Shown here piece by piece: positions 1 through 37,155 of a stretch of 37,155 nucleotides of DNA. The DNA comes from Candidatus Microgenomates bacterium (GTDB lineage: Bacteria > Patescibacteriota > Microgenomatia > JAADGY01). Position 1 is the first letter of the stretch, and each line of letters starts with the position of its first letter. Under the pieces are notes generated by a model. That model saw only the letters and a program-made list of their open reading frames with translations. It was not told where the DNA came from and did no database searches. Location of the stretch: positions 1 through 37,155 of the forward strand of contig WFRL01000058.1 of the NCBI GenBank assembly GCA_015486555.1. The letters are read 5' to 3'. Both the position numbers and the translations under genes were made by a program.

Positions 1-600
1 AACCTTCTTTTTCGCGTCATTCTGAACGAATGTGAAGAATCTAGCGTTAGCGCAAGGATTGTGGCACTCAAGTTTCTTTTCATTTCCTACCCCAAGGTTA
101 ATTGAGTGTTTTTTCTTTAACCCAGTTCCTCTAACCTAGCTCCTAGTTCCAATTACTAAGTTCCAAGCTCCAAGTTCTAAGTTCTGATTCCTGCGCTCGC
201 TTCCGCTCGCTAGATCCTTCACTTCGCCTAGCGGCTCGTTCAGGATGACACGAAGAGGAGGAAAGTACAACCTTCTCTCGAGTCATTCTGACCCTCCGGG
301 ACGGAGGGAAGAATCTAGCCGAAGGCGCATGGGTGTGTTCCTAAGCCTGAGTGCCAATTCCTGCGCTCGCTTCCGCTCGCTAGATCCTTCGTCGCTCTAG
401 CTCCTCAGGATGACCTGAGAGGAGGTTGTACTTCACCTCTTGGAGTGAGCTGTTTCCCCTTTCTCTGTCATCCTGAACGAGCCGACAGGCAAAGTGAAGA
501 ATCTAGCCGATAGGCGCACGAGAATCAACTCAAACCTGAGTGCCAATTCTTTGCGCTTCACTAGATCTTCCCCTCACCGAAGGGGGGTCGGAATGACTTG
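1..600. repeat. Cluster R1 of a composite palindromic intergenic element family. Three tandem elements (16-249, 282-414, 467-597), each built as arm + core + inverted arm.
   Basis: Arms read GTCATyCTGA-[variable hairpin]-GAAGrATCTAGC-[mini hairpin]-GCGCA at 16-54(+), 282-329(+) and 467-518(+). Inverted copies lie at 192-249, 362-414 and 552-597. The core carries GGCACTCAAG / CTGAGTGCCAAT. The long core of the first element includes a 7-nt periodic tract at about 124-190. The cluster is cut by the window edge. Confidence 0.85.
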
Positions 601-624
601 TAAACAGCGAGGGAAAACTATCAC

Positions 625-653
625 TTGACAAAACTTGATTGAATCCATAAAAT
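625..653 (+). promoter_or_regulatory. Sigma70-type promoter of groES-groEL (TTGACA, 17-nt spacer, TAAAAT)
   Basis: TTGACA at 625-630, exactly 17 nt of spacer, TAAAAT at 648-653. It sits 60 nt upstream of the groES ATG, which has a GGGAGG Shine-Dalgarno. Confidence 0.6.
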
Positions 654-678
654 AGCAGTTGAAGCTTGAGTTTGCTAA
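652..678 (+). promoter_or_regulatory. Degenerate CIRCE-like inverted repeat (possible HrcA operator)
   Basis: aTAGCAgtt-N9-gttTGCTAa. TAGCA (653-657) and TGCTA (673-677) are 15 nt apart, as in the CIRCE consensus TTAGCACTC-N9-GAGTGCTAA. About 13/18 consensus positions match. It lies immediately after the -10 box of the chaperonin promoter. Confidence 0.3.
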
Positions 679-712
679 TTTAAGGTTATAAAATTCCTAA
701 GGGAGGATATTT

Positions 713-1000
713 ATGGCAGGATTACACATAAAGCCAAGCAGTAATTATGTTTTAATTGAACCTATTGAAGGAGAAAAGAAAACAGCTTCAGGAATTGTCT
801 TGCCAGATTCAGTAGAAAAGAAACCACAGTTAGGGAAGGTTTTAGCTGTAGGAACAAGTAGCGAGAAAAGTGAGAATCCACCCTCTAAGGTAGGGCAAAC
901 TATTATTTATCGCAAATGGGGTGGAGAGGAATTTGAGTACAAGACCAAAAAATATCTTTTTGTTAAGTTTGAAGATGTTCTAGGTGTTCTAGAAAAGTAA
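713..1000 (+). CDS. groES: Co-chaperonin GroES (95 aa)
   Basis: Typical size. Reads KPSSNYVLIEP...EKKTASGIVLPDS...GKVLAVG, a GroES mobile-loop and beta-barrel pattern. Strong SD, directly upstream of groEL. Confidence 0.95.
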   Translation: MAGLHIKPSSNYVLIEPIEGEKKTASGIVLPDSVEKKPQLGKVLAVGTSSEKSENPPSKVGQTIIYRKWGGEEFEYKTKKYLFVKFEDVLGVLEK

Positions 1001-1030
1001 TTAATTAATAAAGTTGTAGAAGGAGGAGAT

Positions 1031-2668
1031 ATGGCTAAACAATTAAAAACAGGCTATGAGGCCAGACAGGCTTTATTGGCAGGTATTAACCAATTGGCTC
1101 AAGCGGTTACCGTGACTATGGGGCCCCGGGGCCGAAATGTAGCTTTAGAGAGAAAATGGGGTGGACCTAGAGTAGTCCATGATGGAGTGACTGTTGCTAA
1201 GGAAATAGAACTAGCTGACCCTTTTGAAAATATGGGGGCCCAGCTAATTAAAGAAGCGGCCTCAAAAACTAATGATGTTGCTGGCGATGGGACTACCACA
1301 GCTACCCTTTTAACTCAAATTATTGCTCAAAACGGTGTTAAAGCAATTACTGCTGGGGCTAATCCTATGTTACTAGTTAAGGGACTCCAAGCTGCTGCGG
1401 ACAAGGTAGTAATGGAACTATTAAGTAAGAAAAAAGAAGTCAAAACAGATGAAGAAATTGCTCAGGTGGCTACTATCTCTTCTGGTGATGCGAGAATTGG
1501 CGATAAAATTGCCGAGGCTCTGAAAAAGGTCGGTAGTAATGGAGTAGTTACTGTTGAGGAATCGAAGGGGTTAGATTTGGAGATTAAGTACAAAAAAGGG
1601 ATGGAGTTTGACCGTGGTTGGGTTTCTCCATATTTTGTTACTAATCCCGACCGAATGGAAGCAGTTATCGAGGATGCTCATATTCTTATTACCGATCAAA
1701 AAATATCGGCAGTTAATGACCTGTTACCTTTTTTAGAAAAGGTAATAAAAGTGAGCAAAAATATTGTTATCATCGCTGATGAGATTGAAGGAGAGGCTCT
1801 AGCTACCTTAGTAGTTAACAAACTCCGAGGCACCTTTAACATCGTTGCGGTTAAGGCACCTGGCTTTGGTGATCGACGGAAGGAAATGCTTCAAGATATA
1901 GCTGTTCTGACTGGAGGGACAGTTATTTCTGAGGACACTGGCCGCAAACTTGACTCCGTTGAGGTTGAGGATCTTGGCCGAGCCGATCGAGTTGAAGTAG
2001 ATAAAGAAGATACCCGAATTATCGGCGGAAAGGGTGAAAAAACAGCTATAGAGGCTCGGGTTAAGCAGATTAAAACAGCTATGGCCGAAACAACTTCTGA
2101 TTTTGATCGTGAGAAATTAGAGGAGCGACTGGCTAAATTAGCTGGGGGGGTAGCTGTTATCCAGGTTGGTGCGGCCACTGAAGTGGAGTTAAAGGAGCTT
2201 CAGGAAAGAGTAAAGGACGCTGTTGAGGCAACTAAGGCAGCTGTTGATGAAGGCATGGTTCCTGGAGGTGGAGTAACTTTACTCCGTGTTCGGGAGGTAA
2301 TAAAAGGGATGAAGTTTGAAACTAATGATGAGAAGTATGGAGGTGATATTCTTTACCAAGCTCTAGCAGCGCCAATTAAGAAATTGGCTTTTAATGCTGG
2401 AGTTGAGCCTGGTGAGGCAGTTAGTAAAGTAATAGCTGGCGAGAAGGAACATGGTTGGGATTATGGTTTCAACACCTTAACTTTAGAGTACGGTTCACTC
2501 TACAAAATGGGGGTGATTGATCCAGTTAAGGTTACTCGCCAAGCTTTAATCAACGCTGTCTCGGTGGCTAAAATGGTCCTGACCACTGAGGTCTTGGTAG
2601 CTGACATACCTGAAAAGGAAAAAGAAACTCCCCCAGCTGCTAACCCCGGAATGGGCGGAATGATGTAA
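1031..2668 (+). CDS. groEL: Chaperonin GroEL (545 aa)
   Basis: [14 protein letters not shown]-binding motif, full-length Cpn60 collinearity, C-terminal GMGGMM tail, GAAGGAGG SD. Confidence 0.97.
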
Positions 2669-2679
2669 AAAAAATAGCA

Positions 2680-2713
2680 CCCCACCCTTTCTCAAAAAGG
2701 GTGGGGTCTTTTG
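2680..2713 (+). terminator. Rho-independent terminator after groEL
   Basis: Perfect 8-bp GC-rich stem CCCCACCC (2680-2687) / GGGTGGGG (2699-2706), 11-nt loop, followed by TCTTTTG. Confidence 0.7.
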
Positions 2714-2967
2714 TATTGAGGAAGTAATTGATCAACCAACTGGCGGAAAATAGTGATAGGCTTTTTATTTTTAAGGAGAAGGTAAGGGTTTCTCTTTGTT
2801 GGATGAATAAGCTGAGGGTCTTTAAGAAGCTCTTTTTGGTTCCTGAAATAAAGATTAATTAAAGATTATGGGAGTGACTGAGGGTCAATTAGTTGATAAA
2901 ACTGCCGTCGCCTCAGCTAGGCTAAGGTGACCTTCATCAGCAGTGAAGATAAGGGCTTGAATTTTTT

Positions 2968-3270
2968 TTATCTCTTCTCATCCTTTCGGAGCTTCTTTAA
3001 CTTCCACATAAAAAGACGGGCTTTGCTCTTAGCATTTTCAGCGTCACGAACAAAGGACCGTGCCTTTTCTAAAAGGTGGCGAGGGAGAGTCTTGGCTAGG
3101 CGGATGTAAAGACTTCGATGAGACCAATCATTAAGTTCATCAGCTAGTTCTAAACCGTAAAGTTGAAACTCTCGGGTTACTTGTTTACTTTTCCCTGGCT
3201 GATAACGAGAGAGAAGTTGGCGGAGACTGGTAAACCTTCCTAAATAAGGGGTTTTAGTTACTTTCGGCAC
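2968..3270 (-). CDS. Hypothetical basic 100-aa protein (GTG start abutting the upstream stop codon)
   Basis: Open frame only. The GTG at 3270 follows the TAA of the upstream gene directly (TAAGTG). Lys/Arg-rich helical C-terminus. No family recognised. Confidence 0.45.
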   Translation of the reverse strand: MPKVTKTPYLGRFTSLRQLLSRYQPGKSKQVTREFQLYGLELADELNDWSHRSLYIRLAKTLPRHLLEKARSFVRDAENAKSKARLFMWKLKKLRKDEKR

Positions 3271-3819
3271 TTAGATAAAAAGTAAATTGAGTAAACCAGC
3301 AGTAAGGAGCCAACCAATGAGAGAATAATGGAGTTGATTTTGAGCTGGCCGGTGGCGGAGAAAAATGAAAAAGTGTGGTGGGTAACCTTTCTTAAGGTAA
3401 GAAGCAACTTTGGTCATAAGACGGTAGTTAAAACCACTAATAAGACCGATAGTTAAGCTCCAGTTAGGGAAGGTAAGGGGGAAAAAAAGAATACCTAGCC
3501 AAATGAGAAGAAAAAAAAGACTTTCGAAAGGGTTGTAAAAAGAACGATCAGACCAGTTTTCTTGCCAACTGAGAATTAACCACTTCTTGAGTTCAGTCAA
3601 ACTTGTTGGCTTGAGTTGAGGAGAGTCGATTATTCCCCTAATAAGATATTGAAGATCCCAAAGCCAACTTCCTAAAATTATTCCCACTAAGAGGGCTAAT
3701 AAGGTTAAGATAGTTGAGGGTTGAAGAAAAGAATTGTTTAGGAGGAGTTTTAGGCTTTTTACAAACAGCACTCCTAAACTAAAAAGAGTAGTTCGTTTGA
3801 GTTGAGTAGCTGTAATCAT
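3271..3819 (-). CDS. Hypothetical polytopic membrane protein (182 aa)
   Basis: Four to five hydrophobic helices (e.g. ILTLLALLVGIILGSWLW, LFFLLIWLGILFFPLTF). A TAAAAT box lies 8 nt upstream of the ATG. Confidence 0.6.
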   Translation of the reverse strand: MITATQLKRTTLFSLGVLFVKSLKLLLNNSFLQPSTILTLLALLVGIILGSWLWDLQYLIRGIIDSPQLKPTSLTELKKWLILSWQENWSDRSFYNPFESLFFLLIWLGILFFPLTFPNWSLTIGLISGFNYRLMTKVASYLKKGYPPHFFIFLRHRPAQNQLHYSLIGWLLTAGLLNLLFI

Positions 3820-3914
3820 CTCTCTTTATTTTAAACTATTGGAATACTATTTATCTTTCTCTATGGAGGATAAAGAACTTAAACTTAACTCGTTAAGGAG
3901 TTATCCCAGTCTGT

Positions 3915-4081
3915 CGGGATCTAGCGCAGCGCTGTGTTTTGGCTCTTTTCTCTCTTCAGGTCATTCTGAGCGGAGCGAAGAATCTAGCGAAGCGCAAATA
4001 CTTAGCTCCCAAACTTGAGTAGACACCCGTGCGCCTATCGGCTAGATCCTTCACTTCGCCTGACGGCTCGTTCAGGATGAC
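3915..4081. repeat. Cluster R2 of the palindromic element family (one full element 3960-4081 plus a truncated arm at about 3915-3934)
   Basis: Arm 3960-3996(+): GTCATTCTGAGCGGAGCGAAGAATCTAGCGAAGCGCA. Inverted arm at 4030-4081. The core carries AAACTTGAGT. Confidence 0.8.
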
Positions 4082-4256
4082 TTCAAGAGAAGAGATAATG
4101 TTCTGATCATTAGTTATTGGAATTTGGATATTGCCTGCCCCATAAAGAATGAAATTTCTTTCGGGGTTTGAAAATTGATCATTGATAATTGGTTATTTTA
4201 CTAAGTCCCGAGATCTGAGTTCTGAGATTTGGTTCCAATATGTTTATAATAAAACT

Positions 4257-4619
4257 ATGCCGGGCGTTGAAATGGAAAGAAAAGGAGAGAGAACTTCTCC
4301 ACCAAGTTTGGATGTAGCTGAAGAAAAAATTAAACAGATCGAAACCTGGCTTGACCAGTTAGAGAAGACTGTTGCCCAACAAGGTACTCCTTCCGATCAA
4401 GGGAATATACCCCAGCTCAGTGGCGACCAGAATACTCTACCACCTTCCCAGCCTCAGAAGCCAATTATTCTTCCTTTAACTAAGAAAGAAATAGAAGTTG
4501 GTTTGCACAAGCCTTTGAGTTCGGCTATTCGCTGGTTGGCTGAGTGGTCAATCCGGATGATAAAGATGTATCACAATCGAGTTCGTTATCCGGCTCCTGC
4601 TCGAGTCTACGCTACTTAA
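4257..4619 (+). CDS. Hypothetical protein (120 aa from ATG 4257; the ORF track begins at an upstream TTG)
   Basis: TATAAT at 4245-4250 lies 6 nt before ATG 4257. The protein is Pro/Gln-rich with a C-terminal amphipathic segment. No family recognised. Confidence 0.5.
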   Translation: MPGVEMERKGERTSPPSLDVAEEKIKQIETWLDQLEKTVAQQGTPSDQGNIPQLSGDQNTLPPSQPQKPIILPLTKKEIEVGLHKPLSSAIRWLAEWSIRMIKMYHNRVRYPAPARVYAT

Positions 4620-4620
4620 A

Positions 4621-5268
4621 CTAGGGTTTGTTTTCCAGAATCCGCAAGCGGAGAGAGCGGATGATTGCTTGGAGGTCTTTAACTGCTTCATCTAATTTAC
4701 TATCTTGGTTGACAATAAGGTAATCAAACTCTTTGTACTGCTTAGTTTCCCAAACAGCCATATTTAAATTCCAGTTCTGCCAGCCAGCTTCACTTCCCCG
4801 TTTAATGAGCCTTTTTTGGAGAACATCAAGAGAGATAGCAGTGATAAAAACCAAGGCGGTGTAAGGAAAGAGGGTTTTAATTTTATCTTTGATATTCTTA
4901 ACTCCCCGGACGTCAATCCGCCAAATAATATCCTTCCCCAAGGCTAATGTTTCCTCAAGGTGTTTTTTTTGGCCGCCGTAGAGATTGCCTCGATACTCAA
5001 CCCATTCAATAAAAGCATCCTTAGCGATTAATTGTTCAAACTCCTCTCGCGAGATGAAGTAATAATCCCGACCATGAATCTCACCTGGCCGTTTGGGCCG
5101 GGAGGTAGTGGTAACCATATGGACGACATTCTTATCTCTCTTAATAACCTCGTTCATAATAGTGTCTTTTCCAGCTCCAGAAGGCCCGGAAATAATTACT
5201 AGAACCCCACGTTGGAGTTGGGTCTTTATTTCCTTCTTTAAATCAAGGTTTAATTTAGCTGCTTTCAT
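4621..5268 (-). CDS. gmk: Guanylate kinase
   Basis: P-loop GPSGAGKDT, then TTSRPKRPGEIHGRDYYF and the ...EWVEYRGNLYG pattern of Gmk. ATGA overlap with the upstream gene. Confidence 0.9.
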   Translation of the reverse strand: MKAAKLNLDLKKEIKTQLQRGVLVIISGPSGAGKDTIMNEVIKRDKNVVHMVTTTSRPKRPGEIHGRDYYFISREEFEQLIAKDAFIEWVEYRGNLYGGQKKHLEETLALGKDIIWRIDVRGVKNIKDKIKTLFPYTALVFITAISLDVLQKRLIKRGSEAGWQNWNLNMAVWETKQYKEFDYLIVNQDSKLDEAVKDLQAIIRSLRLRILENKP

Positions 5269-5762
5269 AAACTAAGTTTATAACCAATTTGGCGCAAGAA
5301 CTTTTTTCTCTTCTTTTTTCCTTCCTCCTTCTCGATTCCCCGAGGAATTCCTCCATCGACAACTCCAAGGATAGCTCGGCCCTGGTTTGTCTGGCCAACT
5401 ATTATCTCAACAGGATTAGCAGTAGCGCAGTGGAAAGTTACTATCTCAGGCACTGAACGGAGGTGGGGAAGAATATTTATTGGATAGGCGTTAGCTAAAA
5501 AGATAAGTAAGCTGTGGCCTACCCCTAGCCGCTTTCCGTTTTCCACAGCCAGCTTAATCATTGCTGCGTCAGTTCCTTCGAAACGAATCTCTCGTGGACC
5601 GGAAGCTTCCAAAAAAGCCAATCCAAACTTAATGTTAGGAACAGCAGTTACTAAAGCTTCGTAGACATCCTCAACTGTCTTGATGAAGTGGCTGGTGGCC
5701 AAGATGAAGTTAACTTCTTCAGGTTTTTTTATCTGAACTGCCTCTACTTTTACTTCCGCCAT
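5265..5762 (-). CDS. Adenosine-specific kinase family protein (archaeal-type; 165 aa from ATG 5762)
   Basis: Collinear with the 'adenosine specific kinase' domain family as I recall it (NFILATSHFIKTVEDVYEAL...FGLAFLEASGP...GHSLLIFL...AYPINILP...TFHCATANP). This call is from memory, not a search. Confidence 0.65.
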   Translation of the reverse strand: MAEVKVEAVQIKKPEEVNFILATSHFIKTVEDVYEALVTAVPNIKFGLAFLEASGPREIRFEGTDAAMIKLAVENGKRLGVGHSLLIFLANAYPINILPHLRSVPEIVTFHCATANPVEIIVGQTNQGRAILGVVDGGIPRGIEKEEGKKKRKKFLRQIGYKLSL

Positions 5763-5788
5763 ACTCAATTTTAGCAAAGAGGTGGTAA

Positions 5789-6385
5789 TTATTCTACCCA
5801 GTCTACTTTTAACTCAGCTCTTATGCTAGGAGGAAGGGTAGCTAACCATTTTTTGACTAGGAGTTTAGCCTTATCCGGCTGGCGGTAGATGTAGATGGCG
5901 ATGTATTTTTCGTTGTAATAGCGCACTCCATAGTAACTATTTGGTTTAGGCAGGTGTTGGAGAAGGTATTTTCGTTGGAGTTTTGTTTTCAAAGCCTCCT
6001 CAAATTGAGGCGAGTAACTGCCTACTCCTATCTCATTTGCTGGGGTGTTTACCTGCCATTCTTTTAGTAGTTTGTTTTTGTAATAAATCTTGAAGGTGTA
6101 AATTGTCTTTAAACGAGGAAGCTGTCTTACTTGCCAGGTAAATGTCTTTTCATTAAGGGTGTTAAGTTGGGTTTTTAAAAAGGGTTCTATAACCAGCCTA
6201 ATTTTCTCCCTTATTACCTTTTTGGAGAAGCTGACCTTAATGGTTGAGAAGTAGTTCTCTTCTTTTGGGGAGTAATTGACTACCTTTGGCGGCTGGTTAA
6301 GAAAGATAGTTGTCGCCCCGATAAGAATAGCCAGAAAACTAAGTCCAAGAATAATTTTTTTAGCTGTTACCTTCATGGTTGGCAA
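5789..6385 (-). CDS. Hypothetical N-terminally anchored extracytoplasmic protein (198 aa)
   Basis: Single N-terminal TM (IILGLSFLAILIGATTIF) followed by a beta-rich region. Its start overlaps the 3' end of the CHAP giant gene by 13 nt. Confidence 0.6.
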   Translation of the reverse strand: MPTMKVTAKKIILGLSFLAILIGATTIFLNQPPKVVNYSPKEENYFSTIKVSFSKKVIREKIRLVIEPFLKTQLNTLNEKTFTWQVRQLPRLKTIYTFKIYYKNKLLKEWQVNTPANEIGVGSYSPQFEEALKTKLQRKYLLQHLPKPNSYYGVRYYNEKYIAIYIYRQPDKAKLLVKKWLATLPPSIRAELKVDWVE

Positions 6386-9300
6386 GATAAATTATGTAAC
6401 CAACCGACTAATCTTAAACCTGGGAGGATACTCTTCCAGCCGCCATTGTTTTCTAAAGTGATAAAACGTTGGCTTACGTTGGCGCTAGCAAAAGTTAAGG
6501 TATTCAAGCCGAGTTGGGTGACTATCCCTACGTGGCCGTTTCCGCCACCTCCTTGAAAAACTAGGATATCTCCAAGAGAGGGTGTTTTCCCAGGTTGGTT
6601 AGGAATAGCCGAGAGAAAGTGAGAACAACTTTGGGGAGCATTTACCCACCAATCTCCTGCGTTACCAAAGGTTTTGTTGTCACAAAGGTTGTAAAGGCTC
6701 TGACCGTTGTAAAGGTGGCGGTAAACATCATTAACAAATTCGGTGCATTGGACGTAATGATTTTCTTTTTCTACCCAGTTGGCATCAGCCCGGATATAGT
6801 TTTTAAATGGTCCGTTCTCTCCTGTATTGCCACAATGATAGGAGTTAACGAAGTAGCCTAGGGCCGGGTTAGGATTGGCAGGGCAGTAACAATCGGCTAT
6901 TTGATTGTCGCTACAACGATAAAGTTGATTGACTAATTTCTCCGCTTCAGCAGCAATTTCTTGGCAGCCGATTAAGGGGGCTTGGCCGATAAGGGTGTTG
7001 AAGCCGGTTATCTTTTGGTATTTCTTTCCTTGATTATCCTGAATTGTTACTTGAAGAGTGTTAGCCAGGCGACTGTTTTTGTACTCAGGTTGGAGAGGGA
7101 ATTGGTAATCGACGATTTCCTCACTTCCGACTGTTAGGTCTTTGAAGTTTGAGGTTAGGTCATAGGTTAGGGTTTTAACCAGCCGGCCGCTAGGCAGTTG
7201 ACTGTCCTTGGTATAGATCTGGCTAACATCTTTAACGGCAACGATTTTTAAATCTTTACCTTCAGCCTTCATCTTAATTCGAAAAGTTAACTTAATCTTG
7301 TCCCTGGCGGCGGCATTGCTTAAGCGGGGGAAGGCACTCCTTTCATCTTTAAGGATATATTTTGAATTGACCTTATCTAAACGCAGGTTTTTATAAAGAG
7401 TAAGATATTGGGTTCCACCTGATTGATAATAGAGGTTACTTTTTAAAAAAGCAGTTGAGAGATAAGGATACCAAAAAAGAGAAGCGGCTACTAAGGCGGT
7501 TCCCCCAGGAATAACAGTTAAGGCTAGAGTAATTCCGGTAGTCGAAGTAGCAAAGGCAGTCATTGTTCCCCACAGGCTGCTGGCTAGGCTAGCTGCACTG
7601 CTTGCCAAAGTGCTTAAAGAACCAATAAGGTGCTCTAGTCCGAAACCAACGCCGAATCCGAGGAGAAAACCTACTGGGCCTCCTATAAAACCGCCTATTA
7701 AAAAACCGCCTATTAAACCAAAAAAGACAGCCAGAAGATGGCTGAGGATAAAGTTAATAATTAAGTAAAGCCAGCCGGCAATAAAAGTCAAAATTTCTTT
7801 CCACCAGCGGCGAAGGAAGGGGTAAAGATCTTTAATAAGAGCTAAAACAGCTAGAACTGTCCCCACCCCGCTGGCCAGGCCAGCCAGATCCAAGCCTAAC
7901 TTGCTTAAGACCTTAATGCTAAGTTGGCCAATTTTCTTTAGGCTCCAGATAAGGCCTTTTTTTAAGAGTTGCTTGGGATGAGTAATCAGCCAAAAACCCT
8001 TAAAGATGCGGCCAAACCGTTTTCCAGTTGGGCTGTTCTTAAATCTCTTCCACCAGGCGGCTAACTTCTTTCTAAGGGCTCTTATGCCTCGCCGTGGAGT
8101 TGCTACCACCCTTAAAAGGAAACCAGTAACTTTTTTGTGTCTGTATTTTCTTACTGTTCTGATAATCTTTAACCGAGCCTGGCGAACTCTTTTCCCTAGA
8201 AAACTTTTTCTCCATAACTTTCGAATCTTCCTCCTTACTTTCTTTCTGAGTGTCTTAGGATGAGCAACTGCCTCCACCCCTCCGAGGATTTTGTTAATTA
8301 TTGGCCAGTGGCGGCTGTTTATTACTTCCTGAACTACCCGGCTGTCTTGGACTTCTTTTTGAACATGGTTCAATCTAATACTTAGTTGGTAAGAAGGTAG
8401 GCTAAGGAGAGTAGTTAGCTTAAGGAGCGGTTGGCCGATGAGCCTGGTTTTTAATCGCTGGAACTTAAGATAACTCCGAGCCAGGAAAGGCAGTTTAACT
8501 TCTTTGAGAATGTCTTCATGATCCTTCCTCCATTTGAGCATTTCTTCAAACTGGTGGTGAAGCTTATTCCCTTCAGTAAGAGGCTTGCGAGTGGTAACAG
8601 TCTTGCCCAAAACCCGGATGGGGCTACCCTTTTTTAACCACTCGAACTCCTTTTCCACTTCTTCAGTTGGATGAAGCAGCCAGTCGTAGGCACTAAAGGG
8701 ATTTAGCCCCTTTTCAATTATTAGTTTCCGGTTGTTTTCCTTAGTAAAGAGAGACTTGAAAAGGTACTTTTTCCAGGCCCCCTTAGGCAGTCTAAACATC
8801 CGTTGGCTGGGCCGTTTAAAGATAACTCCGGTTGTGTCGATAATTTCTTTTACTTCCGGATGGGCTTGAACAAGAGGTGATTCTTGGAGAATTTTTTCCA
8901 AGGCGGAAGGAGCAATTAAAATTTTTTCGGCGGGCTTAACGTAGGTAATATAGTTAGCTGCTTGTTCAGCTAGGGTGTTTATTTCTTCCTCATGTTTGGC
9001 GGCATCTGGAATGGAAAGTTTAAGTTGGCGGCGGATAACATCTTTAGCTAAGTTCTTAAGATCGCTGCTATTAAGCGGTGCCTGGCGGCTAAAGGCAGCC
9101 AATCGGTTGACAGCTTCTAGATGATCACTTCTTTTTTCAGTTATCGAGAAGAGGCTCTTTTGTAAATCGTTTTCTAGGTCCACCGGGTGCTTTTTTAGAG
9201 AGGCTCGGAGGTCCAGCCAGCTCTGCCTAAAAATCTTGTCTTGAACATCCTCAGAAAGAAGGAGATTATCGATAATTTTTTGGGAAACTAAACTGGCTAA

Positions 9301-10107
9301 ACTGTCCTCATCTAGTTTTTCTCCTCCCCACCAAATAAGGTTATCCACAGTCTCGGCTATTGAATGAGTCAGAAGCCTGTCCATTTCTTGTTTAACTCTT
9401 TCTAGAGCCTCTTTGTTTTTAGGCAGTTTAAGATTACCCTCAAGGAAAGTAGAGGCCTGCTGGTAGAGGTCTCCTTTTAATTCCTCTACCTGCCTCAGGT
9501 CCGTAGCTGAAGGTGGAGGTAATAGCTCCACCTCCTTGGTTTCAGCTGCTGCTTCGGTTGGGGCCTTTTCCTTGAGAACCTTTTTAAAAGGAAGAATGAT
9601 CAAATAATCAACCGGCGTTTGGTTAGTTTGGTTAATAAGTTGTTTTTCAAGGGCTTCCTGGTATGTTTCAACTACTTCATCGATGGTGCTTACTTCTACC
9701 CTTTCTATTTGCTGGTGGCTGAGAACGGCTAATAATTCTTGAAGGCTAAATGTCTGTTGGAGGTTGCCCCATAAAGCCCCGTAGGCATAGGTCTCCTTAA
9801 GAAGGTTCTTAACTGTTTCGCCTAAGCCATTAAGAATCTTAAGGGAAAGAGTGAATTTTTTTGAAGGAAGATTAATGAGAAGAGTTAGTTCTGGTTGTTC
9901 TTCTAGTTCAGAAAGTGATTGATAAAGGCTTTCTAACCTTTCCTTTCGATCTTGGTGAGTAAGGATTTCTCCGCCTACTTGGACTACTCTTTCTCGAAGG
10001 CCAAGTTTTTCAACCTCAATCAAAAAAAGGAGTTTATTAAAGCACTCTAACCAGCCTTCTATATTTTGAGTCTCTTGCCAACAAGTTTTTTTCTGGGTTT
10101 CGACCAT
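6373..10107 (-). CDS. Giant (1,244 aa) membrane protein with a C-terminal CHAP cysteine peptidase/amidase domain
   Basis: No signal peptide and about 610 aa of soluble N-terminus. An extremely Lys/Arg-rich stretch lies at nt ~8010-8265 and a Gly-rich multi-TM block at nt ~7497-7875. The exodomain is Cys-rich and ends in CHAP motifs: YVQCTEFV (Cys about aa 1121, nt 6745-6747) and NGHVGIV (His about aa 1192). Confidence 0.8.
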   Translation of the reverse strand: MVETQKKTCWQETQNIEGWLECFNKLLFLIEVEKLGLRERVVQVGGEILTHQDRKERLESLYQSLSELEEQPELTLLINLPSKKFTLSLKILNGLGETVKNLLKETYAYGALWGNLQQTFSLQELLAVLSHQQIERVEVSTIDEVVETYQEALEKQLINQTNQTPVDYLIILPFKKVLKEKAPTEAAAETKEVELLPPPSATDLRQVEELKGDLYQQASTFLEGNLKLPKNKEALERVKQEMDRLLTHSIAETVDNLIWWGGEKLDEDSLASLVSQKIIDNLLLSEDVQDKIFRQSWLDLRASLKKHPVDLENDLQKSLFSITEKRSDHLEAVNRLAAFSRQAPLNSSDLKNLAKDVIRRQLKLSIPDAAKHEEEINTLAEQAANYITYVKPAEKILIAPSALEKILQESPLVQAHPEVKEIIDTTGVIFKRPSQRMFRLPKGAWKKYLFKSLFTKENNRKLIIEKGLNPFSAYDWLLHPTEEVEKEFEWLKKGSPIRVLGKTVTTRKPLTEGNKLHHQFEEMLKWRKDHEDILKEVKLPFLARSYLKFQRLKTRLIGQPLLKLTTLLSLPSYQLSIRLNHVQKEVQDSRVVQEVINSRHWPIINKILGGVEAVAHPKTLRKKVRRKIRKLWRKSFLGKRVRQARLKIIRTVRKYRHKKVTGFLLRVVATPRRGIRALRKKLAAWWKRFKNSPTGKRFGRIFKGFWLITHPKQLLKKGLIWSLKKIGQLSIKVLSKLGLDLAGLASGVGTVLAVLALIKDLYPFLRRWWKEILTFIAGWLYLIINFILSHLLAVFFGLIGGFLIGGFIGGPVGFLLGFGVGFGLEHLIGSLSTLASSAASLASSLWGTMTAFATSTTGITLALTVIPGGTALVAASLFWYPYLSTAFLKSNLYYQSGGTQYLTLYKNLRLDKVNSKYILKDERSAFPRLSNAAARDKIKLTFRIKMKAEGKDLKIVAVKDVSQIYTKDSQLPSGRLVKTLTYDLTSNFKDLTVGSEEIVDYQFPLQPEYKNSRLANTLQVTIQDNQGKKYQKITGFNTLIGQAPLIGCQEIAAEAEKLVNQLYRCSDNQIADCYCPANPNPALGYFVNSYHCGNTGENGPFKNYIRADANWVEKENHYVQCTEFVNDVYRHLYNGQSLYNLCDNKTFGNAGDWWVNAPQSCSHFLSAIPNQPGKTPSLGDILVFQGGGGNGHVGIVTQLGLNTLTFASANVSQRFITLENNGGWKSILPGLRLVGWLHNLSCQP

Positions 10108-10152
10108 AAGTCCATTTTACCCTAAGGACAGATAAGTTGCTACAATAGTAGT

Positions 10153-11160
10153 ATGGTTATTAAAGAACATCCAATTCCTCAGAATATAACCACCTATAAA
10201 TTCCGCCTGGTGGGGAATATGACTCTAGTTCAGTTCTTGGAGGTCCTAGGGGGGGTGGGTTTAGCCTTTGTCTTTTGGAAGTCTCCTCTTTACCCAATTC
10301 TTAAATTTCCTCTTGCTCTTAGTTCGGCCAGCTTAGGGTTTTTAATGGCTTTTGTTCCTCTCGAGGAGAGACCTCTTGATGTTTGGTTAGTCTCTTTTAT
10401 TAAGAAGATCTACCGGCCGACTCTTTTTATTTACCATTCTCTAGCCCACTTACCACTTTACCAAACCTATAAGCCGGAAAAAAGGGAGGAGGCAACCAAA
10501 TTAATTGCAACTAACAAACTGAATAGCTTTCTCAAAAAGAGTTCTCATTTAGCTGGGGTTTCCCAAAATGATCTTATCCATAAATACATTGATCAGCTTT
10601 TCCAAGAGGAGACAATTGAATCGTCATTCACTAAGGAAGAGAAAAGAGAAAAGAAGAAAACCCAATTACCTAAGGTACCTCCCTCCAGGTTGCCAATTAG
10701 GAGAAAAAAGATAGTTCTAGTTTCGTCCCCTCCTGAGCTGGTTAAGAAAAAAGAGAAGAAACGGGTTAAAAAACCACCTCAGGTAGAAACCATTCTCCAA
10801 ACTTCCCTGTCACCAGTTAAGATTGAGAAAAAGCCGACTGTAAAAGGAACAGCACCGACTTTTGACACATCCTTACCTCGACCAACTAAGGCGAACTTGC
10901 CTTCAGGCATCATTTTTGATGAGGCTAATCACCCCCTAGTGGGGGCAATCGTGGAAATAAAGGATAAAGATGGTCTGCCGCTTCGAGTTACTAAGACTAA
11001 TATAATTGGTCAGTTTACTTTAGTAACTCCTCTTCCTTCAGGAGAATATCTTGTAACCGTGGAAAAAGATGGTTACCAAGCTCAACCTATAAAGCTTAAA
11101 CTTGAAGGGAAAGTGGTTAAACCGTTAAAGATAAAAGCCAAAGAGGTTAAAGGTGCCTGA
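10153..11160 (+). CDS. PrgI/VirB3-like membrane protein fused to a C-terminal carboxypeptidase-regulatory-like beta-sandwich (335 aa)
   Basis: N-terminus IPQNITTYKFRLVGNMTLVQF + two TM helices + EERPLDVWL matches the PrgI family pattern. A Lys/Pro-rich linker follows. The C-terminus reads GIIFDE..PLVGAIVEIKDKDG...TNIIGQFTL..LPSGEYLVTVEKDGYQ. Confidence 0.7.
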   Translation: MVIKEHPIPQNITTYKFRLVGNMTLVQFLEVLGGVGLAFVFWKSPLYPILKFPLALSSASLGFLMAFVPLEERPLDVWLVSFIKKIYRPTLFIYHSLAHLPLYQTYKPEKREEATKLIATNKLNSFLKKSSHLAGVSQNDLIHKYIDQLFQEETIESSFTKEEKREKKKTQLPKVPPSRLPIRRKKIVLVSSPPELVKKKEKKRVKKPPQVETILQTSLSPVKIEKKPTVKGTAPTFDTSLPRPTKANLPSGIIFDEANHPLVGAIVEIKDKDGLPLRVTKTNIIGQFTLVTPLPSGEYLVTVEKDGYQAQPIKLKLEGKVVKPLKIKAKEVKGA

Positions 11161-12868
11161 GATAAACAGCTCTCCAAGGTTTATAGACCGATAAAAAGGT
11201 TTGTTGATGAAGAACCTTCCCTTGGTGAAAGACTTGCCAGTCAAAGGCAACCTTTGCTCCCCATGAGGGCCACTCAATCTGTTTGACTGTGCCTAGAGGT
11301 AGAGTAGGATCGTTTTGGTAAAGAGGCGGCGGCGGCGGCGTTTGGTCCCAGATTCGAGGAGAAGAAATGATTACCCGACGGCCATCTTTTGTCCCGTAAA
11401 GGTAGAATACAAGATGATGTTTTTTTAGGTCGGTTGAGGTTTGGATAAGAAGGTAACTGGGAAGGTCATTCTTGAATTTAAGATCAACATGAGGGGCGAA
11501 AACAGTAGCGTCAAAACCTGGCGGCGAGTTTTGTTCATAATAACCCACCCGGTAGGAATGATAATGACGTTCGATTATCGGCAGGCCAGCTTTGAGGACA
11601 GCTCGGAAAAGAGTAGTGGAGACTTGGCAGACGCCGCCACCGTCGTCAAGGATAGTTTTACCCTCTTTTATAACATATGATTGGTGGTAGCCAGTCGCTG
11701 CTGAGATCCTTCCTAAGGCTTTATTAAATGAAAAAACCTCTCCAGGGTTAACTAAGATTCCGTTGAGCCGGGAGGCGGCCAATTTTACGTTGTGCATCCG
11801 GCTAGCTGATGAGTGCCAAAACCATGATTCACCTCGCCCGACTAGTTCCTTTATGCCATAAGAGTTTGTGTCCTTAGTAGTTATCTTAGGAGGAAGATAG
11901 TTGCCTTTAATGGTTAAGGTTACTGTGGGAGGAAAGTGGTTGTCTTCTACTGTTCTAGCCAAGTCTAATTCAAGGGTTTGGAAATTTAATTGAAAGCCGG
12001 GTCGGGAAGGCCTAAAAGCAATTACTCGTCCCCCTTTAAACTCAAAGAGAGCATTTTCAGGGGTAGTATTAAAGAAAGCCTGCTTATCTTTGGCTACATT
12101 TTCTAGACTTTCTTTATCTACTGGGGCATAGAAAGAAAGAAGAGATATTTTTTCTTCAGCAGTTAACTCGACTTCTTTCTTGTTTCTTTGGAGGATAATC
12201 TTTGTTTTTAATAACTTGTAGGCCTTAGTGTAGGTCTTTCTTTTAGCTTCGTCAGATGGTTGGAGACTTATTTTCTCTACTGGTAGCTCTATTATTGACT
12301 TCTTTTCTTGAAAAACTAATTTTACTTTTGCTATGAGATTTTCTTGATCAATTTGGTAACCGTCTTTGGCTGGCAGGTAGATAAGCTTTCCCTGATGATA
12401 GCTTAACTTAGCCGCCTGGGGATAAGGCAATTCCTTCTGGAAGGCCTTTTCTAATTGATGACTGAGTTGGTGAGGGTTGATTACTATGCTAGGTTGGAGG
12501 GTTAAAGGCTGATAAAGATTGGTAGTAAAAAATAGCCATCGCTCCAGCCAACTGGAGTTTTTAAATTGCTGTTGCCAATTATCTAGACTCTTTTGAGCGG
12601 AGAAGGAAATGGCTAAATCCTTTAGATTAAAAGAATGATTTTTGCCTTGGAAAGTAAAGGTTATTTCTTGGGGATAGTTAAGGGTATTTAACTGCCCTAG
12701 GGCAAAGAAATAAGGATAGCCGCCAAGCTCTTTGTTAACTATCCTTAGTCTTAAGGGAGTAATGATTCCACTGGTAACGAGCAAACCGCTAAGGAGGTAA
12801 GAAAAAATAAGAAAGGTAATTCCTCCTTGGAGCCAGCTAGTGAAAGTTGATCGGTAATTTAGCCTCAT
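11147..12868 (-). CDS. VanW family protein with N-terminal membrane anchor (573 aa)
   Basis: DDGGGVCQVSTTLFRAVLKAGLPIIERHYHSYRVGYY is the VanW core motif. N-terminal TM present. Converges on and overlaps the PrgI-like gene by 14 nt. Confidence 0.8.
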   Translation of the reverse strand: MRLNYRSTFTSWLQGGITFLIFSYLLSGLLVTSGIITPLRLRIVNKELGGYPYFFALGQLNTLNYPQEITFTFQGKNHSFNLKDLAISFSAQKSLDNWQQQFKNSSWLERWLFFTTNLYQPLTLQPSIVINPHQLSHQLEKAFQKELPYPQAAKLSYHQGKLIYLPAKDGYQIDQENLIAKVKLVFQEKKSIIELPVEKISLQPSDEAKRKTYTKAYKLLKTKIILQRNKKEVELTAEEKISLLSFYAPVDKESLENVAKDKQAFFNTTPENALFEFKGGRVIAFRPSRPGFQLNFQTLELDLARTVEDNHFPPTVTLTIKGNYLPPKITTKDTNSYGIKELVGRGESWFWHSSASRMHNVKLAASRLNGILVNPGEVFSFNKALGRISAATGYHQSYVIKEGKTILDDGGGVCQVSTTLFRAVLKAGLPIIERHYHSYRVGYYEQNSPPGFDATVFAPHVDLKFKNDLPSYLLIQTSTDLKKHHLVFYLYGTKDGRRVIISSPRIWDQTPPPPPLYQNDPTLPLGTVKQIEWPSWGAKVAFDWQVFHQGKVLHQQTFLSVYKPWRAVYLRHL

Positions 12869-12895
12869 ATAAAAATTATGACATACCTTTACATT

Positions 12896-13262
12896 GGAAC
12901 TCGGAGCTTGGAGCTTGGAACTTGGAACTCAGAACTTAGAACTTAGAGCTCGGAACTTAGCCTGTTAACGAGTCATTCTGAGGAGCCATAGCGACGAAGA
13001 ATCTAGCGAAGCGCAAAGGTATTAGCACTCAAGTTTTTTTCTAAGCTCTTACTACGGGTTATTAATTGTTTTTCAACCTAGTTCCTCCAACCTAGTTCCT
13101 AGTTCCAATTCCCTGCGCCTTCGGCTAGATCCTTCACTTCGCCTGACGGCTCGTTCAGGATGACACGGGAGATAAGGTTATGGATTTTGGTAATTAGGTT
13201 TTTGATATTGTTTAGGACCTGCCTGCTGGCAGGCAGGTTTAGAGTTTAGGATTTAGGATTTA
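12896..13262. repeat. Cluster R3: 7-nt tandem array (12896-12960), full long-core element (12972-13164), 22-nt palindrome (13217-13238) and TTTAGGA heptamers
   Basis: ARCTYRG heptamers repeated about 9 times. Arms at 12972-13015(+) and 13114-13164(-). ACCTGCCTGCtgGCAGGCAGGT, followed by gtttagg/atttagg/attta. Confidence 0.85.
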
Positions 13263-13310
13263 TTTTCATCTGTATCCTGATAATATATTCTTAATGTTAC
13301 AATAAGGTAA

Positions 13311-13664
13311 ATGCTGGGACTAAAACTATTAACCGATGTTTTGGCAGATGATAATGGAGTTGATGTCTATGAGAACTTTCTTGTTGGCAATAAACCTTCT
13401 CCCTTTACTAATTTAGCTTCACTAATAAATCTTCTCTATAAGAGTTTATTAGTGTTAGCGGGTATTGTTTTGTTTTTTCTTCTTATTTTGGGAGGGTTTA
13501 ACTATCTAGCCGGGGCAGGCCAGGAGAAATCAAATCAGGTTGAGAAGGGAAAGAAGGCTATCACTGGAGCGATAATAGGTTTTTTGTTGGTCTTCGCTGC
13601 TTATTGGATTATTCAGATTATTAGTTTGCTCACTGGAGTGAAGATTCTTAAATCTAATCTCTAG
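13311..13664 (+). CDS. VirB2/TrbC-type T4SS pilin-like two-TM protein (117 aa)
   Basis: Two hydrophobic helices flank the loop GGFNYLAGAGQEKSNQVEKGKKAITGAIIGF, the pattern I recognise from T4SS pilin families. There is no classical N-terminal signal peptide. Confidence 0.65.
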   Translation: MLGLKLLTDVLADDNGVDVYENFLVGNKPSPFTNLASLINLLYKSLLVLAGIVLFFLLILGGFNYLAGAGQEKSNQVEKGKKAITGAIIGFLLVFAAYWIIQIISLLTGVKILKSNL

Positions 13665-13681
13665 TGTATAATTAATTAACT

Positions 13682-14047
13682 ATGCCAGAAACAGGTCTTT
13701 CTATCGGCAACAAAATTTTTGGAGAGATAAAACCGCCGTCTGCAGGTGGAAAAGTAGGTGGATATGAAAGCAGTTTTAGTGGTTTGAGCAGTTTTATTAA
13801 GAATCTTATTTACCTTATCTTTGTTGTAGCCGGCCTTTATGCCCTCTTGAATTTCATTATGGCTGGTTTTGAGTTTATCGGAGCAGGGGGGGATAGTAAT
13901 AAAATAACCAGCGCCTGGAATAAAATCTGGCAGAGCCTCTTAGGTTTGATTATTATGATCGCTGCCTTTGCTCTAGCGGCCGTAGTCGGCCAAGTTCTCT
14001 TTGATCGTTGGGACTTTATTCTCAAACCAACTATTCCCACTCCTTAG
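13682..14047 (+). CDS. Second VirB2/TrbC-type T4SS pilin-like two-TM protein (121 aa), paralog of 13311-13664
   Basis: Same architecture: LIYLIFVVAGLYALLNFIMAGFEFIGAGGDSNKITSAWNKIWQSLLGLIIMIAAF. It starts 17 nt after the first pilin-like gene. Confidence 0.65.
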   Translation: MPETGLSIGNKIFGEIKPPSAGGKVGGYESSFSGLSSFIKNLIYLIFVVAGLYALLNFIMAGFEFIGAGGDSNKITSAWNKIWQSLLGLIIMIAAFALAAVVGQVLFDRWDFILKPTIPTP

Positions 14048-14190
14048 CTTAAAGCAATTGATTCCTAGTTGTTTATTCTTTGTTAGTTAATCCCTATTAG
14101 CCTTACCTAGTTAGAGACAGATAACAATAAGGAATAGTAAACATCCAACTTATTAAAGTGCACTTGTTCTAATCTTTTTTTCCTCTCCAG

Positions 14191-14573
14191 GTCCCCCAAT
14201 AGGTCGGGGCTAGCTAAGCACCTCTATAGAAAATTCTAAATCCTAAACAATATCACAATCCTAGTGATTTAAATTCAGAACTTTTTTTCCTGGTCATTCT
14301 GACCCTCCGTGGCGGAGGGGAAGAATCTAGCCGAAGGCGCATGGATGTGCTCCCAAGCGTGGATGCCAGCACCTCTGCGCTCGCTGTTGCTCGCTAGGTC
14401 CTTCACTTCGCCTGGCGGCTTGTTCAGGATAACCGGGGGAGGTGCGCCTTCGGCTAGATCCTTCGTCGCCACAGCTCCTCAGGATGACGGGGAGGGGGCG
14501 CCTAACAGCTCGTTCAGGATGACTCCTTAGAAAGGTTTTACTTTATGACTTTACAAACTTTATGCTTTATGAG
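14191..14573. repeat. Cluster R4: degenerate arm (14191-14220), full element (14293-14433), two further same-orientation arms (14443-14488, ~14497-14523) and CTTTATG repeats (14539-14573)
   Basis: Same arm consensus as R1-R3, e.g. GTCATTCTGACCCTCCGTGGCGGAGGGGAAGAATCTAGCCGAAGGCGCA at 14293-14341. Confidence 0.85.
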
Positions 14574-14696
14574 CTACCCAACTGAATTAATTTTTTAGTT
14601 TAGTTTTGAGTTAAGTAAACGTCTATTTTCAATCTGAATTTTAATTAGGTAAGGCTCTACCCCCTCCAAAAAAGGCCTTATAGTATAATAAGGCAA

Positions 14697-17600
14697 ATGC
14701 AAAAAGAAGTTATAGATAAGCTGAAGGTATTAACTAAAGAAGATTTAAGAGGCATTCGTGTCCTTTCCCTGGGCGAAGGGTTTCAGGTCTACCGTTTATT
14801 GGAAGAAGTAGCTGAAGCCTCTACTTTACTGGAATTAGGAGATACTCGGCCGACAAGGATAGAAAACCAAGTAAAGAGTGATTTGATTAAGAGGGATGCT
14901 CTTGAAAAAGGAAATGAAGCTCTAGAGGAATTAGTTAAAAGCCGTCTTCTTTTTACTGTCCTTCTAATTGACCTCTACCATCAAGGAACAGAAGGAAAAA
15001 GAAGAGTTACTGAATTATTAGAGATTGTTTTTCCTGGGGATGACTCGAGAAAATCCCAGATAATTGACTTTTTAGAGAGTAAAGGTATAACTAACCCTGT
15101 TGGCGTTAAGGTTTTTAATGAGTTTATTAACCAGATAAAGAAAGAGGTCGGTAAAGGTTGGCCAAAAAAGGCGAGAAGAGGAAGCTCCATGAGGCAAAAA
15201 CAATACCAACTTATTAAGTGGTACTGGCGAGTGCGAGGTGTTGGTCTGCTCACTAAATATACAAGGGAGATTCGAGATCAGGGACCAGGGGCACCAAAAA
15301 AAGTAGTGTATCGGTTGAGAATGAAAGGGAAATTTATAGAGATTAGTAGATCAAAAATCATAGAGATTAATAAGTTACTGGAATCTAAGGATAAAGATAA
15401 AGGTTGGGTGGGCCCGAGAATTAAGGCAATTTTTTCAGACCCCAACCTGCAAGAAAGTCTTAAGGAGTGGTTAAAGCGTTCCAAAAAAGAGATTCTTTTT
15501 CTGAGTACGGAAAGAGATACGAGTAAGGAGGAACGGCTATTGGATTTATTAGAAAAGAAAGTGAGACAGATAAAACCGGAAGTATTTGATGAAGAGACGA
15601 GAGAACGACTTGAGGATATTAAGGAGAGAATAAACGAGAGGAGATATCAATTAAAAGATGAAACAGCCGTTGACCTGGTTGAATCAATAACCAATGAGAT
15701 GCAACCTAAAGAAGTTGTGGAAGCAAAAGGAAGATCTAATACTTGGGGTTTAAGTGAGTGGTTGGCCAAGTACTATCGAGCCTTAGACCTAGAAAGGTTT
15801 CTCAATGCTTTGGGGAGGGTTGGTAGATTCTTGAGCCAAGTTAGCAAGTATCAGAAGGAGTTTAATAAATATTTACAGGCTCCAGAGAGTGAGAAAGATA
15901 ATTTGACTCAGTCCTTTCTTTCTCTCCTTAGCGATTTATCCTTAGCTACCAACCTCTTGGAGTTAATGGCTCTTGACAGTATTAAAAGAACTAAAATAAC
16001 TTACCAAGATTTCTTTAACTATACAAGGAAAAAACAGTTAGAATTTCTTAAAGACAATAAAATTATATCTGATGATGTTGCTAGATGGTTCCTGGATGTT
16101 TTTGATTTAGAAGAGGAGATAAAGGAAAAATTTGCTAGTTTGATTGAACGAATACCCAGAAAGACAGCTAAAGAGATTTTTAAGAAGAGGTGGCAAGAGA
16201 TTAACGGAGTTGATACAAGTGATTTTGCTGAGGCACTAGGAGATTTTGAGGATTTGCTTGCAAAAAAAGACAAAGTAACTCCCGACGATTTGCGCCGAAT
16301 AGCATCTCGTTATAGTTATGAAGGTGGAATATTTGATTGGGAAAGTAAACAGAGAGATGAGTTGCGGAATCTTTTTGGTGAGGAGGGGGAGGCAGAGTTC
16401 TTAGATCTGAAAAAAAGAGAATCGTCCTTGAGTGGTGATGAAGAGGAAAAATTGAAAAAGTATTACGACAAGTTGCGCAGTCGGATGTATCAGATTTTAA
16501 ATGACCAGATTCTTGGAGTCAATCAAGAATATGGAAGCCAAACTGTTTTGGAGCCGACTATTCGGATTATTGCTTTGTTAGCTCTTCTGCCTCGAGCAGA
16601 AAGGTCTAATTTTTATGGCTTTCTTTTTGCTTCTAAGTTTGACGTTGCTAGATTGCAGATTAAAGATCTTAGTTACCAGCCTTTCGACCACATTAAGATT
16701 AATGGCCTTCAGGGTTTAGAGTTTGAGATAAATGTAGAAGAAGGAAAAACAGAGACCTTGACTGTTTTTGATTTTTTAGATGTTTGGGAGGAACCGGCGA
16801 ATAAATACTTTGTTCACTCCCAGGAACGTGATAGATTAAAAGATCCTAAAAAGTGGGAAAGTTGGGTTGTTCAGTATGCTCTGGCTTTAACAGAGAGTGA
16901 ACGGCAGAAGATTGAAAAGGCAGTTATGAAGCAGACGGTCAAGGAACGTTTAGGTATAGAGTACGATGAGTTAAGTAGCGAAGAGAAGAGTAAAGTTGAG
17001 GTTCTTATGTTGGCTGCTTTAGGAGTGTCTAATGCTACCTTTAGGTCAGCCTTTATCCACACCGGCGCTGACATGAAAGAAACCGGACTCCTTAAAGGAT
17101 TAATTGGCTCCTCATTAGCCGCAGAACTTTATATCAATCTGTATGGTGGCTTGGGGCTTAGTCAGGAGATAATAACTACTATGTCCGATGTCCTTTCCCG
17201 AACTCGGAAGGGTAGGCTTCCTATCCTTGAGTATATTACTAAAGATGAAGACGTGTTTGGAAATAATGAAGATAAAAAAGAAATATTTAAAAATGGGATG
17301 AAGGTTCTTTTCCTTTTACCAATGAATAATGGCTTCCGCCGGATAGGTGAGGTTCATTTATTAGCTCGAGATAAAGAATTGAGGGAGGAGTTATTTAGCC
17401 ATCCCCTGGTGGCGGAGATGATTACTTTAATTGATACTACACCGGAGCTAAAGGAGAAATTAATAAACGTGTTTGAACTTAAGGGAAAGAAAAAGCCGCT
17501 TGATGCAAAACAGGTAGGAGCTCGAGAAATTTTAACTAAAATAATGGAGAAGTGGAGCTATCATTATCTTTTACGGAATGAAGAAAATAAAGAAGAAGAA

Positions 17601-18446
17601 TTTCTTCCTATTAAAGCGGCTGATTACGGTGATTATATTAAATACTCTCAAGCCTTTGATGCCGTAAAAGGTGATCTTTTTAATTTTGCTTACCGGCCAA
17701 CTAAGCCTCTTTTGATAAAAATTTATACCACGCTGGCTAATACTTCAGCTGGTCCAGAATTTGCTAAAACCTTTATGAGGCCATTAATAAGTGATTATAT
17801 TGATTTTTACAAGCCCCGCGGCTTAACAAAACCAATCTTAGGTTTACCTTTCTTACCCTTAAAGATGCTCTCTAATCTCCTTTCAGGGAAAAGGATCCTC
17901 AGCCGGGAAGATTATCTTGATCTTTTCCAGGCTAGAGTTAAAAATCCAAGTAAGAGGATAATGGGGGCGGAGGCAGGTGGAGAGGTGGCCCATTATGATT
18001 TGGTGAAAGGGCGCTGGGTGTTTGAGGAAAAACCAGTTTTGGAACTTTGGAGAGAAAAGTTCCACCGGCGAACGGTGGGGGAATATGGTGAGGAGACTGA
18101 GGAAGGTCAGGGAGTAAGTGAAAAAGCTATGTCGAGGGTGGATATGTTACGCCACTTTTGGTTAATGGCCAAAGGAGAGGCATCAATTGCTACCCTTCTT
18201 GGTCTGGACGATGCAGTTATTAAGAGGAAAGATTTGGTAGATGACTTAGTTGAGTTCCGGAATATGCATATAATTGATGCCCCAATGTTTAATAGTCTTA
18301 TTCGGGAAAAGTTTGGTTTTTGGTTTTATCTGCAGTACCGTTTCCATTTAGGTGGGCTTGAGTTCACCACCCTATTAGATTTTTTGGGCAGTGGGATAGG
18401 AGTAGGTCTTTCTTCGGCCTTGAGTGAAGGATTTAAGACTCGTTAA
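14697..18446 (+). CDS. Giant (1,249 aa) orphan protein, predicted mostly soluble and helical, with a short C-terminal hydrophobic segment
   Basis: Uninterrupted 3.75-kb ORF with Glu/Lys-rich composition. I can see no signal peptide, P-loop or catalytic motif. The last ~40 aa (LEFTTLLDFLGSGIGVGLSSAL) are hydrophobic. Confidence 0.75.
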   Translation: MQKEVIDKLKVLTKEDLRGIRVLSLGEGFQVYRLLEEVAEASTLLELGDTRPTRIENQVKSDLIKRDALEKGNEALEELVKSRLLFTVLLIDLYHQGTEGKRRVTELLEIVFPGDDSRKSQIIDFLESKGITNPVGVKVFNEFINQIKKEVGKGWPKKARRGSSMRQKQYQLIKWYWRVRGVGLLTKYTREIRDQGPGAPKKVVYRLRMKGKFIEISRSKIIEINKLLESKDKDKGWVGPRIKAIFSDPNLQESLKEWLKRSKKEILFLSTERDTSKEERLLDLLEKKVRQIKPEVFDEETRERLEDIKERINERRYQLKDETAVDLVESITNEMQPKEVVEAKGRSNTWGLSEWLAKYYRALDLERFLNALGRVGRFLSQVSKYQKEFNKYLQAPESEKDNLTQSFLSLLSDLSLATNLLELMALDSIKRTKITYQDFFNYTRKKQLEFLKDNKIISDDVARWFLDVFDLEEEIKEKFASLIERIPRKTAKEIFKKRWQEINGVDTSDFAEALGDFEDLLAKKDKVTPDDLRRIASRYSYEGGIFDWESKQRDELRNLFGEEGEAEFLDLKKRESSLSGDEEEKLKKYYDKLRSRMYQILNDQILGVNQEYGSQTVLEPTIRIIALLALLPRAERSNFYGFLFASKFDVARLQIKDLSYQPFDHIKINGLQGLEFEINVEEGKTETLTVFDFLDVWEEPANKYFVHSQERDRLKDPKKWESWVVQYALALTESERQKIEKAVMKQTVKERLGIEYDELSSEEKSKVEVLMLAALGVSNATFRSAFIHTGADMKETGLLKGLIGSSLAAELYINLYGGLGLSQEIITTMSDVLSRTRKGRLPILEYITKDEDVFGNNEDKKEIFKNGMKVLFLLPMNNGFRRIGEVHLLARDKELREELFSHPLVAEMITLIDTTPELKEKLINVFELKGKKKPLDAKQVGAREILTKIMEKWSYHYLLRNEENKEEEFLPIKAADYGDYIKYSQAFDAVKGDLFNFAYRPTKPLLIKIYTTLANTSAGPEFAKTFMRPLISDYIDFYKPRGLTKPILGLPFLPLKMLSNLLSGKRILSREDYLDLFQARVKNPSKRIMGAEAGGEVAHYDLVKGRWVFEEKPVLELWREKFHRRTVGEYGEETEEGQGVSEKAMSRVDMLRHFWLMAKGEASIATLLGLDDAVIKRKDLVDDLVEFRNMHIIDAPMFNSLIREKFGFWFYLQYRFHLGGLEFTTLLDFLGSGIGVGLSSALSEGFKTR

Positions 18447-18471
18447 CTGGATGTGCAGTTGTTCGGGACGG

Positions 18472-21447
18472 TTATTTTTCTTTAAGTTCGGGAGATAATG
18501 TTGGTGGCAGGCCGTTGGGGAAGCAGTGGAAACGATAAGGGCAACGGCGGCAGACTAAGCGATCTCTAGTCCGAGGAAATTCTAAATCTTGAATTTTTTG
18601 CCAAACATCAACTAGGAGTTGCCTTAGCTGTTCTTTTTCTTCTTCTGAAGGGGTGAAGCTGAAAAAGAGGGATTTTTGGTTACGGTTGCCGATAAACCAG
18701 AGAGCAAAGGTCAATTTTTTGTCTTCAAACTCTGGTTCGTTTTTGAGGAGAAGAGAATAAAAAGTCAGTTGGCGGCGATAGTCTTCATTAGGATCGGCTA
18801 GGGCCCTTTTAGAAGGTATATGGCCTGTTTTGTAATCAATAACTAGAAAAGTGTCCTTGTCAGAGATGTCTATTCGGTCAACCTTCCCTGTCAAAGGAAC
18901 CTTTTCTGGGGTAAAGACATGCTTTTGAGAGAAATCTAGTTCCGCCTTGTAAGGCTGGCTTTTTTTTAATTGAGGGAGAAGTTGGTCTTGGTAAAAGTGA
19001 GCTAGAAGTTGTTTGGCCTCTCCAATTACTCTTTCTTTTTCCTCCTCCTCGAGAATTTCTCGACTAATGTAGGTTTGAAGAACCTCATTTAATTGATCTA
19101 AACCAAGCCCGTTTTTTTCCTCTTTATAACTTAGCAGCCATTCCTCTAAGGCTTTATGGACAGCCGAGCCTAAAATAAGGTTGGCCGACTTAACTCGCGG
19201 TAAGCGGTAGAGATTATTCAGGAGGAACTGGTATGGGCAGCTAAGGTAGGTTTTTAAGCTGGTAGGAGATAACTTAATTCCTTTTAACCGTTCTCGCCAA
19301 TAGTCTTTTTCGGGAATGACCAGCTGGCTAGGCTTAAAAAGGGAGACAATTACCTTCTCTAATTTTTGTAAATTATCTTGATGTTCTTCTTGACTGATTA
19401 ATTTTTCATCCAGCCGATGGACGAAGACAGAGGGTAGGACTTTTTTCATTAAACCATCCGACCAAACATTAAGGGGGACAGTGATGAAAACCTGTTTTTT
19501 GGCTCGGGTTAAAGCCACATAGAACAGCCTTTCTTCCTCTTCTTCCTTCTCCTTGCGGGGGTCAGAAGAGAGTGAAGAAAACTCAACTATCTCAGCAGGT
19601 AACTTTAAGGGATTAGGAACGTTTTTATGGCTCCACTTTTTCTCAATAAACTGAGGAATGAAGACAACGCTAAACTCCTGCCCCTTGGCTTTATGGACTG
19701 TAGTTAACTTAACGGCCTCAGCATTGGTTAAGAGAGGCTCGGCTTCAAGGGAAAGATGGTGCTTTTCTAGGGTTTCTAGGACTTCTTCCAACTGAGATAA
19801 AGAAGTAACTGTCTGGTCTCGGTACCAGTTTTTGATTTGATTGAAGAAGGTGTAGAGATAAAAAAGTTGGTAACGGTCTTTCTGGCCATTCATTAATTGG
19901 GTTAAAAAGCCAGTCGAGTCCATTAAGTTTTGGATAAAAAGGGGTAGGGGAAGGCGGAGACTTTCCTTCTTAGCCTCCTCTAACTGGTCAAAAATTTTCC
20001 AGATGGGGGCAAAATGTTTTTCTCCTTGAAGGTAGTATTCAAAGATGTTTAAGCCGTTTTCTCTTGCTTGGCGGAAAGCTTGACCAATGAGAGTGGGAGA
20101 AAGGTGGTAAAAGGGCAGATTGAGGAGGTTGAATAATTTTTCCTCGGCTTCTTTCTGGCCCCAAAAGTTAACCACTGTCAGGAGAAGTTTTAATTGGAGA
20201 ACAACTGGCTGGTTGAGAATGTTAATCTGTCCTTCAACCACGTAGGGAATCTTTTCCTTATTAAGAAAAGGGATGTAAACGGCCGCGTCCTTGTTTTCCC
20301 GGTAAATAATTCCTATTTCCTGAGGAGGAAGACCTTCTTTGAGGAGTTTTTTAATTTCTTGAACAATGAACTCAGCTTCCTGAGTAAGTGAAGTAAAAAG
20401 GTGAAGTTGAACTCGACTTTGACTAAGAGAAGAAGTTGGTTTGGCCGCCTCTATTTTTTTATCTATCCCCAAGTTCAAGTTAAATTTCTTTCGTTGAGGT
20501 TCGATAAAATGCTGGCTAAGAAGAATAATCTCCTCTAGTGAACGATAATTAGTTTTCAAATTGATAATTTTTGTCCTGGGAAAGAGGTGTTTAAAGAAGA
20601 GAAAGTTAGCCCGGGAGGCTCCCTGAAAGCGGAAGATTGACTGGTCATCATCACCAACAACAAAAACATTAGCCTCCTCTCCCCAGAAAGTTGATAGTTG
20701 CCTGATTAGCTTATTTTGAGCAGCGTTAGTATCTTGATATTCATCTACCAAGAGATACAAGGTTCGTTCCTGAACCGCTAAAGCCAACTCTCTGTCTTTT
20801 TTGAGGAGAGTTATTACTTCATTAATCATATCCTCGAAGTCATAAAGGCCTTCTTTTTTTAAGCGGCGCTGATACTCTTGGTAAAGGTGGACCAATTCTT
20901 TTAGGCGCTTTTTCTGCTTATCCTCTAAGGAAGTAGAGGAAGAGATAATTTCCTTTAGTTGATCTGAATTAACCGACTCCTTTTTTAGGTCACTGAGAGC
21001 CTTGATTAAATGGCGAACGTAAAAACTAGTATCTCCAAAAGGTTTAAGGTAATAATAATTTCCCCTTTTTAGGATTTCTTCTATTAGCTGGATCTTTTCG
21101 ATGATATTTATCGGCCTGCCCTGACGGAGATGAGGAAACTTCTCCGGATATTGGCGAATAATCTGACCAGCTAGAGAATGAAAAGTAGAGATGTTTACTT
21201 GGTAAGCAGTTTCTCCTATGATTTGGGCCAAGCGGCTAATCATATTCTCGGCTGCCGCCTCGGTATAGGTGAGAGCGGTGATGGCGTAAGGGGGGGTATC
21301 AGTTTTTTGGAGAATATTGGCGATTCGAAGAGTTAGGACTTGAGTTTTTCCGGTGCCCGGACCGGCAATGACCATTACCGGACCCTCTAAACTGTCGACA
21401 GCCTCCTTTTGCCGCTGGTTTAAACTCTGGTAAAGTTGGTCAAACAT
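18472..21447 (-). CDS. UvrD/PcrA-type SF1 helicase fused to a C-terminal PD-(D/E)XK nuclease with a Cys cluster (AddA/AddB-like), 991 aa
   Basis: Walker A GPGTGKTQV, DEYQDT (motif II), VGDDDQSIFRFQGA, TVHKAKGQEF, YVALTRAK. Nuclease motifs GKVDRID...LVIDYKTG. Cysteines in CPYQF and CRRCPYRFHC. Confidence 0.85.
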   Translation of the reverse strand: MFDQLYQSLNQRQKEAVDSLEGPVMVIAGPGTGKTQVLTLRIANILQKTDTPPYAITALTYTEAAAENMISRLAQIIGETAYQVNISTFHSLAGQIIRQYPEKFPHLRQGRPINIIEKIQLIEEILKRGNYYYLKPFGDTSFYVRHLIKALSDLKKESVNSDQLKEIISSSTSLEDKQKKRLKELVHLYQEYQRRLKKEGLYDFEDMINEVITLLKKDRELALAVQERTLYLLVDEYQDTNAAQNKLIRQLSTFWGEEANVFVVGDDDQSIFRFQGASRANFLFFKHLFPRTKIINLKTNYRSLEEIILLSQHFIEPQRKKFNLNLGIDKKIEAAKPTSSLSQSRVQLHLFTSLTQEAEFIVQEIKKLLKEGLPPQEIGIIYRENKDAAVYIPFLNKEKIPYVVEGQINILNQPVVLQLKLLLTVVNFWGQKEAEEKLFNLLNLPFYHLSPTLIGQAFRQARENGLNIFEYYLQGEKHFAPIWKIFDQLEEAKKESLRLPLPLFIQNLMDSTGFLTQLMNGQKDRYQLFYLYTFFNQIKNWYRDQTVTSLSQLEEVLETLEKHHLSLEAEPLLTNAEAVKLTTVHKAKGQEFSVVFIPQFIEKKWSHKNVPNPLKLPAEIVEFSSLSSDPRKEKEEEEERLFYVALTRAKKQVFITVPLNVWSDGLMKKVLPSVFVHRLDEKLISQEEHQDNLQKLEKVIVSLFKPSQLVIPEKDYWRERLKGIKLSPTSLKTYLSCPYQFLLNNLYRLPRVKSANLILGSAVHKALEEWLLSYKEEKNGLGLDQLNEVLQTYISREILEEEEKERVIGEAKQLLAHFYQDQLLPQLKKSQPYKAELDFSQKHVFTPEKVPLTGKVDRIDISDKDTFLVIDYKTGHIPSKRALADPNEDYRRQLTFYSLLLKNEPEFEDKKLTFALWFIGNRNQKSLFFSFTPSEEEKEQLRQLLVDVWQKIQDLEFPRTRDRLVCRRCPYRFHCFPNGLPPTLSPELKEK

Positions 21448-21449
21448 CT

Positions 21450-23672
21450 TTAGGCGAACTCAACTTTAAAGGGATAAGCCTGGGTGGCTAGAAGAGGTTG
21501 AGTGAAAATTTTCTGGTGCTTTTTTTCTTGATGGAAGACCTGCCAGATAGCCTCGGTTACGAAGGGGAGAAAAGGATGGAAAAGGGTCAGATAGTTGGCT
21601 AAGAGGGTAGTTAAGAGAGAAATAGCTTGGAGGTCGCCGCCGTAAGCAGTTTCTTTTAAGAACTCGATATCTTGGTCGCAGAATTTATGCCAGAACTGCT
21701 GGCGGAGGTGGTCAGCCGCCTGGCCGTAGCGGAAGTTATTTATCTCTTTCTTATAACCAGTTAAAAACTTTTGATAATCAGCCCAAATTTCCTGATACTT
21801 GATTGGGGTGGTTTTTCCAGGAGAAAAAGGTGATATTTCTTCCTTAATTTTAGAGGTAGTCAGATTAATAAAACGAGAAGCATTCCAGATTTTGTTAGTC
21901 AGGTACTGGCCGGCTTTGAATTTTGACTCGCCTATACTGGTTGACTCTCCTTGGCCGACTCCAGCTACCAAAGCGAAACGGAGGGCATCAGTGCCATACT
22001 TGTCGATGGTTTCTAGGGGGTTAATAACGTTCCCTTTAGATTTGCTCATTTTTTGGCCTTTTTCGTCTCGGACCAGGCCGTGGAGATAAACAATCTTAAA
22101 TGGCACTTGGCCGGTTACTGCTAGCCCTATCATTACCATCCGCGAGACCCAGAGATAAAGAATGTCATAACCAGTTTCCATCACAGTTGTTGGGTAGAAA
22201 ATTTTAAAGTCTTCCTTCGGCTTTTGGTAATCAAAACCAAGAGTGGTAAATGGCCACTGGCTTGAGGAAAACCAAGTGTCAAGAGTATCCGGATCGTGAA
22301 TAAGATGAGTATTCCCACAGTAGGGACATTTCTTCGGTGGCTGGGAACTGACGATGATTTGACCACAGCCTTCAACTTCATTCTTTAACTGGGGGTTCAT
22401 TTCTAATTGGAGAGGAGAAAGAGCTTTTTTGCCGCAGTAATAAACCGGCAAGCGGTGGCCCCACCAGATTTGGCGAGAAAGGCACCAATCTTTGAGATTC
22501 CACACCCAGTCAAGGTAAAGTTTTTTGAATCGAGGGGGGATGAACTTAATCTTACCTTTTTCCACTACCTCGAGAGCCTTTTTAGCCAGAGATTTAGTTT
22601 TCAGCCACCACTGAGTAGAAACCATCGGTTCGATAACTGTTTTGCAACGTTCACAGTGGCCAACATTATGTTCTATCTCTTCTACTTTTACCAAGTAACC
22701 TTCTTTTTTGAGGCGGCTAACTATCTTTTCTCGAGCAACCAATTTAGATGAACCAGCATACTCTCCGGCTTGCTTAGTCATCTTATCGTCAAAGCCAATC
22801 ACCTGTATCCAGGGCAAGTGATGATCTTCTCCAATCTGCCAATCTAGAGGATCATGAGCTGGAGTAATTTTTACCGCCCCAGTGGCAAATTCTTTATCAA
22901 CCCGCTGGTCGCTAATAATAGGAATTTCCCTATCTACTAGAGGTAAGACTAACTTTTTACCAACTAGTTGATGGTAGCGTTTATCCTCTGGATGAACAGC
23001 CACGGCCACATCAGCCAACATGGTTTCTGGTCTGGTGGTGGCGATAGTTAGAGCACCTTCCTCATCCTTGAGAGGGTACTTAATATAGTAGAGATAGCCT
23101 TTATCTTGATGATGCTCAACCTCTAAATCTGAGAGAACTGTTTGGCAGCGAGGGCACCAGTTAATCAAACGTTCCTTGCGGTAAATTAGTCCTTGTTTAT
23201 AGAACTTGACAAAAGTATCTAAAACAACTTTTGAGATTTCTGGGTCAAGGGTAAACTTTTCTCGGCTCCAATCAGCTGAAGCCCCCATCTTTTTAAACTG
23301 GCTAATGATGTTTTTTTTCTGTTCTTGGGTGAATTGATAGCAGGCTTGAAAAAACTTATCTCGGCCAAGATTGAAGCGGCTTTTACCTTCTTTGGCTAGA
23401 TGGCGTTCAAAAACCACTTGGGTTTGAATACCGGCATGGTCCGTTCCTGGCAGGAGAAGAGTTCGGTACCCTGACATCCGGGCCAAGCGTGCCATAATAT
23501 CTTCCAGGGTGATAAATAAGGCATGTCCGATGTGAAGATACCCATTGGCATTAGGTGGAGGCATAATGATGACAAAAGGTTTTCCTTCTTTTTTTGGTTG
23601 AAAAATACCATTCTTCTCCCATAGCTGGTAGATCTTTTCCTCAACTAATTGGGGATGAAAGTGTTTTTCCAT
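21450..23672 (-). CDS. valS: Valyl-tRNA synthetase, short form (740 aa)
   Basis: PPPNANGYLHIGHA (HIGH), KMSKSKGN (KMSKS), TTRPETMLADVAVAVHPED (ValRS editing-domain signature), Zn-type Cys pairs. The protein ends right after the anticodon-binding domain. Confidence 0.93.
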   Translation of the reverse strand: MEKHFHPQLVEEKIYQLWEKNGIFQPKKEGKPFVIIMPPPNANGYLHIGHALFITLEDIMARLARMSGYRTLLLPGTDHAGIQTQVVFERHLAKEGKSRFNLGRDKFFQACYQFTQEQKKNIISQFKKMGASADWSREKFTLDPEISKVVLDTFVKFYKQGLIYRKERLINWCPRCQTVLSDLEVEHHQDKGYLYYIKYPLKDEEGALTIATTRPETMLADVAVAVHPEDKRYHQLVGKKLVLPLVDREIPIISDQRVDKEFATGAVKITPAHDPLDWQIGEDHHLPWIQVIGFDDKMTKQAGEYAGSSKLVAREKIVSRLKKEGYLVKVEEIEHNVGHCERCKTVIEPMVSTQWWLKTKSLAKKALEVVEKGKIKFIPPRFKKLYLDWVWNLKDWCLSRQIWWGHRLPVYYCGKKALSPLQLEMNPQLKNEVEGCGQIIVSSQPPKKCPYCGNTHLIHDPDTLDTWFSSSQWPFTTLGFDYQKPKEDFKIFYPTTVMETGYDILYLWVSRMVMIGLAVTGQVPFKIVYLHGLVRDEKGQKMSKSKGNVINPLETIDKYGTDALRFALVAGVGQGESTSIGESKFKAGQYLTNKIWNASRFINLTTSKIKEEISPFSPGKTTPIKYQEIWADYQKFLTGYKKEINNFRYGQAADHLRQQFWHKFCDQDIEFLKETAYGGDLQAISLLTTLLANYLTLFHPFLPFVTEAIWQVFHQEKKHQKIFTQPLLATQAYPFKVEFA

Positions 23673-23974
23673 TAGTGATGCACCTTTATCTTTTTAACTT
23701 CCTTGCGCAGCCGTTTGGCTACCTCGGTCAAGCCGTTAGTTATTTCCTTAGTAGTCACTTGGGCATAGAAGGTTTTACCTTGCCACTCTAAGCGAGCTTC
23801 TAGTGAGTAATGTTCTGTCTTATCCTTGTCGCAACTAAGAGAGAGGTGAAGAGGTTCTTCTTTTTTAGCAGTTAGGCGGAAGAGTTTAGCGAATCTTTTT
23901 TGAAAAAAGAGTTGAATTAGTTCTTTTTCTTCCTTTCCCAGTTTAGGATAATGAAAACTAAGATTAAGTTTCAT
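23672..23974 (-). CDS. Probable ribosome hibernation factor (HPF/RaiA-like), 100 aa
   Basis: Size and beta-alpha-beta-beta-beta-alpha style pattern (MKLNLSF...FAKLFR...EARLEWQGKTFYAQV...LTEVAKRLRKEVKKIK) resemble HPF/YfiA. The stop overlaps the valS ATG (TAATG). Confidence 0.5.
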   Translation of the reverse strand: MKLNLSFHYPKLGKEEKELIQLFFQKRFAKLFRLTAKKEEPLHLSLSCDKDKTEHYSLEARLEWQGKTFYAQVTTKEITNGLTEVAKRLRKEVKKIKVHH

Positions 23975-24014
23975 CCTTTTATCTCCCTTAATTTATCTTT
24001 TATTTTACCAGTTT

Positions 24015-24275
24015 TTAGTTGTCTTCCTCGAACATCCGCTTAAAAGTAGGATCATTTTCCTTGAGGTACTCAATCAACATAGTGGCATGTTCTTTTTCCT
24101 CATCGCGATTGTGTTCTAAAACCTTTTTCAACCTTTCATCCCTAGTAGCTTCTATTCTTTCTTGATAAAGATTGATAGCATCTAGCTCTTCAATTAAAGA
24201 CTGGCGAGCCCGAGTTAAGTTTTTACTTTTTTCCTCCATTTTAGGAGCATCGTTTAAATCTAAAGGTGGCATCAT
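24015..24275 (-). CDS. Encapsulated-ferritin (EncFtn)-like four-helix/ferritin-like protein (about 86 aa from the SD-preceded ATG)
   Basis: IEELDAINLYQERIEA...LEHNRDEEKEHATMLIEYLKENDP closely resembles the EncFtn core with its E...ExxH metal ligands. AAGGAGG lies just upstream of the ATG ATG at 24275/24272. The longer ORF-track N-terminus lacks an RBS. Confidence 0.7.
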   Translation of the reverse strand: MMPPLDLNDAPKMEEKSKNLTRARQSLIEELDAINLYQERIEATRDERLKKVLEHNRDEEKEHATMLIEYLKENDPTFKRMFEEDN

Positions 24276-24362
24276 TTCCTCCTTGGTTAAGTTAGTAATC
24301 TCTGTTTCTATAATAACATCCATAGGATAGAAATAACCAATTATCAAATTCCAAGGAGACAA

Positions 24363-24516
24363 ATAAGAATAAATCCGAAACTCTAAATTCTAAGCTCCAA
24401 ATAAATTCGAAATCCTAAATCCGAAATCCTAAACCTGCCTGCCGGCAGGCAGGTCCTAAATTCAAATGATCCAAATTCAAAACTTTTTCTCCAGGTCATC
24501 CTGAGGAAGCTGGGGG
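24363..24516. repeat. Cluster R5: CCTAAAT/CCGAAAT-type 7-nt array, 22-nt perfect palindrome (24433-24454), truncated arm (24495-24516)
   Basis: ACCTGCCTGCCGGCAGGCAGGT is a perfect palindrome and the inverted counterpart of 13217-13238. GTCATCCTGAGG starts at 24495. Confidence 0.8.
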
Positions 24517-24560
24517 TTAGTTTAATTAGGAGTGTAGAAGGAAGTGTTAAGATAATAAAT

Positions 24561-25118
24561 ATGAAGTTAAGTCGTCAGCAAGCTTGGCAAAAGTTGAACT
24601 CTTTAATTGATAACCCTAACTTAATCAAACACTGTTTAGCGGTTGAGGCAGCTATGGGTCATTATGCTGATTATTTTAAACTGTCTCCAACCGAAAAGGA
24701 AAAATGGCAGATAACCGGCCTTCTCCATGATGCTGATTGGGAAAAATATCCAGATAAACATCCCCAGGTTATTGTCCAGTGGTTAAAGGACCAAGGGGAA
24801 GATGAGGATGTCATCAATGCTATCGCTGCTCATGGCTTTGAGTTTGGAGTTGAGCCCAAGACTTTGATGGCCCGGGTTTTACGGGCAGTTGATGAACTGA
24901 CTGGTTTAATTGTAGCGGTGGCCTTGGTTAAGGGCCACAAACTAGCTAATGTTCAAGTTAAATCAGTCCTCAAAAAGATGAAAGATAAATCCTTTGCCCG
25001 AGGAGTTAATCGGGAGGATATAAAACAGGGAGCGGAGGAGATAGAACTACCCCTGGAAGAGCATATTGGCCACACCCTCTCCGCCCTTCAAAGCATAGCT
25101 GATGAATTGGAGTTATAA
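24561..25118 (+). CDS. HD-domain phosphohydrolase (185 aa)
   Basis: H...HD signature (KHCLAVEAAM ... GLLHDADWEKYPDKH ... AIAAHG). Confidence 0.8.
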   Translation: MKLSRQQAWQKLNSLIDNPNLIKHCLAVEAAMGHYADYFKLSPTEKEKWQITGLLHDADWEKYPDKHPQVIVQWLKDQGEDEDVINAIAAHGFEFGVEPKTLMARVLRAVDELTGLIVAVALVKGHKLANVQVKSVLKKMKDKSFARGVNREDIKQGAEEIELPLEEHIGHTLSALQSIADELEL

Positions 25119-25238
25119 TATCAACCTAATATCAACCTCCGAGGTTGGTTATCTCAGTTAACCTCAGGAAGGTCCCCCTAGGGGGTGGAGTACACTATAT
25201 AATTTGGGTTTGATTTTTCAATTAGGTAGAACTAGAAC

Positions 25239-25267
25239 TTGACTTTCGATAAGTTTCGAAATATGAT
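25239..25267 (+). promoter_or_regulatory. Candidate promoter TTGACT-17-TATGAT with TTTCGA direct repeat / TTTCGAAA palindrome in the spacer
   Basis: TTGACT 25239-25244, TATGAT 25262-25267, ATG at 25277 with no SD. TTTCGA at 25244-25249 and 25254-25259 (10-bp phasing). TTTCGAAA at 25254-25261 is palindromic. Confidence 0.4.
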
Positions 25268-25276
25268 AGTGTTAAT

Positions 25277-25882
25277 ATGAAAAAAATCGAAACAATCTGG
25301 CACCATATTTTATGGTCGGCCTTGATCAAAAAGCAATATCGCCAAACTCAAAAAGGTTTGGCCCAACAGTTCGCTTATTCTCTAAGTACAGTTCACCATG
25401 CCTTAAAAGTGCCGGTGAAGATAGGAGCAATAAGGAAAGACCACTGGGGGTTTGTTCTCACTGATTTTAAAAAACTCCTTTTTTATTGGGCCAGTGTCAG
25501 AGGTCTGGAAGCCAACATGGTTTACCAAACTTATGTTAACCTGCCGGTAAAAGAGTTGGAGGCTGAGCTCCCTGGTGAAGGAATTTACGGCGGCTATAGC
25601 GCCGCTAGATTTTGGTTTCTAGAGTCCCCAGCCGATTATGACAAGGTTTTTTATTACTTTCAGGATGTTGAGCTGCTGAAGCGCCGATTTCCGCCAAATA
25701 CCCGTTATCCTGCCAATCTTTTTATCCTCAAAACCCAAAATCTTGAGAACTATCGGAAAATTTATCACCAAGAATACACTACCTTGCCCCATACTTTTGT
25801 TGATATTTGGAATCTTTCTGATTGGTATGCCCAAGAATTTATTAAGGCCTTACAAGAAAAAATTGATGAATTATTATTCTAA
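25277..25882 (+). CDS. wHTH protein, AbiEi-like putative antitoxin/transcriptional regulator (201 aa)
   Basis: N-terminal HTH-like segment (YRQTQKGLAQQFAYSLSTVHHALKVPVKIGAIRK) plus a C-terminal domain. Overlaps the downstream nucleotidyltransferase gene by 17 nt. Confidence 0.5.
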   Translation: MKKIETIWHHILWSALIKKQYRQTQKGLAQQFAYSLSTVHHALKVPVKIGAIRKDHWGFVLTDFKKLLFYWASVRGLEANMVYQTYVNLPVKELEAELPGEGIYGGYSAARFWFLESPADYDKVFYYFQDVELLKRRFPPNTRYPANLFILKTQNLENYRKIYHQEYTTLPHTFVDIWNLSDWYAQEFIKALQEKIDELLF

Positions 25883-26474
25883 TCTTATCACTGAAAAAAG
25901 CTGGCAGGAGCTAGGAAGCCTTAAGAGGCTAGTTGACTTTGTCTTGATTGGAGGCTGGGCGGTTTATCTTTATACCCAAGCTTTAAAGTCTAAAGATATT
26001 GACATCCTGATTGGCTATGGACAGCTTGAAAAGTTAAAGCAAAGATATGTAGTCTTTAAAAATGGCCGCTTGAAAAAGTATGAGGCAAGAAGAGGAGAAA
26101 TTCAGATTGATGTTTACCTTCCTTATTATTCTCAGATTGGTATTCCAGTAGAAGATCTGATAAGCCACACAGTAGTCCTTTCCGGATTTACTACTTTGGA
26201 AGTTGAATATCTCCTGACTACCAAAGTTTACGTTCTTTCTCGGCGTCAAAACACCCCCAAGGGTAGGAAAGATCTAGCTGATATCCTCGCTTTGTGGCGT
26301 TATGCCAAGGTAGACCCTGCTTTATTTAAAGCGATAATTCGCCAGTATTCTCTTGGGAAAGAATGGTATTCTTGTCAAAAACAAGTTTATGTTCTAAGCG
26401 ACTTTCCAGAATTAAAACTCAATCATTATACCTTTGCCAGGTTTAAGAAATATTTGCAGCAGGTGGTGGATTAA
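25866..26474 (+). CDS. Minimal Pol-beta-fold nucleotidyltransferase, AbiEii-like putative toxin (202 aa from ATG 25866)
   Basis: hGG-x13-DIDI (VLIGGWAVYLYTQALKSKDIDILI), a third acidic strand (IQIDVYL) and a C-terminal GRKDLADILAL motif. The ORF-track TTG start at 25743 lies inside the upstream gene and is unlikely. Confidence 0.55.
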   Translation: MNYYSNLITEKSWQELGSLKRLVDFVLIGGWAVYLYTQALKSKDIDILIGYGQLEKLKQRYVVFKNGRLKKYEARRGEIQIDVYLPYYSQIGIPVEDLISHTVVLSGFTTLEVEYLLTTKVYVLSRRQNTPKGRKDLADILALWRYAKVDPALFKAIIRQYSLGKEWYSCQKQVYVLSDFPELKLNHYTFARFKKYLQQVVD

Positions 26475-26632
26475 AACTTAGAGCTTAAAGCTTGGTCTAC
26501 CAATGGGTGGTGGCGGGCTAGGACATCTAGAGCGAGTGCATTTTTTGGAGGTATGTACTTTTTGTACATAGATTGGAAGAAAGTGTTGACTTTTTTAAAG
26601 TCTCCTTTACTTGAAGATCTAGCCAAGGCTGA
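26475..26632. repeat. Decayed remnant of the element family (three heptamers at 26475-26495; degenerate arm block GAAGATCTAGCCAAGGC at ~26613-26632)
   Basis: aacttag/agcttaa/agcttgg, plus an arm-like GAAGATCTAGCC block. Also a 6-bp hairpin ATGTAC-ttttt-GTACAT at 26553-26569. Confidence 0.4.
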
Positions 26633-26699
26633 TAAGAATACTATATTAAAAAGGAGGCTCATAGTCTCAAATGTGTGTGACCAGGATATATAATAAAAT

Positions 26700-27143
26700 A
26701 TGGGACGAGTAGAACCATTATTTTTTGTTTACAGTGGTTTATTTTTTATAATTCTTGAGCTTATCTTGGGAGTAAATACCGGTTTAGATCTTTTTTTAGC
26801 TGGGGTAGCCTTGCTCCTGGGCGGTGGTGTTTTTGCTTTAACTAATGTTCTTTGGACAGCAATAGCAACAGCATTGTTAATAATTATATTGTATTTCGTT
26901 CTTTTTCGAGCCGCCCTCAGAGTGAAATTTGTTTCCCCAGCTACCACCAAGGTAAACATAGATCGTTTAATAGGAAGAGAAGGGATAGTTATTAAAGAAA
27001 TAAAATCTTCCGAAGCGGGCCAAGTTAAGGTAGATAATGAGATTTGGCGAGCGGTGGCGGAGAAAAATCTTAATAAGGGAGAAAAGGTTATAATTAACTC
27101 AGTTGAAGGAGTAACCTTAAAAGTTTATCAAAAGGAGGATTGA
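26700..27143 (+). CDS. NfeD family membrane protein (147 aa)
   Basis: Three N-terminal TM helices and a C-terminal OB-like domain (GREGIVIKEI..GQVKVDNEIWRAVAE..LNKGEKVIINSVEGVTLKV). Upstream partner of an SPFH gene, as in known NfeD-stomatin operons. Confidence 0.8.
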   Translation: MGRVEPLFFVYSGLFFIILELILGVNTGLDLFLAGVALLLGGGVFALTNVLWTAIATALLIIILYFVLFRAALRVKFVSPATTKVNIDRLIGREGIVIKEIKSSEAGQVKVDNEIWRAVAEKNLNKGEKVIINSVEGVTLKVYQKED

Positions 27144-27982
27144 TGACTTTTTTAATTATTCTTCTGGTTTTATTTTTCCTGACTTTAGCAAAGGGGTTAG
27201 TAGTTATCCGTCCCTATGAGAAGGGGTTAGTAATCCGTTTAGGGCGATATCATTCCACCTTGCCAGCTGGTTTGAACTTTATTGTTCCCTTTATTGACTC
27301 AGTGATTAGGGTTGATATGAGAGAACAGGTAATTAATGTAAGCCCCCAACAGGTGATAACTAAAGATAATGTTAGTGTTTTGGTTGATGCGGTGATTTAC
27401 ACGAAAGTAGTTGATCCAGTCAAAGCGGAATTTGAGGTGGAGAATTTTGAGGTAGCTGCTACTACTCTAGCTCAAACAACCCTTCGGAATCTTATTGGAG
27501 ATAAAACGCTGGATGATACACTAGTAGCTCGAGATACCTTAAATACGGCTTTAAGGGAAACATTAGATGAAGTAACTCATAATTGGGGGGTTAAAGTGAC
27601 CCGAGTTGAGTTAAAACGAATCGACCCCCCTGAAGATATTACAGCAGCGATGAGTAAACAGATGAAGGCTGAGAGAGAAAAGAGAGCCGCCATCCTTGAA
27701 GCTGAAGGAATTAAACAGTCGAATATTCTTACAGCTGAAGGAGAAAAACAGGCGGCTATTCTAAAAGCCGAAGGGGAAGCAGAGGCTCTCAGAAAAGTTT
27801 CCGAGGCTGCTGAGAAGTATTTCCGAGAGAGACCTGAGGTACTCAAAAAATTGGAAGTTCTTCAAACGGTTTTAGCTAAGAATACTAAATTTGTAATTCC
27901 TGCTAATGGGGAAGTGATTAATCTCCTTAATTTGGATGGTGAAAAGAAAACAACTGTTTTGCCGAGAAAGAACAAAGCCTAA
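27143..27982 (+). CDS. SPFH/band-7 (stomatin/prohibitin-like) protein
   Basis: N-terminal TM, then VVIRPYEKGLVIRLGRY..., the SPFH core and a coiled-coil tail of (AE/IL)EAEG repeats. The ATG at 27143 overlaps the NfeD TGA (TGATG) and follows AAAGGAGGA. Confidence 0.9.
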   Translation: MTFLIILLVLFFLTLAKGLVVIRPYEKGLVIRLGRYHSTLPAGLNFIVPFIDSVIRVDMREQVINVSPQQVITKDNVSVLVDAVIYTKVVDPVKAEFEVENFEVAATTLAQTTLRNLIGDKTLDDTLVARDTLNTALRETLDEVTHNWGVKVTRVELKRIDPPEDITAAMSKQMKAEREKRAAILEAEGIKQSNILTAEGEKQAAILKAEGEAEALRKVSEAAEKYFRERPEVLKKLEVLQTVLAKNTKFVIPANGEVINLLNLDGEKKTTVLPRKNKA

Positions 27983-28030
27983 TTAATATTTTATATATAA
28001 TGAGGACGTAGTTAGGTAGAGGTTATTCAA

Positions 28031-29029
28031 ATGATTGATGTTGCAGCTGAAAAGGGAAGATTGAAAAGTGAAGAACTTCAAGGCGAAATGCTGTTGGCAA
28101 GACTTCTCCGCTTATATGATGTTAGCGATGCATTTCTAGAGGAGATGGGATTATCGTTCCTTGAGTTTGAGAAAGGTTTAAGGAGGCGAGCCCTAAACAT
28201 GTGGCTGTCAGGGCACAATAGAGTAGAGGGAACAGTATGGAAAACAGCTTTGGATCCACGGCACATTTGGGATCCCAAAGGGAAACTAGCAGAAATGGTT
28301 TTTGATCAATTGGAACCCTTACCAAGAAGGTCACACGAAAAGGAATCAGAGGAAAAAGAAAGAAGGAAACAAGATTTGCAAAGGTGGTTATCTTGGTGGA
28401 AAAGGTGGCAGTTACAGACAAAACTGAGTCCAGATCAATTAAGGGGCGAACCAAGGATGGTTATTAAAAGGACAGCCCAATGGTTAAAAGATAATCTAGT
28501 GGCTTATACGGCGGGTCATTTGGAAAAACTAGAGCCTGGAGATTTGCAGATGATCCTAGCGTTAGCATCTGTAGTCGACTCTCAAAAGTTATTTGGACTG
28601 CAATATAATGAGGATCGATGGTTGCTCAAGTTAGACCCAGAAGTGAGGAGTATTGATAATGTGAAATCGGGCAGTCGGCAGGGTAAGTGGGTGTACAATA
28701 GGCATTGCGGACAACGAAGGAATGGTGTTATTTGTCTACACGAGTATGATAGTCAACAACGGGGTGGTGTAGGGGATAATTTCATCGAAGTAGCTGGTGA
28801 TCTTATTTCCTTAGTCGAGCGGGCTGAGCAAATAAGTGAAAGGGGAAAAGGAGCAGAAGAAGCAGCGCTTAGCAAAGAAAATGCATCTAAATTACTAACT
28901 CTGACTTTTACGCACTATGAATATAATGTCAGACGTATCTTAACTTTGTCAATTTTAGAGAAAGTCTTAGAAAGAGGAATTGGAAGCCACTTGGAGCTAA
29001 AGGTAGAACCAGCAAAAAGAGAAAGATAA
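28031..29029 (+). CDS. Orphan soluble protein (332 aa), possible N-terminal HTH
   Basis: Own TATAAT (27996-28001) and GAGG SD. Trp/Arg-rich (RWLSWWKRWQLQ). The segment LSFLEFEKGLRRRALNMWLSGHNRVEG is XRE-HTH-like. No family recognised. Confidence 0.6.
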   Translation: MIDVAAEKGRLKSEELQGEMLLARLLRLYDVSDAFLEEMGLSFLEFEKGLRRRALNMWLSGHNRVEGTVWKTALDPRHIWDPKGKLAEMVFDQLEPLPRRSHEKESEEKERRKQDLQRWLSWWKRWQLQTKLSPDQLRGEPRMVIKRTAQWLKDNLVAYTAGHLEKLEPGDLQMILALASVVDSQKLFGLQYNEDRWLLKLDPEVRSIDNVKSGSRQGKWVYNRHCGQRRNGVICLHEYDSQQRGGVGDNFIEVAGDLISLVERAEQISERGKGAEEAALSKENASKLLTLTFTHYEYNVRRILTLSILEKVLERGIGSHLELKVEPAKRER

Positions 29030-29120
29030 CATCGTCTAAGTTCTATTTCCAAATACAACACAGCTGTTAGAAAGTAATTCATCACCAAAATAGAATTAGA
29101 TGATTTTATCTCTTATGCCT

Positions 29121-29275
29121 CCAACCTAGCTTCTAGTTCTAATCCCCATGCGCCTGTCGGCTAGATCCTTCGTCGCCCCAGCTCCTCAGGATGACGAGGA
29201 ATAAATTTTTAATTTGAAATTTTAATTTCTTTCCGAGCCCTGAGCTCTAAGTCCCAAGTTCCGGACTCCAATGAC
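29121..29275. repeat. Cluster R6: half element (core heptamers 29121-29147, arm 29149-29195) plus CYRAGYY heptamer array (29231-29275)
   Basis: TGCGCCTGTCGGCTAGATCCTTCGTCGCCCCAGCTCCTCAGGATGAC, followed by ccgagcc/ctgagct/ctaagtc/ccaagtt/ccggact. Confidence 0.8.
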
Positions 29276-29399
29276 AGTTATATAATAAGGCTGGGTATAG
29301 TTCTTATTTCTGGTTTCCAGTCGGTGCGAAGGCAACTCTATCTAACTGTTGGAGAAGCTTTTAAAATGAGGCCGGCAGTTGGCTGATAGAATATAGATA

Positions 29400-30176
29400 A
29401 TGATAGATAAAGAAAAAATTGAGGTTATTGTCTGGGATGTAGATGGCACCCTTTATAAAAGTGATGCAACTATCCATCATGTTTTTGAAGAGGTGCGTCG
29501 GAAGCTTTTAGAAAAGTACTGGCAACGACCCTATGAAGGAGAGTTAAAAAACTTGTTTTTGGAGTTTAAAGAAAGATATAAAAGTACTACTCAGACTCTG
29601 GCTGTTCTCACGGGGTTAAGTTTAAGTGAGGTGACTGAAAAGGTTGAGAGCCGGTTGAGGAAAGAACGTCACCTATCGACAGATCCTAGACTTGTGAGGA
29701 TGTTCCGACGATTTTCTTATCTTACTCATCTAGCTCTTAGGAATGGTGGTCGAGAAGAAACTTTACACATTCTTGAACAACTAGGCCTCAATGAGGTTAG
29801 AGTTGATGATCATTATCAGCTTGGTCCTTTTCTTAAGGTTTGGGGAAGTATTGATGACTTTTACCTAACTAAGCCTTGCCCTGGAGTTTTTGACCGGGTG
29901 AAATTATGGATCTATAAGAACCTTTTCTATCAACCAGGGGAAAAAGTAACTTCTCAAACTATAGACCAAATTGCTGCCCAGGTTTTAATGGTTGGAGATA
30001 AGCCGGAAGTTGATCTTAAGCCGGCTAAGGAAGTCGGTTTCCAAACCGCTCTAGCTTGGTCTGATCTTCCCTCTTCTAAACTGCCTGATTATGTGGATGT
30101 TGCTTTACCGACAGTTTATGATTTAGAAAGGGTCTTAGATTTACGAGCCCGGCTCGGAAAACCCGGCTCGGTATAA
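29400..30176 (+). CDS. HAD-superfamily hydrolase (258 aa)
   Basis: Motif I VWDVDGTLY near the N-terminus and MVGDKPEVDL (motif IV-like) near the C-terminus. Confidence 0.8.
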   Translation: MIDKEKIEVIVWDVDGTLYKSDATIHHVFEEVRRKLLEKYWQRPYEGELKNLFLEFKERYKSTTQTLAVLTGLSLSEVTEKVESRLRKERHLSTDPRLVRMFRRFSYLTHLALRNGGREETLHILEQLGLNEVRVDDHYQLGPFLKVWGSIDDFYLTKPCPGVFDRVKLWIYKNLFYQPGEKVTSQTIDQIAAQVLMVGDKPEVDLKPAKEVGFQTALAWSDLPSSKLPDYVDVALPTVYDLERVLDLRARLGKPGSV

Positions 30177-30180
30177 GTTG

Positions 30181-30251
30181 AGCGGGATAGGGGAATCGAA
30201 CCCCCATTTTCTGCTTGGGAAGCAGATGTACTGCCACTGTACTAATCCCGC
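30181..30251 (-). tRNA. tRNA-Gly (anticodon CCC), no encoded CCA
   Basis: Manual cloverleaf: acceptor GCGGGAT/ATCCCGC, D-stem GTAC/GTAC with AGTGGCA loop, anticodon stem TCTGC/GCAGA with loop TTCCCAA, T-arm GGGGG-TTCGATT-CCCCT, discriminator U. Followed by CAA. Confidence 0.85.
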
Positions 30252-31132
30252 TTAAGTATATTATAACTGGCATTAAGAAGTTTTTGATAAGCCTCTAGTT
30301 GCCATAATTTCCTAAGGTTATTGAACCCCAGCCCAATAGTAAAGAGAATTTTTTCTAAAAGAGGAATTCTAGGCGAGTGGCTGTAAATTAAACAAAGGAT
30401 TAAAGTAAGAATTGAGATAGCAAATTTAGTTAGGTCGCCAATCTCCATATGAAAGAAATCTTCAATTAGAAGTTCCAAACCGATATTTAGGATAAGGAGA
30501 TAAGCCGCTTCGGCTAAGATAGGCTCTTTTTCGATAAGATGGATAAAGACCCCCGCAGCCAACCTCATTAAAAAGATGCCGATAGCTACCCCAGTAAAAA
30601 CATAAATGAATTTATCAGAGATGGCTACTGCTGCCACTACGTTATCTAAGCTGAAAATGAGGTCAGATAACTCAATGACAATAACCGTTGACCAGAAACC
30701 TTTCTTTGCCTTTTTCTCAAGAGGGATGACCTCTTTTTTCATCTCTTCTTTTACTTCTTTCTCAATGCTTTCTCCTTTTTCAGTTAATTCTCCTAGGTGA
30801 TCAACAGCCAACTTAATAAGGTATAATCCTCCGACTAATCTTAACCAGGGGTTATGAATGATATAGGTGGCTAAAAGAAGCATTAGCCCCCGACCAAGGT
30901 AGGCTCCTAACAAACCCACTCTTAAGGCAGCTTGTTGTTGGTTGCCCAAGAAAATGTTTAGTTCTTCAGCTAGGTATTGTGGCACTATAGCTGGCCAGGG
31001 TGTCTTTTTATGAGAGGGTAAATGAGAGGCTAAGCTTCCTAAAACCATAGCATTGTCAATCGATAGAATTCCTTCAAGGAAGATAAGCTGAAGGATTATT
31101 AAACCACCATCAACTAGCCAGTCCATAGTCAT
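30242..31132 (-). CDS. TerC family integral membrane protein (296 aa)
   Basis: Duplicated DN motifs (LSIDNAMVLG and FSLDNVVAAVA) in a polytopic protein. AAGGAG SD 8 nt upstream. Confidence 0.85.
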   Translation of the reverse strand: MTMDWLVDGGLIILQLIFLEGILSIDNAMVLGSLASHLPSHKKTPWPAIVPQYLAEELNIFLGNQQQAALRVGLLGAYLGRGLMLLLATYIIHNPWLRLVGGLYLIKLAVDHLGELTEKGESIEKEVKEEMKKEVIPLEKKAKKGFWSTVIVIELSDLIFSLDNVVAAVAISDKFIYVFTGVAIGIFLMRLAAGVFIHLIEKEPILAEAAYLLILNIGLELLIEDFFHMEIGDLTKFAISILTLILCLIYSHSPRIPLLEKILFTIGLGFNNLRKLWQLEAYQKLLNASYNILKRD

Positions 31133-31169
31133 TATTTTAACTCCTTGTTCAATCTGCGATAATAAATGT

Positions 31170-32822
31170 ATGTCTTTTGGTTTGTATCGTTTTCCAAATC
31201 CAATTCTTCTTTTAAGGAGAAAACAAAGAAGTATTTTTAAAGCTAGCCTAATTATTCTGGTTTCAATACTTTTTTCCCGTTTACTAGGGGTAGTTAGAGA
31301 CCGTCTTTTTACTACTTACTTTTTCGGTGGTCGGGAGTGGCAATTAGATGTTTATTACGCTGCCTTTAGGATTCCAGACACTCTTTACCAGCTTCTTATT
31401 AGTAGTGTGATAATGGCTGGTTTTTTACCCATTTTTAGCCAGAAGTTAGTCCGTCAGTCTAAAAGTCGAGCCTTCAATTTTGCTTTGGTAACTATCTTTA
31501 GTCTTATCTTTATCTTTTCTCTTATTGTTGCTCTATCTTACCCCTTTTGGCCTCAACTCCTTAACTGGTTAGCTCCTGGTTTTAATTTTTCCCAAAGAAA
31601 ATTGCTTCTTCAACTGACTCCCTATATTGTTTTAGCAGAGTTAATTCTAGCCGCCTCAAACCTAAGCGTTCTCATTCTGCAAACACATAATAACTTCATT
31701 TCCCCCGCCCTTTCCCCTTTAATGTACAACTTGGGGATAATTTTGGGTATCGTTGTCCTCTCGCCACGTTATCAAGCTTTGGGTTTAGCCTATGGGGTGG
31801 TCTTAGGCAGTTTAGGTCATCTTTTTATCCAACTGCCAGCCTTAATTCAGGTGATCGACGGCAAACTAAATCTCAGTCTTTATTCTTGGCAAGAAATTAA
31901 GATTGATCTAATCAGGTTTTTTGACCTCTCTTTACCTAATTTCTTATCCATTTTCTTAATTCAGGTCCAAACCAACTGGCTAACTCGATTAGCCACCTTT
32001 TTAACTATGGGGAGTCTTTCCTTACTCAATCTAGCTAACAATCTTATCCAATTGCCAATAAGCATTTTTGCCTTAGCCTTGGGTCAAGCTATTTTTCCTA
32101 AGCTAGCTTTGTCTCAAGAAAGAATGGATCAGAAACGGTTTATCTATCTTTTTGAACAAGCTATTCAACAGACATTTTTTATTATCACCCCCCTATTAAT
32201 TCTTTTCATAGTTCTCCGTCTCCCTCTAGTCCGCTTGATTTTAGGATCTCGTCATTTTAGTTGGCGGAATACAGTTATTACTGCTAAAATTATTGAGATT
32301 ACCCTGCCAATTATCCTGGCCCAGAGCTTGAGTGTTACCTTTCAAAAGGTATTTTTGGCTCTTGGCCAAAGTCGTTTCATTCTCATCGCTCAATTCTTTT
32401 CTACCCTCACTTTTGTAGGATTGACTCTTTATTTATTACCCCGCCAACCAACAGTTCTGAGCTTAGCTTGGGCTCTTTCCTTAGCAGCAGTGGTTAAATT
32501 TTTCCTAGCTGGTTGGTTACTTCTAAAAGGTAATCCTCTTCTCCGTGTAGCTATTCTGAACTCTCTTCAGACCTTTGTTAAGATTACTTTAGTGGGGGTA
32601 ATCTCCCTCCTCTTGGCCTGGTTAAGCTATCGCTTAGGTAACTCGCTCTTTAACCCAGCCTACATAGTCAGTCTTTTTTGGATCATCTCTTTAGTGGGTG
32701 TAGTAACTGGGGCAAGTTATCTTAGCTTAAGCTATTGGTTAAAGATTAGCCCCCTTTTTTCTTTGGCTAGCCAGTTTTATTTTTTAAAGCTAAGATCAAA
32801 TGTTTTTCGGGTGAAACGGTGA
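31170..32822 (+). CDS. murJ: Lipid II flippase MurJ/MviN (550 aa)
   Basis: N-terminal SRLLGVVRDRLFTTYFFGG...DVYYAAFRIPDTLYQLL signature and about 14 TM helices. Confidence 0.85.
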   Translation: MSFGLYRFPNPILLLRRKQRSIFKASLIILVSILFSRLLGVVRDRLFTTYFFGGREWQLDVYYAAFRIPDTLYQLLISSVIMAGFLPIFSQKLVRQSKSRAFNFALVTIFSLIFIFSLIVALSYPFWPQLLNWLAPGFNFSQRKLLLQLTPYIVLAELILAASNLSVLILQTHNNFISPALSPLMYNLGIILGIVVLSPRYQALGLAYGVVLGSLGHLFIQLPALIQVIDGKLNLSLYSWQEIKIDLIRFFDLSLPNFLSIFLIQVQTNWLTRLATFLTMGSLSLLNLANNLIQLPISIFALALGQAIFPKLALSQERMDQKRFIYLFEQAIQQTFFIITPLLILFIVLRLPLVRLILGSRHFSWRNTVITAKIIEITLPIILAQSLSVTFQKVFLALGQSRFILIAQFFSTLTFVGLTLYLLPRQPTVLSLAWALSLAAVVKFFLAGWLLLKGNPLLRVAILNSLQTFVKITLVGVISLLLAWLSYRLGNSLFNPAYIVSLFWIISLVGVVTGASYLSLSYWLKISPLFSLASQFYFLKLRSNVFRVKR

Positions 32823-34663
32823 TCACTGGCTGAGTAATAAGAAAGGTTATCCAGTTTAGTTTTTGATTGGGGGAGGAAGATTAAGCTACCCACTTTATTT
32901 TCTATTGGATAAGTTAAAGGCAGACTGAGTTGATTAGAATTGAAATTAATTTTTAGCTGTCCTCGAGAGGTTGAGAAAGAGACCTCCTGCCATTTGTTTT
33001 CTTCTACTTGAGGTAGAATAAAGAACTTTGATCCTCGTCCATCACTCATTAAAACACCAAACTGAAGATGGAAATCTTGGTAATACCAACCCAAGTTTAG
33101 AGTGATTTTATCGACCTTTAAACTAAGAAGATTAGAAGGGGTTGTTCTCTTTTGATTAAGCTGGAGCTGGAAGCTTAACCACCTTATTTTTTCCTCAGGG
33201 GGAATAAAAAAGAATTGGTGATACTCTTTGGTTAGAAGAAGGCTATAGTCTTGAGGATTAGCTGAAACACCCCTCCCCCGAGGTAGTTTGTCAATTTGTT
33301 TAAGAATAATTATTCCAGCCTGATGCTGCCTCAGAGCTAATTTGGAATCAAAATGGTGGTTGGTTACCACTAGATATGTTTTCTCCTCTTGTAAAGGTCC
33401 GGCATAGGTTTCCATCTGCCAGAGGCCATCCGGCCAGAAGCGGAAATGGAGGTAATTGTCAGCCAACAGTTGCCCCTGATTGGATACAAGAAGGCCAACT
33501 CTTCTTTTATCGGAACTTTTTAAACCGATGATGGACAAGGAGGGATTGGAATCTATATGGAAATAGGTTCGCCAAGGCAAGAGATGGAGTTGTTGCCAAG
33601 CGTACCAGCGGGGCTTAGCAGCTAAGCCAGGCTTCTCATTAGTGAAGAGTCCCCATCTGCCCCAATACTTCTGAGATGGATTGAAGCCATCCTTTACCTC
33701 GAAGAGGAAAAGTTTGTCCTGGGGGCGAATGAAAGGGGTAAGTTTTCCAACCGTAGCCAAAGTGTGCCAGTAACCATAATTGGAGTCATATTTAGGGTTG
33801 ACTTGGCCGTCGATACCCCACTCAGTAATGAAGATTGGTAGTTGGGGTAAATCCTCCTTTTTTAACAACTCCTTAGCTAGAAGATACTCGTTGAGTATTT
33901 TTTCTGGCTGGGGGTGATAGGCATGATAAGAGAAAAAATCTAAACGAAGCTTCCTTTTTTTTACTTCCCGCAGGAAAAAAGCTAACTTTTTTTGGTCAAA
34001 GTAACTCCAAGATGGTCCACCGATAAGATAAGTAGTTGAGGTTGGTGGTAAAGATGAAAGAGTTAGTTGGTAAAGATTCAGGTAGGTTTTGATACTCATA
34101 TGACCAAAAAGATTAGGTTCATTCCAGACCTCGTAAATAAGATTGTTTAGGCCTCTCTCTTCCGAAAAGTGTCTTACTGTCTGGCTAATAATTTGAGACC
34201 ATAACTGAGGGTTTTTAAGGTGGCCTGTAGGAGCATGGTTAGTAGTTGCTTGGATGGGAAAGTAAGAGAGGACCAGGGCTGGTCGGCTGCCACTAGCTAA
34301 GATTTCATTAACCGCTTGATCGAGTTGGCGCCAGTTAAACTGGAGTTGGTTATTTTTAAAAGTAACGGTTTGATAATTATCAAAGATATGGTCTAAGCGA
34401 ATATATTGAGCGGGAGAGTTTTTAAGGTAAGGGATAGTTACTGCCAGCATTGGGGATGAGTCTTCACCGCCTTGAGCCAAGTTCTGCCAGAAAGGTTGAG
34501 TTGTTTTACTTCTGGCGGAAAAATATATAAGGAAGTGGTGTTCTTGGCTTAAGTTTGCCCGACTAAAAAAAAGACGGAGGGAATTGAAATTATACCTGAT
34601 AAGAATTAAAGAAATAAAGAGAACAAAGACTAAAGATAACTTAAGCAGATTTTTTTTGATCAT
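32777..34663 (-). CDS. Membrane-anchored clan GH-A glycoside hydrolase (GH5/GH39/PslG-like) with a C-terminal beta-rich domain (628 aa)
   Basis: N-terminal TM. Acid/base motif YEVWNEPN and nucleophile motif IFITEWG at (beta/alpha)8-appropriate spacing. ATGA overlap with the upstream gene. Confidence 0.75.
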   Translation of the reverse strand: MIKKNLLKLSLVFVLFISLILIRYNFNSLRLFFSRANLSQEHHFLIYFSARSKTTQPFWQNLAQGGEDSSPMLAVTIPYLKNSPAQYIRLDHIFDNYQTVTFKNNQLQFNWRQLDQAVNEILASGSRPALVLSYFPIQATTNHAPTGHLKNPQLWSQIISQTVRHFSEERGLNNLIYEVWNEPNLFGHMSIKTYLNLYQLTLSSLPPTSTTYLIGGPSWSYFDQKKLAFFLREVKKRKLRLDFFSYHAYHPQPEKILNEYLLAKELLKKEDLPQLPIFITEWGIDGQVNPKYDSNYGYWHTLATVGKLTPFIRPQDKLFLFEVKDGFNPSQKYWGRWGLFTNEKPGLAAKPRWYAWQQLHLLPWRTYFHIDSNPSLSIIGLKSSDKRRVGLLVSNQGQLLADNYLHFRFWPDGLWQMETYAGPLQEEKTYLVVTNHHFDSKLALRQHQAGIIILKQIDKLPRGRGVSANPQDYSLLLTKEYHQFFFIPPEEKIRWLSFQLQLNQKRTTPSNLLSLKVDKITLNLGWYYQDFHLQFGVLMSDGRGSKFFILPQVEENKWQEVSFSTSRGQLKINFNSNQLSLPLTYPIENKVGSLIFLPQSKTKLDNLSYYSASDHRFTRKTFDLSFKK

Positions 34664-36951
34664 TTGGGACCGACCGAAATCAGGATGTTGCTTTTTCGAT
34701 ATGGGAGGCGTTGTAACAACTTAGGAACTGGAGGTTGAAAAGTGATCTGGAAAGCGAATACCCCAGGCAAGTTTTGAAGATAAAAAATAGAGCTTTGAAG
34801 ATCCTTTCCGACCAGATTGGTCTGAATGGTTTTATTGTTGAAATTCCATTTTAAGGGAATGTTTAGTTCTAATTTGTATTTATTGCCTTCTTCTGGAGTA
34901 AATTTCCAACCGATGTTATTTTTATCCACTTGGAAACCGTGGGGTACTGTCTGTTGAAGAACTTTGTTTACTAAAGTTTCCACATCGGCTTGGTTGTAAG
35001 TGAGGACGTTTATTTGAACCTTACTTTCTAAGCTCACCCTTTCCGCCGGCTGGTTCAACTTACTGCTTAGTTTGTTCTGGAGGTACTTCAAAGAAAGAGA
35101 GGAATTGATTATCTTTTCCCCGGTGGCTAGTTTATTTTGGAGGAGCTGCTCCAAGTTTTGGTCAATCTGATCTTTGATCTCTTCTTTTAACTTGTCAACG
35201 TCATCTTGAGAAACAGATTTGACTTGATATTTTTTTCCTCCTTGGAAATCTTGGCTTACCTTAGCTGAGTAGCTTGTTTTATCTAAATGGTTAAAGTATA
35301 GTTGAGTGCCTTTCTTGAGATTGGCTTCCTCGCCCCAGAAGGTAGTTTCGGCAGTAACCTCAGCCTTGCCTGGGATAGTAAGAATAGAGCCGTCCTCATT
35401 TTTTTGACTACTTTTGCTAGCTACGCTTGCTTTCTCGTCTAGTTTAAGTTTTTTCTCTGGGTTATTAGCGAGATAGAGGAGGTCACCTTTAAGGAAGAGA
35501 TGGGGTTTAGAGGTATAGTTGTAGATAATTATCTTCCCCTTACCTGGGTCACCGGTTTCACTGGTGCCAGTTGTTGGTGTTTCTGCCCTTTTAGTTAGAC
35601 TAAGTTGGATGGTTTTAGCCGGGAGGATGAAGTTTTGATAGTCAGCTTTTTTTACTTGATCTGAGAAGGTTACTTCGATGTTTTTGTGAAGTGACTCTGA
35701 TCGGGGAGTAATGATAATTTTTGCCTTGAAAAAGAAAAAGTAACTTAGACCAATAGCTAGAGGAATTATAAGGAAAGGTATAGAGAGGATAAATAATCTT
35801 AGCAGCCAACTTTTACTGAGGGAAAGAAAGGAAGAAGGGAGTCTTAGTAACTCAAGTTTTAATTTCCCCAAAAATGAAGAAATGACCTGGAAGGGAGAGA
35901 TTAAACTAGCCAGCTTAATTGGGAATAAGAAAGGAAAAGATCTCTTTTTTTTTGGCTGGGTTGTTATCGGGACCTCATCAGGATTAAGAATTACTCCCAT
36001 TGTTTCTAGTTCAGAGACTTCATCAGCCGGCGACTGTTTTTTTTCCTCGGCGAGAAAAGGAGTCTCTTCCTTTTTCCTTTGAGGTAGTTTTTCCTTCCTT
36101 TTAGCTTCTTCTTGATGAGAAAGGGGAGTTTCTTCTCTACCTGGCTTGGGGACAATTTCTTGAGGTAGGGGAGGCTTGGGAGGGGTTTTACTTTCAGTTG
36201 TTGAGACGGTAGCCTTAAGGGTAGACCCCTCAACCTGAGTTAGCCACCTAACCTCCTTTTGGTCTTTGAAAACAACTAAAAGTATCTTTTCCATCAATTC
36301 CTGGAAACTGAGAAGTTCTAGTTGAGGATTTTGGGGAAAACCAAACTCTGTTTCCCAAGCGGCATTTTCAAGGATTTGCCGTATTTTCTGAGGGTCTTGG
36401 ACAGCAACAAGAACACGAAGAGGTTGGACTTTATTTTTTAATCGGCTGATGGCCTCAGCCATGTCTGCTAAAAGGTCATCACTTCGGCCGATCGATAAAT
36501 GTTCACTTACCCGGCCTAACTCGATTCGTGTCAGGTGGATCTGCTTATTAAGGAGAGTAAAAAAAAGAAAAGATGGGGGGGAAAGTGTCTTTTGCCGCCA
36601 AGCGTGGCTAAGAGCTTCTTCTAAAACAACGAAACCATTAACCTCCAAGTCGAGTTCTTTTTTAGCTAGTTTAAGGATCTCCTTCCTGTTAGGGGTCAGT
36701 TCGTTGGCTACCAACCAATCTTGAGAAAGAACGAAAACAGTTTCTTTTACTTCTAAGGATGTTGTTTGATAGAACTGACTAAGAATATCATCTAGAGTGG
36801 TTAGAAAGCCGTCTTTGCTGGTCTCAAAGTCTAAAAAGGGAGTGAGATTATGAACTTCAATCGTTTGATTAGCCAGTCTTATTAGTAAACCGCTAATCTG
36901 GGCTTCAAAAGCGAAGAAAATGTTAATCCATTTGTCTTTTTGGTTAGTCAT
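34660..36951 (-). CDS. Hypothetical bitopic envelope protein (763 aa): cytoplasmic N-domain, Pro/Lys/Glu-rich linker, one TM, large exodomain
   Basis: AAGAGGAAGGAAG SD. TM WLLRLFILSIPFLIIPLAIGLSYFFFF at about aa 380-405. The N-domain segment ILKLAKKELDLEVNGFVVLEEAL is reminiscent of actin/FtsA/PilM-like folds (weak). Confidence 0.65.
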   Translation of the reverse strand: MTNQKDKWINIFFAFEAQISGLLIRLANQTIEVHNLTPFLDFETSKDGFLTTLDDILSQFYQTTSLEVKETVFVLSQDWLVANELTPNRKEILKLAKKELDLEVNGFVVLEEALSHAWRQKTLSPPSFLFFTLLNKQIHLTRIELGRVSEHLSIGRSDDLLADMAEAISRLKNKVQPLRVLVAVQDPQKIRQILENAAWETEFGFPQNPQLELLSFQELMEKILLVVFKDQKEVRWLTQVEGSTLKATVSTTESKTPPKPPLPQEIVPKPGREETPLSHQEEAKRKEKLPQRKKEETPFLAEEKKQSPADEVSELETMGVILNPDEVPITTQPKKKRSFPFLFPIKLASLISPFQVISSFLGKLKLELLRLPSSFLSLSKSWLLRLFILSIPFLIIPLAIGLSYFFFFKAKIIITPRSESLHKNIEVTFSDQVKKADYQNFILPAKTIQLSLTKRAETPTTGTSETGDPGKGKIIIYNYTSKPHLFLKGDLLYLANNPEKKLKLDEKASVASKSSQKNEDGSILTIPGKAEVTAETTFWGEEANLKKGTQLYFNHLDKTSYSAKVSQDFQGGKKYQVKSVSQDDVDKLKEEIKDQIDQNLEQLLQNKLATGEKIINSSLSLKYLQNKLSSKLNQPAERVSLESKVQINVLTYNQADVETLVNKVLQQTVPHGFQVDKNNIGWKFTPEEGNKYKLELNIPLKWNFNNKTIQTNLVGKDLQSSIFYLQNLPGVFAFQITFQPPVPKLLQRLPYRKSNILISVGPK

Positions 36952-37037
36952 TTTTCTTCCTTCCTCTTTAAGTCTAGCAGAAATTTTTTACCACGGCTAG
37001 ATGGAGTCTTACCCAATCAAAAATCGGATTGAAAAGG

Positions 37038-37155
37038 AACCTTCCTCTCTCCACGTCATCCTGAACGAGCCGTCAGGCGAAGTGAAGGATCTAGCCGAAG
37101 GCGCATGAGAGTTAACTTAAGTTTGGGTGCCAATACCTTTGCGCTCGCTCCGCTC
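37038..37155. repeat. Cluster R7 of the element family (arm 37055-37105, core, start of inverted arm at 37140; cut by the window end)
   Basis: GTCATCCTGAACGAGCCGTCAGGCGAAGTGAAGGATCTAGCCGAAGGCGCA, then ...GGGTGCCAAT...TTGCGCTCGCTCCGCTC. Confidence 0.8.

What the first reader, a model, noticed from the sequence alone, without database searches (positions are those of the whole stretch)
1..600. Composite palindromic intergenic elements whose arms show compensatory (covarying) base changes
At least 17 arm copies occur in 7 clusters. In a common orientation each arm reads GTC-ATyCT-GA-[variable hairpin]-GA-AGrAT-CTAGC-[GAA/GAAG/GATAG mini-loop]-GCGCA.

**Covariation.** In 13 of 14 full arms the y and r covary. 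ATTCT pairs with AGAAT at 16-54, 282-329, 3960-3996, 12972-13015 and 14293-14341. ATCCT pairs with AGGAT at 192-249, 362-414, 4030-4081, 13114-13164, 14376-14433, 14443-14488, 29149-29195 and 37055-37105. The only exception is 467-518.

**Inner hairpins.** They fall into three classes: CCCTCCG-nnn-CGGAGGG, GCC-nnnn-GGC, and GGAGC-nnnn-GCGAC. Changes concentrate in the loops (gga/tgg; gtca/gcta/gaca/gcca).

**Arm pairing.** Full elements pair one T-type arm with one C-type arm around a core carrying CTGAGTGCCAAT. Arm-to-arm pairing would create A-C mismatches, so each arm seems to fold on its own. The predicted fold is an outer 5-bp helix, tandem G-A, then an inner hairpin.

This points to selection on a folded RNA or ssDNA structure rather than simple decay of a MITE. 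Some mini-loops contain GCGAAGC, a sequence known to form a very stable DNA mini-hairpin. Similar sequences are, from memory, the source of many junk ORFs in metagenomes. I know of no assigned function.
Basis: seen in the sequence. Interest (0 to 1): 0.75.

Follow-up and report, generated by a model that had tools for sequence, protein, structure and literature searches.

The report
Hairpin repeats matching Ssn nuclease sites
The repeats are real and their stems show compensating base changes, but they belong to a known class: single-stranded-DNA hairpin repeats recognised by small GIY-YIG "Ssn" nucleases, seen here as a new variant in a candidate-phyla-radiation bacterium.

Summary
The window has about 18 arms in 7 clusters reading GTCATyCTGA-[hairpin]-GAAGrATCTAGC. 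The y/r positions pair in 13 of 14 full arms.

The same motif occurs across many bacterial phyla. There the pair is C-G, T-A or G-C in 140 of 144 copies, and two further stem pairs also covary.

The host is a Microgenomates-group CPR bacterium. My first guess of a cyanobacterium was wrong.

The arm has the tag (YGTC), the AT-first stem and the tail (ATC-YRG) of two described repeat classes:
- the NTS/"Ssn-related motif" repeats (Chenal 2025);
- the "CGTC-tagged REPs" (Di Nocera 2013).

In Neisseria the NTS hairpin is bound and cut, as single-stranded DNA only, by a 94-aa GIY-YIG nuclease.

Seven Ssn-homologue genes in other genomes sit next to this tandem-G·A arm type, five with arms on both sides. 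Close relatives lack the 823-nt repeat block upstream of groES, so the repeats were gained recently.

Three things are new: the tandem-G·A/nested-hairpin stem, which the published search pattern misses; tail-to-tail composite dimers; and swapped hairpin interiors between orthologous copies.

No Ssn gene was found in the window or in 171 kb from this clade, so whether this genome has the partner is untested.

The parts
16..54 (+). Arm (SRM-like hairpin HP1 plus mini-hairpin HP2), T/A type with a short interior ACGAATGT. Left arm of element E1.
191..249 (-). Arm, C/G type, interior ACGAGCC-GCTA-GGCGAAGT. Right arm of E1. E1 (16-249) carries heptamer repeats at 110-190.
282..329 (+). Arm, T/A type, interior CCCTCCG-GGA-CGGAGG. 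Left arm of E2.
347..358 (+). Core CTGAGTGCCAAT between the two arms of E2. The same core lies at 537-548 in E3, and related cores occur in E1, E4, E5, E6 and E10.
   Evidence: families D3, D5
362..414 (-). Arm, C/G type, interior GGAGC-TAGA-GCGAC. Right arm of E2. The E2 palindrome extends to 264-433.
467..518 (+). Arm with the one y/r mismatch (C..A). Left arm of E3.
541..598 (-). Degenerate arm GTCATTCCGA-CCCCCCTTCGGTGAGGG-GAAG-ATCTAG with one base missing. Right arm of E3.
1..620 (.). Window part of an 823-nt repeat block that continues upstream of the window. It lies between the RuBisCO stop codon and the groES -35 box. Relatives with 97% and 93% GroEL identity lack it.
3900..3932 (+). 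Extra arm of the continuous-stem type, GTTAT-CCCAGTCTGTCGGG-ATCTAG-CGCAGCGC.
3960..3996 (+). Minimal canonical arm GTCATTCTGA-GCGGAGC-GAAGAATCTAGC-GAAGCGCA. Left arm of E4.
4030..4081 (-). Arm, C/G type. Right arm of E4. E4 is present at the orthologous site in L124-L126 but with different hairpin interiors.
12972..13015 (+). Arm, T/A type. Left arm of the long element E5 (12972-13164), which has a heptamer insert at 13066-13110.
13114..13164 (-). Arm, C/G type. Right arm of E5. 100% complementary to 37055-37105.
   Evidence: (I3)
14293..14341 (+). Arm, T/A type. Left arm of E6.
14376..14433 (-). Arm, C/G type with two substitutions (GTTAT, GGACC). Right arm of E6.
14443..14488 (-). Solo arm, C/G type, in direct orientation with 14376-14433.
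14499..14523 (-). Partial arm: 5' half plus half of the interior.
24495..24504 (+). Isolated 5' half, GTCATCCTGA.
29149..29195 (-). Solo arm, C/G type, preceded by a heptamer region like the right part of E1/E5.
37055..37105 (+). Arm, C/G type. Left arm of E10.
37141..37155 (-). Start of the right arm of E10, cut by the window end. Public contigs of this genome also break here.

Best explanation
Each arm is a directional single-stranded-DNA hairpin of the Ssn-related-motif (SRM/NTS) kind, equivalent to the 'CGTC-tagged REP' superfamily.

**Anatomy of the arm.**
- An unpaired YGTC tag.
- A stem that starts A-T, T-A.
- A C immediately after the stem, then a YRG tail (here TAG).
- In this variant, stem positions 6-7 are tandem G·A mismatches.
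- The tip is a GCGNAGC-type mini-hairpin or a longer nested hairpin.
- The minimal form (GTC + 9 + 3 + 9 + CTAG) is 28 nt, the same length as the Neisseria NTS.

**Proposed mechanism.**
1. The strand becomes single-stranded, for example during replication, DNA uptake or transfer.
2. The arm folds on its own.
3. A small GIY-YIG nuclease of the Ssn family (cd10448) binds the stem and the 3' C.
4. It cuts a few nucleotides 5' of GTC.

Arms sit tail-to-tail. Each strand of a dimer therefore carries one correctly oriented site, with its cut position on the outer flank.

**Shown here.**
- The anatomy of the arms.
- Covariation in the stem.
- The wide spread across phyla.
- Recent gain in this lineage.
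- Ssn-homologue genes flanked by this arm type in other genomes.

**Taken from the literature.**
- ssDNA-only binding and cleavage.
- Which bases matter for binding and for cutting.
- Tolerance of changes at the loop.

**Inferred.**
- That this genome has a cognate Ssn.
- That this Ssn acts on these arms.
- That the effect is restriction or modulation of incoming or recombining ssDNA.
- That the Ssn also drives the spread of the repeats.
For: **1. Match to the published motif.** NTS is CGTCATTCCCGCGMAVGCGGGAATCYRG.
- For N. meningitidis SsnA, the three bases 5' of the palindrome are critical for cleavage.
- The C just 3' of the palindrome is the most critical base for binding.
- The loop can be removed or extended.
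- RNA, dsDNA and the reverse strand are not substrates.
- The arms conserve exactly GTC, AT..AT and C-TAG.
- The base 5' of GTC is T, C or A in 212 of 227 arms. This fits HGTC, and it fits the CGTC/TGTC tags of Di Nocera.

**2. Covariation.**
- C-G 80, T-A 48, G-C 12 against 4 non-Watson-Crick among 144 cross-phylum copies.
- An anchor-only search gave 311 matches, against 20 in a reversed-sequence control.
- Of those, 227 are complementary at all three free pairs, with 8 triplet types.
- 0 of 500 shuffles reach the observed covariation score.

**3. Ssn genes next to this arm variant.**
- L103: arm 9 nt from the gene, with a degraded arm (intact 5' half and interior) on the other side.
- L044: GTCATTGCGA..GAAGCAATC on both sides.
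- L212, L213, L220, L222 and L214; L214 has an arm on one side only.
- 61 of 80 metagenomic Ssn loci carry GTCAT..ATCCAG arms: 154 arms against 3 in the control.
- A Saccharibacteria (CPR) ssn gene is flanked on both sides.

**4. Both arm types share one frame.** Within this clade, continuous-stem SRM arms (GTCATCCCGACTTGTCGGGATCTAG) and tandem-G·A arms occupy the same position of orthologous elements. They share tag, tail and flanks.

**5. DNA mini-hairpin interiors.** Interiors are mostly GCGNAGC or GCGNNAGC with N any base. This is the published DNA mini-hairpin consensus.

**6. Recent gain.** The RuBisCO-groES spacer is 915 nt here, against 92 nt and 84 nt in relatives.

**7. Copy density.** About 18 arms in 37 kb implies hundreds per genome. 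Chenal et al. report that 81% of genomes with more than 200 SRMs encode an Ssn.
Against: - No GIY-YIG/Ssn gene is present in the window or in 171 kb from this clade. This is only a fraction of these genomes.
- The published degenerate SRM search string matches none of the window's arms.
- The Ssn homologues closest to the CPR (Saccharibacteria) protein are flanked by continuous-stem arms with a CCAG tail, and only rarely by tandem-G·A arms.
- Chenal et al. found that changing the stem sequence while keeping the hairpin abolished SsnA activity. Each variant therefore needs its own cognate enzyme, which has not been identified here.
- Nothing biochemical was tested.
- The conserved extras have no role in the Ssn model. 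These are the HP2 mini-hairpin, the GCGCA, the CTGAGTGCCAAT core and the CT-rich outer palindrome.
Confidence: 0.75

Rival explanations
1. The arms act as RNA. When transcribed with neighbouring genes they fold into hairpins that stabilise, terminate or process mRNA, and the covariation reflects selection on RNA.
For: - RNA folding predicts the same structure.
- Di Nocera et al. argue that many REPs are transcribed, citing G-T pairs and positions downstream of genes.
- The elements sit in transcribed-looking spacers, for example upstream of groES.
Against: - No Rfam family matches, even at E<=10.
- Every dimer presents both orientations, so there is no strand preference relative to genes.
- T·G and C·A mismatches are about equally rare, so there is no one-strand wobble signature.
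- The commonest interiors are the DNA mini-hairpin consensus.
- N. meningitidis SsnA, which recognises the NTS motif with the same tag and tail, does not bind RNA.
- Identical unpaired tag and tail bases across more than 10 phyla fit a protein site better than a generic stabiliser hairpin.
Confidence: 0.1
2. The ~133-235-nt composites are ordinary MITEs. Their ~50-nt terminal inverted repeats would be bound as double-stranded DNA by a DDE transposase encoded elsewhere.
For: - The architecture looks like inverted repeats.
- There is presence/absence polymorphism between close relatives.
- A possible 'AT' duplication sits at the ends of the 823-nt block.
- Assemblies break at the elements.
Against: - Compensatory changes within one arm are not expected for a dsDNA transposase site.
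- Arms occur solo and in direct tandem (14376-14523).
- The same arm combines with different spacers and cores in different phyla: 108 tail-to-tail dimers with 6-124-nt gaps.
- No transposase was found in the window or recurring near arms in 118 loci.
- A 2-nt 'duplication' is within chance, and the block is a composite of several elements.
Confidence: 0.1
3. The arms are REP/REPIN elements mobilised by a RAYT (IS200/IS605-type Y1 HUH transposase).
For: - The general design is the same: an unpaired tag, an imperfect hairpin, inverted dimers and clusters.
- The analogy is drawn in both papers.
Against: - RAYT-associated REPs carry a GTAG tag, whereas these carry YGTC.
- Di Nocera et al. found no dedicated tyrosine transposase for CGTC repeats.
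- The genes actually flanked by this arm type are GIY-YIG, not HUH.
- No Y1 transposase is present in the window.
Confidence: 0.03

Closest known systems
NTS / Ssn-related motifs (SRM) with Ssn GIY-YIG ssDNA nucleases (Chenal et al. 2025, Nat Commun 16:2388, PMC11893778). The Neisseria NTS contains the dRS3 repeat.
   Same: - Directional hairpin repeat with an HGTC tag, a stem starting AT, a C right after the stem and a YRG tail.
- Overall size of 20-50 nt.
- Hundreds of copies, mostly intergenic, in clusters that bracket genes.
- Homologues of ssnA flanked by the motif.
- Wide distribution across phyla.
   Different: - The stem has tandem G·A at positions 6-7, and often a long nested hairpin in place of a 3-5-nt loop.
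- The published degenerate search string does not match.
- The tail is CTAG(C) followed by a second mini-hairpin.
- Arms are built into tail-to-tail composites with a conserved core.
- The host is a CPR bacterium.
- The cognate nuclease in this genome was not found.
CGTC-tagged REPs (Di Nocera et al. 2013, BMC Genomics 14:522, PMC3733652). These include Neisseria dRS3 and Rickettsia RPE-4/6.
   Same: - CGTC/TGTC tag.
- A-T and T-A as the first two stem pairs.
- A short unpaired tail.
- Complementary stem changes that define subfamilies.
- Dimers in which unlike partners are favoured.
- No dedicated transposase known.
   Different: - That paper describes 8-9-bp continuous stems with 4-5-nt loops, a CCA tail and mostly head-to-head dimers.
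- It reports five phyla, none of them CPR.
- Here the dimers are tail-to-tail (108 against 12 head-to-head), the tail is CTA, and the stem holds G·A mismatches and nested hairpins.
REP/REPIN-RAYT systems (Nunvar 2010; Bertels and Rainey 2011, PMC3116915)
   Same: - Tagged ssDNA hairpins in inverted pairs.
- Clusters resembling BIMEs.
- A small enzyme gene flanked by its own repeats.
   Different: - GTAG tag and an HUH Y1 transposase, rather than YGTC and a GIY-YIG nuclease.
DNA mini-hairpins GCGNAGC / GCGNNAGC (Hirao and colleagues; review PMC13037366)
   Same: - The commonest arm interior across phyla (GCGNAGC/GCGNNAGC) and HP2 in this window fit these consensus sequences, with N being any base.
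   Different: - Those papers describe a structural motif, not a genomic repeat family.
Small dispersed repeats of Nostoc (Elhai et al. 2008, Genome Res 18:1484). Recalled from memory; the paper is not held in the library.
   Same: - The idea of very small hairpin modules that appear inside other repeats resembles the swapped interiors seen here.
   Different: - Not checked against sequence.
- The host here is not a cyanobacterium.

Membership tests
Ssn-related motif (SRM/NTS) repeats | Directional unpaired HGTC tag immediately 5' of the palindrome | tested here: met
   GTC (GTT in two copies) precedes every arm. The base 5' of GTC is A, C or T in 212 of 227 cross-phylum arms.
Ssn-related motif (SRM/NTS) repeats | Hairpin-forming inverted repeat of 20-50 nt whose stem is kept by compensating changes | tested here: met
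   HP1 is 25-41 nt. Covariation holds at three pairs, and 0 of 500 shuffles reach the observed score.
Ssn-related motif (SRM/NTS) repeats | C immediately 3' of the palindrome, then a YRG tail (NTS ...GGGAAT-C-YRG) | tested here: met
   ...AGrAT-C-TAG in all full arms. The C was fixed by my search patterns, so its conservation beyond the window is not independently measured.
Ssn-related motif (SRM/NTS) repeats | Match to the published search string HGTCWYN(0-2)YYVSBRHN(0-5)WNVSBRGN(0-2)RNCYNB | tested here: not met
   The one hit in the window is a chance match inside a gene at 19302 (shuffle mean 0.1). None of the arms matches. By hand parsing, the string also appears to miss the SRMs flanking the CPR ssn gene in L015; I did not run the regex on that locus.
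Ssn-related motif (SRM/NTS) repeats | A cd10448-type GIY-YIG (ssn) gene in the same genome, typically flanked by the motif | tested here: inconclusive
   None in the window or in 171 kb of this clade. The rest of the genome could not be searched. In other genomes the same arm variant flanks Ssn homologues: L103, L044, L212, L213, L220, L222 and L214.
Ssn-related motif (SRM/NTS) repeats | Bound and cleaved as ssDNA, on one strand only, by the cognate Ssn | not testable with these tools
   Needs protein and oligonucleotide assays.
CGTC-tagged REPs (Di Nocera 2013) | CGTC (or TGTC/CCTC) tag, with A-T and T-A as the first two stem pairs | tested here: met
   The base before GTC is T in 114 and C in 77 of 227 arms. 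AT..AT is present in all window arms, but it was fixed by the search patterns elsewhere.
CGTC-tagged REPs (Di Nocera 2013) | 8-9-bp stem, 4-5-nt loop, CCA-like tail, mostly head-to-head dimers | tested here: not met
   The minimal arm has 9 stem positions, but two are G·A, and many arms carry 13-19-nt interiors. The tail is CTA. Dimers are tail-to-tail, 108 against 12.
REP/REPIN-RAYT | GTAG tag and an associated Y1 (HUH) RAYT gene | tested here: not met
   The tag is YGTC. There is no Y1 transposase among the window ORFs, and no protein family recurs next to the arms in 118 loci.
MITE | Terminal inverted repeats matching a full-length IS, plus a constant target-site duplication | tested here: inconclusive
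   The arrangement looks like inverted repeats, and insertion polymorphism is seen. No IS with these ends was found. Only an ambiguous 2-nt 'AT' sits at the ends of a composite block.
Any Rfam RNA family | Covariance-model match | tested here: not met
   At gathering threshold only a tRNA matches. At E<=10 on 1-650 there are only chance miRNA/snoRNA hits.

The most novel reading that the evidence does not exclude
The tandem-G·A arm could be the signature of a distinct, very widespread Ssn subfamily system, found in Planctomycetota, Chloroflexota, Acidobacteriota, Omnitrophota, CPR and others. In that reading the GIY-YIG nuclease is not only a restriction-like ssDNase. It would also be the enzyme that spreads tail-to-tail arm dimers, as a GIY-YIG counterpart of RAYT/REPIN. 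The hairpin tip would be a tolerated 'cargo' position where tiny hairpin modules are exchanged between copies.
Probability: 0.2. Interest if true: 0.7.

Novelty: new variant of a known kind. Interest (0 to 1): 0.4.

Why it matters
- It links a very common sequence, a source of junk ORFs in metagenomes from many phyla, to a recently characterised enzyme family.
- It shows that the published search pattern misses a large variant class.
- If the cognate nucleases are confirmed, each variant offers a new ssDNA-cutting specificity.
- In CPR bacteria, which are thought to depend on taking up foreign DNA, such sites could shape which DNA is integrated. That role is my speculation.
- In practice, these repeats fragment assemblies of this lineage.

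Tried and rejected
- **Cyanobacterial origin.** I first assumed a Nostoc-type host, with Nezha MITEs or small dispersed repeats, because of the heptamer repeats and GC content. GroEL homology places the window in Microgenomates-group CPR.
- **Elhai 2008.** The paper could not be read.
- **Rfam.** Nothing matched at gathering or at a permissive threshold.
- **Hammerhead or K-turn.** I rejected both by inspection. CUGA..GAAG lacks the hammerhead spacing and the A15.1-U16.1 pair. There is no 3-nt bulge for a K-turn.
- **Neighbouring proteins.** All-against-all clustering of ORFs from 118 motif-bearing loci found no recurrent neighbour. The 80-aa cut-off and 1e-8 threshold hid the roughly 95-aa Ssn genes, which a motif search later found in 4 loci.
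- **Literature search by sequence string.** It returned only primers.
- **Supplementary files.** Those of both key papers hold no usable sequences.
- **Viral contigs.** Only 4 hits, not pursued.
- **Folding energies.** They do not separate the arms from shuffles.
- **Extending the window past E10.** This failed because public contigs end at the element.
- **Ssn in the clade.** A tblastn search for Ssn in 171 kb of clade DNA found nothing.
Full report
**1. The observation**

They read GTCATyCTGA-[7-19 nt]-GAAGrATCTAGC, followed by a short GC mini-hairpin and GCGCA.
- The y/r positions are T..A in 5 arms, C..G in 8 and C..A in one (467-507).
- Half-motif searches and a looser search add five more:
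  - an arm at 3900-3932;
  - a degenerate arm at 541-598;
  - a partial arm at 14499-14523;
  - a 5' half at 24495-24504;
  - an arm cut by the window end at 37141-37155.
- Tag + tail + three complementary pairs gives 13 hits, against 0.11 in dinucleotide shuffles.

Complete elements are tail-to-tail dimers. Each is an arm, about 17 nt, a core such as CTGAGTGCCAAT, then an inverted arm. They are E2 282-414, E3 467-598, E4 3960-4081 and E6 14293-14433. Two long versions carry heptamer repeats inside: E1 16-249 and E5 12972-13164.

The palindrome of E2 runs about 18 nt further out, 264-281 against 415-433. All intact dimers pair a T/A arm with a C/G arm.

**2. The organism**

I first took the window for a Nostoc-like cyanobacterium. 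That was wrong.
- GroEL (1031-2668) is 67% identical to Gottesman-, Woese- and Beckwithbacteria proteins, which places it in the Microgenomates group of CPR/Patescibacteria.
- Unnamed MAGs are 83-97% identical.
- The window is identical to a contig of GCA_027073895.1.
- Window genes are housekeeping: groES/EL, LeuRS, an AddA-like helicase-nuclease, MurJ, TerC, kinases, and two type-IV-secretion-pilin-like ORFs.
- There is no transposase and no GIY-YIG protein.

**3. The arm is not lineage-specific**

They come from:
- Planctomycetota, Chloroflexota, Acidobacteriota and Omnitrophota;
- several CPR groups;
- Fibrobacter, Bacillota, Nitrospirales, Bacteroidota and Proteobacteria;
- Melainabacteria and others.

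The two free positions read C-G 80, T-A 48, G-C 12, C-A 2, T-G 1 and T-T 1.

Anchoring only on GTCAT and ATCYRG gave 311 matches, against 20 in reversed sequences. Of these, 227 are complementary at all three free pairs. The triplets are CCT, TCT, GCT, TCC, CCC, TTC, TGC and TAC.

On a random 150 of these:
- 90.4% of cells pair, against 81.3% in shuffles;
- both-sided changes occur at three pairs (57, 5 and 23 cells);
- no shuffle reaches the observed covariation score;
- sliding the partner column destroys the pairing.

Folding energies are unremarkable, with z from -2.5 to +0.6. The minimum-energy fold usually reproduces the proposed structure: a 5-bp helix, a GA/GA internal loop, an inner hairpin and a second mini-hairpin.

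**4. What it is**

Rfam has nothing. Two papers describe the class.

Di Nocera et al. 2013 (PMC3733652) define 'CGTC-tagged REPs'. Their features are:
- an unpaired CGTC/TGTC tag;
- a stem that almost always starts A-T, T-A;
- a short loop and a short unpaired tail;
- complementary stem variants;
- dimers that favour unlike partners;
- no dedicated transposase.

Neisseria dRS3 and Rickettsia RPE-4/6 are members.

Chenal et al. 2025 (PMC11893778) show that the extended dRS3 is the recognition site of SsnA. This extended repeat, the NTS, reads CGTCATTCCCGCGMAVGCGGGAATCYRG. SsnA is a 94-aa single-domain GIY-YIG protein (cd10448).
- It binds the hairpin only as single-stranded DNA, in one orientation.
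- It cuts a few nucleotides upstream.
- The three bases 5' of the palindrome govern cleavage.
- The C just 3' of the palindrome is the most important base for binding.
- The loop can be deleted or extended.
- Homologues are widespread, and 71% have related motifs (SRMs) nearby.

The arm here has the same tag, the same first stem pairs and the same C-YRG tail. The base before GTC is T, C or A in 93% of arms. The minimal arm, GTC + 9 stem positions + 3 + 9 + CTAG, is 28 nt like the NTS. Sheared G·A pairs replace stem positions 6-7.

**5. Direct link between this variant and Ssn genes**

A motif search of the 118 loci found Ssn-like ORFs in four. I confirmed GIY-YIG for two of them.
- **L103:** an arm GTCATCCTGA..GAAGGATCTAGC lies 9 nt from the start codon, and a degraded arm with an intact 5' half and interior lies beyond the stop.
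- **L044:** the gene is bracketed by GTCATTGCGA..GAAGCAATC arms.
- **Homologues of the L103 protein:** fetched with their flanks, they are again next to tandem-G·A arms. L212, L213, L220/L221 and L222 have arms on both sides; L214/L215 has one downstream only.
- **L015:** a Saccharibacteria ssn gene is flanked on both sides by continuous-stem arms, GTCATCCCAGACTTGATCTGGGATCCAG.
- **Metagenomic loci:** 61 of 80 loci encoding its close homologues carry such arms. There are 154 arms against 3 in a reversed control, usually in the order arm, gene, inverted arm.

Different Ssn clades thus seem to have different stem types.

In the window's own clade both types occur with the same tag and tail. They even replace each other at the same position of an orthologous element.

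**6. Dynamics**

- In relatives with 97% and 93% GroEL identity, the RuBisCO-groES spacer is 92 nt and 84 nt. In the window's genome it is 915 nt.
- The extra 823 nt lie exactly between the stop codon and the -35 box. They hold heptamer repeats, another palindrome, and E1-E3.
- E4 is shared with relatives at about 90% identity, while the flanking genes are about 82% identical.
- The hairpin interiors of E4 differ between the orthologous copies:
  - GCGGAGC against ACGAATGT;
  - a tandem-G·A arm with a 19-nt interior against a continuous stem.
- Across phyla the arms are overwhelmingly tail-to-tail dimers: 108, against 12 head-to-head and 13 direct.
- Unlike partners show only a weak excess: 65 of 108 against 51% expected, and copies are not independent.

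**7. DNA or RNA**

Evidence for ssDNA:
- N. meningitidis SsnA, characterised on the related NTS motif, rejects RNA.
- The commonest interiors are GCGNAGC and GCGNNAGC with any N. This is the consensus of the exceptionally stable DNA mini-hairpins.
- There is no strand bias and no one-sided wobble pattern.

An additional RNA-level effect is not excluded.

**8. What is not settled**

- No Ssn gene was found in the window or in 171 kb from the clade.
- The published SRM search string does not match these arms.
- The roles of the second mini-hairpin, the GCGCA, the core and the CT-rich outer palindrome are unknown.
- How the arms spread is not known, here or in the literature.

**9. Verdict**

The feature is real and strongly constrained. 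It belongs to the SRM / CGTC-REP kind and is most likely the ssDNA site of an Ssn-family nuclease.

It is a new variant in three respects: its tandem-G·A/nested-hairpin stem, its tail-to-tail composite elements, and its CPR host. It is not a new kind of element. The statement that no function is assigned, and the suggested Y1-transposase partner, were not.

Noticed in passing
window 110-190, 4198-4236, 12894-12963, 13066-13110, 29100-29144: Tandem heptamer repeats (AGTTCCA/AGCTCCA/AGTTCTA and their complements) lie inside or beside the long elements E1 and E5 and next to solo arms (families D4, D6, D7).
   Followed up: no
window 13211-13261 and 24410-24460; also L123 about 2190-2215: A second dispersed palindrome, ACCTGCCTGC(C/T)GGCAGGCAGGT, is flanked by TTTAGGA-type heptamers. 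The two copies are 92% complementary (I4). It also forms part of the inserted block upstream of groES.
   Followed up: no
window about 650-677; 13022-13030; 349-357: A weak CIRCE-like inverted repeat (ATAGCAGTT-N9-GTTTGCTAA) lies between the groES promoter and the start codon. It is conserved in relatives. Element cores carry a CIRCE-like half site: TTAGCACTC exactly in E5, and GAGTGCCAA in E2. This may be coincidence.
   Followed up: partly
window 12972-14523: Two type-IV-secretion-pilin-like ORFs (13311-13664 and 13682-14047) are bracketed by arm clusters. This is the 'repeat-gene-repeat' layout that Chenal et al. describe around Neisseria surface-protein genes.
   Followed up: partly
window 2669-2967, against L124 11689-12813: Relatives carry an MGDG-synthase-like glycosyltransferase gene right after groEL. 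The window's genome lacks it.
   Followed up: no
window 37055-37155; L223, L224: Public contigs of this genome end inside or beside E10, so these repeats fragment short-read assemblies.
   Followed up: partly
L183 1701-3584: Next to a metagenomic ssn gene there are at least 15 same-orientation arms (GTCATTCCCTCGNAAGAGGGAATCC) in a regular array, with spacing of roughly 83-116 nt or multiples of that.
   Followed up: no
window 566-583; L037 2727-2743; L124 3425-3441: A small hairpin module, CCCCCCTTCGGTrAGGGG, appears nested at different places inside different arms. This suggests exchange of tiny hairpin units between copies.
   Followed up: no
L123 838-2085 (just upstream of the window): A 415-aa RuBisCO large-subunit homologue lies directly upstream of groES, an arrangement conserved in relatives.
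   Followed up: no
window 30181-30251 (-): A tRNA gene, the only Rfam match in the window.
   Followed up: no

Follow-up and report, generated by a model that had tools for sequence, protein, structure and literature searches.

A gene block within a 37,155-nucleotide stretch of DNA from a Candidatus Microgenomates bacterium (the window) was analyzed. The best explanation, with a probability of about 0.8, is that this block makes up one half of a Patescibacteria type IV secretion system (T4SS), the one at the membrane and cell wall, and was rearranged away from its ATPase genes, with the motor encoded elsewhere. The module is a sub-cluster of the relaxase-less Patescibacteria T4SS already known from work of 2023 and 2025, and not a new apparatus. 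What is new is the link of two giant proteins (1,244 and 1,249 aa) and a 198-aa partner to this T4SS; the giants are its conserved partners in a small Microgenomates-related clade. The system probably serves an episymbiotic lifestyle rather than conjugation.

The Patescibacteria T4SS derives from monoderm MPF-FATA conjugation machinery. It is essential for epibiotic growth, with pilin arrays and without a relaxase (Wang et al. 2023, PMC10633639), and its clusters lie near dnaA (survey of Quinonero-Coronel et al. 2025, PMC12102498). The survey also reports that just 22.6% of the VirB3 homologues in Microgenomatia were associated with virB4.

Results

Composition of the module

All four pieces named in a preliminary description of this DNA (the CHAP giant, the PrgI/VirB3-like protein, two pilins, and the 1,249-aa protein) were found where it had placed them (Table 1). 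Genes for VirB4, VirD4, a relaxase, or a VirB6-like protein were not found in the 37-kb window, and a motif scan detected no Walker A motif in any module protein. When the VirB4, TraC-like, and 8-TM VirB6-like proteins of relatives were searched against the whole window by tblastn, the best E-value was only 0.4. These three genes were also absent from the ~10 kb past the window ends, as judged from the contigs of relatives. The module thus indeed contains no ATPase, relaxase, or VirB6-like gene, as previously described.

Table 1. Features of the module and the basis of their assignment.
Feature	Position	Strand	Basis
198-aa bitopic membrane protein	5789..6385	-	One N-terminal TM helix (11-29), ~170-aa ectodomain
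1,244-aa CHAP giant	6373..10107	-	Pfam CHAP, TM cluster, full-length homologs, AF2 model
CHAP peptidoglycan amidase/endopeptidase domain (giant residues 1117-1208)	6484..6759	-	PF05257, E 1.4e-11
TM-helix cluster (giant residues ~740-880)	7468..7890	-	Hydropathy
335-aa PrgI/VirB3-like protein	10153..11160	+	Pfam, orthologs
573-aa VanW + PG_binding_4 protein, N-terminal TM helix	11147..12868	-	Pfam VanW, E 3.8e-44
Repeat-rich intergenic region, 5' of pilins	12869..13310	.	14-nt tandem repeat and copies of a dispersed repeat family
VirB2-type T4SS pilin 1, 117 aa, two hydrophobic helices	13311..13664	+	PF18895, TM prediction
VirB2-type T4SS pilin 2, 121 aa, divergent paralog of pilin 1	13682..14047	+	PF18895 below cut-off, L006 pilA
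Repeat-rich intergenic region, 3' of pilins	14048..14696	.	Dispersed-repeat copies forming inverted arms with the upstream region
1,249-aa clade-restricted "orphan"	14697..18446	+	HMMER family, alignment, L009/L010 homologs

Gene order in relatives

Four window proteins (198-aa protein, CHAP giant, PrgI-like protein, and orphan) have full-length homologs in the distant loci L009 and L010. The order there is dnaN, VirB4, TraC-like, PrgI-like, 198-aa, and CHAP giant, with the orphan on the opposite strand, back-to-back with the giant; dnaA was also seen in L010. In L013, a Beckwithbacteria MAG, the genes for the giant, a 196-aa protein, PrgI, TraC-like, and VirB4 are co-directional and adjoin dnaN and dnaA. 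TraC-like and VirB4 genes directly followed the PrgI-like gene in 39 of the 40 metagenome loci that were anchored on this gene and had at least 1.2 kb downstream of it. The initial T4SS reading was correct. Because homologs of the module adjoin TraC-like and VirB4 genes in these loci, of the two alternatives it had left, a pared-down surface apparatus and a motor encoded elsewhere in the genome, the latter is strongly favoured and, judged from gene order, most likely.

The VirB4 link was missing only in the window's lineage (the window, L006, L007, and L086). The compared gene orders showed that this lineage lost the VirB4/TraC-like adjacency through rearrangement and instead gained the VanW gene and the two pilin genes as insertions. 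The split arrangement is stable across three sister lineages, and synteny is kept down to 52% protein identity, which rules out the random juxtaposition that had been considered.

Purifying selection acts on every gene of the module, with dN/dS between 0.05 and 0.16: 0.05 for pilin 1, 0.08 for the VanW gene, 0.10 for the 198-aa protein, 0.11 for both the giant and the PrgI-like protein, 0.125 for pilin 2, and 0.16, the highest of the block, for the 1,249-aa protein. For comparison, the neighbouring Gmk and adenosine kinase had values of 0.04-0.08. Given this selection and the L009/L010 homology, the two giants are conserved parts of the same cluster and not the flanking orphans for which they had been taken.

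The CHAP giant

The ~735-aa N-terminal domain of the giant has no signal peptide and is presumably cytoplasmic. It is followed by a Lys/Arg-rich juxtamembrane stretch, 3-5 TM helices, a beta-sandwich ectodomain (~899-1069), and the C-terminal CHAP domain. The preliminary assignment of this CHAP domain was borne out by Pfam (45.1 bits vs a cut-off of 26), by matches to endolysin PHROG 8781 (E 3.8e-5) and, among PDB entries, to the CHAP domain of PcsB (E 0.015), and by an intact catalytic dyad, with the Cys in QCTEF and the His in GHVGIV, both kept in five of the six giant family members. In the AF2 model of residues 600-1244, pLDDT was 74-93 for the beta-sandwich and 75-87 for CHAP; Foldseek returned just generic Ig/arrestin-like matches.

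Full-length homologs were found by blastp in L006 (52% identity), L009 (28%, E 1.5e-119), and L010 (27%, E 1.7e-116). The TM cluster and neighbouring beta-sandwich are the only part of the giant kept out to Beckwithbacteria-like loci; the HMM matches in L013/L027, L014, L016, L018, and L033 span HMM positions ~650-1050. CHAP is replaced in counterpart giants by HExxH (L013) or by Amidase_2 (L030, where equivalence is by position, without detectable sequence homology), which indicates a wall-hydrolase role of the giant.

The PrgI/VirB3-like protein, pilins, and VanW protein

The PrgI-like protein begins with a two-helix hairpin (7-89). A Lys/Pro-rich linker separates this from a CarboxypepD_reg beta-sandwich at the C-terminus (251-317), which scores above its Pfam cut-off. 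The hairpin matched PrgI (E 4.7e-5) at 24.3 bits, short of the cut-off of 27; the L013 ortholog passes it (32.7 bits), and the PrgI/VirB3-like signature first noted here holds. The N-domain is 63-88% identical to the L006, L007, L009, and L010 orthologs and 54% to that of L013, and the whole protein is 41-45% identical to those of VirB4-linked clusters (blastp).

The tandem genes described as VirB2/TrbC-type pilins are confirmed as such. Pilin 1 passed the PF18895 T4SS_pilin cut-off of 26.6 (33.3 bits), whereas pilin 2 remained below it (22.3 bits; TrbC E 0.008). Pilin 2 also has two predicted hydrophobic helices and is 30% identical to L006 pilA (E 3e-8).

The VanW gene, flanked by the PrgI-like gene on one side and the pilins on the other, had been passed over in the preliminary description. 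It occupies the same position in L006, L007, and L086, is missing from L009, L010, and L013, and represents an insertion into the module that is specific to this lineage.

The 198-aa and 1,249-aa proteins

A further module member that had been passed over, the 198-aa protein (195 aa according to gene callers, with an ATG start at 6376), is encoded by what is invariably the next gene downstream of the giant. Its homologs adjoin the giant in L006, L007, L009, L010, and L013 (34-77% identity, E 2e-33 to 2e-81), with 34-37% identity to those in VirB4-linked clusters (blastp). It had no matches in Pfam, PDB, or PADLOC.

The 1,249-aa protein is predicted to be all-alpha-helical, with 33% charged residues, no Cys, no signal peptide, and no TM helix above threshold. 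As initially stated, it has no recognisable motif: searches of Pfam, NCBIfam, PHROG, PADLOC, and PDB sequences gave no matches. Its conserved core (~600-1220) comprises ~650 residues across the family, with about 60 invariant positions, and at the C-terminus lies a short hydrophobic tail rich in Gly. Exhaustive HMMER searching gave seven matches among 1.84 billion representatives; this family, found in just a handful of lineages, is therefore not a universal machine part. The distant homologs in VirB4-linked clusters matched with E 5e-28 and 1e-16 at 21-24% identity (blastp). The AF2 model had a mean pLDDT of 50.7, and a fold search with it returned no match.

Discussion

In the proposed arrangement, the conserved hairpin at the N-terminus of the PrgI-like protein would be the docking site for a VirB4 hexamer and a TraC/TrsD-like partner, whose genes would lie elsewhere in the genome. 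The giant would be anchored N-in by its 3-5 TM helices, with the beta-sandwich and CHAP outside the membrane, where CHAP could cut peptidoglycan peptide stems locally and allow the channel and pilus to cross the wall. In Gram-positive plasmids, such local opening of the wall is the job of PrgK or TraG. The two pilins may polymerise into a short pilus touching the host bacterium. Topology and gene linkage suggest that the 198-aa protein works with the giant on the wall side, and that the ~735-aa domain and the 1,249-aa protein form a docking or assembly platform on the cytoplasmic face; for these parts, structure models were poor and fold searches uninformative.

The 1,249-aa protein could instead be an effector translocated to the host bacterium by the same T4SS. 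We regard this as unlikely, though clearly the strongest competitor, and as less likely than the platform role. Many T4SS effectors are encoded beside their machinery, and the 1,249-aa gene adjoins machinery genes; its product is large, lineage-restricted, and fast-evolving, lacks a signal peptide and TM helix, and has a conserved C-terminal tail with basic residues at its end in most members. However, its length and core are kept across deep divergence, its back-to-back position with the giant is fixed, and neither an enzymatic or toxin domain within it nor an immunity-like gene next to it was detected. A quite improbable reading, the other alternative of the preliminary description, is that the lineage lost VirB4 and TrsD, and that the pilins, PrgI-like protein, giant, and partners form an ATPase-independent surface or wall organelle for host attachment. 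The lack of an ATPase gene in the window and its extended flanks, the stability of the split, and the recruitment of a VanW wall protein into the block would fit it. Yet VirB4 binding is the known role of PrgI/VirB3, and the PrgI N-domain is no less conserved among split lineages, at 84-88% identity, than it is between joined ones, at 63-66%. The near-constant VirB4 neighbour of the PrgI-like gene in related loci also speaks against such an organelle, and we know of no VirB2-type pilus that assembles without VirB4. Scattered T4SS genes are, moreover, already on record for Microgenomatia (PMC12102498).

Least credible of all is a degraded integrative conjugative element (ICE) or a chance assembly of unrelated envelope genes. 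The repeats on both sides of the pilin pair (those at 14048..14696 are missing in sister species, where gene tables give a gap of 76-100 bp) and the weak likeness of the pilins to Mycoplasma ICE pilin-like proteins are compatible with it. Against it stand the conserved synteny, the purifying selection on all genes, the housekeeping flanks, the even GC content across the window, the absence of an integrase, relaxase, or coupling protein around the module, and the absence of matches to either giant among 72,556 plasmids.

Like the Mycoplasma ICE proteins (NCBIfam NF045849, Mbov_0395), the window pilins are small and two-helical. In contrast to them, they lack an ICE context and score far under the NF045849 cut-off of 40 (pilin 1, E 1.6e-5, 24.5 bits; pilin 2, E 5.6e-4, 19.6 bits). 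The Rickettsiales rvh T4SS with its extended VirB6 (PMC12857230) resembles the module in its genes dispersed over several chromosomal islands (Rickettsia islands are also cited in PMC12102498), its duplicated divergent pilin genes, and its very large membrane subunits, which carry extra hydrophilic domains. Unlike the module, it is a diderm MPF-T system. The giant is also not demonstrably a VirB6, unlike the extended VirB6: the Pfam VirB6/TrbL model had no matches among the proteins scanned, and relatives have a separate 8-TM candidate.

The likeness of the giant to PrgK (pCF10) and TraG (pIP501) that was first proposed stands for function and fails for architecture. All three carry a membrane-anchored, extracellular CHAP encoded in a T4SS operon beside a PrgI/VirB3 gene, with local peptidoglycan opening as the presumed role of the giant. 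PrgK and TraG have a single N-terminal anchor and a lytic transglycosylase domain, with LytM in PrgK (PMC12102498 and general knowledge). In contrast, neither SLT nor LytM occurs in the giant, whose ~735-aa N-domain is presumably cytoplasmic and whose TM cluster lies in the middle of the protein, followed by a beta-sandwich; it has no plasmid homolog, and sequence similarity outside CHAP is undetectable.

The closest system is the Patescibacteria T4SS, exemplified by Southlakia epibionticum SEML1_0006-0019. The preliminary view that the architecture was not a described one holds for the giants, which, like the 198-aa protein, are absent from the available excerpts of PMC10633639 and PMC12102498; it does not hold for the relaxase-less, pilin-bearing chromosomal T4SS published there. 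Compared with the system published there, the window cluster has become separated from the VirB4, TraC-like, and 8-TM VirB6-like genes, a polytopic giant of 1,244 aa carries its hydrolase as a C-terminal module, its PrgI bears a C-terminal CarboxypepD_reg domain, and it has two further conserved members, a 198-aa protein and a 1,249-aa helical one. As in that system, the cluster is chromosomal and relaxase-less and combines a PrgI/VirB3 homolog with a divergent VirB2-type pilin array and cell-wall hydrolases, and the relatives of the window keep it by dnaA/dnaN with VirB4 and TrsD/TraC-like genes.

Composition of the module

Most genes in the window are housekeeping genes (GroES/GroEL, guanylate kinase, adenosine kinase, an AddA-type helicase-nuclease, LeuRS, MurJ, TerC, and one tRNA-Gly), and the GC content (~0.38–0.44) is even across the 37 kb. 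The preliminary description had singled out four pieces of a T4SS-like module: a giant protein with a terminal CHAP domain, a PrgI-like protein, a pair of pilins, and a 1,249-aa protein without a recognizable motif (the orphan). ORFs were found exactly at the coordinates of all four pieces, which confirmed this observation, but the gene for a VanW protein and the gene for a 198-aa protein had been overlooked. As had also been stated, no Walker A motif is present in any module protein. In the long intergenic regions, Rfam and tRNA scans returned no matches, the promoter/terminator scan performed no better than on shuffled sequence, and the PADLOC defence models gave zero matches. Judged by their dN/dS values between the window and the sister species locus L007 (see table), the module genes are functional.

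Features of the window and dN/dS values of the module genes and their neighbors (Nei-Gojobori, window vs. L007)
Feature	Coordinates	Strand	Content	dN/dS
198-aa single-TM protein	5789–6385		Overlaps end of giant gene	0.10
CHAP giant, 1,244 aa	6373–10107	−	C-terminal CHAP, E 1.4e-11, above Pfam cut-off	0.11
PrgI-like protein, 335 aa	10153–11160		PrgI-like N-terminus; CarboxypepD_reg above cut-off	0.11
VanW/PG_binding_4 protein, 573 aa	11147–12868	−		0.08
Pilin 1	13311–13664		T4SS_pilin PF18895	0.05
Pilin 2	13682–14047		T4SS_pilin PF18895, below cut-off	0.125
Orphan, 1,249 aa	14697–18446	+	No family match	0.16
Adenosine kinase (neighbor)				0.08
Gmk (neighbor)				0.04
14-nt tandem repeat	12894–12963		Four overlapping copies
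Copy of 14-nt repeat	13077–13109		Partly complementary
Inverted repeat arms	13168–13217 with 14241–14290
Dispersed repeat family	232–484, 4034–4081, 13110–13165, 14320–14525, 29153–29171, 37055–37102
EncFtn-like ferritin and AbiEii-like nucleotidyltransferase	24015–24362 and 25743–26474		AbiEii-like: 22.0 bits, just below cut-off
763-aa protein, then 628-aa protein	32777–36951	−	No family match; GH39-like glycosyl hydrolase

The PrgI/VirB3 signature did not pass the profile check by itself, as the window protein scored 24.3 bits (E 4.7e-5) against PF12666 (PrgI), just below the gathering cut-off of 27 bits. It stood through homology, because the ortholog in L013 (Candidatus Beckwithbacteria CG10_big_fil_rev_8_21_14_0_10_34_10, Microgenomates group) scored 32.7 bits, above the cut-off, and is homologous to the window protein (tblastn E 2e-44), so that PF12666 membership holds transitively. 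Hydrophobic helices at residues 23–41 and 49–70 form an N-terminal two-TM hairpin, which sits where the protein is most conserved. The proposed VirB2-type pilin pair was borne out: pilin 1 scored 33.3 bits against PF18895 (cut-off 26.6), and pilin 2, which remained below this cut-off at 22.3 bits, is a paralog (E 3e-8 to pilA of the sister species locus L006). Each pilin has two hydrophobic helices. The 14-nt tandem repeat (TTGGAACTCGGAGC-like) and its partly complementary copy lie upstream of the pilin genes.

Outside the module, the co-oriented 763-aa and 628-aa ORFs overlap by 4 nt and form a large envelope-type pair. In the relatives L080–L083, a RuBisCO large-subunit gene is located directly upstream of GroES.

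Linkage to VirB4 in relatives

The two giants had been regarded as orphans. This does not hold, since four module proteins are full-length homologs of proteins from a VirB4-linked cluster in the relatives L009 and L010. By blastp, the CHAP giant is 27%–28% identical over ~1,340–1,410 aligned columns (E 1.5e-119 and 1.7e-116), the PrgI-like protein 41%–45%, and the 198-aa protein 34%–37%; the 1,249-aa protein is matched with E 5e-28 and 1e-16. The gene order in both loci is dnaN, VirB4-type ATPase (605–611 aa, with DUF87, AAA_10, and P-loop_TraG domains), TraC-like (236 aa), PrgI/CarboxypepD_reg, the 198/199-aa protein, and the CHAP protein (1,322/1,376 aa), with the orphan homolog on the opposite strand. 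In L010, dnaA is visible upstream of dnaN. A co-directional block beside dnaN and dnaA in L013 comprises a 1,037-aa giant, a 196-aa protein, PrgI, TraC-like, and VirB4; no orphan homolog was detected at this locus. Throughout L009–L013, the PrgI gene adjoins VirB4 via the TraC-like gene.

The highly conserved PrgI-like N-terminus was then used as an anchor in metagenomes, which yielded 66 loci that were annotated with HMMs from our own alignments. Of these loci, 40 extend for 1.2 kb or more downstream of the anchor, and in 39 of them the anchor is directly followed by the TraC-like and VirB4 genes; this sample is biased towards one PrgI subfamily and is not a census. This gene order shows PrgI–VirB4 adjacency to be the ancestral and prevailing state.

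The T4SS_pilin domain of L010 forms the C-terminal part of far longer proteins (235 and 368 aa; 18974–20835), which are located ~5 kb off the core beside a SpoIID-domain protein. L25, an adenosine-kinase-like gene, Gmk, and YchF lie in between. With this layout, the association of Gmk/adenosine kinase with the T4SS region appears old.

Split arrangement in the lineage of the window

The PrgI gene has no adjoining VirB4 in the window or in the sisters L007 and L086 (~79% identity) and L006 (~52% identity). A check of the neighborhood showed that synteny is kept in these sisters and in the species of the window (L001–L005): Gmk, adenosine kinase, the 198-aa protein, and the CHAP giant, then the PrgI-like gene on the other strand, VanW, the two pilins, and the orphan. 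The VanW + PG_binding_4 membrane protein is thus wedged between the PrgI-like protein and the pilins, and the 3′ ends of the VanW and PrgI-like genes overlap by 14 nt. Only the split lineages (window, L006, L007, and L086) have VanW in this place. It may therefore be a recruit of the module, or it may do no more than mark the breakpoint.

The absence of a VirB4-type ATPase, noted earlier for the module block, extends to the entire 37-kb window, where tblastn with VirB4, the TraC-like protein, and an 8-TM protein of the relatives gave noise only (E 0.4 or worse). Longer contigs of relatives contain no T4SS ATPase within ~10 kb beyond either window end. A scan of the genome collection for VirB4 with narrow patterns returned three loci only, none of them from the lineage of the window. 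In a sister species, the GroEL region is located on another contig, which indicates that the lineage of the window is much rearranged. The split is a derived and stable state of this lineage, with VirB4 presumably encoded elsewhere in the genome.

A dispersed intergenic repeat family was also found, with 7 occurrences each of the motifs GCCTTCGGCTAGATCCTTC and CGGCTCGTTCAGGATGAC (~0 expected by chance). Its copies are located at both contig ends, at the 3.8–4.2 kb junction (a synteny break relative to the sister species), and to either side of the two pilins, where they form the inverted arms. The family occurs in same-species contigs and elsewhere in one sister genome, and is absent from the T4SS block of the sisters. 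It looks MITE/REP-like, may have mediated rearrangements, and probably causes assembly breaks.

CHAP giant

The CHAP domain recognized at the C-terminus of the giant passed PF05257 (45.1 bits, cut-off 26), and its catalytic Cys/His motifs QCTEF and GHVGIV are kept in five of six homologs. The first ~735 residues contain no signal peptide. Hydropathy places 3–5 TM helices in a cluster at residues ~740–880, preceded by a very Lys/Arg-rich stretch, which by the positive-inside rule puts the N-domain in the cytoplasm and the C-terminal part outside. The AlphaFold2 model of residues 600–1244 (8-sequence alignment) is poor in the TM region, with a confident beta-sandwich at residues ~899–1069 (pLDDT mostly 74–93) and CHAP at 75–87. 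For the sandwich, Foldseek matched only generic Ig/arrestin/RhoGDI-like folds.

What is kept out to Beckwithbacteria-like loci is the stretch from the juxtamembrane region through the TM cluster to the sandwich; the terminal enzyme differs. It is CHAP in the clade of the window and in L009/L010, and an HExxH motif takes its place in the giant of L013. In the Beckwithbacteria-like locus L030, Amidase_2 is part of a 1,054-aa protein that matches the giant in position and architecture. This protein has no detectable sequence homology to the giant; we consider the two equivalent because their flanking genes are homologous. Such an exchangeable wall-hydrolase module argues that the giant does the job of VirB1/PrgK/TraG. 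A tblastn search of 72,556 plasmids found no match to either giant.

In L086 (GCA_054005255.1; 6288–10004), the CHAP giant is broken by an in-frame stop into ORFs of 573 and 659 aa. This stop is a substitution without an indel, at 97.6% identity to L007. The interruption of the giant in the same-species contig L002 (3581–3674) is a mere 100-N scaffold gap.

The 198-aa protein and the VirB6 slot

In size and topology (N-terminal TM helix), the 198-aa protein fits a VirB8/PrgL-like bitopic subunit. Its family profile had no match in PDB sequences up to E 10 and no consistent match in Pfam, so VirB8 identity is without sequence support.

Profile searches, TM prediction, and tblastn agreed with the earlier statement that no obvious stand-alone VirB6/TrbL-like protein is present: the window encodes no VirB6/TrbL/PrgH polytopic protein with at least 5 TM helices and a profile match. 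The giant has only 3–5 TM helices and no VirB6 match. In L006, the orphan gene is followed by a gene for a 483-aa protein with 8 TM helices (506–1957), homologous to a 498-aa protein adjoining the L010 orphan (14248–15744). Many distant loci (among them L050, L055, L057, L065, and L066) encode further ~480-aa homologs with 8 TM helices immediately upstream of PrgI. This ~480–498-aa family has no Pfam match and no member in the window. Because of its place upstream of PrgI, it is the best candidate for the VirB6 slot despite the lack of recognition by Pfam. A separate ~240-aa 5-TM protein precedes the giant in the Beckwithbacteria-like loci L013, L018, L027, L030, L032, and L033, and is not encoded in the window.

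The 1,249-aa protein

The orphan, described before as having no recognizable motif, matched no entry of Pfam, NCBIfam, PHROGs, PADLOC, or the PDB sequence set. For both giants, word-indexed searches recovered close relatives only, as did a family-profile search; low-complexity words probably saturate these queries. When residues 50–1249 were compared with 1.84 billion cluster representatives in an exhaustive HMMER search, seven proteins matched. Two are closely related (80% and 49% identity), four are distant (1,026–1,413 aa, 26%–32% identity, E 5e-23 to 2e-12), and the seventh match is probably spurious. The seven sequences diverge too far for their alignment to seed a genome scan. Common to the family are a core of ~650 residues, of which ~60 are invariant, and a C-terminal tail that is short, hydrophobic, and rich in Gly. 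The orphan itself contains 33% charged residues, zero cysteines, and no TM helix above threshold. Its AlphaFold2 model is almost wholly alpha-helical and of low confidence (mean pLDDT 50.7, pTM 0.28), and had no Foldseek match below E 0.05. By hhalign (probability 0.2%), the two giants are unrelated to each other, and so are the orphan and the N-domain of the CHAP giant.

Interpretation of the locus

We interpret the locus as a rearranged sub-cluster of a known system type. The analysis directly shows homology and synteny, selection on the genes, their domain content, and signals of topology. Alternatively, in a lineage devoid of VirB4, the pilins, the PrgI-like protein, the CHAP giant, and the orphan could form a new host-contact organelle that is ATPase-independent or differently powered. 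We consider this very improbable, because the PrgI N-domain, the part expected to bind VirB4, is as conserved in the split lineages as between joined ones: identity is 84%–88% among split lineages, 63%–72% between split and joined lineages, and 63%–66% between joined lineages. Such conservation would not be expected of a machine without its motor.

Within the rearranged sub-cluster, the role of the orphan was weighed separately. The narrow distribution of the orphan, the faster evolution, and the basic C-terminus are traits that a secreted substrate might display, yet the orphan is constantly linked to the giant and to the 8-TM protein and has kept its length and core, which makes this role rather unlikely. 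These same features lead us to favor a component at the cytoplasmic face, which the hydrophobic tail may anchor to the membrane.

Comparison with known systems

The T4SS of Patescibacteria is located near dnaA/dnaN, has no relaxase, and includes VirB2 arrays (PMC12102498). Of the features by which it is recognized in PMC12102498 and PMC10633639, the window has PrgI/VirB3 with VirB2-type pilins, no relaxase, and a chromosomal housekeeping context. Only 22.6% of VirB3 homologues in Microgenomatia are associated with virB4 (PMC12102498), and published surveys describe equivalents of VirB1, VirB6, and VirB8 as hard to find in this group. The locus and its relatives offer candidates: a polytopic giant whose wall-hydrolase module is exchangeable (CHAP, with HExxH or Amidase_2 in the equivalents), a bitopic partner of ~198 aa that is constantly present, the 8-TM family for the VirB6 slot, and the 1,249-aa protein, which is clade-specific and closely tied to the machine. 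These accessory proteins are new relative to the available text of PMC12102498 and PMC10633639, where they are not described. In rearranged genomes, half of the system will escape annotation that starts from virB4 neighborhoods. The value of these results lies in annotation and target choice, and existing knowledge is not overturned.

PrgK/TraG-type hydrolases consist of an N-terminal anchor followed by a lytic transglycosylase (SLT/lysozyme) and CHAP. In contrast, the giant has no N-terminal anchor, its TM cluster follows a ~735-aa N-domain, and no SLT, LytM, or lysozyme domain was found in it with Pfam and NCBIfam. Of its earlier comparison with PrgK and TraG, CHAP and the wall-hydrolase role are retained, whereas the SLT/LytM domain and the N-terminal anchor are missing. 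The giant probably works like the PrgK/TraG family, yet it is not a member.

In the mechanism we propose, VirB4 and the TraC-like protein, encoded elsewhere, would dock on PrgI, the giant would open the wall locally, and the pilins would form a pilus. In the sole cultivated model of Patescibacteria, epibiotic growth requires the T4SS (PMC10633639). The system of the window would likewise serve episymbiosis and not DNA transfer, which agrees with the T4SS of Southlakia epibionticum, an essential system without a relaxase (PMC10633639, PMC12857230).

Follow-up and report, generated by a model that had tools for sequence, protein, structure and literature searches.

Hydrolases and the giant protein

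Why should a CHAP-type peptidoglycan-hydrolase domain form the end of a 1,244-aa protein, and what process would such a protein serve? A preliminary description of the window, the whole 37,155-nt stretch of DNA analysed here, had proposed this ORF at 6373–10107 without stating its strand. The gene proved real and lies on the minus strand: ORF listing and translation gave an ATG start there, and the plus-strand frame over 6373..10107 contains many stops. The identical 1,244-aa product was called in several independent assemblies. Conservation in relatives (79%, 52% and ~21–37% identity; homologues P0001 and P0002 and, more distantly, P0004–P0006) likewise marks the giant, as we call it below, as a real gene. 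The previously proposed order of an N-terminal region, a polybasic tract, a Gly-zipper block, a Cys-rich region and a C-terminal CHAP domain was borne out, as follows.

6373..10107, minus: whole ORF, 1,244 aa, T4SS-associated giant CHAP hydrolase (ORF listing and translation, homologues, independent assemblies)
8278..10107, minus: N-terminal all-alpha domain, aa 1–610 (predicted structure; presumed cytoplasmic)
7903..8277, minus: polybasic amphipathic tract, aa 611–735 (composition, hydrophobic moment)
7444..7902, minus: Gly-zipper membrane block, aa 736–888 (Kyte–Doolittle and Hessa-scale scans, GxxxG count)
6976..7413, minus: Ig-like beta-sandwich spacer, aa ~899–1044 (AlphaFold, Foldseek)
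6760..6975, minus: Cys-rich linker, aa 1045–1116, with C1048/C1065/C1073/C1075/C1092 (alignment)
6376..6759, minus: CHAP amidase/peptidase domain, aa 1117–1244, with Cys1121 (QCTEF), His1192 (GHVGIV) and Asn1210 (Pfam PF05257, PHROG, PDB profiles)

The N-terminal domain is devoid of hydrophobic segments and helical throughout in the AlphaFold model (mean pLDDT 65 over aa 1–700). Because a hydropathy scan found no hydrophobic segment before aa 733, the protein lacks a signal peptide, as had been claimed. The domain matched no known family or fold: Pfam, NCBIfam and PDB profile searches returned nothing, and the best Foldseek match in the PDB had E = 1.0. Its conservation is limited to P0001, P0002 and P0004–P0006, with C9 and C22 invariant in the homologue alignment. 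The polybasic tract that follows contains 42 K/R versus 1 acidic residue (D/E; pI 12.0) and forms strongly amphipathic helices (helical hydrophobic moment ≤0.71); summed over eight non-redundant family members, the 20 residues ahead of the first hydrophobic segment include 34 K/R and no acidic residue.

At the other end of the protein, PF05257 matched aa 1117–1208 (E = 1.4e-11; 45.1 bits versus a cutoff of 26; profile positions 7–79 of 81), as did PHROG endolysin families and PDB profiles of Gsp amidase, lysin L2, LytN, LysK and PcsB, the best being glutathionylspermidine amidase (E = 1.8e-5). The domain was modelled with pLDDT ~80–88. The catalytic Cys and His named in the preliminary description, Cys1121 and His1192, fall in stretches aligned to lysin L2, LytN, LysK, PcsB and Gsp and, together with Asn1210, are invariant in seven aligned family members; Ser1208 occupies the position of the LysK/Gsp catalytic-site Glu. 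Searches for SLT, lysozyme and glucosaminidase domains gave no match in the giant (Pfam E ≤ 1; NCBIfam and PHROGs E ≤ 0.01). CHAP is present in the giant, P0004–P0006 and P0008, and an M23 peptidase in P0007, P0009 and P0010. These M23-bearing relatives have only the sandwich and the membrane block, the conserved core of the family, in common with the giant, and the swap on a shared anchor indicates that a wall hydrolase on this anchor is the constant feature.

Between anchor and hydrolase, the spacer is all-beta (AlphaFold pLDDT 80–93), has no Pfam match and resembled generic beta-sandwiches in Foldseek (ApaG, UNC119, RhoGDI and TRAP, E ~4e-5). AlphaFold confidence was low for the Cys-rich linker. 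All nine Cys of the C-terminal part (1048, 1065, 1073, 1075, 1092, the catalytic 1121, 1142, 1161 and 1242) are invariant in six full-length homologues, at identities down to 34%. Disulfides may link some of these Cys, as proposed earlier for the exodomain, but the CxC...HC cluster could also bind metal.

A conserved T4SS neighbourhood

The main clue to the function of the giant, absent from the preliminary description, was a type IV secretion system (T4SS) neighbourhood. Its genes in the window are listed below.

5789..6385, minus: partner gene, single-pass membrane protein of 195–198 aa (ORF listing, orthologue match, synteny)
10153..11160, plus: divergent neighbour, fusion of a VirB3-like PrgI domain with a CarboxypepD_reg beta-sandwich (Pfam)
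13311–13664 and 13682–14047, plus: two tandem VirB2-like T4SS pilin genes (NCBIfam)
14697..18446, plus: 1,249-aa companion protein (BLASTP, synteny)

The divergent neighbour matched Pfam PrgI (E = 4.7e-5) and CarboxypepD_reg (E = 1.4e-8), and the same fusion adjoins the giant in L004 and L006. Both pilin genes matched the NCBIfam Mbov_0395 pilin-like conjugal transfer protein (E = 1.6e-5 and 5.6e-4), and their orthologues matched PF18895 (T4SS_pilin). The companion, which has no Pfam, NCBIfam or PHROG match and no strongly hydrophobic segment, is conserved alongside the giant as its divergent neighbour in relatives, including a 1,339-aa protein in L004 (BLASTP E = 5e-29). A comparison of the companion with the N-terminal domain of the giant found no relationship between them.

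The partner overlaps the stop codon of the giant by 4 nt with the annotated 195-aa start, or by 13 nt with the longest ORF, and from this overlap of stop and start codons the two genes are probably translationally coupled. It lies 3′ of the giant in all relatives in which the locus extends past the gene (L001–L010), with an orthologue in L004 at E = 3e-35; in L015, a partner homologue lies 3′ of a contig-truncated ORF whose identity as a giant is unchecked. In distant members of the partner family, an N-terminal anchor is followed by an Ig-like domain of the Big_5 type.

In distant relatives, the genes run in the order ~1,340–1,413-aa protein, giant, ~200-aa protein, PrgI–CarboxypepD_reg fusion (L004 and L006 only), TrsD/TraC-like protein, VirB4, dnaN and dnaA, and in L009 in the order VirB4, giant, 200-aa Big_5 protein, dnaN and dnaA. 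Judged by this gene order, the VirB4/TrsD/dnaN/dnaA locus of the distant orthologues is the origin-proximal T4SS locus described in Patescibacteria (PMC12102498). The 37,155-nt window contains no VirB4 or TrsD gene, so the link of the giant to the ATPase rests on its orthologues, in which T4SS synteny (VirB4, TrsD, PrgI and pilins) persists to ~25% identity and extends to the variants with M23.

We consider it likely that the giant fills the VirB1 role, as peptidoglycan hydrolase, in a chromosomal, monoderm-type (MPF-FATA-like) T4SS of an uncultured, ultra-small Patescibacteria (CPR) bacterium. Like VirB1 proteins, it has a peptidoglycan-hydrolase domain and a place in a T4SS gene cluster, with VirB4 only in the loci of orthologues. 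VirB1 homologues are reported to be infrequent in the vicinity of virB4 in Patescibacteria, where different hydrolases may take over their function; S. epibionticum requires peptidase and lysozyme genes located downstream of virB4 (PMC12102498). Because the giant has no SLT, muramidase or glycosidase domain of the kind present in the ALPHA, BETA and DELTA prototypes, we file it, by its domain content, as a variant that would work like VirB1 outside any named VirB1 class. Ser1208 in place of the catalytic-site Glu and the missing glycosidase domain both count against the VirB1 reading, as CHAP of PrgK was inactive next to an active SLT domain (PMC11323569).

The presence of a PcsB-type CHAP among the PDB matches, VanW (PG_binding_4) nearby and MurJ farther off, and nucleotide kinases rather than virB4 after the giant in the window would also accord with a housekeeping hydrolase for wall remodelling or division, under cytoplasmic control as in the FtsEX–PcsB/CwlO or RipC systems, whose closeness to T4SS genes is incidental. 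This is quite improbable, however, given the depth of the T4SS synteny, to ~25% identity and across the M23 variants, and the lack of FtsE/FtsX-like genes adjacent to the giant; moreover, with 9 matches among the 1.84 billion representative proteins searched, the family is far too rare for a core division role.

Membrane block and orientation of the hydrolase

Kyte–Doolittle and Hessa-scale scans identified four clear hydrophobic segments (~738–758, 772–795, 798–824 and 862–888) and a marginal fifth stretch rich in Ser, Ala and Thr (~827–860). Nine GxxxG motifs fall within aa 736–888, versus three in the remainder of the giant. AlphaFold pLDDT was below 50 across the block, which gave no confident membrane model.

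Several hydrophobic helices combined with large hydrophilic domains are also found in the extended VirB6 proteins of T4SS loci (for example, those of 700–900 aa in MPF-FA), and VirB6 homologues are defined mainly by 4–6 such helices (PMC12857230), compared with 4–5 in the giant. The giant could thus combine a translocon subunit of the extended VirB6 type with a VirB1-like hydrolase, its Gly-zipper helices lying in the channel or pilus platform and the hydrolase being an add-on. In certain classes of Patescibacteria, VirB6 is reportedly rare or has escaped detection (PMC12102498), and in L004, L006 and L007 the giant is the sole several-helix protein between the ~1,340-aa gene and virB4. We nonetheless think a VirB6 identity unlikely. 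VirB6, TrbL (PF04610) and PrgH gave no match in the giant (Pfam E ≤ 1; NCBIfam E ≤ 0.01), and in L003, L006 and L007 a separate protein of ~483–498 aa with about 6–8 hydrophobic segments adjoins the cluster. With its greater number of segments and, in one instance, a weak match to the MMCAP2_0566 conjugal-transfer membrane family (E = 0.013, most of the profile covered), this protein is the better VirB6 candidate. No extended VirB6 protein is known to carry a hydrolase domain.

For a VirB1-like component, the hydrolase should face the wall, as the preliminary description had proposed in placing the N terminus in the cytoplasm and CHAP outside. Hydropathy leaves the parity of membrane spans ambiguous (four clear and one marginal, with mixed charge bias): starting from an inside N terminus, four clear segments would leave CHAP on the cytoplasmic side, unless the marginal fifth stretch spans the membrane or the first segment is re-entrant, and with the positive net charge of loop 1 (30 K/R versus 16 D/E) at least one loop misfits the simplest N-in five-span model. 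An outward-facing hydrolase is favoured indirectly, because M23 replaces CHAP behind the same membrane block in relatives, an Ig-like sandwich precedes the hydrolase domain and the eight non-catalytic Cys are invariant.

The opposite arrangement, a four-span protein with both termini inside and a CHAP amidase acting on a cytoplasmic substrate while its Cys bind metal, is very improbable. It would suit the four clear segments, a CxC...HC spacing compatible with metal and the cytoplasmic location of glutathionylspermidine amidase, the best PDB profile match. The charge of loop 1, which misfits five spans, counts equally against four, as loop 1 is outside there too, and the flank past the last segment has no positive excess (5 K/R versus 5 D/E). 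Against a cytoplasmic CHAP also stand the peptidoglycan-acting nature of the M23 family that relatives swap in, the Ig-like sandwich ahead of the hydrolase together with the anchored Big_5 domain of the partner, and the precedent of PrgK (PMC11323569).

We infer the topology, enzymatic activity, partner interactions and substrate of the giant in the following terms. As a VirB1-like component, it would keep its ~735-aa N-terminal part in the cytoplasm, with the basic helices against the inner membrane face, and may use this part to dock to either the secretion machine or the conserved ~1,250-aa companion. The Gly-zipper helices would act as the membrane anchor, probably with oligomerization, and the Ig-like sandwich and Cys-rich linker would hold CHAP out in the wall, where the Cys1121/His1192 site would cut peptide stems or cross-bridges locally and open a passage for the channel and the VirB2-like pilus. 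CHAP might also cut the wall of the host cell carrying the epibiont. By analogy with PrgL/VirB8 and PrgK, the ~195-aa partner may position or regulate the hydrolase.

Comparison with known systems

The architecture had been described as exceptional, which overstated the case. All known Gram-positive VirB1 homologues have a membrane anchor and extracellular enzymatic domains (PMC12857230), and PrgK consists of an intracellular N-domain (aa 1–253), a TM helix and extracellular LytM, SLT and CHAP domains, and binds the single-pass VirB8-like PrgL (PMC11323569). Because PrgK also joins an intracellular N-domain through an anchor to an extracellular CHAP, the layout of the giant is less unusual than it appeared; the giant, which carries no annotation, is most likely an oversized version of a design that Gram-positive conjugation systems already use, PrgK being one example.

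PrgK (Enterococcus faecalis pCF10, DELTA class) shares with the giant the progression from N-domain to anchor to hydrolase domains ending in CHAP, in an orientation that is proposed for the giant, as well as a monoderm-type T4SS locus and a ~200-aa single-pass partner (PrgL, VirB8-like; PMC11323569, PMC12857230), assigned in the case of the giant by gene adjacency. The anchor of PrgK is a single TM helix and its N-domain measures ~253 aa, whereas the giant has 4–5 Gly-zipper helices preceded by ~735 aa that include the 125-aa polybasic tract. PrgK carries LytM and SLT/muramidase domains with a regulatory CHAP, its SLT domain being active and its CHAP having shown no activity (PMC11323569), whereas CHAP is the sole hydrolase domain of the giant and comes after the Ig-like sandwich and the Cys-rich linker. 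Outside CHAP, PrgK and the giant showed no sequence similarity in the searches.

TraG (pIP501), TrsG (pGO1) and CD419 (CTn2), the type of protein whose profiles served to search for ‘VirB1’ in Patescibacteria (PMC12102498), are likewise membrane-anchored CHAP or NlpC/P60-type hydrolases of T4SS loci. These members of the ALPHA and other classes differ from the giant in their far smaller size, an intracellular part that is short or missing and a single anchor, and most have an SLT domain. New features of the giant are the ~735 aa presumed to be cytoplasmic, the anchor of several helices, the Ig spacer and the absence of any glycosidase domain.

The essential T4SS locus of Southlakia epibionticum ML1 (SEML1_0006–0019) is also an origin-proximal Patescibacteria locus, with VirB2-like pilin arrays and hydrolases beside virB4 (PMC10633639, PMC12102498). 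L009 resembles it in gene order, whereas in the lineage of the window the cluster of the giant is split from virB4.

The 1,244-aa gene and its family

The preliminary description had placed a 1,244-aa protein at 6373–10107; the gene and its length held, and its actual strand is minus. ORF listing and translation showed that a 1,244-codon frame with an ATG start fills 6373–10107 on that strand, that the plus-strand reading of the same interval is interrupted by many stops, and that several independent assemblies carry an identical predicted product. The gene is real. Promoter and terminator scans gave counts at or below shuffle expectation.

Homologue searching and alignment identified homologues at 79% and 52% identity and three full-length relatives at roughly 21–37%. 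The informative search was an exhaustive, single-round profile search with residues 1–1100 against 1.84 billion representative proteins, which matched only nine proteins, including a close homologue (P0002), a fragment identical to the window protein (P0003) and the three full-length relatives (P0004–P0006), which carry CHAP. Four of the nine align only over the membrane block and the β-sandwich that follows it; of these, one shows a weak match to CHAP and three have an M23 peptidase in its place. Word-indexed searching, by comparison, was insensitive for this protein, returning two matches for the full-length sequence; with a membrane-core alignment it returned two fragments and did not recover its own input sequences, probably because Gly-rich low-complexity words flooded the candidate list. 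A profile scan of genome contigs with the family alignment found three loci.

Loci of relatives link the family to type IV secretion

The loci of relatives were decisive in linking the protein to a type IV secretion system (T4SS). Three of them (L004, L006 and L007) share the order of a divergent, unannotated ~1,340–1,413-aa gene, the homologue of the 1,244-aa gene, a ~200-aa gene, a PrgI–CarboxypepD_reg fusion (in L004 and L006), a TrsD/TraC-like gene, a VirB4-type ATPase, dnaN and dnaA. L009 reads VirB4, the homologue, a 200-aa Big_5 protein, dnaN and dnaA, and L015 appears to repeat this pattern, the ORF before its ~200-aa gene being truncated at the end of the contig. The cluster thus adjoins virB4, dnaN and dnaA in L004, L006, L007 and L009, and the relatives' loci are origin-proximal, MPF-FATA-like Patescibacteria T4SS loci of the kind reported previously (PMC12102498). 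The window bears hallmarks of a Patescibacteria genome and itself holds the following cluster genes:

5789–6385, minus strand: single-pass membrane protein of ~195–198 aa (partner), an ORF overlapping the 1,244-aa gene
10153–11160, plus strand: PrgI/VirB3 domain joined by a Lys/Pro-rich linker to a C-terminal CarboxypepD_reg β-sandwich (Pfam)
13311–13664 and 13682–14047, plus strand: two tandem, divergent VirB2-like T4SS pilin genes (weak Mbov_0395 family matches; PF18895 on orthologues)
14697–18446, plus strand: 1,249-aa protein rich in Lys/Arg and Asp/Glu (companion), conserved with the 1,244-aa protein

The PrgI fusion, which recurs in L004 and L006, is divergent from the 1,244-aa gene, its start lying only 45 bp away, and the two pilin genes match the 'pilin arrays' reported for Patescibacteria T4SSs (PMC12102498). 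No VirB4 or TrsD homologue was detectable in the 37-kb window; here and in the two closest relatives the cluster lies apart from virB4, bordered by a UvrD/PD-(D/E)XK helicase-nuclease gene and nucleotide kinase genes. The gene for a VanW and PG_binding_4 protein (11147–12868, minus strand) separates the PrgI fusion from the pilin genes; it is kept there in the two closest relatives, and its product may be a further wall-associated accessory of the cluster.

The partner's annotated start overlaps the stop codon of the 1,244-aa gene by 4 nt, and the partner is kept 3' of that gene in every relative whose locus reaches past it; distant homologues of the partner bear a Big_5 Ig-like domain. It has the position and size of PrgL/VirB8-like partners, PrgL of pCF10 being a ~200-aa single-pass VirB8-like protein bound by PrgK (PMC11323569). 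The companion has no Pfam, NCBIfam or PHROG match and no strongly hydrophobic segment. It matches its L004 counterpart at E=5e-29, and a homologue adjoins the 1,244-aa gene in all relatives as a divergent neighbour of 1,075–1,413 aa; it is a candidate T4SS component that carries no annotation.

A CHAP domain behind a Gly-rich membrane block

All elements of the layout described previously (a large N-terminal domain, a polybasic tract, a Gly-zipper membrane bundle and a Cys-rich CHAP region) were present by hydropathy, composition, GxxxG counts, Pfam and cysteine alignment. CHAP, at residues 1117–1208, is the sole Pfam domain, scoring 45 bits where the cutoff is 26 (E=1.4e-11), and AlphaFold2, run on residues 690–1244 with an 8-sequence alignment, gave a confident CHAP fold over residues ~1119–1244 (pLDDT ~80–88). 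CHAP domains are defined by a Cys and a His. The expected catalytic pair aligned, with Cys1121 and His1192, as well as Asn1210, invariant across the aligned family, and the family CHAP profile matched in the PDB first Gsp amidase (1.8e-5), then lysin L2, LytN, LysK and PcsB. A notable deviation is Ser1208, which stands where LysK and Gsp have the catalytic-site Glu. Unlike the named VirB1 classes, the protein has no glycosidase domain.

Upstream of CHAP, residues ~899–1044 were modelled as a confident β-sandwich (pLDDT 80–93) similar to generic Ig-like/E-set folds (ApaG, UNC119, RhoGDI and TRAP; Foldseek E ~4e-5), a predicted likeness that tells of fold only and gives no functional clue. The Cys-rich linker had pLDDT <50. 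The many cysteines noted earlier between the membrane block and CHAP are among nine C-terminal cysteines (1048, 1065, 1073, 1075, 1092, 1121, 1142, 1161 and 1242), all of them invariant in six homologues.

The hydrophobic block at residues 736–888 is rich in Gly and contains nine GxxxG motifs; the remaining 1,090 residues contain three. Two hydropathy scales agreed on four clear hydrophobic segments (~738–758, 772–795, 798–824 and 862–888) and a marginal Ser/Ala/Thr-rich stretch (~827–860). Charges summed over eight non-redundant family members (K/R : D/E) were 34:0 ahead of segment one, 30:16 in the first loop, 6:3 behind segment three and 5:5, with no positive bias, behind the last segment. 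These counts make the predicted orientation of the N-terminus, inside, solid. Four spans from an internal N-terminus would leave CHAP inside, and an external CHAP requires either that the marginal stretch form a fifth span or that the first segment be re-entrant; the positive first loop fits neither a simple five-span nor a four-span model, and AlphaFold2 gave no usable bundle model (pLDDT <50 over the block). Four spans would suit a cytoplasmic CHAP with metal-binding cysteines, a reading that is disfavoured on functional grounds. Some relatives carry M23 instead of CHAP on the shared anchor, which shows that selection maintains a peptidase for peptidoglycan at this site and argues for a hydrolase outside; together with the PrgK precedent, the Ig-like sandwich and the cysteine invariance, this swap makes an external CHAP very probable.

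An N-terminal region of about 735 residues

The first hydrophobic stretch begins no earlier than residue 733, so the protein has no signal peptide, as had been proposed. AlphaFold2 modelled the N-terminal 700 residues as all-α with moderate confidence (mean pLDDT 65); searching the PDB with this model (Foldseek) found no fold relative (best E=1.0), and a PDB sequence-profile search with the region found none either. A paralogous relation between this domain and the 1,249-aa companion was rejected, direct comparison having found no relation. Residues 611–735 form strongly amphipathic helices with 42 Lys/Arg against a single acidic residue (pI 12). C9 and C22 (window 10041–10083, minus strand), the only cysteines in the N-terminal 1,047 residues, lie in a CW...W.EC.N motif and are both invariant in 6/6 full-length homologues, though N-domain identity is only ~21–26%.

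A candidate wall hydrolase of the T4SS

The best-supported reading is that the protein is the wall-hydrolase (VirB1-role) subunit of a T4SS. Gram-positive VirB1 homologues are all membrane-anchored with extracellular enzyme domains (PMC12857230), and PrgK of pCF10 comprises an intracellular N-domain (1–253), a TM helix (254–274) and extracellular LytM/SLT/CHAP domains (PMC11323569). A cytoplasmic domain, membrane anchor and extracellular CHAP within a T4SS locus are therefore already known, so the layout is less exceptional than the preliminary description held, and its central surprise is much reduced. By analogy, the N-terminal ~735 residues would be cytoplasmic, with the polybasic helices resting on the membrane's inner side; the Gly-zipper helices would anchor the protein and probably also oligomerize it; the Ig-like sandwich and Cys-rich linker would push CHAP into the wall; and the partner would place or regulate the hydrolase. 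The substrate could be the cell's own wall, the host's, or both.

Because T4SS synteny is conserved and the family is rare, a housekeeping role in division is unlikely for this hydrolase. An attractive alternative is an extended-VirB6/VirB1 fusion, as VirB6 is reported to be elusive in some classes of Patescibacteria (PMC12102498); however, the protein has no VirB6 or TrbL match in Pfam, and relatives encode beside the cluster a separate ~483–498-aa protein with more hydrophobic segments (about 6–8; no Pfam match; L006:4061–5557, L007:2197–3684 and L003:506–1957). One copy weakly matches (E=0.013) most of MMCAP2_0566, a Mycoplasma ICE conjugal-transfer membrane family, so this protein may be the 'missing' VirB6; the window has no homologue of it. 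Finding this separate ~495-aa protein in relatives led us to abandon the idea that the 1,244-aa protein alone is VirB6-like in the locus. We consider it improbable that the protein is a transmembrane coupler specific to a Patescibacteria T4SS, with a cytoplasmic domain that senses or binds the ATPase machinery or the companion and, through an oligomeric Gly-zipper bundle, activates a host-wall-cutting tip during epibiotic attachment; if true, such a combined anchor, channel element and hydrolase would be without described counterpart.

As a VirB1-role hydrolase, the protein represents a new variant and not a member of a named class, because it has no glycosidase domain. New are the unannotated and very rare family itself, a presumed cytoplasmic portion of ~735 aa without known fold relative, an anchor of several Gly-zipper helices, the Ig-like spacer, the lack of a glycosidase domain, an interchangeable peptidase module (CHAP or M23) and two conserved unannotated companions. 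The Patescibacteria T4SS is essential for epibiotic growth in Southlakia epibionticum, the sole genetically tractable species (PMC10633639), and not all of its parts are known: profiles have mostly missed the equivalents of VirB1, VirB6 and VirB8 (PMC12102498). The family is of use to specialists in CPR biology and T4SSs; it offers a concrete candidate wall hydrolase for one Patescibacteria lineage, points to the ~195-aa single-pass partner and the ~1,250-aa companion, and defines a construct (aa ~890–1244) for testing which peptidoglycan type, own or host's, is cut.

Other genes in the window

Directly after the 1,244-aa gene and its partner, on the same strand, lie genes for an adenosine-specific kinase (PF04008) and a guanylate kinase (4621–5777, minus strand), a synteny conserved in close relatives. 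These nucleotide-salvage genes sit beside a secretion locus, and the organism probably relies on its host for nucleotides. Two large ORFs have no family match (763 aa, 34660–36951, minus strand; 332 aa, 28031–29029, plus strand), and a 628-aa GH39-like glycosyl hydrolase (32777–34663, minus strand) adjoins the MurJ and TerC genes.

What the first reader, a model, noticed from the sequence alone, without database searches (positions are those of the whole stretch)
10108..10152. Back-to-back -10 boxes 6 nt from two divergent ATGs; a window-wide pattern suggesting leaderless first genes
The 45-bp spacer between the CHAP giant (-) and the PrgI-like gene (+) holds two boxes. TAAAAT (10114-10119, minus sense) and TACAAT (10141-10146) each sit 6 nt from their ATG, with no SD.

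The same layout, TAnAAT-like box to start codon with a 5-9 nt gap and no SD, recurs at:
- 3828-3833 to 3819(-)
- 4245-4250 to 4257
- 5768-5773 to 5762(-)
- 12875-12880 to 12868(-)
- 13298-13303 to 13311
- 13667-13672 to 13682
- 14684-14689 to 14697
- 24548-24553 to 24561
- 25262-25267 to 25277
- 26689-26694 to 26700
- 29387-29392 to 29400
- 31158-31163 to 31170

By contrast, several other genes carry strong GGAGG-type SDs: groES, groEL, the EncFtn-like gene, the HPF-like gene, the SPFH gene, 28031, the TerC-family gene and 36951. This suggests a two-mode initiation system: leaderless at many operon heads, SD-led elsewhere.
Basis: partly seen in the sequence, partly recalled or inferred. Interest (0 to 1): 0.6.

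Follow-up and report, generated by a model that had tools for sequence, protein, structure and literature searches.

The report
Leaderless promoters in a CPR bacterium
In this tiny uncultured (CPR/Patescibacteria) bacterium, roughly a fifth of all genes and up to half of operon-first genes have a promoter -10 box 5-8 bases before the ATG. Their mRNAs should therefore start at the start codon with no ribosome-binding leader, a known mechanism that I found no report of in this group.

Summary
All 14 box-to-ATG layouts sit at the stated coordinates.

Genome-wide (711 kb MAG), TAnAAT hexamers followed by an ATG that opens a long ORF spike at gaps 5-7: 48, 45 and 29 cases against about 5 at other gaps. 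That is roughly 130 excess genes.

Four features that were not used to pick these genes mark the boxes as real sigma-70 promoters firing at the A of ATG:
- TGn extended -10 in 27% of cases, against about 4.5% at other offsets.
- T at -1 in 71%, against 27-29% in other genes. This gives the Y-R-Y start element.
- The spike appears only for ATG, not for GTG or TTG.
- Enrichment at divergent or well-spaced operon heads (26-33%) over tightly packed genes (9%).

SD sites are real but fewer, and they favour closely spaced genes. A family member's 16S keeps CCUCC.

Orthologues of both genes in three relatives keep the box at gap 5-6, even where the genes are not head to head. The 45-bp spacer is 43/45 identical to the sister species.

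This is GeneMarkS-2 "group C" architecture in a Microgenomates-like CPR lineage. It is a known mechanism in a newly documented lineage. No 5'-end data could be obtained.

The parts
10108..10152 (.). 45-bp divergent spacer holding two back-to-back -10-dominant promoters. The predicted TSSs (10107 minus strand, 10153 plus strand) are 46 bp apart.
   Evidence: The spacer is 43/45 identical to the same-genus genome G001, while adjacent third codon positions are 63% identical. Both substitutions fall in the discriminators, not in the boxes, the TG or the -1 T.
10114..10119 (-). -10 box TAAAAT of the CHAP-domain giant gene, 6 nt from its ATG, with T at -1.
   Evidence: Orthologues in G001, G002 and G003 keep (G)GGTAAAAT + 5-6 nt + ATG.
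6373..10107 (-). 1244-aa CHAP-domain protein gene. The A of its ATG (10107) is the predicted transcription start.
   Evidence: Pfam CHAP 1.4e-11. The first ATG is the one preceded by the box in all four genomes.
10138..10146 (+). Extended -10 TGcTACAAT of the PrgI-like gene, 6 nt from its ATG, with T at -1.
   Evidence: Orthologues have TACAAT (G001), TATAAT (G003) and TATCAT (G002), all at gap 6, although the flanking sequence has diverged.
10153..11160 (+). 335-aa PrgI-family / CarboxypepD_reg protein gene. The A of its ATG (10153) is the predicted transcription start.
   Evidence: Pfam PrgI residues 7-89 match model positions 1-86 of 91. The N-terminus M[VAP][IFV]KEHP[IV]PQ is conserved from residue 1.
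3828..3833 (-). TAAAAT box 8 nt before ATG 3819. This is a leaderless or 1-2 nt leader candidate. The gap is purine-rich.
4245..4250 (+). TGtTATAAT box 6 nt before ATG 4257.
   Evidence: Identical layout in G001.
5768..5773 (-). TGcTAAAAT box 5 nt before ATG 5762 (adenosine-specific kinase family).
   Evidence: Same layout in G001.
12875..12880 (-). TGtCATAAT box 6 nt before ATG 12868 (VanW-like protein).
   Evidence: Same layout in G001.
13298..13303 (+). TGtTACAAT box 7 nt before ATG 13311 (T4SS pilin-like 1).
13667..13672 (+). TATAAT box 9 nt before ATG 13682 (T4SS pilin-like 2). At this gap a 1-3 nt leader is as likely as none.
14684..14689 (+). TATAAT box 7 nt before ATG 14697 (1249-aa protein).
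   Evidence: Same layout in G001.
24548..24553 (+). TGtTAAGAT box 7 nt before ATG 24561 (HD-domain protein).
25262..25267 (+). TATGAT box 9 nt before ATG 25277 (wHTH protein).
26689..26694 (+). TATAAT box 5 nt before ATG 26700.
29387..29392 (+). TGaTAGAAT box 7 nt before ATG 29400 (HAD hydrolase).
31158..31163 (+). TGcGATAAT box 6 nt before ATG 31170 (550-aa membrane protein).
702..706 (+). Contrast case: GGAGG Shine-Dalgarno 6 nt before the groES ATG at 713.
1022..1026 (+). Contrast case: GGAGG Shine-Dalgarno 4 nt before the groEL ATG at 1031.
27134..27138 (+). Contrast case: GGAGG 4 nt before ATG 27143 (SPFH gene, operon-internal).
31141..31145 (-). Contrast case: AGGAG 8 nt before ATG 31132 (TerC-family gene). 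Its leader must begin inside or beyond the 37-bp spacer it shares with the leaderless gene at 31170.

Best explanation
The two hexamers in 10108-10152 are the -10 elements of two divergent sigma-70-type promoters with weak -35 regions. The plus-strand one has a TGn extension.

Each is placed so that RNA polymerase starts on the A of the ATG: T at -1, A at +1, T at +2, with the A 7 nt after the box. Both genes would therefore be made as leaderless mRNAs whose 5'-terminal AUG is the only initiation signal.

This is the usual layout for transcription-unit heads in this genome. About 130-190 of roughly 670 genes have it, and a third to a half of the heads. Other genes, mostly closely spaced ones and a set that includes groESL, use a canonical GGAGG Shine-Dalgarno site that pairs with a normal CCUCC anti-SD.

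Shown here:
- the positions, the spacing statistics and the accompanying promoter hallmarks;
- conservation in orthologues.

Inferred, not shown:
- that transcription really starts at the A;
- that 5'-AUG mRNAs are translated without a leader, as in Mycobacterium, Deinococcus and E. coli cI (established knowledge);
- that the two promoters exclude each other. The two predicted starts are only 46 bp apart and each -35 region lies over the other's -10 box, so the two polymerase footprints must overlap.
For: 1. Coordinates and gaps are verified.

2. Test free of gene-start calls. TAnAAT followed by ATG plus a long ORF gives 48, 45 and 29 cases at gaps 5-7, against about 5 elsewhere. The excess is about 131 genes (p about 3e-65).

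3. Features not used in selecting the genes:
- TGn at -15/-14 in 61 of 222 cases, against about 10 at other offsets, plus a weak TTG at 17-nt spacing.
- T at -1 in 71% of these genes against 27-29% of others (Fisher p 1.6e-20). In the call-free set it is 45/48, 35/45 and 19/29 at gaps 5, 6 and 7.
- Y-1R+1Y+2 centred 7-8 bp after the -10 box fixes the TSS in 79-93% of E. coli promoter variants (PMC12641261).

4. GTG and TTG starts show no spike.

5. Heads are enriched over packed genes: 33% and 26% against 9%, with a 0.2% control.

6. Orthologues of both genes in G001, G002 and G003 keep a box at gap 5-6, although in G002 and G003 the genes are co-directional.

7. The spacer is 43/45 identical to G001, against 63% identity at third codon positions.

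8. There is no room in 45 bp for a leadered alternative.

9. A class-level complete genome (G040) shows the same spike and the same TGn enrichment. The TATAAT-N5-7-ATG index is 4.9-5.9 in the three other genomes of the family (2.7 in this genome). It is 2.2 at the median in the class and about 1.3 in Firmicutes controls.
Against: - No 5'-end or RNA data.
- An E. coli-style -35/-10 consensus scan finds no promoter in 9800-10500. Both -35 regions match TTGACA at only 2-3 of 6 positions.
- The minus-strand box has no TGn.
- Boxes at gaps 8-9 (3819, 13682, 25277) would more likely give 1-3 nt leaders.
- My gene calls are heuristic: longest ORFs, no trained gene finder.
- Leaderless status is only weakly conserved between orthologues at class-level distance (odds ratio 2.2, p 0.03).
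- The MAG lacks its own 16S, so the anti-SD is taken from a family member.
Confidence: 0.85

Rival explanations
1. The hexamers are chance matches in AT-rich intergenic DNA (60% A+T) and have no function.
For: TAnnnT is very common (31,050 copies in the genome) and by itself shows only a faint positional signal. Some of the listed boxes are degenerate: TAAGAT, TATGAT, CATAAT, GATAAT.
Against: - Sharp positional spike at gaps 5-7, p about 3e-65.
- Non-genic intergenic ATGs carry a box in only 6.9% of cases, against 55% of window gene starts.
- TGn and T-1 co-occur at the right offsets.
- The box is conserved in orthologues although the flanks have diverged.
Confidence: 0.02
2. The A/T-rich hexamer is a non-Shine-Dalgarno ribosome-binding or enhancer element (GeneMarkS-2 "group B" type, S1-dependent). 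It would sit on leadered mRNAs that start further upstream.
For: - The motif lies at the same distance from the start as an RBS would.
- The genome encodes an S1 homologue.
- 9% of tightly packed genes also have the box.
Against: - Group B motifs occur equally before internal and first genes (PMC6028130). Here the shares are 9% against 26-33%.
- An RBS model does not predict TGn three bases upstream, a pyrimidine at -1, or restriction to ATG.
- In the 45-bp spacer, a leadered mRNA would have to start inside the opposite gene.
- S1 here is the short 4-domain type (PMC9297842).
Confidence: 0.05
3. The promoters are real, but transcription starts 1-4 nt before the ATG, or wobbles. The mRNAs would then have very short leaders and would not be strictly leaderless.
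For: - Gaps of 8-9 nt occur (18 and 17 cases genome-wide, and 3 in the window).
- The relative G040 peaks at gaps 6-10.
- TSS choice normally falls 7-8 nt after the -10 box.
Against: - For gaps 5-7, which are the majority and include both promoters of this finding, the A of ATG is exactly 6-8 nt after the box and is preceded by T in 66-94% of cases.
- Leaders of 5 nt or less are by convention still counted as leaderless and lack any SD.
Confidence: 0.08

Closest known systems
Bacterial leaderless gene architecture, GeneMarkS-2 "group C" (Actinobacteria such as Mycobacterium tuberculosis, and Deinococcus-Thermus; Lomsadze et al. 2018, PMC6028130)
   Same: - Pribnow box 6-8 nt from the start codon of first genes in operons.
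- 25-50% of operons predicted to be leaderless.
- Remaining genes carry SD sites at the same distance.
- The mixture of the two signals confuses simple RBS models.

All of these are seen here.
   Different: - The lineage is a 0.7-Mb, 40% G+C CPR/Patescibacteria (Microgenomates-like) genome, not a high-G+C actinobacterium or Deinococcus.
- The full TAnAAT box often has TGn, and the T at -1 is very strong.
- Only ATG is used. Mycobacteria also use GTG; that statement is from my own knowledge.
- There is no experimental TSS map.
Y-1R+1Y+2 "start element" of bacterial core promoters (Kuo et al. 2025, PMC12641261)
   Same: T-A-T centred 6-8 nt after the -10 hexamer, the position at which this element fixes the TSS in E. 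coli libraries.
   Different: Here the R+1Y+2 of the element are the first two bases of the start codon itself. The only CPR species in that study (Nanosynbacter lyticus) had TSSs inferred from RNA-seq coverage, with a variable -10-to-TSS distance.
Back-to-back (divergent, overlapping) promoter pairs of model bacteria
   Same: Two -10 boxes on opposite strands within one polymerase footprint. Each -35 region overlaps the partner's -10 box, so occupancy should be mutually exclusive (inference from the geometry).
   Different: - Both transcripts are leaderless, so the whole bidirectional control region fits in 45 bp. Elsewhere in this genome it fits in 22-38 bp, with the two -10 boxes overlapping in the shortest spacers.
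- No regulator site has been identified.
Non-SD, A/T-rich RBS genomes (GeneMarkS-2 "group B", Bacteroidota)
   Same: An A/T-rich motif a few bases before the start codon, with few SD sites.
   Different: The group B motif precedes internal and first genes alike and is not a promoter. Here the motif is head-biased and carries TGn and T-1.

Membership tests
Leaderless-rich bacterial genome (GeneMarkS-2 group C) | Pribnow-type box localised about 6-8 nt upstream of start codons, well above background | tested here: met
   Gaps 5, 6 and 7 give 48, 45 and 29 cases against about 5 at other gaps. The excess is about 131 genes.
Leaderless-rich bacterial genome (GeneMarkS-2 group C) | The signal belongs to first genes of operons, not equally to internal genes | tested here: met
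   A strict box precedes the first ATG in 33% of divergent genes and 26% of genes more than 100 nt from the neighbour. For genes 30 nt or less from the neighbour the share is 9%; the control is 0.2%.
Leaderless-rich bacterial genome (GeneMarkS-2 group C) | Other genes carry SD-type RBS, and the 16S rRNA has an anti-SD | tested here: met
   GGAGG spikes 4-6 nt before ATGs. SD 5-mers occur at 16-24% of closely spaced genes against a 2.8% control. The 16S of family member G002 ends GGATCACCTCCTTTC. This MAG has no 16S of its own.
Leaderless-rich bacterial genome (GeneMarkS-2 group C) | Mapped mRNA 5' ends coincide with the start codon (5' UTR of 5 nt or less) | not testable with these tools
Leaderless-rich bacterial genome (GeneMarkS-2 group C) | A 5'-terminal start codon that can be a TSS (purine first base; AUG strongly preferred) | tested here: met
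   The spike exists for ATG only. GTG and TTG are flat.
Sigma-70 housekeeping promoter | -10 hexamer with invariant A at position 2 and T at position 6, TATAAT consensus | tested here: met
   Logo: T 0.96, A 1.0, T 0.57, A 0.78, A 0.79, T 1.0. The A at position 2 and the T at position 6 were selection criteria, and at least 4-5 of 6 matches to TATAAT were required. The frequencies at the other four positions are therefore inflated by selection.
Sigma-70 housekeeping promoter | Extended -10 TGn one base upstream of the hexamer | tested here: met
   61 of 222 cases against about 10 at other offsets. Present at 10138-10139 for the plus promoter, absent for the minus promoter.
Sigma-70 housekeeping promoter | -35 hexamer TTGACA at 17 +/- 1 nt | tested here: inconclusive
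   Only a weak T-T-G enrichment at the right spacing genome-wide. The two promoters of the finding match at 2-3 of 6 positions. The consensus scan finds none in 9800-10500.
Sigma-70 housekeeping promoter | Pyrimidine at -1 and purine at +1, 7-8 nt after the -10 box (start element) | tested here: met
   T at -1 in 71% of boxed genes against 27-29% of others, p 1.6e-20. It is 45/48 and 35/45 at gaps 5 and 6. The rule comes from PMC12641261.
Non-SD A/T-rich RBS genome (GeneMarkS-2 group B) | The same motif occurs upstream of both first and internal genes, on leadered mRNAs | tested here: not met
   9% against 26-33%. The TGn and T-1 hallmarks are not expected of an RBS.

The most novel reading that the evidence does not exclude
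The Microgenomates-like class of CPR/Patescibacteria, and patches of other CPR classes, would form a third large bacterial clade in which leaderless mRNAs are the default for transcription-unit heads.

The unit would be a compact cassette of about 35 bp: (TGn)TAnAAT, then N5-7 ending in T, then ATG.

The cassette would travel with its gene through rearrangements. Here, an inversion brought two such cassettes head to head. This would allow bidirectional control regions of only 22-45 bp, contributing to genome compaction. It would also make start-codon calls by SD-trained gene finders systematically unreliable in these MAGs.
Probability: 0.5. Interest if true: 0.6.

Novelty: new member of a known kind. 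Interest (0 to 1): 0.42.

Why it matters
Leaderless initiation is well described in Actinobacteria, Deinococcus-Thermus and archaea. I found no paper in the searchable library that links it to CPR/Patescibacteria. Work on CPR ribosomes notes short S1 proteins and loss of the anti-SD in some lineages, but does not say how mRNAs are recruited.

If confirmed, the finding would:
- explain how these reduced genomes manage with 22-45-bp divergent intergenic regions;
- give a rule for correcting start codons in CPR MAGs: the first ATG 5-8 nt after (TGn)TAnAAT, preceded by T;
- provide ready-made minimal promoters, with no RBS needed, for the genetic tools now being developed for Patescibacteria;
- add a deep-branching, small-ribosome lineage to the debate on whether leaderless initiation is ancestral.

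The mechanism itself is not new.

Tried and rejected
- The MAG's own 16S. None is present, so I used a family member's.
- The search for related loci with the PrgI-like protein found nothing. The genome search on relatives worked instead.
- LORF-based motif profiles showed a period-3 artefact from in-frame upstream stop codons (TAA/TAG). I replaced them with a test that ignores gene-start calls.
- The loose TAnnnT motif alone is too common to be informative.
- The E. coli-style -35/-10 scan found no promoter at the spacer. These promoters are -10-dominant, so this scan does not detect them.
- Search for the conserved 21-nt inter-box core elsewhere in the genome, as a possible operator. It is unique.
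- Conservation of leaderless status across 282 reciprocal-best orthologues with the class-level genome G040. It is only weak (odds ratio 2.2, p 0.03), so I do not use it as strong evidence.
- S1 (rpsA) absence as a possible cause. Rejected, because a short 4-domain S1 is present.
- Rfam. Nothing lies in or near the spacer; the only hit in the window is one tRNA.

Full report
**What is there**

The window is contig C58 of a 711-kb, 86-contig MAG with 40% G+C, 88.65% completeness and 0.12% contamination. Its groEL is closest to named Collierbacteria, Woesebacteria and WWE3 MAGs (63% identity). It is therefore a Microgenomates-like member of the CPR/Patescibacteria.

At 10108-10152 a 45-bp spacer separates two genes:
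- the minus-strand 1244-aa CHAP-domain gene, with its ATG at 10107;
- the plus-strand 335-aa PrgI-family gene, with its ATG at 10153.

The spacer reads CAT aagtcc ATTTTA ccctaaggacagataagt TGc TACAAT agtagt ATG. This gives TAAAAT in minus sense and TGcTACAAT in plus sense. Each box is exactly 6 nt from its ATG, and each ATG is preceded by T.

Eight of the 14 carry TGn.

**Is it more than chance?**

In the window, 16 of 29 gene starts have a -10-like box at gap 5-9. Internal in-frame ATGs show 5.0% and non-genic intergenic ATGs 6.9% (p about 8e-12).

My first genome-wide profile was anchored on longest-ORF starts. It showed a period-3 artefact from in-frame stop codons, so I switched to a test that ignores gene calls. 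For every TAnAAT in the genome, on both strands, I counted ATGs at each downstream distance that open an ORF of at least 70 codons.
- Counts are 48, 45, 29, 18 and 17 at gaps 5-9.
- The mean at gaps 12-30 is 5.2.
- The excess is about 131 genes, with Poisson p about 3e-65 for gaps 5-7.

With my own 666 ORF calls, 30% of first ATGs have a box, against 4.4% of internal start codons.

**Are the boxes promoters that fire at the ATG?**

Four features that were not used in selecting the genes say yes.

1. Aligned on the box, TG sits at -15/-14 in 61 of 222 cases, against about 10 at other offsets. A weak T-T-G appears at 17-nt spacing.

2. The base before the ATG is T in 71% of boxed genes: 85% at gap 5 and 75% at gap 6. 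In SD-type or signal-less genes it is 27-29% (Fisher p 1.6e-20). In the call-free set it is 45/48, 35/45 and 19/29 at gaps 5, 6 and 7. T-A-T is the Y-1R+1Y+2 "start element". When centred 7-8 bp after the -10 box, this element coincides with the TSS in 79-93% of E. coli promoter variants (PMC12641261).

3. The spike exists only for ATG. GTG and TTG are flat. This fits the need for a 5'-terminal AUG that is also a purine start.

4. A strict TAnAAT at gap 5-8 precedes the first ATG at these rates:
- 33% of genes with a divergent upstream neighbour;
- 26% of same-strand genes more than 100 nt from the neighbour;
- 22% at 31-100 nt;
- 9% at 30 nt or less;
- 0.2% of internal ATGs.

**The second mode**

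- GGAGG has its own spike 4-6 nt before long-ORF ATGs: 26, 18 and 10 cases against about 5.
- SD 5-mers occur at 16-24% of closely spaced genes. They occur at 5-12% of heads and 2.8% of control ATGs.
- The MAG has no 16S gene. The 16S of a same-family genome ends GGATCACCTCCTTTC, so the anti-SD is intact.
- A short S1 homologue of about 375-406 aa, covering four S1 domains of the model, is present in this genome and its relatives. Tsurumaki et al. report the same for CPR (PMC9297842).

Many genes show neither signal. And some boxes lie inside the 3' end of an upstream gene.

**Comparative evidence**

The PrgI-like gene has orthologues in 40 of 41 related genomes. Within the family the layouts are:

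| Genome | Identity | Box and gap |
|---|---|---|
| G001 (same genus) | 78% aa | TGcTACAAT aatagt ATG |
| G003 | 48% aa | TATAAT gtaccc ATG |
| G002 | 43% aa | TATCAT taaaat ATG |

All three are at gap 6, although the surrounding sequence no longer aligns.

The CHAP-giant orthologues read:
- agggTAAAATagactt ATG in G001;
- agggTAAAATcaaggt ATG in G003;
- gaggTAAAATaggtt ATG in G002.

In G002 and G003 the CHAP-giant + 198-aa block lies upstream of the PrgI-like gene on the same strand. The head-to-head layout in this genus therefore reflects a rearrangement, apparently an inversion. I did not determine which arrangement is ancestral. Each gene kept its own promoter-ATG cassette.

Between G000 and G001 the 45-bp spacer is 43/45 identical, while adjacent third codon positions are 63% identical. 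Both changes fall in the discriminators. The 21-nt stretch between the boxes is unique in the genome.

**Breadth**

- A complete class-level genome (G040, 766 kb) shows the same spike, slightly shifted: gaps 6-10 give 40, 34, 41, 27 and 25 against about 8. TGn is present in 30-39% of cases at gaps 6-8, 22% at gap 9 and 16% at gap 10.
- I used a crude index: TATAAT-N5-7-ATG counts divided by counts of the reversed pattern. The results are:

| Group | Index |
|---|---|
| This genome | 2.7 |
| Its three family mates | 4.9-5.9 |
| 40 class-level relatives (median) | 2.2 |
| 72 genomes of other CPR classes (median; 8 are at least 2.5) | 1.5 |
| Six Firmicutes controls (median) | 1.3 |

- Leaderless status of individual orthologues is only weakly conserved at class distance (odds ratio 2.2, p 0.03).

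**Mechanism**

Shown: the geometry, the statistics and the conservation.

Inferred:
- RNA polymerase with the housekeeping sigma binds a -10-dominant promoter. The -35 matches are 2-3 of 6, and an E. coli-type consensus scan finds nothing.
- It starts at the A of ATG.
- The 5'-AUG mRNA is translated without a leader, as established for mycobacterial, Deinococcus and E. coli cI mRNAs (my own knowledge, plus PMC6028130).
- The two predicted starts are 46 bp apart and each -35 region overlaps the other's -10 box. The two polymerases should therefore exclude each other.

Genome-wide, 21 of 71 divergent pairs have boxes on both sides. Their spacers are as short as 22-38 bp, and in the shortest ones the two -10 boxes overlap.

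**Novelty**

This is the GeneMarkS-2 "group C" architecture in a lineage for which I found no published description. The one CPR species with TSS data in the literature I could read had only coverage-inferred starts.

Earlier notes of this scan report the same reading in several other CPR genomes. I treat these as agreeing leads, not as evidence.

Verdict: a real feature, a known mechanism, a new lineage. The missing piece is a 5'-end map.

Noticed in passing
window 5789-10107 versus G002:C37 19860-25579 and G003:C86 4392-10241: The CHAP-giant + 198-aa gene block is inverted relative to the PrgI-like gene in this genus (G000, G001). In two other genera of the family all three genes are co-directional. 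Each gene keeps its own -10 box at gap 5-6 in both arrangements.
   Followed up: partly
genome contigs C3:2362-2385, C27:12348-12374, C56:8740-8773, C4:3344-3380, C46:16186-16225: Divergent gene pairs separated by only 22-38 bp have -10-like boxes for both directions. In the shortest spacers the two boxes overlap (for example ATTATACT in C3, where the two boxes share 4 nt), which suggests shared bidirectional -10 regions.
   Followed up: partly
genome-wide; window example 6385: 23 genes lying 30 nt or less behind a same-strand neighbour still have a strict TAnAAT 5-8 nt before their first ATG (9% against a 0.2% control). Candidate leaderless promoters are therefore embedded in the 3' ends of upstream genes. 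At 6385 a CATAAT box precedes a TTG start, which is doubtful.
   Followed up: no
window 30181-30251 (-): A tRNA gene (Rfam 69 bits) lies between the HAD gene and the TerC-family gene. It overlaps the last 10 nt of the 30242-31132 ORF call.
   Followed up: no
window 31133-31169: A 37-bp divergent spacer in which the plus gene (31170) is leaderless-type while the minus TerC-family gene has an AGGAG SD. The TerC promoter must therefore lie over or inside the start of the opposite gene.
   Followed up: no
L101 (G002:C16 3077-4761): The 16S rRNA of a same-family genome spans 1685 nt against a 1533-position model. This suggests an insertion, as is often reported for CPR. The same-genus genome G001 has a 16S cut at model position about 873 near a contig end.
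   Followed up: no
G000:C62 2402-3412 (-) and relatives: The ribosomal protein S1 homologue is short, with open frames of 358-433 aa in this genome and its relatives (406 aa here). It matches only positions 17-346 of the 516-position rpsA model, and no genome in the class reaches the curated cut-off.
   Followed up: partly
L021-L023, L026 (genome contigs): The closest groEL relatives (63-67% identity) are in MAGs titled "uncultured Gammaproteobacteria". Three of the four (L021-L023) were checked and have genomes of about 1.1 Mb. These are probably mislabelled CPR bins.
   Followed up: no

Follow-up and report, generated by a model that had tools for sequence, protein, structure and literature searches.

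T4SS genes are widespread in Patescibacteria and essential for growth on the host in one genetically tractable species, according to the sections of the two accounts drawn on here (PMC12102498; PMC10633639). In those sections the loci are placed near dnaA/dnaN, contain arrays of VirB2-like pilins and usually show neither a coupling protein nor a relaxase nearby. As the loci mostly lack coupling proteins and relaxases, the cargo and the substrate choice of the system are still unexplained (PMC12102498; PMC10633639, same sections). Here we describe a large ORF (the target) inside the window, a 37,155-nt stretch of contig WFRL01000058.1. By its conserved neighbourhood the target is a gene of a Patescibacteria T4SS locus, and on this ground its product is probably a hitherto undescribed helper, or a cargo, of this system. 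The features discussed below are collected in Table 1.

Table 1. Features of the window referred to in the text (position 1 is the first nucleotide of the window).
Feature	Position	Strand	Remarks
198-aa bitopic membrane protein	5789..6385	-	always after the CHAP giant
CHAP giant, 1,244-aa membrane protein with C-terminal CHAP peptidoglycan hydrolase domain (VirB1/PrgK-like)	6373..10107	-	
PrgI/VirB3-like membrane protein with CarboxypepD_reg domain, 335 aa	10153..11160	+	
VirB2-like T4SS pilin 1, 117 aa	13311..13664	+	PF18895 E = 5e-8
VirB2-like T4SS pilin 2, 121 aa	13682..14047	+	PF18895 E = 1.4e-4, TrbC E = 8e-3, both under the gathering score
Spacer between pilin 2 and target	14048..14696		650 bp, expanded by dispersed REP/MITE-like repeats
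Hairpin/palindrome GCCTTAT-AGTATA-ATAAGGC	14675..14694	+	conserved
Target gene	14697..18446	+	1,249 aa; ATG start, TAA stop
Residues 1-350, fast-evolving N-terminal region	14697..15746	+	from per-block identity
Residues 351-600, intermediate conservation	15747..16496	+	from alignment
Residues 601-1218, conserved family core	16497..18350	+	from alignment
Residues 1219-1249, Gly/small-residue-rich hydrophobic C-terminal peptide	18351..18443	+	

Gene order was compared in two lineages. In the close lineage, comprising the window and contigs L001 and L004, the genes follow the order CHAP giant, PrgI-like gene, VanW, pilin, pilin and target. The distant contigs L005, L006 and L007 (20-25 % identity of the target homologue) show dnaA, dnaN, virB4, a traC-like gene, where present the PrgI-like gene, a gene for a protein of ~200 aa, the CHAP giant and, divergent from it, the target homologue. 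The virB4 genes of these three contigs are genuine, as identified by P-loop_TraG/AAA_10. T4SS genes are found beside the target homologue in all six loci whose upstream flank could be used (window, L001, L004-L007). The fourth distant contig, L010, is without an upstream flank and shares with L004, L006 and L007 a convergent gene directly downstream, encoding a polytopic membrane protein of 483-503 aa with a signal peptide. The link to a pilin/PrgI apparatus, proposed from the window alone together with a synteny check on orthologues, is thereby borne out: all homologues with enough flanking DNA lie among T4SS genes, the neighbours are orthologous, and no housekeeping family was identified for the target. 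Throughout, the homologue is single-copy, and its position beside the machine genes is fixed across deep divergence. In the window lineage virB4, the traC-like gene and dnaA/dnaN are split from the module, the rest of which is intact, and the VirB6-like gene is likewise located outside the cluster; the window itself is without VirB4, VirD4 and VirB11 genes.

Orthology across the loci of both lineages extends to the CHAP giant (27-28 % identity over the full length), the 198-aa bitopic protein (34-39 % in L005-L007) and the PrgI-like protein, whose 41-45 % identical orthologue adjoins the traC-like gene and virB4 in L005 and L006. The pairing of pilin 1 and pilin 2 is conserved as well. The 198-aa bitopic protein matches no known family and its PDB profile search was empty; the same search with the ~495-aa polytopic protein gave no match. 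From their topology the former may be VirB8-like and the latter VirB6-like.

A gene order of this kind might also be inherited passively. The target could be a cytoskeletal, chromosome-organising or envelope-biogenesis scaffold unrelated to secretion, its position reflecting conserved order in small, little-rearranged genomes. Consistent with this, housekeeping genes (guanylate kinase, L25, a UvrD-like helicase, ValRS) lie in between the genes of the cluster, dnaA/dnaN adjoin the distant loci, the target shows no homology to any T4SS component and, in the window, it is located 650 bp from the pilins behind a promoter-like element of its own. However, T4SS genes and target stay together although the flanking housekeeping genes are wholly changed between the lineages: dnaA/dnaN/virB4 occur in one, VanW, pilins and UvrD in the other. 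The polytopic protein downstream and the CHAP giant upstream are moreover immediate neighbours in independent contigs. An unrelated function is hence considered unlikely.

The target ORF is a real gene under purifying selection, since comparison with the L001 orthologue (78 % identical) gives a dN/dS of 0.154 at dS 0.77. The corresponding values are 0.112 for the CHAP giant, 0.118 for the PrgI-like gene and 0.04-0.05 for the housekeeping neighbours, which makes the target the fastest-evolving member of the module. Several properties stated in the sequence-only reading could be confirmed. The 3.75-kb frame is uninterrupted over 1,249 codons. The N-terminus is charged, and the first 70 residues include no hydrophobic segment and no signal peptide; the Kyte-Doolittle maximum over 19-residue windows amounts to 1.49, so that none reaches 1.6. 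Self-BLAST revealed no internal repeat, and no paralogue occurs in the window. With 10.4 % Glu, 9.8 % Lys and 33 % Lys, Arg, Asp and Glu together, the protein is charge-rich and Glu/Lys-rich as described, the most frequent residue being, however, Leu (12.7 %). Cys does not occur at all, although the remaining window genes would lead one to expect 4.6 residues (Poisson P ~0.01), and each homologue contains 0-2.

The placement of the target directly after the pilin pair holds only in part: it is downstream of both pilins, but at a distance of 650 bp, across a spacer inflated by repeats; the corresponding spacers of L001 and L004 measure 76 and 99 bp. The conserved hairpin at the end of this spacer overlaps a TATAAT box and an AAGG ribosome-binding site and ends 2 nt before the ATG of the target. 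L001 retains this hairpin; in L004 both partners of an outer stem pair differ. Because of the repeat-filled spacer and this promoter-like element of its own, co-transcription of the target with the pilins would be conjectural.

Searches of the target against Pfam, NCBIfam, PHROGs, PADLOC and PDB sequences gave zero matches. When 1.84 billion representative proteins were scanned exhaustively with phmmer, six related clusters were recovered, with lengths of 1,026-1,413 aa and without any annotation. Two of them are close relatives, at identities of 78-80 % and 48-49 % (the exact value varies with the method), and the other four are distant. The designation as an orphan is thus not strictly correct. 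Including the target, the family amounts to about seven clusters among these 1.84 billion representatives, carried by only about six independent genomes in essentially two lineages; the synteny sample is therefore small. A word-index homology search with the target returned itself and P0002 only, a seven-sequence profile returned nothing further and the distant homologue P0005 found only itself, so the word index evidently misses this family. The scan of genome contigs (query A1) returned only an already known close relative, two metagenome-contig and two viral-contig scans confirmed no relative, and tblastn of plasmids with the C-terminal half of the target gave no match. Membership in a phage or plasmid gene family or a defence system was negative throughout (PHROGs, PADLOC, plasmids, viral contigs, BFVD).

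Some candidate relationships had to be rejected. P0008 (4,282 aa, E = 9e-7) consists of ~61-residue repeats in tandem, which match ~50 target residues many times, and this repetition amplifies the score. Pfam matches to Spectrin_Anc-1_2, Internalin_N and DnaG_DnaB_bind are below the gathering thresholds and not common to the members. A duplication of the cytoplasmic domain of the CHAP giant was also considered, for which the profile-profile comparison of the families gave a probability of 0.2 %. PDB sequence profiles reached a best E of 0.1 with the target family, and no known T4SS structural component (VirB1-B11, PrgA-L, TrsD, TraC-like) was matched in Pfam, NCBIfam, PDB profiles or Foldseek.

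The motif scan of the target was negative for Walker A, HExxH, CxxC, GxGxxG and HxH, in agreement with the reported absence of a P-loop, metal or catalytic signature. This result bears on the suggestion that the target is a motor substitute, that is, an energising component replacing the T4SS ATPase. The idea draws on a large, cytoplasmic protein in a window that is devoid of VirB4, VirD4 and VirB11 genes. In contrast to this expectation, no NTPase motif is present, neither the target nor any of the six homologues gives a P-loop match in Pfam or NCBIfam, and a canonical VirB4 is encoded only a few genes from the distant homologues. From the latter it follows that the ATPase is not replaced and only encoded elsewhere in the window genome. 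The motor proposal is highly improbable.

Conservation is unevenly distributed along the protein. In the N-terminal region the identity to the P0003 orthologue (~49 % overall) is only 16-40 % per 50-residue block, and 34-58 % of the positions are gapped against the distant homologues. The intermediate region holds the invariant Trp464 in the motif D-V-x-x-W-F/L. Homology is greatest over the C-terminal ~650 residues (~600-1249), where the core shows the motifs LLPxxxR, DFLDxWE, SRxxKG, xLRxIGDV, MxKWS, LFNFAxRPT, T(S/T)xG, FMKPL and YxxYR. The family alignment shows neither a conserved His nor a conserved Cys in the core.

AlphaFold2 models from seven-sequence alignments reached a pLDDT of 55 and a pTM of 0.40 for residues 560-1249, and 54 and 0.32 for residues 1-600. 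These low-confidence models are mostly helical, in line with the helical character proposed before, with the longest helices spanning ~30 residues and a few beta-hairpins interspersed. Foldseek of the models against PDB and BFVD returned nothing below E = 0.1; the best PDB matches (E 0.19-0.41, TM below 0.15) were headed by generic helical-repeat proteins. Models at this level of confidence, together with their Foldseek results, have to be regarded as unreliable and unusable. A long coiled-coil or SMC-like scaffold, with uninterrupted heptad coiled coils of >100 residues flanked by ATPase heads, is not indicated by the low-confidence models, and ATPase motifs are missing.

At the C-terminus the peptide quoted in the sequence-only reading was found at residues 1219-1242. 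A Gly-rich hydrophobic end is indeed present, but it comprises ~20 instead of ~40 residues and its hydrophobicity is moderate. Its position is conserved in all seven family sequences, with KD19 values of 1.23 in the target, 1.05-1.26 in the close relatives and 1.35-1.68 in the distant homologues. In the two relatives nearest to the target the protein stops 10 residues sooner, which leaves a tail of ~16 residues including an Asp. The proposed tail anchor therefore finds little support. As in tail-anchored membrane proteins, an N-terminal signal is lacking, the sole position-conserved hydrophobic feature is located at the extreme C-terminus and, in most of the distant homologues, basic residues follow the tail. 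Unlike in such proteins, the KD19 of 1.23 is below the usual ~1.6 and the tail of the closest relatives is short and interrupted by Asp. On these values the tail of the target is neither hydrophobic enough nor long enough to be called a transmembrane anchor with confidence.

C-terminal signals mediate the recognition of many T4SS substrates, and the XVIPCD-type effectors of Xanthomonas are T4SS effectors with a conserved C-terminal recognition region of ~120 aa. The target might likewise be a substrate or effector without a Sec signal that is recognised via its conserved C-terminal region and tail and acts on the host bacterium with its variable N-terminal half. A gene inside a secretion locus whose product has no signal peptide or transmembrane segment would fit this, as would the fastest evolution in the module, the highly variable N-terminal half and the nearly Cys-free composition of target and homologues (0 and 0-2). 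In most of the distant homologues, K/R-rich residues form the end after the hydrophobic stretch, and PMC10633639 suggests that proteins, instead of DNA, may be what the Patescibacteria T4SS exports. On the other hand, the conserved part of ~650 residues far exceeds a secretion signal domain, the single copy with its fixed place by the machine genes is more typical of a structural part, the two closest relatives have no terminal basic residues, and neither a toxin nor an enzyme domain was detected in Pfam/NCBIfam/PADLOC-type searches. The XVIPCD-type effectors share with the target the variable N-terminal and conserved C-terminal parts, the missing Sec signal and the gene position in a T4SS locus. 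They differ from it in the length of the conserved region and show no sequence similarity, and the target has no toxin domain and no evident cognate immunity gene alongside. An effector role is the main rival of the accessory reading given below, albeit the less probable of the two.

The reading we prefer, at a rough probability of 45 %, is that the target is a lineage-restricted, cytoplasmic and mostly alpha-helical accessory or scaffold protein of a chromosomal monoderm-type (MPF-FATA-like) T4SS in a Patescibacteria/CPR-like bacterium. Purifying selection, T4SS synteny in both lineages, the lack of a signal peptide or strong transmembrane segment and the position-conserved tail argue for it. 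Orthologous neighbours in both lineages and the agreement with the published locus layout add to this. Against it, the function rests on guilt by association, no domain, fold or motif matches T4SS parts, and the fastest evolution in the module would also suit an effector. The unreliable models, the small synteny sample, the weak or short tail and the repeat-filled spacer likewise count against it. Such an accessory protein might be docked on the cytoplasmic side of the machine by its conserved C-terminal half, with the terminal small-xxx-small peptide dipping into the membrane or packing on transmembrane helices of the neighbouring polytopic proteins (CHAP giant or VirB6-like protein). The fast-evolving N-terminal half could offer a platform for substrates or partners. 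Coupling-protein adaptors, the usual substrate platform, are mostly missing from these loci according to published work.

As a large conserved cytoplasmic protein amid the membrane components of the machine, the target is a candidate for the missing part or for the cargo. A tentative idea, of rather low probability, is that the essential Patescibacteria T4SS has its missing cytoplasmic partner in this family. The family would then be a non-ATPase substitute for the coupling protein, choosing the molecules to be moved, or would itself be the conserved cargo delivered to the host bacterium. If true, this would provide a first molecular handle on the purpose of a relaxase-less, pilus-bearing monoderm T4SS, at least in this lineage. 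With about seven clusters in total the family may concern a narrow lineage, and the proposed role rests on gene position.

Compared to the coupling protein (VirD4/PcfC) with its adaptor platforms, the likeness is one of functional analogy only: a large cytoplasmic protein that would be held at the membrane beside the translocon, in a system that usually has no coupling protein close by (PMC12102498, in the part used). In contrast to VirD4/PcfC the target lacks an N-terminal transmembrane anchor and Walker A/B motifs and shows no match in sequence or fold, and any membrane contact would be C-terminal. Compared to the chromosomal, MPF-FATA-like T4SS of Patescibacteria, the cluster of the window lineage is split, with virB4, the traC-like and the VirB6-like gene elsewhere, and the components described in the sections used include none of the size and type of the target (PMC12102498; PMC10633639). 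The loci resemble the system described in these sections, with VirB4 next to dnaA/dnaN, a PrgI/VirB3-like gene, a CHAP (VirB1/PrgK-like) hydrolase, VirB2-like pilin arrays and a locus free of relaxase and coupling protein (PMC12102498; PMC10633639).

The open reading frame (ORF) reported in the sequence-only reading could be confirmed: it starts with ATG at 14697 and ends with TAA at 18444-18446 (+ strand), giving a product of 1,249 residues. The Glu/Lys-rich composition is likewise found (Glu 10.4 %, Lys 9.8 %, Arg 6.8 %; one third charged), with Leu being the commonest residue at 12.7 %. Cys does not occur, compared to 4.6 residues predicted from the other window genes (Poisson P about 0.01), and homologues contain 0-2 per protein of >1,000 residues. 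In agreement with the earlier description, which had noted no P-loop, metal or catalytic signature and no internal repeats, regular-expression checks for Walker A, HExxH, CxxC, GxGxxG and HxH were negative and self-BLAST revealed neither a repeat nor a paralogue within the window; an export signal is also missing. The orthologue at locus L001 shares 78-80 % amino-acid identity with the target, varying with the method used, and the pair gives a dN/dS of 0.154 at dS 0.77. This value is similar to those of the neighbouring CHAP giant, a membrane protein with a C-terminal CHAP peptidoglycan hydrolase domain (0.112), and the PrgI-like gene (0.118); ValRS, the UvrD-like helicase and guanylate kinase lie lower, at 0.04-0.05. 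The target is a real gene under selection.

Searches of Pfam, NCBIfam, PHROGs and PADLOC gave no significant match, the best E value against all PDB sequences (phmmer and profile searches) was 0.1, and plasmids and viral contigs contained no relatives. Apart from the query, a word-indexed search returned P0002 alone (1,231 aa, MAG GCA_027028625.1). By exhaustive phmmer scanning of 1.84 billion representative proteins we found P0003 (48-49 % identity, 1,256 aa, E = 0) and, at 20-30 % identity, P0004 (1,183 aa, E = 5e-23; its full-length form from cluster look-up is P0009, 1,350 aa), P0005 (1,339 aa, E = 5e-22), P0006 (1,413 aa, E = 3e-13) and P0007 (1,026 aa, cut by a contig end, E = 2e-12). 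The family is rare. None of the relatives carries a name or a Pfam domain, and a Pfam and NCBIfam scan of all seven members gave no match consistently common to them. The target is not an orphan in the strict sense. P0008 (4,282 aa), a candidate seventh relative, was rejected as a tandem-repeat protein whose repetition inflates the score.

An alignment of seven family members (A2) divides the target into a variable zone (residues 1-350), a zone of intermediate conservation (351-600) and a conserved core of about 650 residues (601-1249), with motifs including LLPxxxR, DFLDxWE, SRxxKG, LRxIGDV, MxKWS, LFNFAxRPT, FMKPL and YxxYR. Asp, Glu, Lys, Arg, Asn and Gln are among its conserved polar residues, but His and Cys are not, and no catalytic pattern was recognised. 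The N-terminal half is fast-evolving in comparison to the conserved C-terminal half. [quoted passage not shown]

AlphaFold2 models were calculated for two segments with seven-sequence alignments (residues 560-1249: mean pLDDT 55.2, pTM 0.40; residues 1-600: 53.7 and 0.32). Both low-pLDDT models are largely helical, in line with the helical composition noted earlier, with helices up to about 30 residues and a few beta-hairpins. Foldseek comparison of both models with PDB and BFVD yielded nothing below E = 0.1, housekeeping family or other, with TM-scores <0.15, and no fold can be assigned from them. Profile-profile comparison revealed no relationship between the family and the cytoplasmic region of the CHAP giant. 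Neither the sequence nor these models of the target revealed a mechanism.

The hydrophobic C-terminal tail is a real feature of conserved position, since 7/7 family proteins carry a short terminal stretch rich in Gly and small residues after a YxxYR-LG motif (A2). In distant homologues it comprises 14-18 residues with Kyte-Doolittle values over 19 residues (KD19) of 1.35-1.68, followed by Lys-rich ends. No 19-residue window of the target reaches 1.6, the usual transmembrane-helix threshold; the top score is 1.49, and the tail, with one Asp within, scores 1.23. The two closest relatives have genuine stop codons 10 residues earlier (ends …GSGVGAIFS and …FSGLGAAFS). In the target, an autonomous membrane span, as in the earlier tail-anchor comparison, is not convincing; a membrane-dipping or helix-packing (small-xxx-small) peptide would fit better.

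Features of the window and of loci with target homologues
Feature	Locus	Position	Strand	Remark
198-aa bitopic protein	window	5789-6385	-	first in T4SS order
CHAP giant, 1,244 aa	window	6373-10107	-	after 198-aa protein
PrgI/VirB3-like, CarboxypepD_reg domain	window		+	after CHAP giant
VanW	window		-	between PrgI-like gene and pilins
VirB2-like T4SS pilins, two	window		+	between VanW and target
UvrD/PD-(D/E)XK helicase, 991 aa	window	18472-21447	-	after target
Overlapping ORF pair	window	25277-25882, 25743-26474	+	
Dispersed repeats	window	~119-520, 3976-4082, 12890-13260, 14290-14530, 24410-24460, 29118-29196, 37055-37107		
14-bp tandem repeat	window	12894-12963		TTGGAACT-type
Hairpin	window	14675-14694		just 5' of target ATG
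Hairpin	L001	~9981-10000		
Hairpin	L004	~9980-9998		
Polytopic protein	L004	14139-15590	-	
Polytopic protein	L006	14248-15744	-	
Polytopic protein	L007	14096-15583	-	
Polytopic protein	L010	3078-4589	-	

L001 and L004 (P0003 orthologue) show the gene order of the window. The pilins lie upstream of the target as proposed, but not directly: the spacer measures 650 bp in the window, 76 bp in L001 and 99 bp in L004. The extra DNA consists of dispersed repeats, and these explain why the pilin pair has longer spacers on either side than in L001. These REP/MITE-like short intergenic repeats occur in both orientations with cores TGCGCCTTCGGCTAGATCCTTC and CGCCTGACGGCTCGTTCAGGATGAC; a repeat 22-mer gave 5 matches at <=1 mismatch vs 0 expected. 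The palindrome GCCTTAT-AGTATA-ATAAGGC overlaps a TATAAT box and an AAGG ribosome-binding site, is kept between orthologues with only 49 % protein identity, and in L004 shows an outer stem pair altered on both sides; an operator or translational control function is conceivable. The convergent gene 25 bp from the target stop codon encodes a UvrD/PcrA-type helicase fused to a C-terminal PD-(D/E)XK (Cas4/AddB-like) nuclease; in L004 a polytopic protein and ribosomal protein L25 separate the two. Further downstream, the second ORF of an overlapping pair has a weak match to the AbiEii nucleotidyltransferase toxin (E = 1.7e-4, slightly under gathering score), so that the two ORFs may together form a toxin-antitoxin system of type IV.

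In the distant lineage (L005-L007) the homologue belongs to a canonical cluster with the order dnaA, dnaN, virB4 (P-loop_TraG, AAA_10, DUF87), traC-like, PrgI-like (without a call in L007), a gene of ~200 aa, CHAP giant and target homologue, the last two divergently transcribed and 50-200 bp apart. Identity to the window orthologues is 41-45 % for the PrgI-like protein (L005/L006) and, in L005-L007, 34-39 % for the 198-aa protein and 27-28 %, over full length, for the CHAP giant. The sequence-only reading had considered a motor substitute; coexistence of target homologues with VirB4 and absence of NTPase motifs contradict this, leaving it highly improbable.

A polytopic protein of 483-503 aa lies directly downstream of, and convergent to, the homologue in L004, L006, L007 and L010, usually followed by L25. 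Its sequence shows a signal peptide and numerous transmembrane helices as well as a Gly run and a Cys pair, and has no Pfam or PDB match; signal peptide and topology suggest that it may be a VirB6-like channel subunit. It is not at the post-target position in the window or L001. As VirB4, TraC-like and polytopic (polytopic-498) homologues are missing from the window, the T4SS cluster is split in this lineage, the target having remained beside the CHAP, PrgI and pilin genes.

The 198-aa protein, which comes after the CHAP giant in every lineage and belongs to no known family, has an N-terminal transmembrane helix and a ~165-aa outer domain; position and topology make it a candidate VirB8/PrgL-like subunit, a type seldom detected in Patescibacteria according to published surveys. 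The CHAP giant comprises a long N-terminal region without hydrophobic segments, a basic Lys/Arg-rich stretch, a Gly-rich hydrophobic helix block and the outer, Cys-rich CHAP domain.

In every recovered genome with sufficient flanking DNA the target homologues are linked to genes of the T4SS, and this positional evidence is consistent across a sample of about six genomes in two lineages. An unrelated scaffold with coincidental synteny is improbable, since the genes of the module have remained linked although the housekeeping genes around them changed entirely. We tentatively favour an accessory or scaffold subunit of the T4SS that is cytoplasmic and lineage-specific (probability roughly 0.45). 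The C-terminal half and tail would hold such a subunit on the cytoplasmic side of the translocon, where it might provide a substrate-recruiting platform, otherwise the job of a nearby coupling protein.

The Patescibacteria T4SS is already known as a system. According to PMC12102498, its loci combine an MPF-FATA-like VirB4 near dnaA/dnaN with VirB2-like pilin arrays, coupling protein and relaxase being mostly absent; the layout of the target-family loci agrees with this, and the gene content of the window suggests an organism of Patescibacteria type. For Southlakia epibionticum, PMC10633639 and PMC12857230 describe such a locus as essential for epibiotic growth. The CHAP giant is far larger than the usual VirB1/PrgK hydrolases, with its whole length conserved across lineages. 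The target family, not mentioned in the consulted parts of these descriptions and unmatched in the libraries searched, is probably an additional, so far undescribed component of this known type of system, or one of its cargoes.

What the first reader, a model, noticed from the sequence alone, without database searches (positions are those of the whole stretch)
24015..24275. Encapsulated-ferritin-like gene without an encapsulin shell gene or visible targeting peptide
The core LEHNRDEEKEHATMLIEYLKENDP, with an upstream EEL...Y.ERIE, is the EncFtn-type ferroxidase motif set. EncFtn proteins are normally encoded next to an encapsulin shell gene and carry a C-terminal targeting peptide. Here the protein ends about 10 aa after the last helix (FKRMFEEDN). 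The neighbours are an HPF-like gene and an HD hydrolase. So this is either a free-standing EncFtn, whose decamers oxidise iron but cannot store it, or its shell is encoded distantly.
Basis: partly seen in the sequence, partly recalled or inferred. Interest (0 to 1): 0.6.

Follow-up and report, generated by a model that had tools for sequence, protein, structure and literature searches.

The report
Shell-free mini-ferritin in an ultra-small bacterium
This is a real, well-conserved 85-residue gene for a ring-forming iron-oxidising "encapsulated-ferritin-like" protein, and neither this genome nor its closest relatives' genomes encode the protein shell such proteins are usually packed into; this shell-less class is already known but has never been studied biochemically.

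Summary
Window 24015-24272 (- strand; alternative ATG at 24275) encodes an 85-aa protein. It matches Pfam EncFtn-like (PF22277) at 93 bits and keeps every ferroxidase-centre residue. Its AlphaFold model superposes on R. rubrum EncFtn (5DA5) and NE0167 (3K6C) at about 0.9-1.0 A. The protein ends at the third helix and has no linker or targeting peptide.

The 711-kb, 88.65%-complete Patescibacteria-type genome has no encapsulin or HK97-type capsid gene. None of 301 sampled genomes of the phylum has a shell above cut-off.

I surveyed 84 other genomes that carry close homologues:
- All 6 with long, targeting-peptide tails have a shell gene directly downstream.
- Only 1 of 55 with the 3K6C-type tail has a shell, and it lies elsewhere in the genome.
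- None of 23 with the window's "EHD"-type tail has a shell (24 with G000).

So this is a free-standing EncFtn-like protein. That class is already known ("Non-EncFtn", He 2016; "s-FLP", Eren 2024). The window's protein sits in a distinct, shorter clade shared by CPR bacteria and DPANN and other archaea.

It is the only ferritin-superfamily gene found in the genome and is under purifying selection (dN/dS about 0.07). The most likely function is a decameric ferroxidase that removes Fe(II) and oxidants without storing iron; this is inferred, not shown. Verdict: new member of a known kind, modest interest.

The parts
24015..24272 (-). CDS of the 85-aa EncFtn-like half-ferritin. An alternative ATG at 24275 gives 86 aa. 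Stop TAA at 24017-24015.
   Evidence: PF22277 at 93.1 bits. Best PDB hits are 3K6C at E = 3.5e-18 and 5DA5 at E = 3.7e-15. AF2 pLDDT 89.7. Foldseek rmsd 0.9-1.0 A to 5DA5 and 3K6C. Start fixed by comparison with L029 and L111. dN/dS about 0.07 against L029.
24278..24284 (-). Ribosome-binding site AAGGAGG, 5 nt before the conserved ATG (24272).
   Evidence: Read from the sequence. Conserved in L029 and L111.
24186..24191 (-). Codons for E28 and E29. These correspond to R. rubrum EncFtn E31 (entry site) and E32 (ferroxidase-centre ligand).
   Evidence: Alignment to 5DA5 with offset +3 in 85-aa numbering. Invariant in 27 homologues. Codon positions.
24165..24167 (-). Codon for Y36 (R. rubrum Y39, the conserved tyrosine next to the ferroxidase centre).
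   Evidence: Residue roles are taken from PMC5012862.
24087..24113 (-). Codons for the H54-N-R-D-E58-E59-K-E61-H62 block. E59 and H62 correspond to R. rubrum E62 and H65 (ferroxidase-centre ligands). H54, E58 and E61 correspond to H57, E61 and E64 (putative exit site).
   Evidence: Invariant in 27 homologues. Aligned to 5DA5 and 3K6C. Codon positions.
24018..24029 (-). Last four codons, E-E-D-N. 118 of the 120 closest homologues have His as the penultimate residue (117 end in His-Asp); this copy has lost it.
23672..23974 (-). Downstream 100-aa gene, 40 nt after the EncFtn-like stop. Weakly HPF/YfiA-like and probably co-transcribed.
   Evidence: Pfam S30AE E = 0.017 and TIGR00741 E = 0.01, both below cut-off. 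No terminator-like site on the - strand between the genes. The same gene order is found in L029 and L111.
21450..23672 (-). Valyl-tRNA-synthetase-like gene (740 aa). It follows the 100-aa gene with an overlapping stop/start. This is context only.
   Evidence: Its orthologue in L111 carries tRNA-synt_1 and Anticodon_1.
24363..24560 (.). Intergenic region upstream of the gene. It holds one copy of a genome-wide palindromic repeat (core CCTGCCTGCCGGCAGGCAGG at 24434-24453). The gene's promoter must lie in or just downstream of this region, between 24276 and about 24560; none was recognised.
24561..25118 (+). Divergent HD-domain phosphohydrolase gene. This is context only, and the linkage is not conserved in relatives.
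   Evidence: PF01966 E = 1e-9, TIGR00277 HDIG. Absent next to the homologues.

Best explanation
The gene encodes a shell-independent member of the EncFtn-like half-ferritin family.

Shown here:
- The protein has the two long antiparallel helices and the short third helix of EncFtn.
- It keeps all ligands of the di-iron ferroxidase centre (E29, E59, H62, plus Y36) and of the flanking entry and exit sites.
- It ends at the third helix, with no linker or targeting peptide.
- Its genome, its clade and its phylum lack encapsulin shells.
- It is under purifying selection.
- It is the only ferritin-superfamily gene detected in the assembly.

Inferred from established knowledge of EncFtn (R. rubrum, H. 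ochraceum, P. furiosus, and the decameric crystal form of NE0167/3K6C):
- Two chains pair to build one ferroxidase centre at their interface.
- Five such dimers form an annular decamer.
- The ring oxidises Fe(II) with O2 or H2O2 but has no cavity to hold mineral.

In this fermentative, 0.7-Mb, ultra-small bacterium the ring would act as a catalytic scavenger. It would lower labile Fe(II) and oxidants, and so Fenton damage, rather than store iron. The Fe(III) product would be released or passed to unknown acceptors.

Gene context in relatives fits a role in metal and oxidative stress. In two CPR lineages the gene sits in a cluster of Fur, ZnuABC-like, ZIP, YibE/F, thioredoxin, DUF134 and DUF5320 genes. 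In some archaeal and bacterial relatives it lies next to peroxiredoxin, rubrerythrin or Usp genes.
For: Family and residues:
- PF22277 scores 93 bits. TIGR04535 matches only model positions 5-79 of 114 and falls below its cut-off, so the linker and targeting-peptide part is missing.
- 45% identity to both 3K6C and 5DA5 over the core, with every ligand aligned. These positions are invariant in 27 homologues.

Fold: pLDDT 89.7. Foldseek top hits are 5DA5 and 3K6C, TM 0.76-0.79, rmsd 0.9-1.0 A.

No targeting-peptide motif.

No shell:
- Own genome.
- 0 of 301 phylum genomes above cut-off.
- Survey of homologue-bearing genomes: tails of 55 aa or more, 6/6 with an adjacent shell; tails of 38-49 aa, 1/55 with a shell, elsewhere in the genome; tails of 33 aa or less, 0/24 counting G000.

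Other points:
- Only ferritin-superfamily gene in the genome.
- Selection: dN 0.035, dS 0.479 against L029.
- Context.
- Literature: EncFtn without its shell oxidises iron but does not store it; the 3K6C decamer; the Non-EncFtn / s-FLP class.
Against: - No biochemical data exist for any shell-less EncFtn homologue. 3K6C is an unpublished apo structure.
- Decamer formation and ferroxidase activity were not tested here. Only a monomer could be modelled.
- The assembly is 88.65% complete, so absence of a shell in this genome alone is not proof.
- Only Pfam models of encapsulin families 1 and 2 and the phage capsid family (the Pfam model I assigned, from memory, to family 3) were searched. Family 4 (A-domain) shells and very divergent HK97 folds were not.
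- The metal-homeostasis context seen in relatives is absent here: no Fur, ZnuA, ABC-3, ZIP or YibE/F by tblastn.
- The local gene order (100-aa gene, ValRS, helicase-nuclease) says nothing about iron.
- This copy lacks the penultimate His that 118 of 120 homologues keep, so it may not be fully typical of its clade.
Confidence: 0.75

Rival explanations
1. The protein is still a cargo. Its shell is either encoded in the unassembled roughly 11% of the genome or is too divergent for the Pfam models. The short C-terminus would act as an unrecognised binding peptide, as PMC11202242 considered possible for s-FLPs.
For: The assembly is 88.65% complete in 86 contigs. The review notes that a short tail would not sterically prevent encapsulation and lists LFTD(E/N)KPIAHE as a putative targeting peptide. 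One s-FLP-type genome (G350, locus L078) does carry a family-1 shell elsewhere.
Against: 0/24 genomes with this tail type and 0/301 genomes of the phylum have a shell above cut-off, including many that are 97-100% complete. The same searches found the shell in 6/6 relatives with long, targeting-peptide-type tails. The window protein lacks even the LFTDKPIAHE tail and matches no targeting-peptide pattern. Its last residues are modelled as helix, not as a free peptide.
Confidence: 0.04
2. The ring is not primarily a ferroxidase. It could use its di-iron site for other chemistry or for sensing, for example peroxide or O2 reduction like rubrerythrin. Or it could act as a metal-sensing partner of the DUF134 putative DNA-binding protein that sits next to it in several lineages.
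For: DUF134 (with a sigma-70 region-4-like HTH) is adjacent in 6 of 26 'EHD'-clade loci, in both CPR bacteria and Woesearchaeota. Peroxiredoxin, rubrerythrin and Usp genes are neighbours in some loci. There are weak sub-threshold similarities to Rubrerythrin and COQ7. Product Fe(III) has nowhere to go without a shell.
Against: All residues that define the EncFtn ferroxidase centre and its entry and exit sites are conserved. Every EncFtn assayed so far is a ferroxidase, even without its shell. No rubredoxin-like or other electron-donor domain is fused or consistently adjacent. In this genome DUF134 lies on another contig.
Confidence: 0.15
3. The gene is a decaying remnant of an encapsulin operon that lost its shell and targeting peptide, and it no longer functions.
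For: The distribution is patchy: 3 of 61 close relatives and 3 strong hits in 301 phylum genomes. This copy has lost the conserved penultimate His.
Against: dN/dS is about 0.07 against a relative diverged at dS of about 0.48. Length is fixed at 85 aa in 101 of 120 homologues, and 29 columns are invariant across 27 sequences. The frame is intact with a good ribosome-binding site. The 'EHD' clade is a coherent, well-supported group (SH-aLRT 96) spanning bacteria and archaea.
Confidence: 0.02

Closest known systems
NE0167 of Nitrosomonas europaea (PDB 3K6C), the archetype of 'Non-EncFtn' (He et al. 2016, PMC5012862) and 's-FLP' (Eren et al. 2024, PMC11202242)
   Same: It is the best PDB sequence hit (E = 3.5e-18, 45% identity over 71 residues). 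It shares the same fold and the same ferroxidase-centre residues. It lacks a Gly/Ser linker and a targeting peptide. In my survey, genomes with this type lack a shell (1 of 55 has one, elsewhere).
   Different: NE0167-type proteins are about 95 aa and end in a conserved ...DYLFTDKPIAH(D/E/K) tail. The window protein is 85 aa, stops 9 residues earlier (...MFEEDN; clade consensus ...MFEEHD) and lies in a separate clade (SH-aLRT 96). That clade is made up of CPR bacteria, archaea (DPANN, Hadarchaeota and others) and a few other bacteria, rather than Proteobacteria.
Canonical encapsulated ferritins (R. rubrum Rru_A0973, 5DA5; H. ochraceum, 5N5F; TIGR04535)
   Same: 45% identity over the core. rmsd 0.9 A over 70 residues. 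Identical ferroxidase-centre, entry-site and exit-site residues, except E34 replaced by D31.
   Different: It has no 10-40-aa disordered linker, no SLGIGSLK-type targeting peptide and no adjacent or distant shell gene. It scores 91.3 against the TIGR04535 cut-off of 125 and matches only model positions 5-79 of 114.
Archaeal EncFtn-encapsulin fusions (P. furiosus PFC_05175, 5N5E/2E0Z)
   Same: The same half-ferritin domain (E = 3.5e-6 and 2.9e-5).
   Different: [quoted passage not shown] Here it stands alone and is much closer to the bacterial types.
Classical ferritin / bacterioferritin / Dps (PF00210) and rubrerythrin (PF02915)
   Same: The same superfamily and the same E...ExxH di-iron logic. 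An EncFtn dimer mimics their four-helix bundle (PMC5012862).
   Different: The window protein is a two-helix half-domain. It scores below both gathering cut-offs (19.6 against 24.5; 21.5 against 22.8). It has no 24-mer or 12-mer cage and no rubredoxin domain.

Membership tests
EncFtn-like half-ferritins (Pfam PF22277) | Profile match above the curated cut-off | tested here: met
   93.1 bits against a cut-off of 27, E = 9.4e-27, covering profile positions 7-79 of 85.
EncFtn-like half-ferritins (Pfam PF22277) | Two long antiparallel helices plus a short third helix | tested here: met
   AF2 model with pLDDT 89.7 and helices 6-42, 46-73 and 75-84. Foldseek to 5DA5 and 3K6C gives rmsd 0.9-1.0 A and TM 0.76-0.79.
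EncFtn-like half-ferritins (Pfam PF22277) | Ferroxidase-centre ligands Glu, Glu-x-x-His and the nearby Tyr (R. rubrum E32, E62, H65, Y39) | tested here: met
   E29, E59, H62 and Y36 align to them and are invariant in 27 homologues.
EncFtn-like half-ferritins (Pfam PF22277) | Metal-dependent annular decamer with ferroxidase activity | not testable with these tools
   Only a monomer could be modelled. Inferred from 45% identity to the decameric 3K6C and 5DA5.
Encapsulin cargo ferritin (FLP-TP; TIGR04535) | C-terminal disordered linker ending in a targeting peptide (SLGIGSLK, LTVGSL, or consensus [LF]x[VI]xx[LI]) | tested here: not met
   The protein ends at helix 3. No pattern matches anywhere, and there is no Gly or Ser in the last 15 residues. 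TIGR04535 model positions 80-114 are unmatched, and the score of 91.3 is below the cut-off of 125.
Encapsulin cargo ferritin (FLP-TP; TIGR04535) | Encapsulin shell gene adjacent or elsewhere in the genome | tested here: not met
   No PF04454, PF19307 or PF05065 hit at E <= 10 in G000. 0/301 in the phylum. 0/24 in the clade, while 6/6 long-tailed (targeting-peptide-type) relatives have the shell adjacent. Caveats: the genome is 88.65% complete, and family 4 shells were not searched.
s-FLP / Non-EncFtn of the 3K6C type | EncFtn core without a targeting peptide and without a shell in the genome | tested here: met
s-FLP / Non-EncFtn of the 3K6C type | Conserved C-terminal LFTD(E/N)KPIAHE tail (Table 2 of PMC11202242) | tested here: not met
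   The window protein and its whole clade stop 9 residues earlier (tail of 30 against 39 residues after RDEEKEH). They form a separate clade in the tree (SH-aLRT 96).
Classical ferritin/Bfr/Dps (PF00210) and rubrerythrin (PF02915) | Profile match above the curated cut-off | tested here: not met
   19.6 bits against 24.5, and 21.5 bits against 22.8.

The most novel reading that the evidence does not exclude
The 85-aa 'EHD-tail' proteins would be a distinct, minimal, shell-independent iron and oxidant detoxification ring exchanged between ultra-small CPR bacteria and archaea (DPANN, Hadarchaeota and others). In this reading they are often controlled together with the DUF134 putative regulator. 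The near-invariant C-terminal His-Asp, and the equivalent His at the end of 3K6C-type tails, would be a functional metal hand-off or binding site on the outside of the ring rather than a targeting peptide. This would be a solution to the 'no storage cavity' problem that differs from encapsulation. The window's copy, which has lost that His, would be a natural variant for testing the idea.
Probability: 0.15. Interest if true: 0.55.

Novelty: new member of a known kind. Interest (0 to 1): 0.3.

Why it matters
Shell-less EncFtn homologues have been recognised since 2016, but none has been characterised biochemically. A 2024 review still leaves open whether they are encapsulated through an unrecognised peptide.

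The survey done here bears on that question. In the 85 genomes (G000 included), tail length predicts whether a shell is present:
- 6/6 with tails of 55 aa or more have a shell.
- 1/55 with the 3K6C-type tail has one.
- 0/24 with the 'EHD'-type tail have one (G000 included).

This argues that both short classes really work without a compartment.

The gene is also the only ferritin-superfamily member found in a 0.7-Mb episymbiont-type genome. It is a compact candidate for how ultra-small, fermentative cells handle Fe(II) and oxidants, and an easy 85-residue target for expression and assay. Apart from that, the finding is an ordinary accessory gene of a known family.

Tried and rejected
There is therefore no read-level check of expression, of a transcription start, or of the unusual EEDN C-terminus.
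- The sigma-70 promoter and terminator scan found no promoter for the gene on the - strand and no terminator between it and the 100-aa gene. I could not define the promoter.
- I read the upstream region for a Fur box. Only a half-site-like ATTATCA is present, and the genome has no detectable Fur, so I dropped the idea.
- tblastn of the Gottesmanbacteria metal-cluster proteins against G000 found only generic ABC ATPases and one DUF134 (C42), which is not linked to this gene.
- Neighbour clustering across 87 loci was noisy for high-GC loci because of spurious long ORFs. Only the clusters confirmed with Pfam are used here.
- Class-I aminoacyl-tRNA synthetase genes lie near the gene in three lineages. 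I judged this probably chance and did not test it further.
- Literature searches for EncFtn together with Patescibacteria/CPR/DPANN listed no paper holding both (the top-ranked hits had no EncFtn term). The DUF134 search returned only irrelevant hits.
- The longer reading frames (115 aa from TTG at 24362; 102 aa from ATG at 24323, as in the database gene call P0001) are rejected. The extension is frame-shifted in L029 and absent in the homologues.

Full report
**What is there.** The finding lies on the - strand. The open frame runs from 24362 to the TAA stop at 24017-24015, but the real gene is shorter. An AAGGAGG ribosome-binding site at 24284-24278 precedes an ATGATG pair. In the 94%-identical relative L029 there is a single ATG at the position of the second one, and a one-base difference shifts the upstream frame. 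In L111 (81% identical) the upstream sequence is unrelated. 101 of the 120 closest database homologues are exactly 85 aa. The gene is therefore 24015-24272 (85 aa).

**Family assignment.**
- Pfam gives EncFtn-like (PF22277) at 93.1 bits, E = 9.4e-27. Rubrerythrin, COQ7 and Ferritin all fall below their cut-offs.
- NCBIfam TIGR04535 (encapsulin-associated ferritin-like protein) matches only model positions 5-79 of 114. At 91.3 bits it falls below the cut-off of 125, so the linker and targeting-peptide part of the model has no counterpart.
- Against PDB sequences the best hit is NE0167 (3K6C, E = 3.5e-18). Next come R. rubrum EncFtn (5DA5), H. ochraceum EncFtn, M. xanthus EncC/EncB and the P. 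furiosus fusion.
- Identity to both 3K6C and 5DA5 is 45% over the core.
- In 85-aa numbering, E29, Y36, E59 and H62 align with the R. rubrum ferroxidase-centre residues E32, Y39, E62 and H65. E28 and D31 align with the entry site (E31, E34). H54, E58 and E61 align with the exit site (H57, E61, E64). The roles of these residues are as stated in PMC5012862.
- All of these positions except D31 (conserved in at least 90% of the sequences) are invariant in an alignment of 27 homologues.
- An AlphaFold2 model built on that alignment has mean pLDDT 89.7, with helices 6-42, 46-73 and 75-84. Its top Foldseek hits in the PDB are 5DA5 and 3K6C, with TM 0.76-0.79 and rmsd 0.9-1.0 A.

**No targeting peptide.** The protein ends one residue after the predicted third helix. 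The last 15 residues contain no Gly or Ser. None of the published targeting-peptide patterns ([LF]x[VI]xx[LI], GSLK/R, [LIV]G[ST][LM], LGI/L; Table 2 of PMC11202242) occurs anywhere in the sequence.

**No shell.**
- The window belongs to a 711-kb assembly of 86 contigs, estimated 88.65% complete.
- Six-frame searches of that assembly at E <= 10 found nothing for family-1 encapsulin (PF04454), family-2 (PF19307) or phage/HK97 capsid (PF05065). The named control genomes did score.
- Because the assembly is incomplete, I extended the test. In 301 genomes sampled across the phylum, 20 have an EncFtn-like hit. None has PF04454 above cut-off; the single 19.7-bit fragment contains a stop codon.
- I then fetched 80 loci encoding the closest homologues from species-representative genomes. 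I measured the length of the tail after the RDEEKEH motif and searched the 80 genomes, plus four CPR genomes, for PF04454.

| Tail after RDEEKEH | Type | Genomes with a shell |
|---|---|---|
| 55 aa or more | long tail, three with clear GSLK / GLTIGGL-type motifs | 6 of 6 (L070, L093, L094, L098, L101, L107), shell 100-300 nt downstream |
| 38-49 aa | 3K6C-like, ...DYLFTDKPIAH(D/E/K) | 1 of 55 (L078/G350), not adjacent |
| 33 aa or less | the window's type | 0 of 24, counting G000 |

- The positive controls show that the search finds shells when they exist.

**Where the protein sits in the family.**
- A maximum-likelihood tree of 109 sequences (84 columns, so many forks are unresolved) places all tails of 33 aa or less in one clade (SH-aLRT 96). 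Within it, a CPR subclade of 29 rows (98) contains the window.
- The rest of that clade is mostly archaeal: Woesearchaeota, Micrarchaeota, Aenigmatarchaeota, Hadarchaeota, Thermococci and Methanosarcinales. It also includes a small bacterial group containing Acididesulfobacter.
- Named close homologues come from Gottesmanbacteria, Roizmanbacteria and Beckwithbacteria.
- The distribution is patchy. The gene is present in the one other genome of the same genus, absent in two other genera of the same family, and present in 1 of 56 other genomes of the class. Only 3 of 301 phylum genomes have a strong hit.
- This pattern and the mixed-domain clade suggest horizontal transfer. The tree is unrooted, so the direction cannot be told.
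- In a search of 1.84 billion representatives at 50% identity, 706 scored E <= 1e-3. Among the best 150, about 41 have 3K6C-like tails, 12 have shorter tails (7 of them ending EHD), 62 have long tails and 4 are fusions. Shell-less forms are a substantial part of the family.

**Selection and peculiarities.**
- Against L029, dN = 0.035 and dS = 0.479, which indicates clear purifying selection.
- 118 of the 120 closest homologues have His as the penultimate residue (usually ...EHD). 36 of the 55 tails of 38-49 aa (mostly 3K6C-type) also have a His within the last three residues.
- The window's copy ends ...EEDN. It is one of two exceptions, and the other is a truncated sequence. The function of this His is unknown. 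Since these genomes have no shell, it is unlikely to be part of a targeting peptide.

**Context.**
- In the window the gene is followed on the same strand, after 40 nt, by a 100-aa gene. That gene is only weakly HPF-like and below cut-offs. Then come ValRS and a UvrD/PD-(D/E)XK helicase-nuclease with overlapping junctions.
- No terminator-like site separates these genes. The same order occurs in L029 and L111.
- Further relatives differ. One has the gene inside a mur cluster, and another has it next to tsaD.
- Two CPR lineages have it inside a cluster of DUF5320, DUF134, YibE/F, EncFtn-like and thioredoxin genes joined to Fur, ZnuA, ABC and ZIP genes.
- Across 26 loci of the clade, DUF134 (with a sigma-70 region-4-like HTH) is adjacent in 6, including Woesearchaeota. 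ZIP is nearby in 3. Peroxiredoxin, rubrerythrin or Usp genes are nearby in several.
- In G000 these partners are missing or unlinked. tblastn finds no Fur, ZnuA, ABC-3, ZIP or YibE/F. A DUF134-DUF5320 fusion lies on contig C42.
- G000 also has no other ferritin, Dps, bacterioferritin or rubrerythrin. The only hits to PF00210, PF02915 and PF22277 are this gene, whereas all 14 control genomes have a PF00210 member.

**Mechanism.**
- Established for EncFtn (PMC5012862, PMC11202242): two chains build a di-iron ferroxidase centre at their interface, and five dimers form an annular decamer in a metal-dependent way. The ring oxidises Fe(II) even without a shell but cannot hold the mineral. NE0167, which has no targeting peptide, also crystallises as a decamer.
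- Inferred here: the same assembly and chemistry apply, given 45% identity and complete conservation of ligands. The ring works free in the cytoplasm as a catalytic scavenger of Fe(II) and of O2 or H2O2, as the only ferritin-superfamily defence of this reduced genome.
- Not shown here: oligomeric state, activity, the fate of Fe(III), regulation and expression.

**Comparison with what is known.** Shell-less relatives were named 'Non-EncFtn' in 2016 and 's-FLP' in 2024. The 2024 review considered that the LFTD(E/N)KPIAHE tail might be an uncharacterised targeting peptide. The window protein meets the definition of the EncFtn-like family. It fails the defining features of encapsulin cargo (targeting peptide, shell). 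It differs from the 3K6C type by lacking that tail and by clade. I found no paper that discusses EncFtn homologues in CPR or DPANN organisms, and no biochemical study of any shell-less member.

**Verdict.** This is a new member of a known, uncharacterised subclass, in a somewhat distinct short-tailed clade. It would not greatly surprise a specialist. It is a convenient test case for what EncFtn rings do without a compartment. Interest 0.3.

Noticed in passing
window 24363-24560 (core 24434-24453) and 13218-13237; 25 copies in G000: A palindromic intergenic repeat with core CCTGCCTGCCGGCAGGCAGG. It is flanked by short TCCTAAA(T/C)-type repeats and, further out, by GTCATCCTGA.../...TCAGGATGAC-like ends. 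It occurs 25 times (3 or fewer mismatches) in the 711-kb genome, often within a few hundred bases of contig ends. It looks like a MITE- or REP-like element that breaks the assembly.
   Followed up: partly
loci L004-L019 (e.g. L008, L007, L012): A second, more distant family of stand-alone EncFtn-like proteins of about 90 aa in Patescibacteria (MLSQLPINLEKV...LRAGIIAELDAINLYEQMA...KEEKTHVGEFQALLL...GKKEVEE). 16 of the 301 sampled genomes have it, scoring about 25-36 bits on PF22277, and none of those genomes has a shell.
   Followed up: partly
window 24018-24023 (last two codons): This copy ends ...EEDN, where 117 of 120 close homologues end ...H-D. The change is two single-base substitutions relative to L029 (CAC to GAC, GAC to AAC).
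   Followed up: partly
L024, L027, L038, L044, L050, L053: DUF134 (a small protein with a sigma-70 region-4-like HTH) is adjacent to the EncFtn-like gene in both CPR bacteria and Woesearchaeota/Methanosarcinales-labelled MAGs. ZIP transporter and thioredoxin-like genes are often nearby. This is a possible conserved regulatory pairing across domains.
   Followed up: partly
window 24270-24275: A tandem ATGATG start is created by a one-base insertion relative to L029. The database gene call for this protein (P0001, 102 aa) uses an upstream ATG that is not conserved.
   Followed up: yes
window 25277-26474: Overlapping 201-aa (weak wHTH) and 243-aa (AbiEii-like nucleotidyltransferase, PF08843 E = 1.7e-4, just below cut-off) genes. 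This is an AbiE-like toxin-antitoxin-type pair.
   Followed up: no
window 26700-27982: A classic NfeD (PF01957) and SPFH/Band 7 (PF01145) gene pair with overlapping stop and start.
   Followed up: no
G000 contig C42, about 150-628: A single frame combines a DUF134 domain with a Cys-rich, DUF5320-like tail (...CVCTNPKCNY...CPKCGSPM). These two are separate adjacent genes in Gottesmanbacteria.
   Followed up: no
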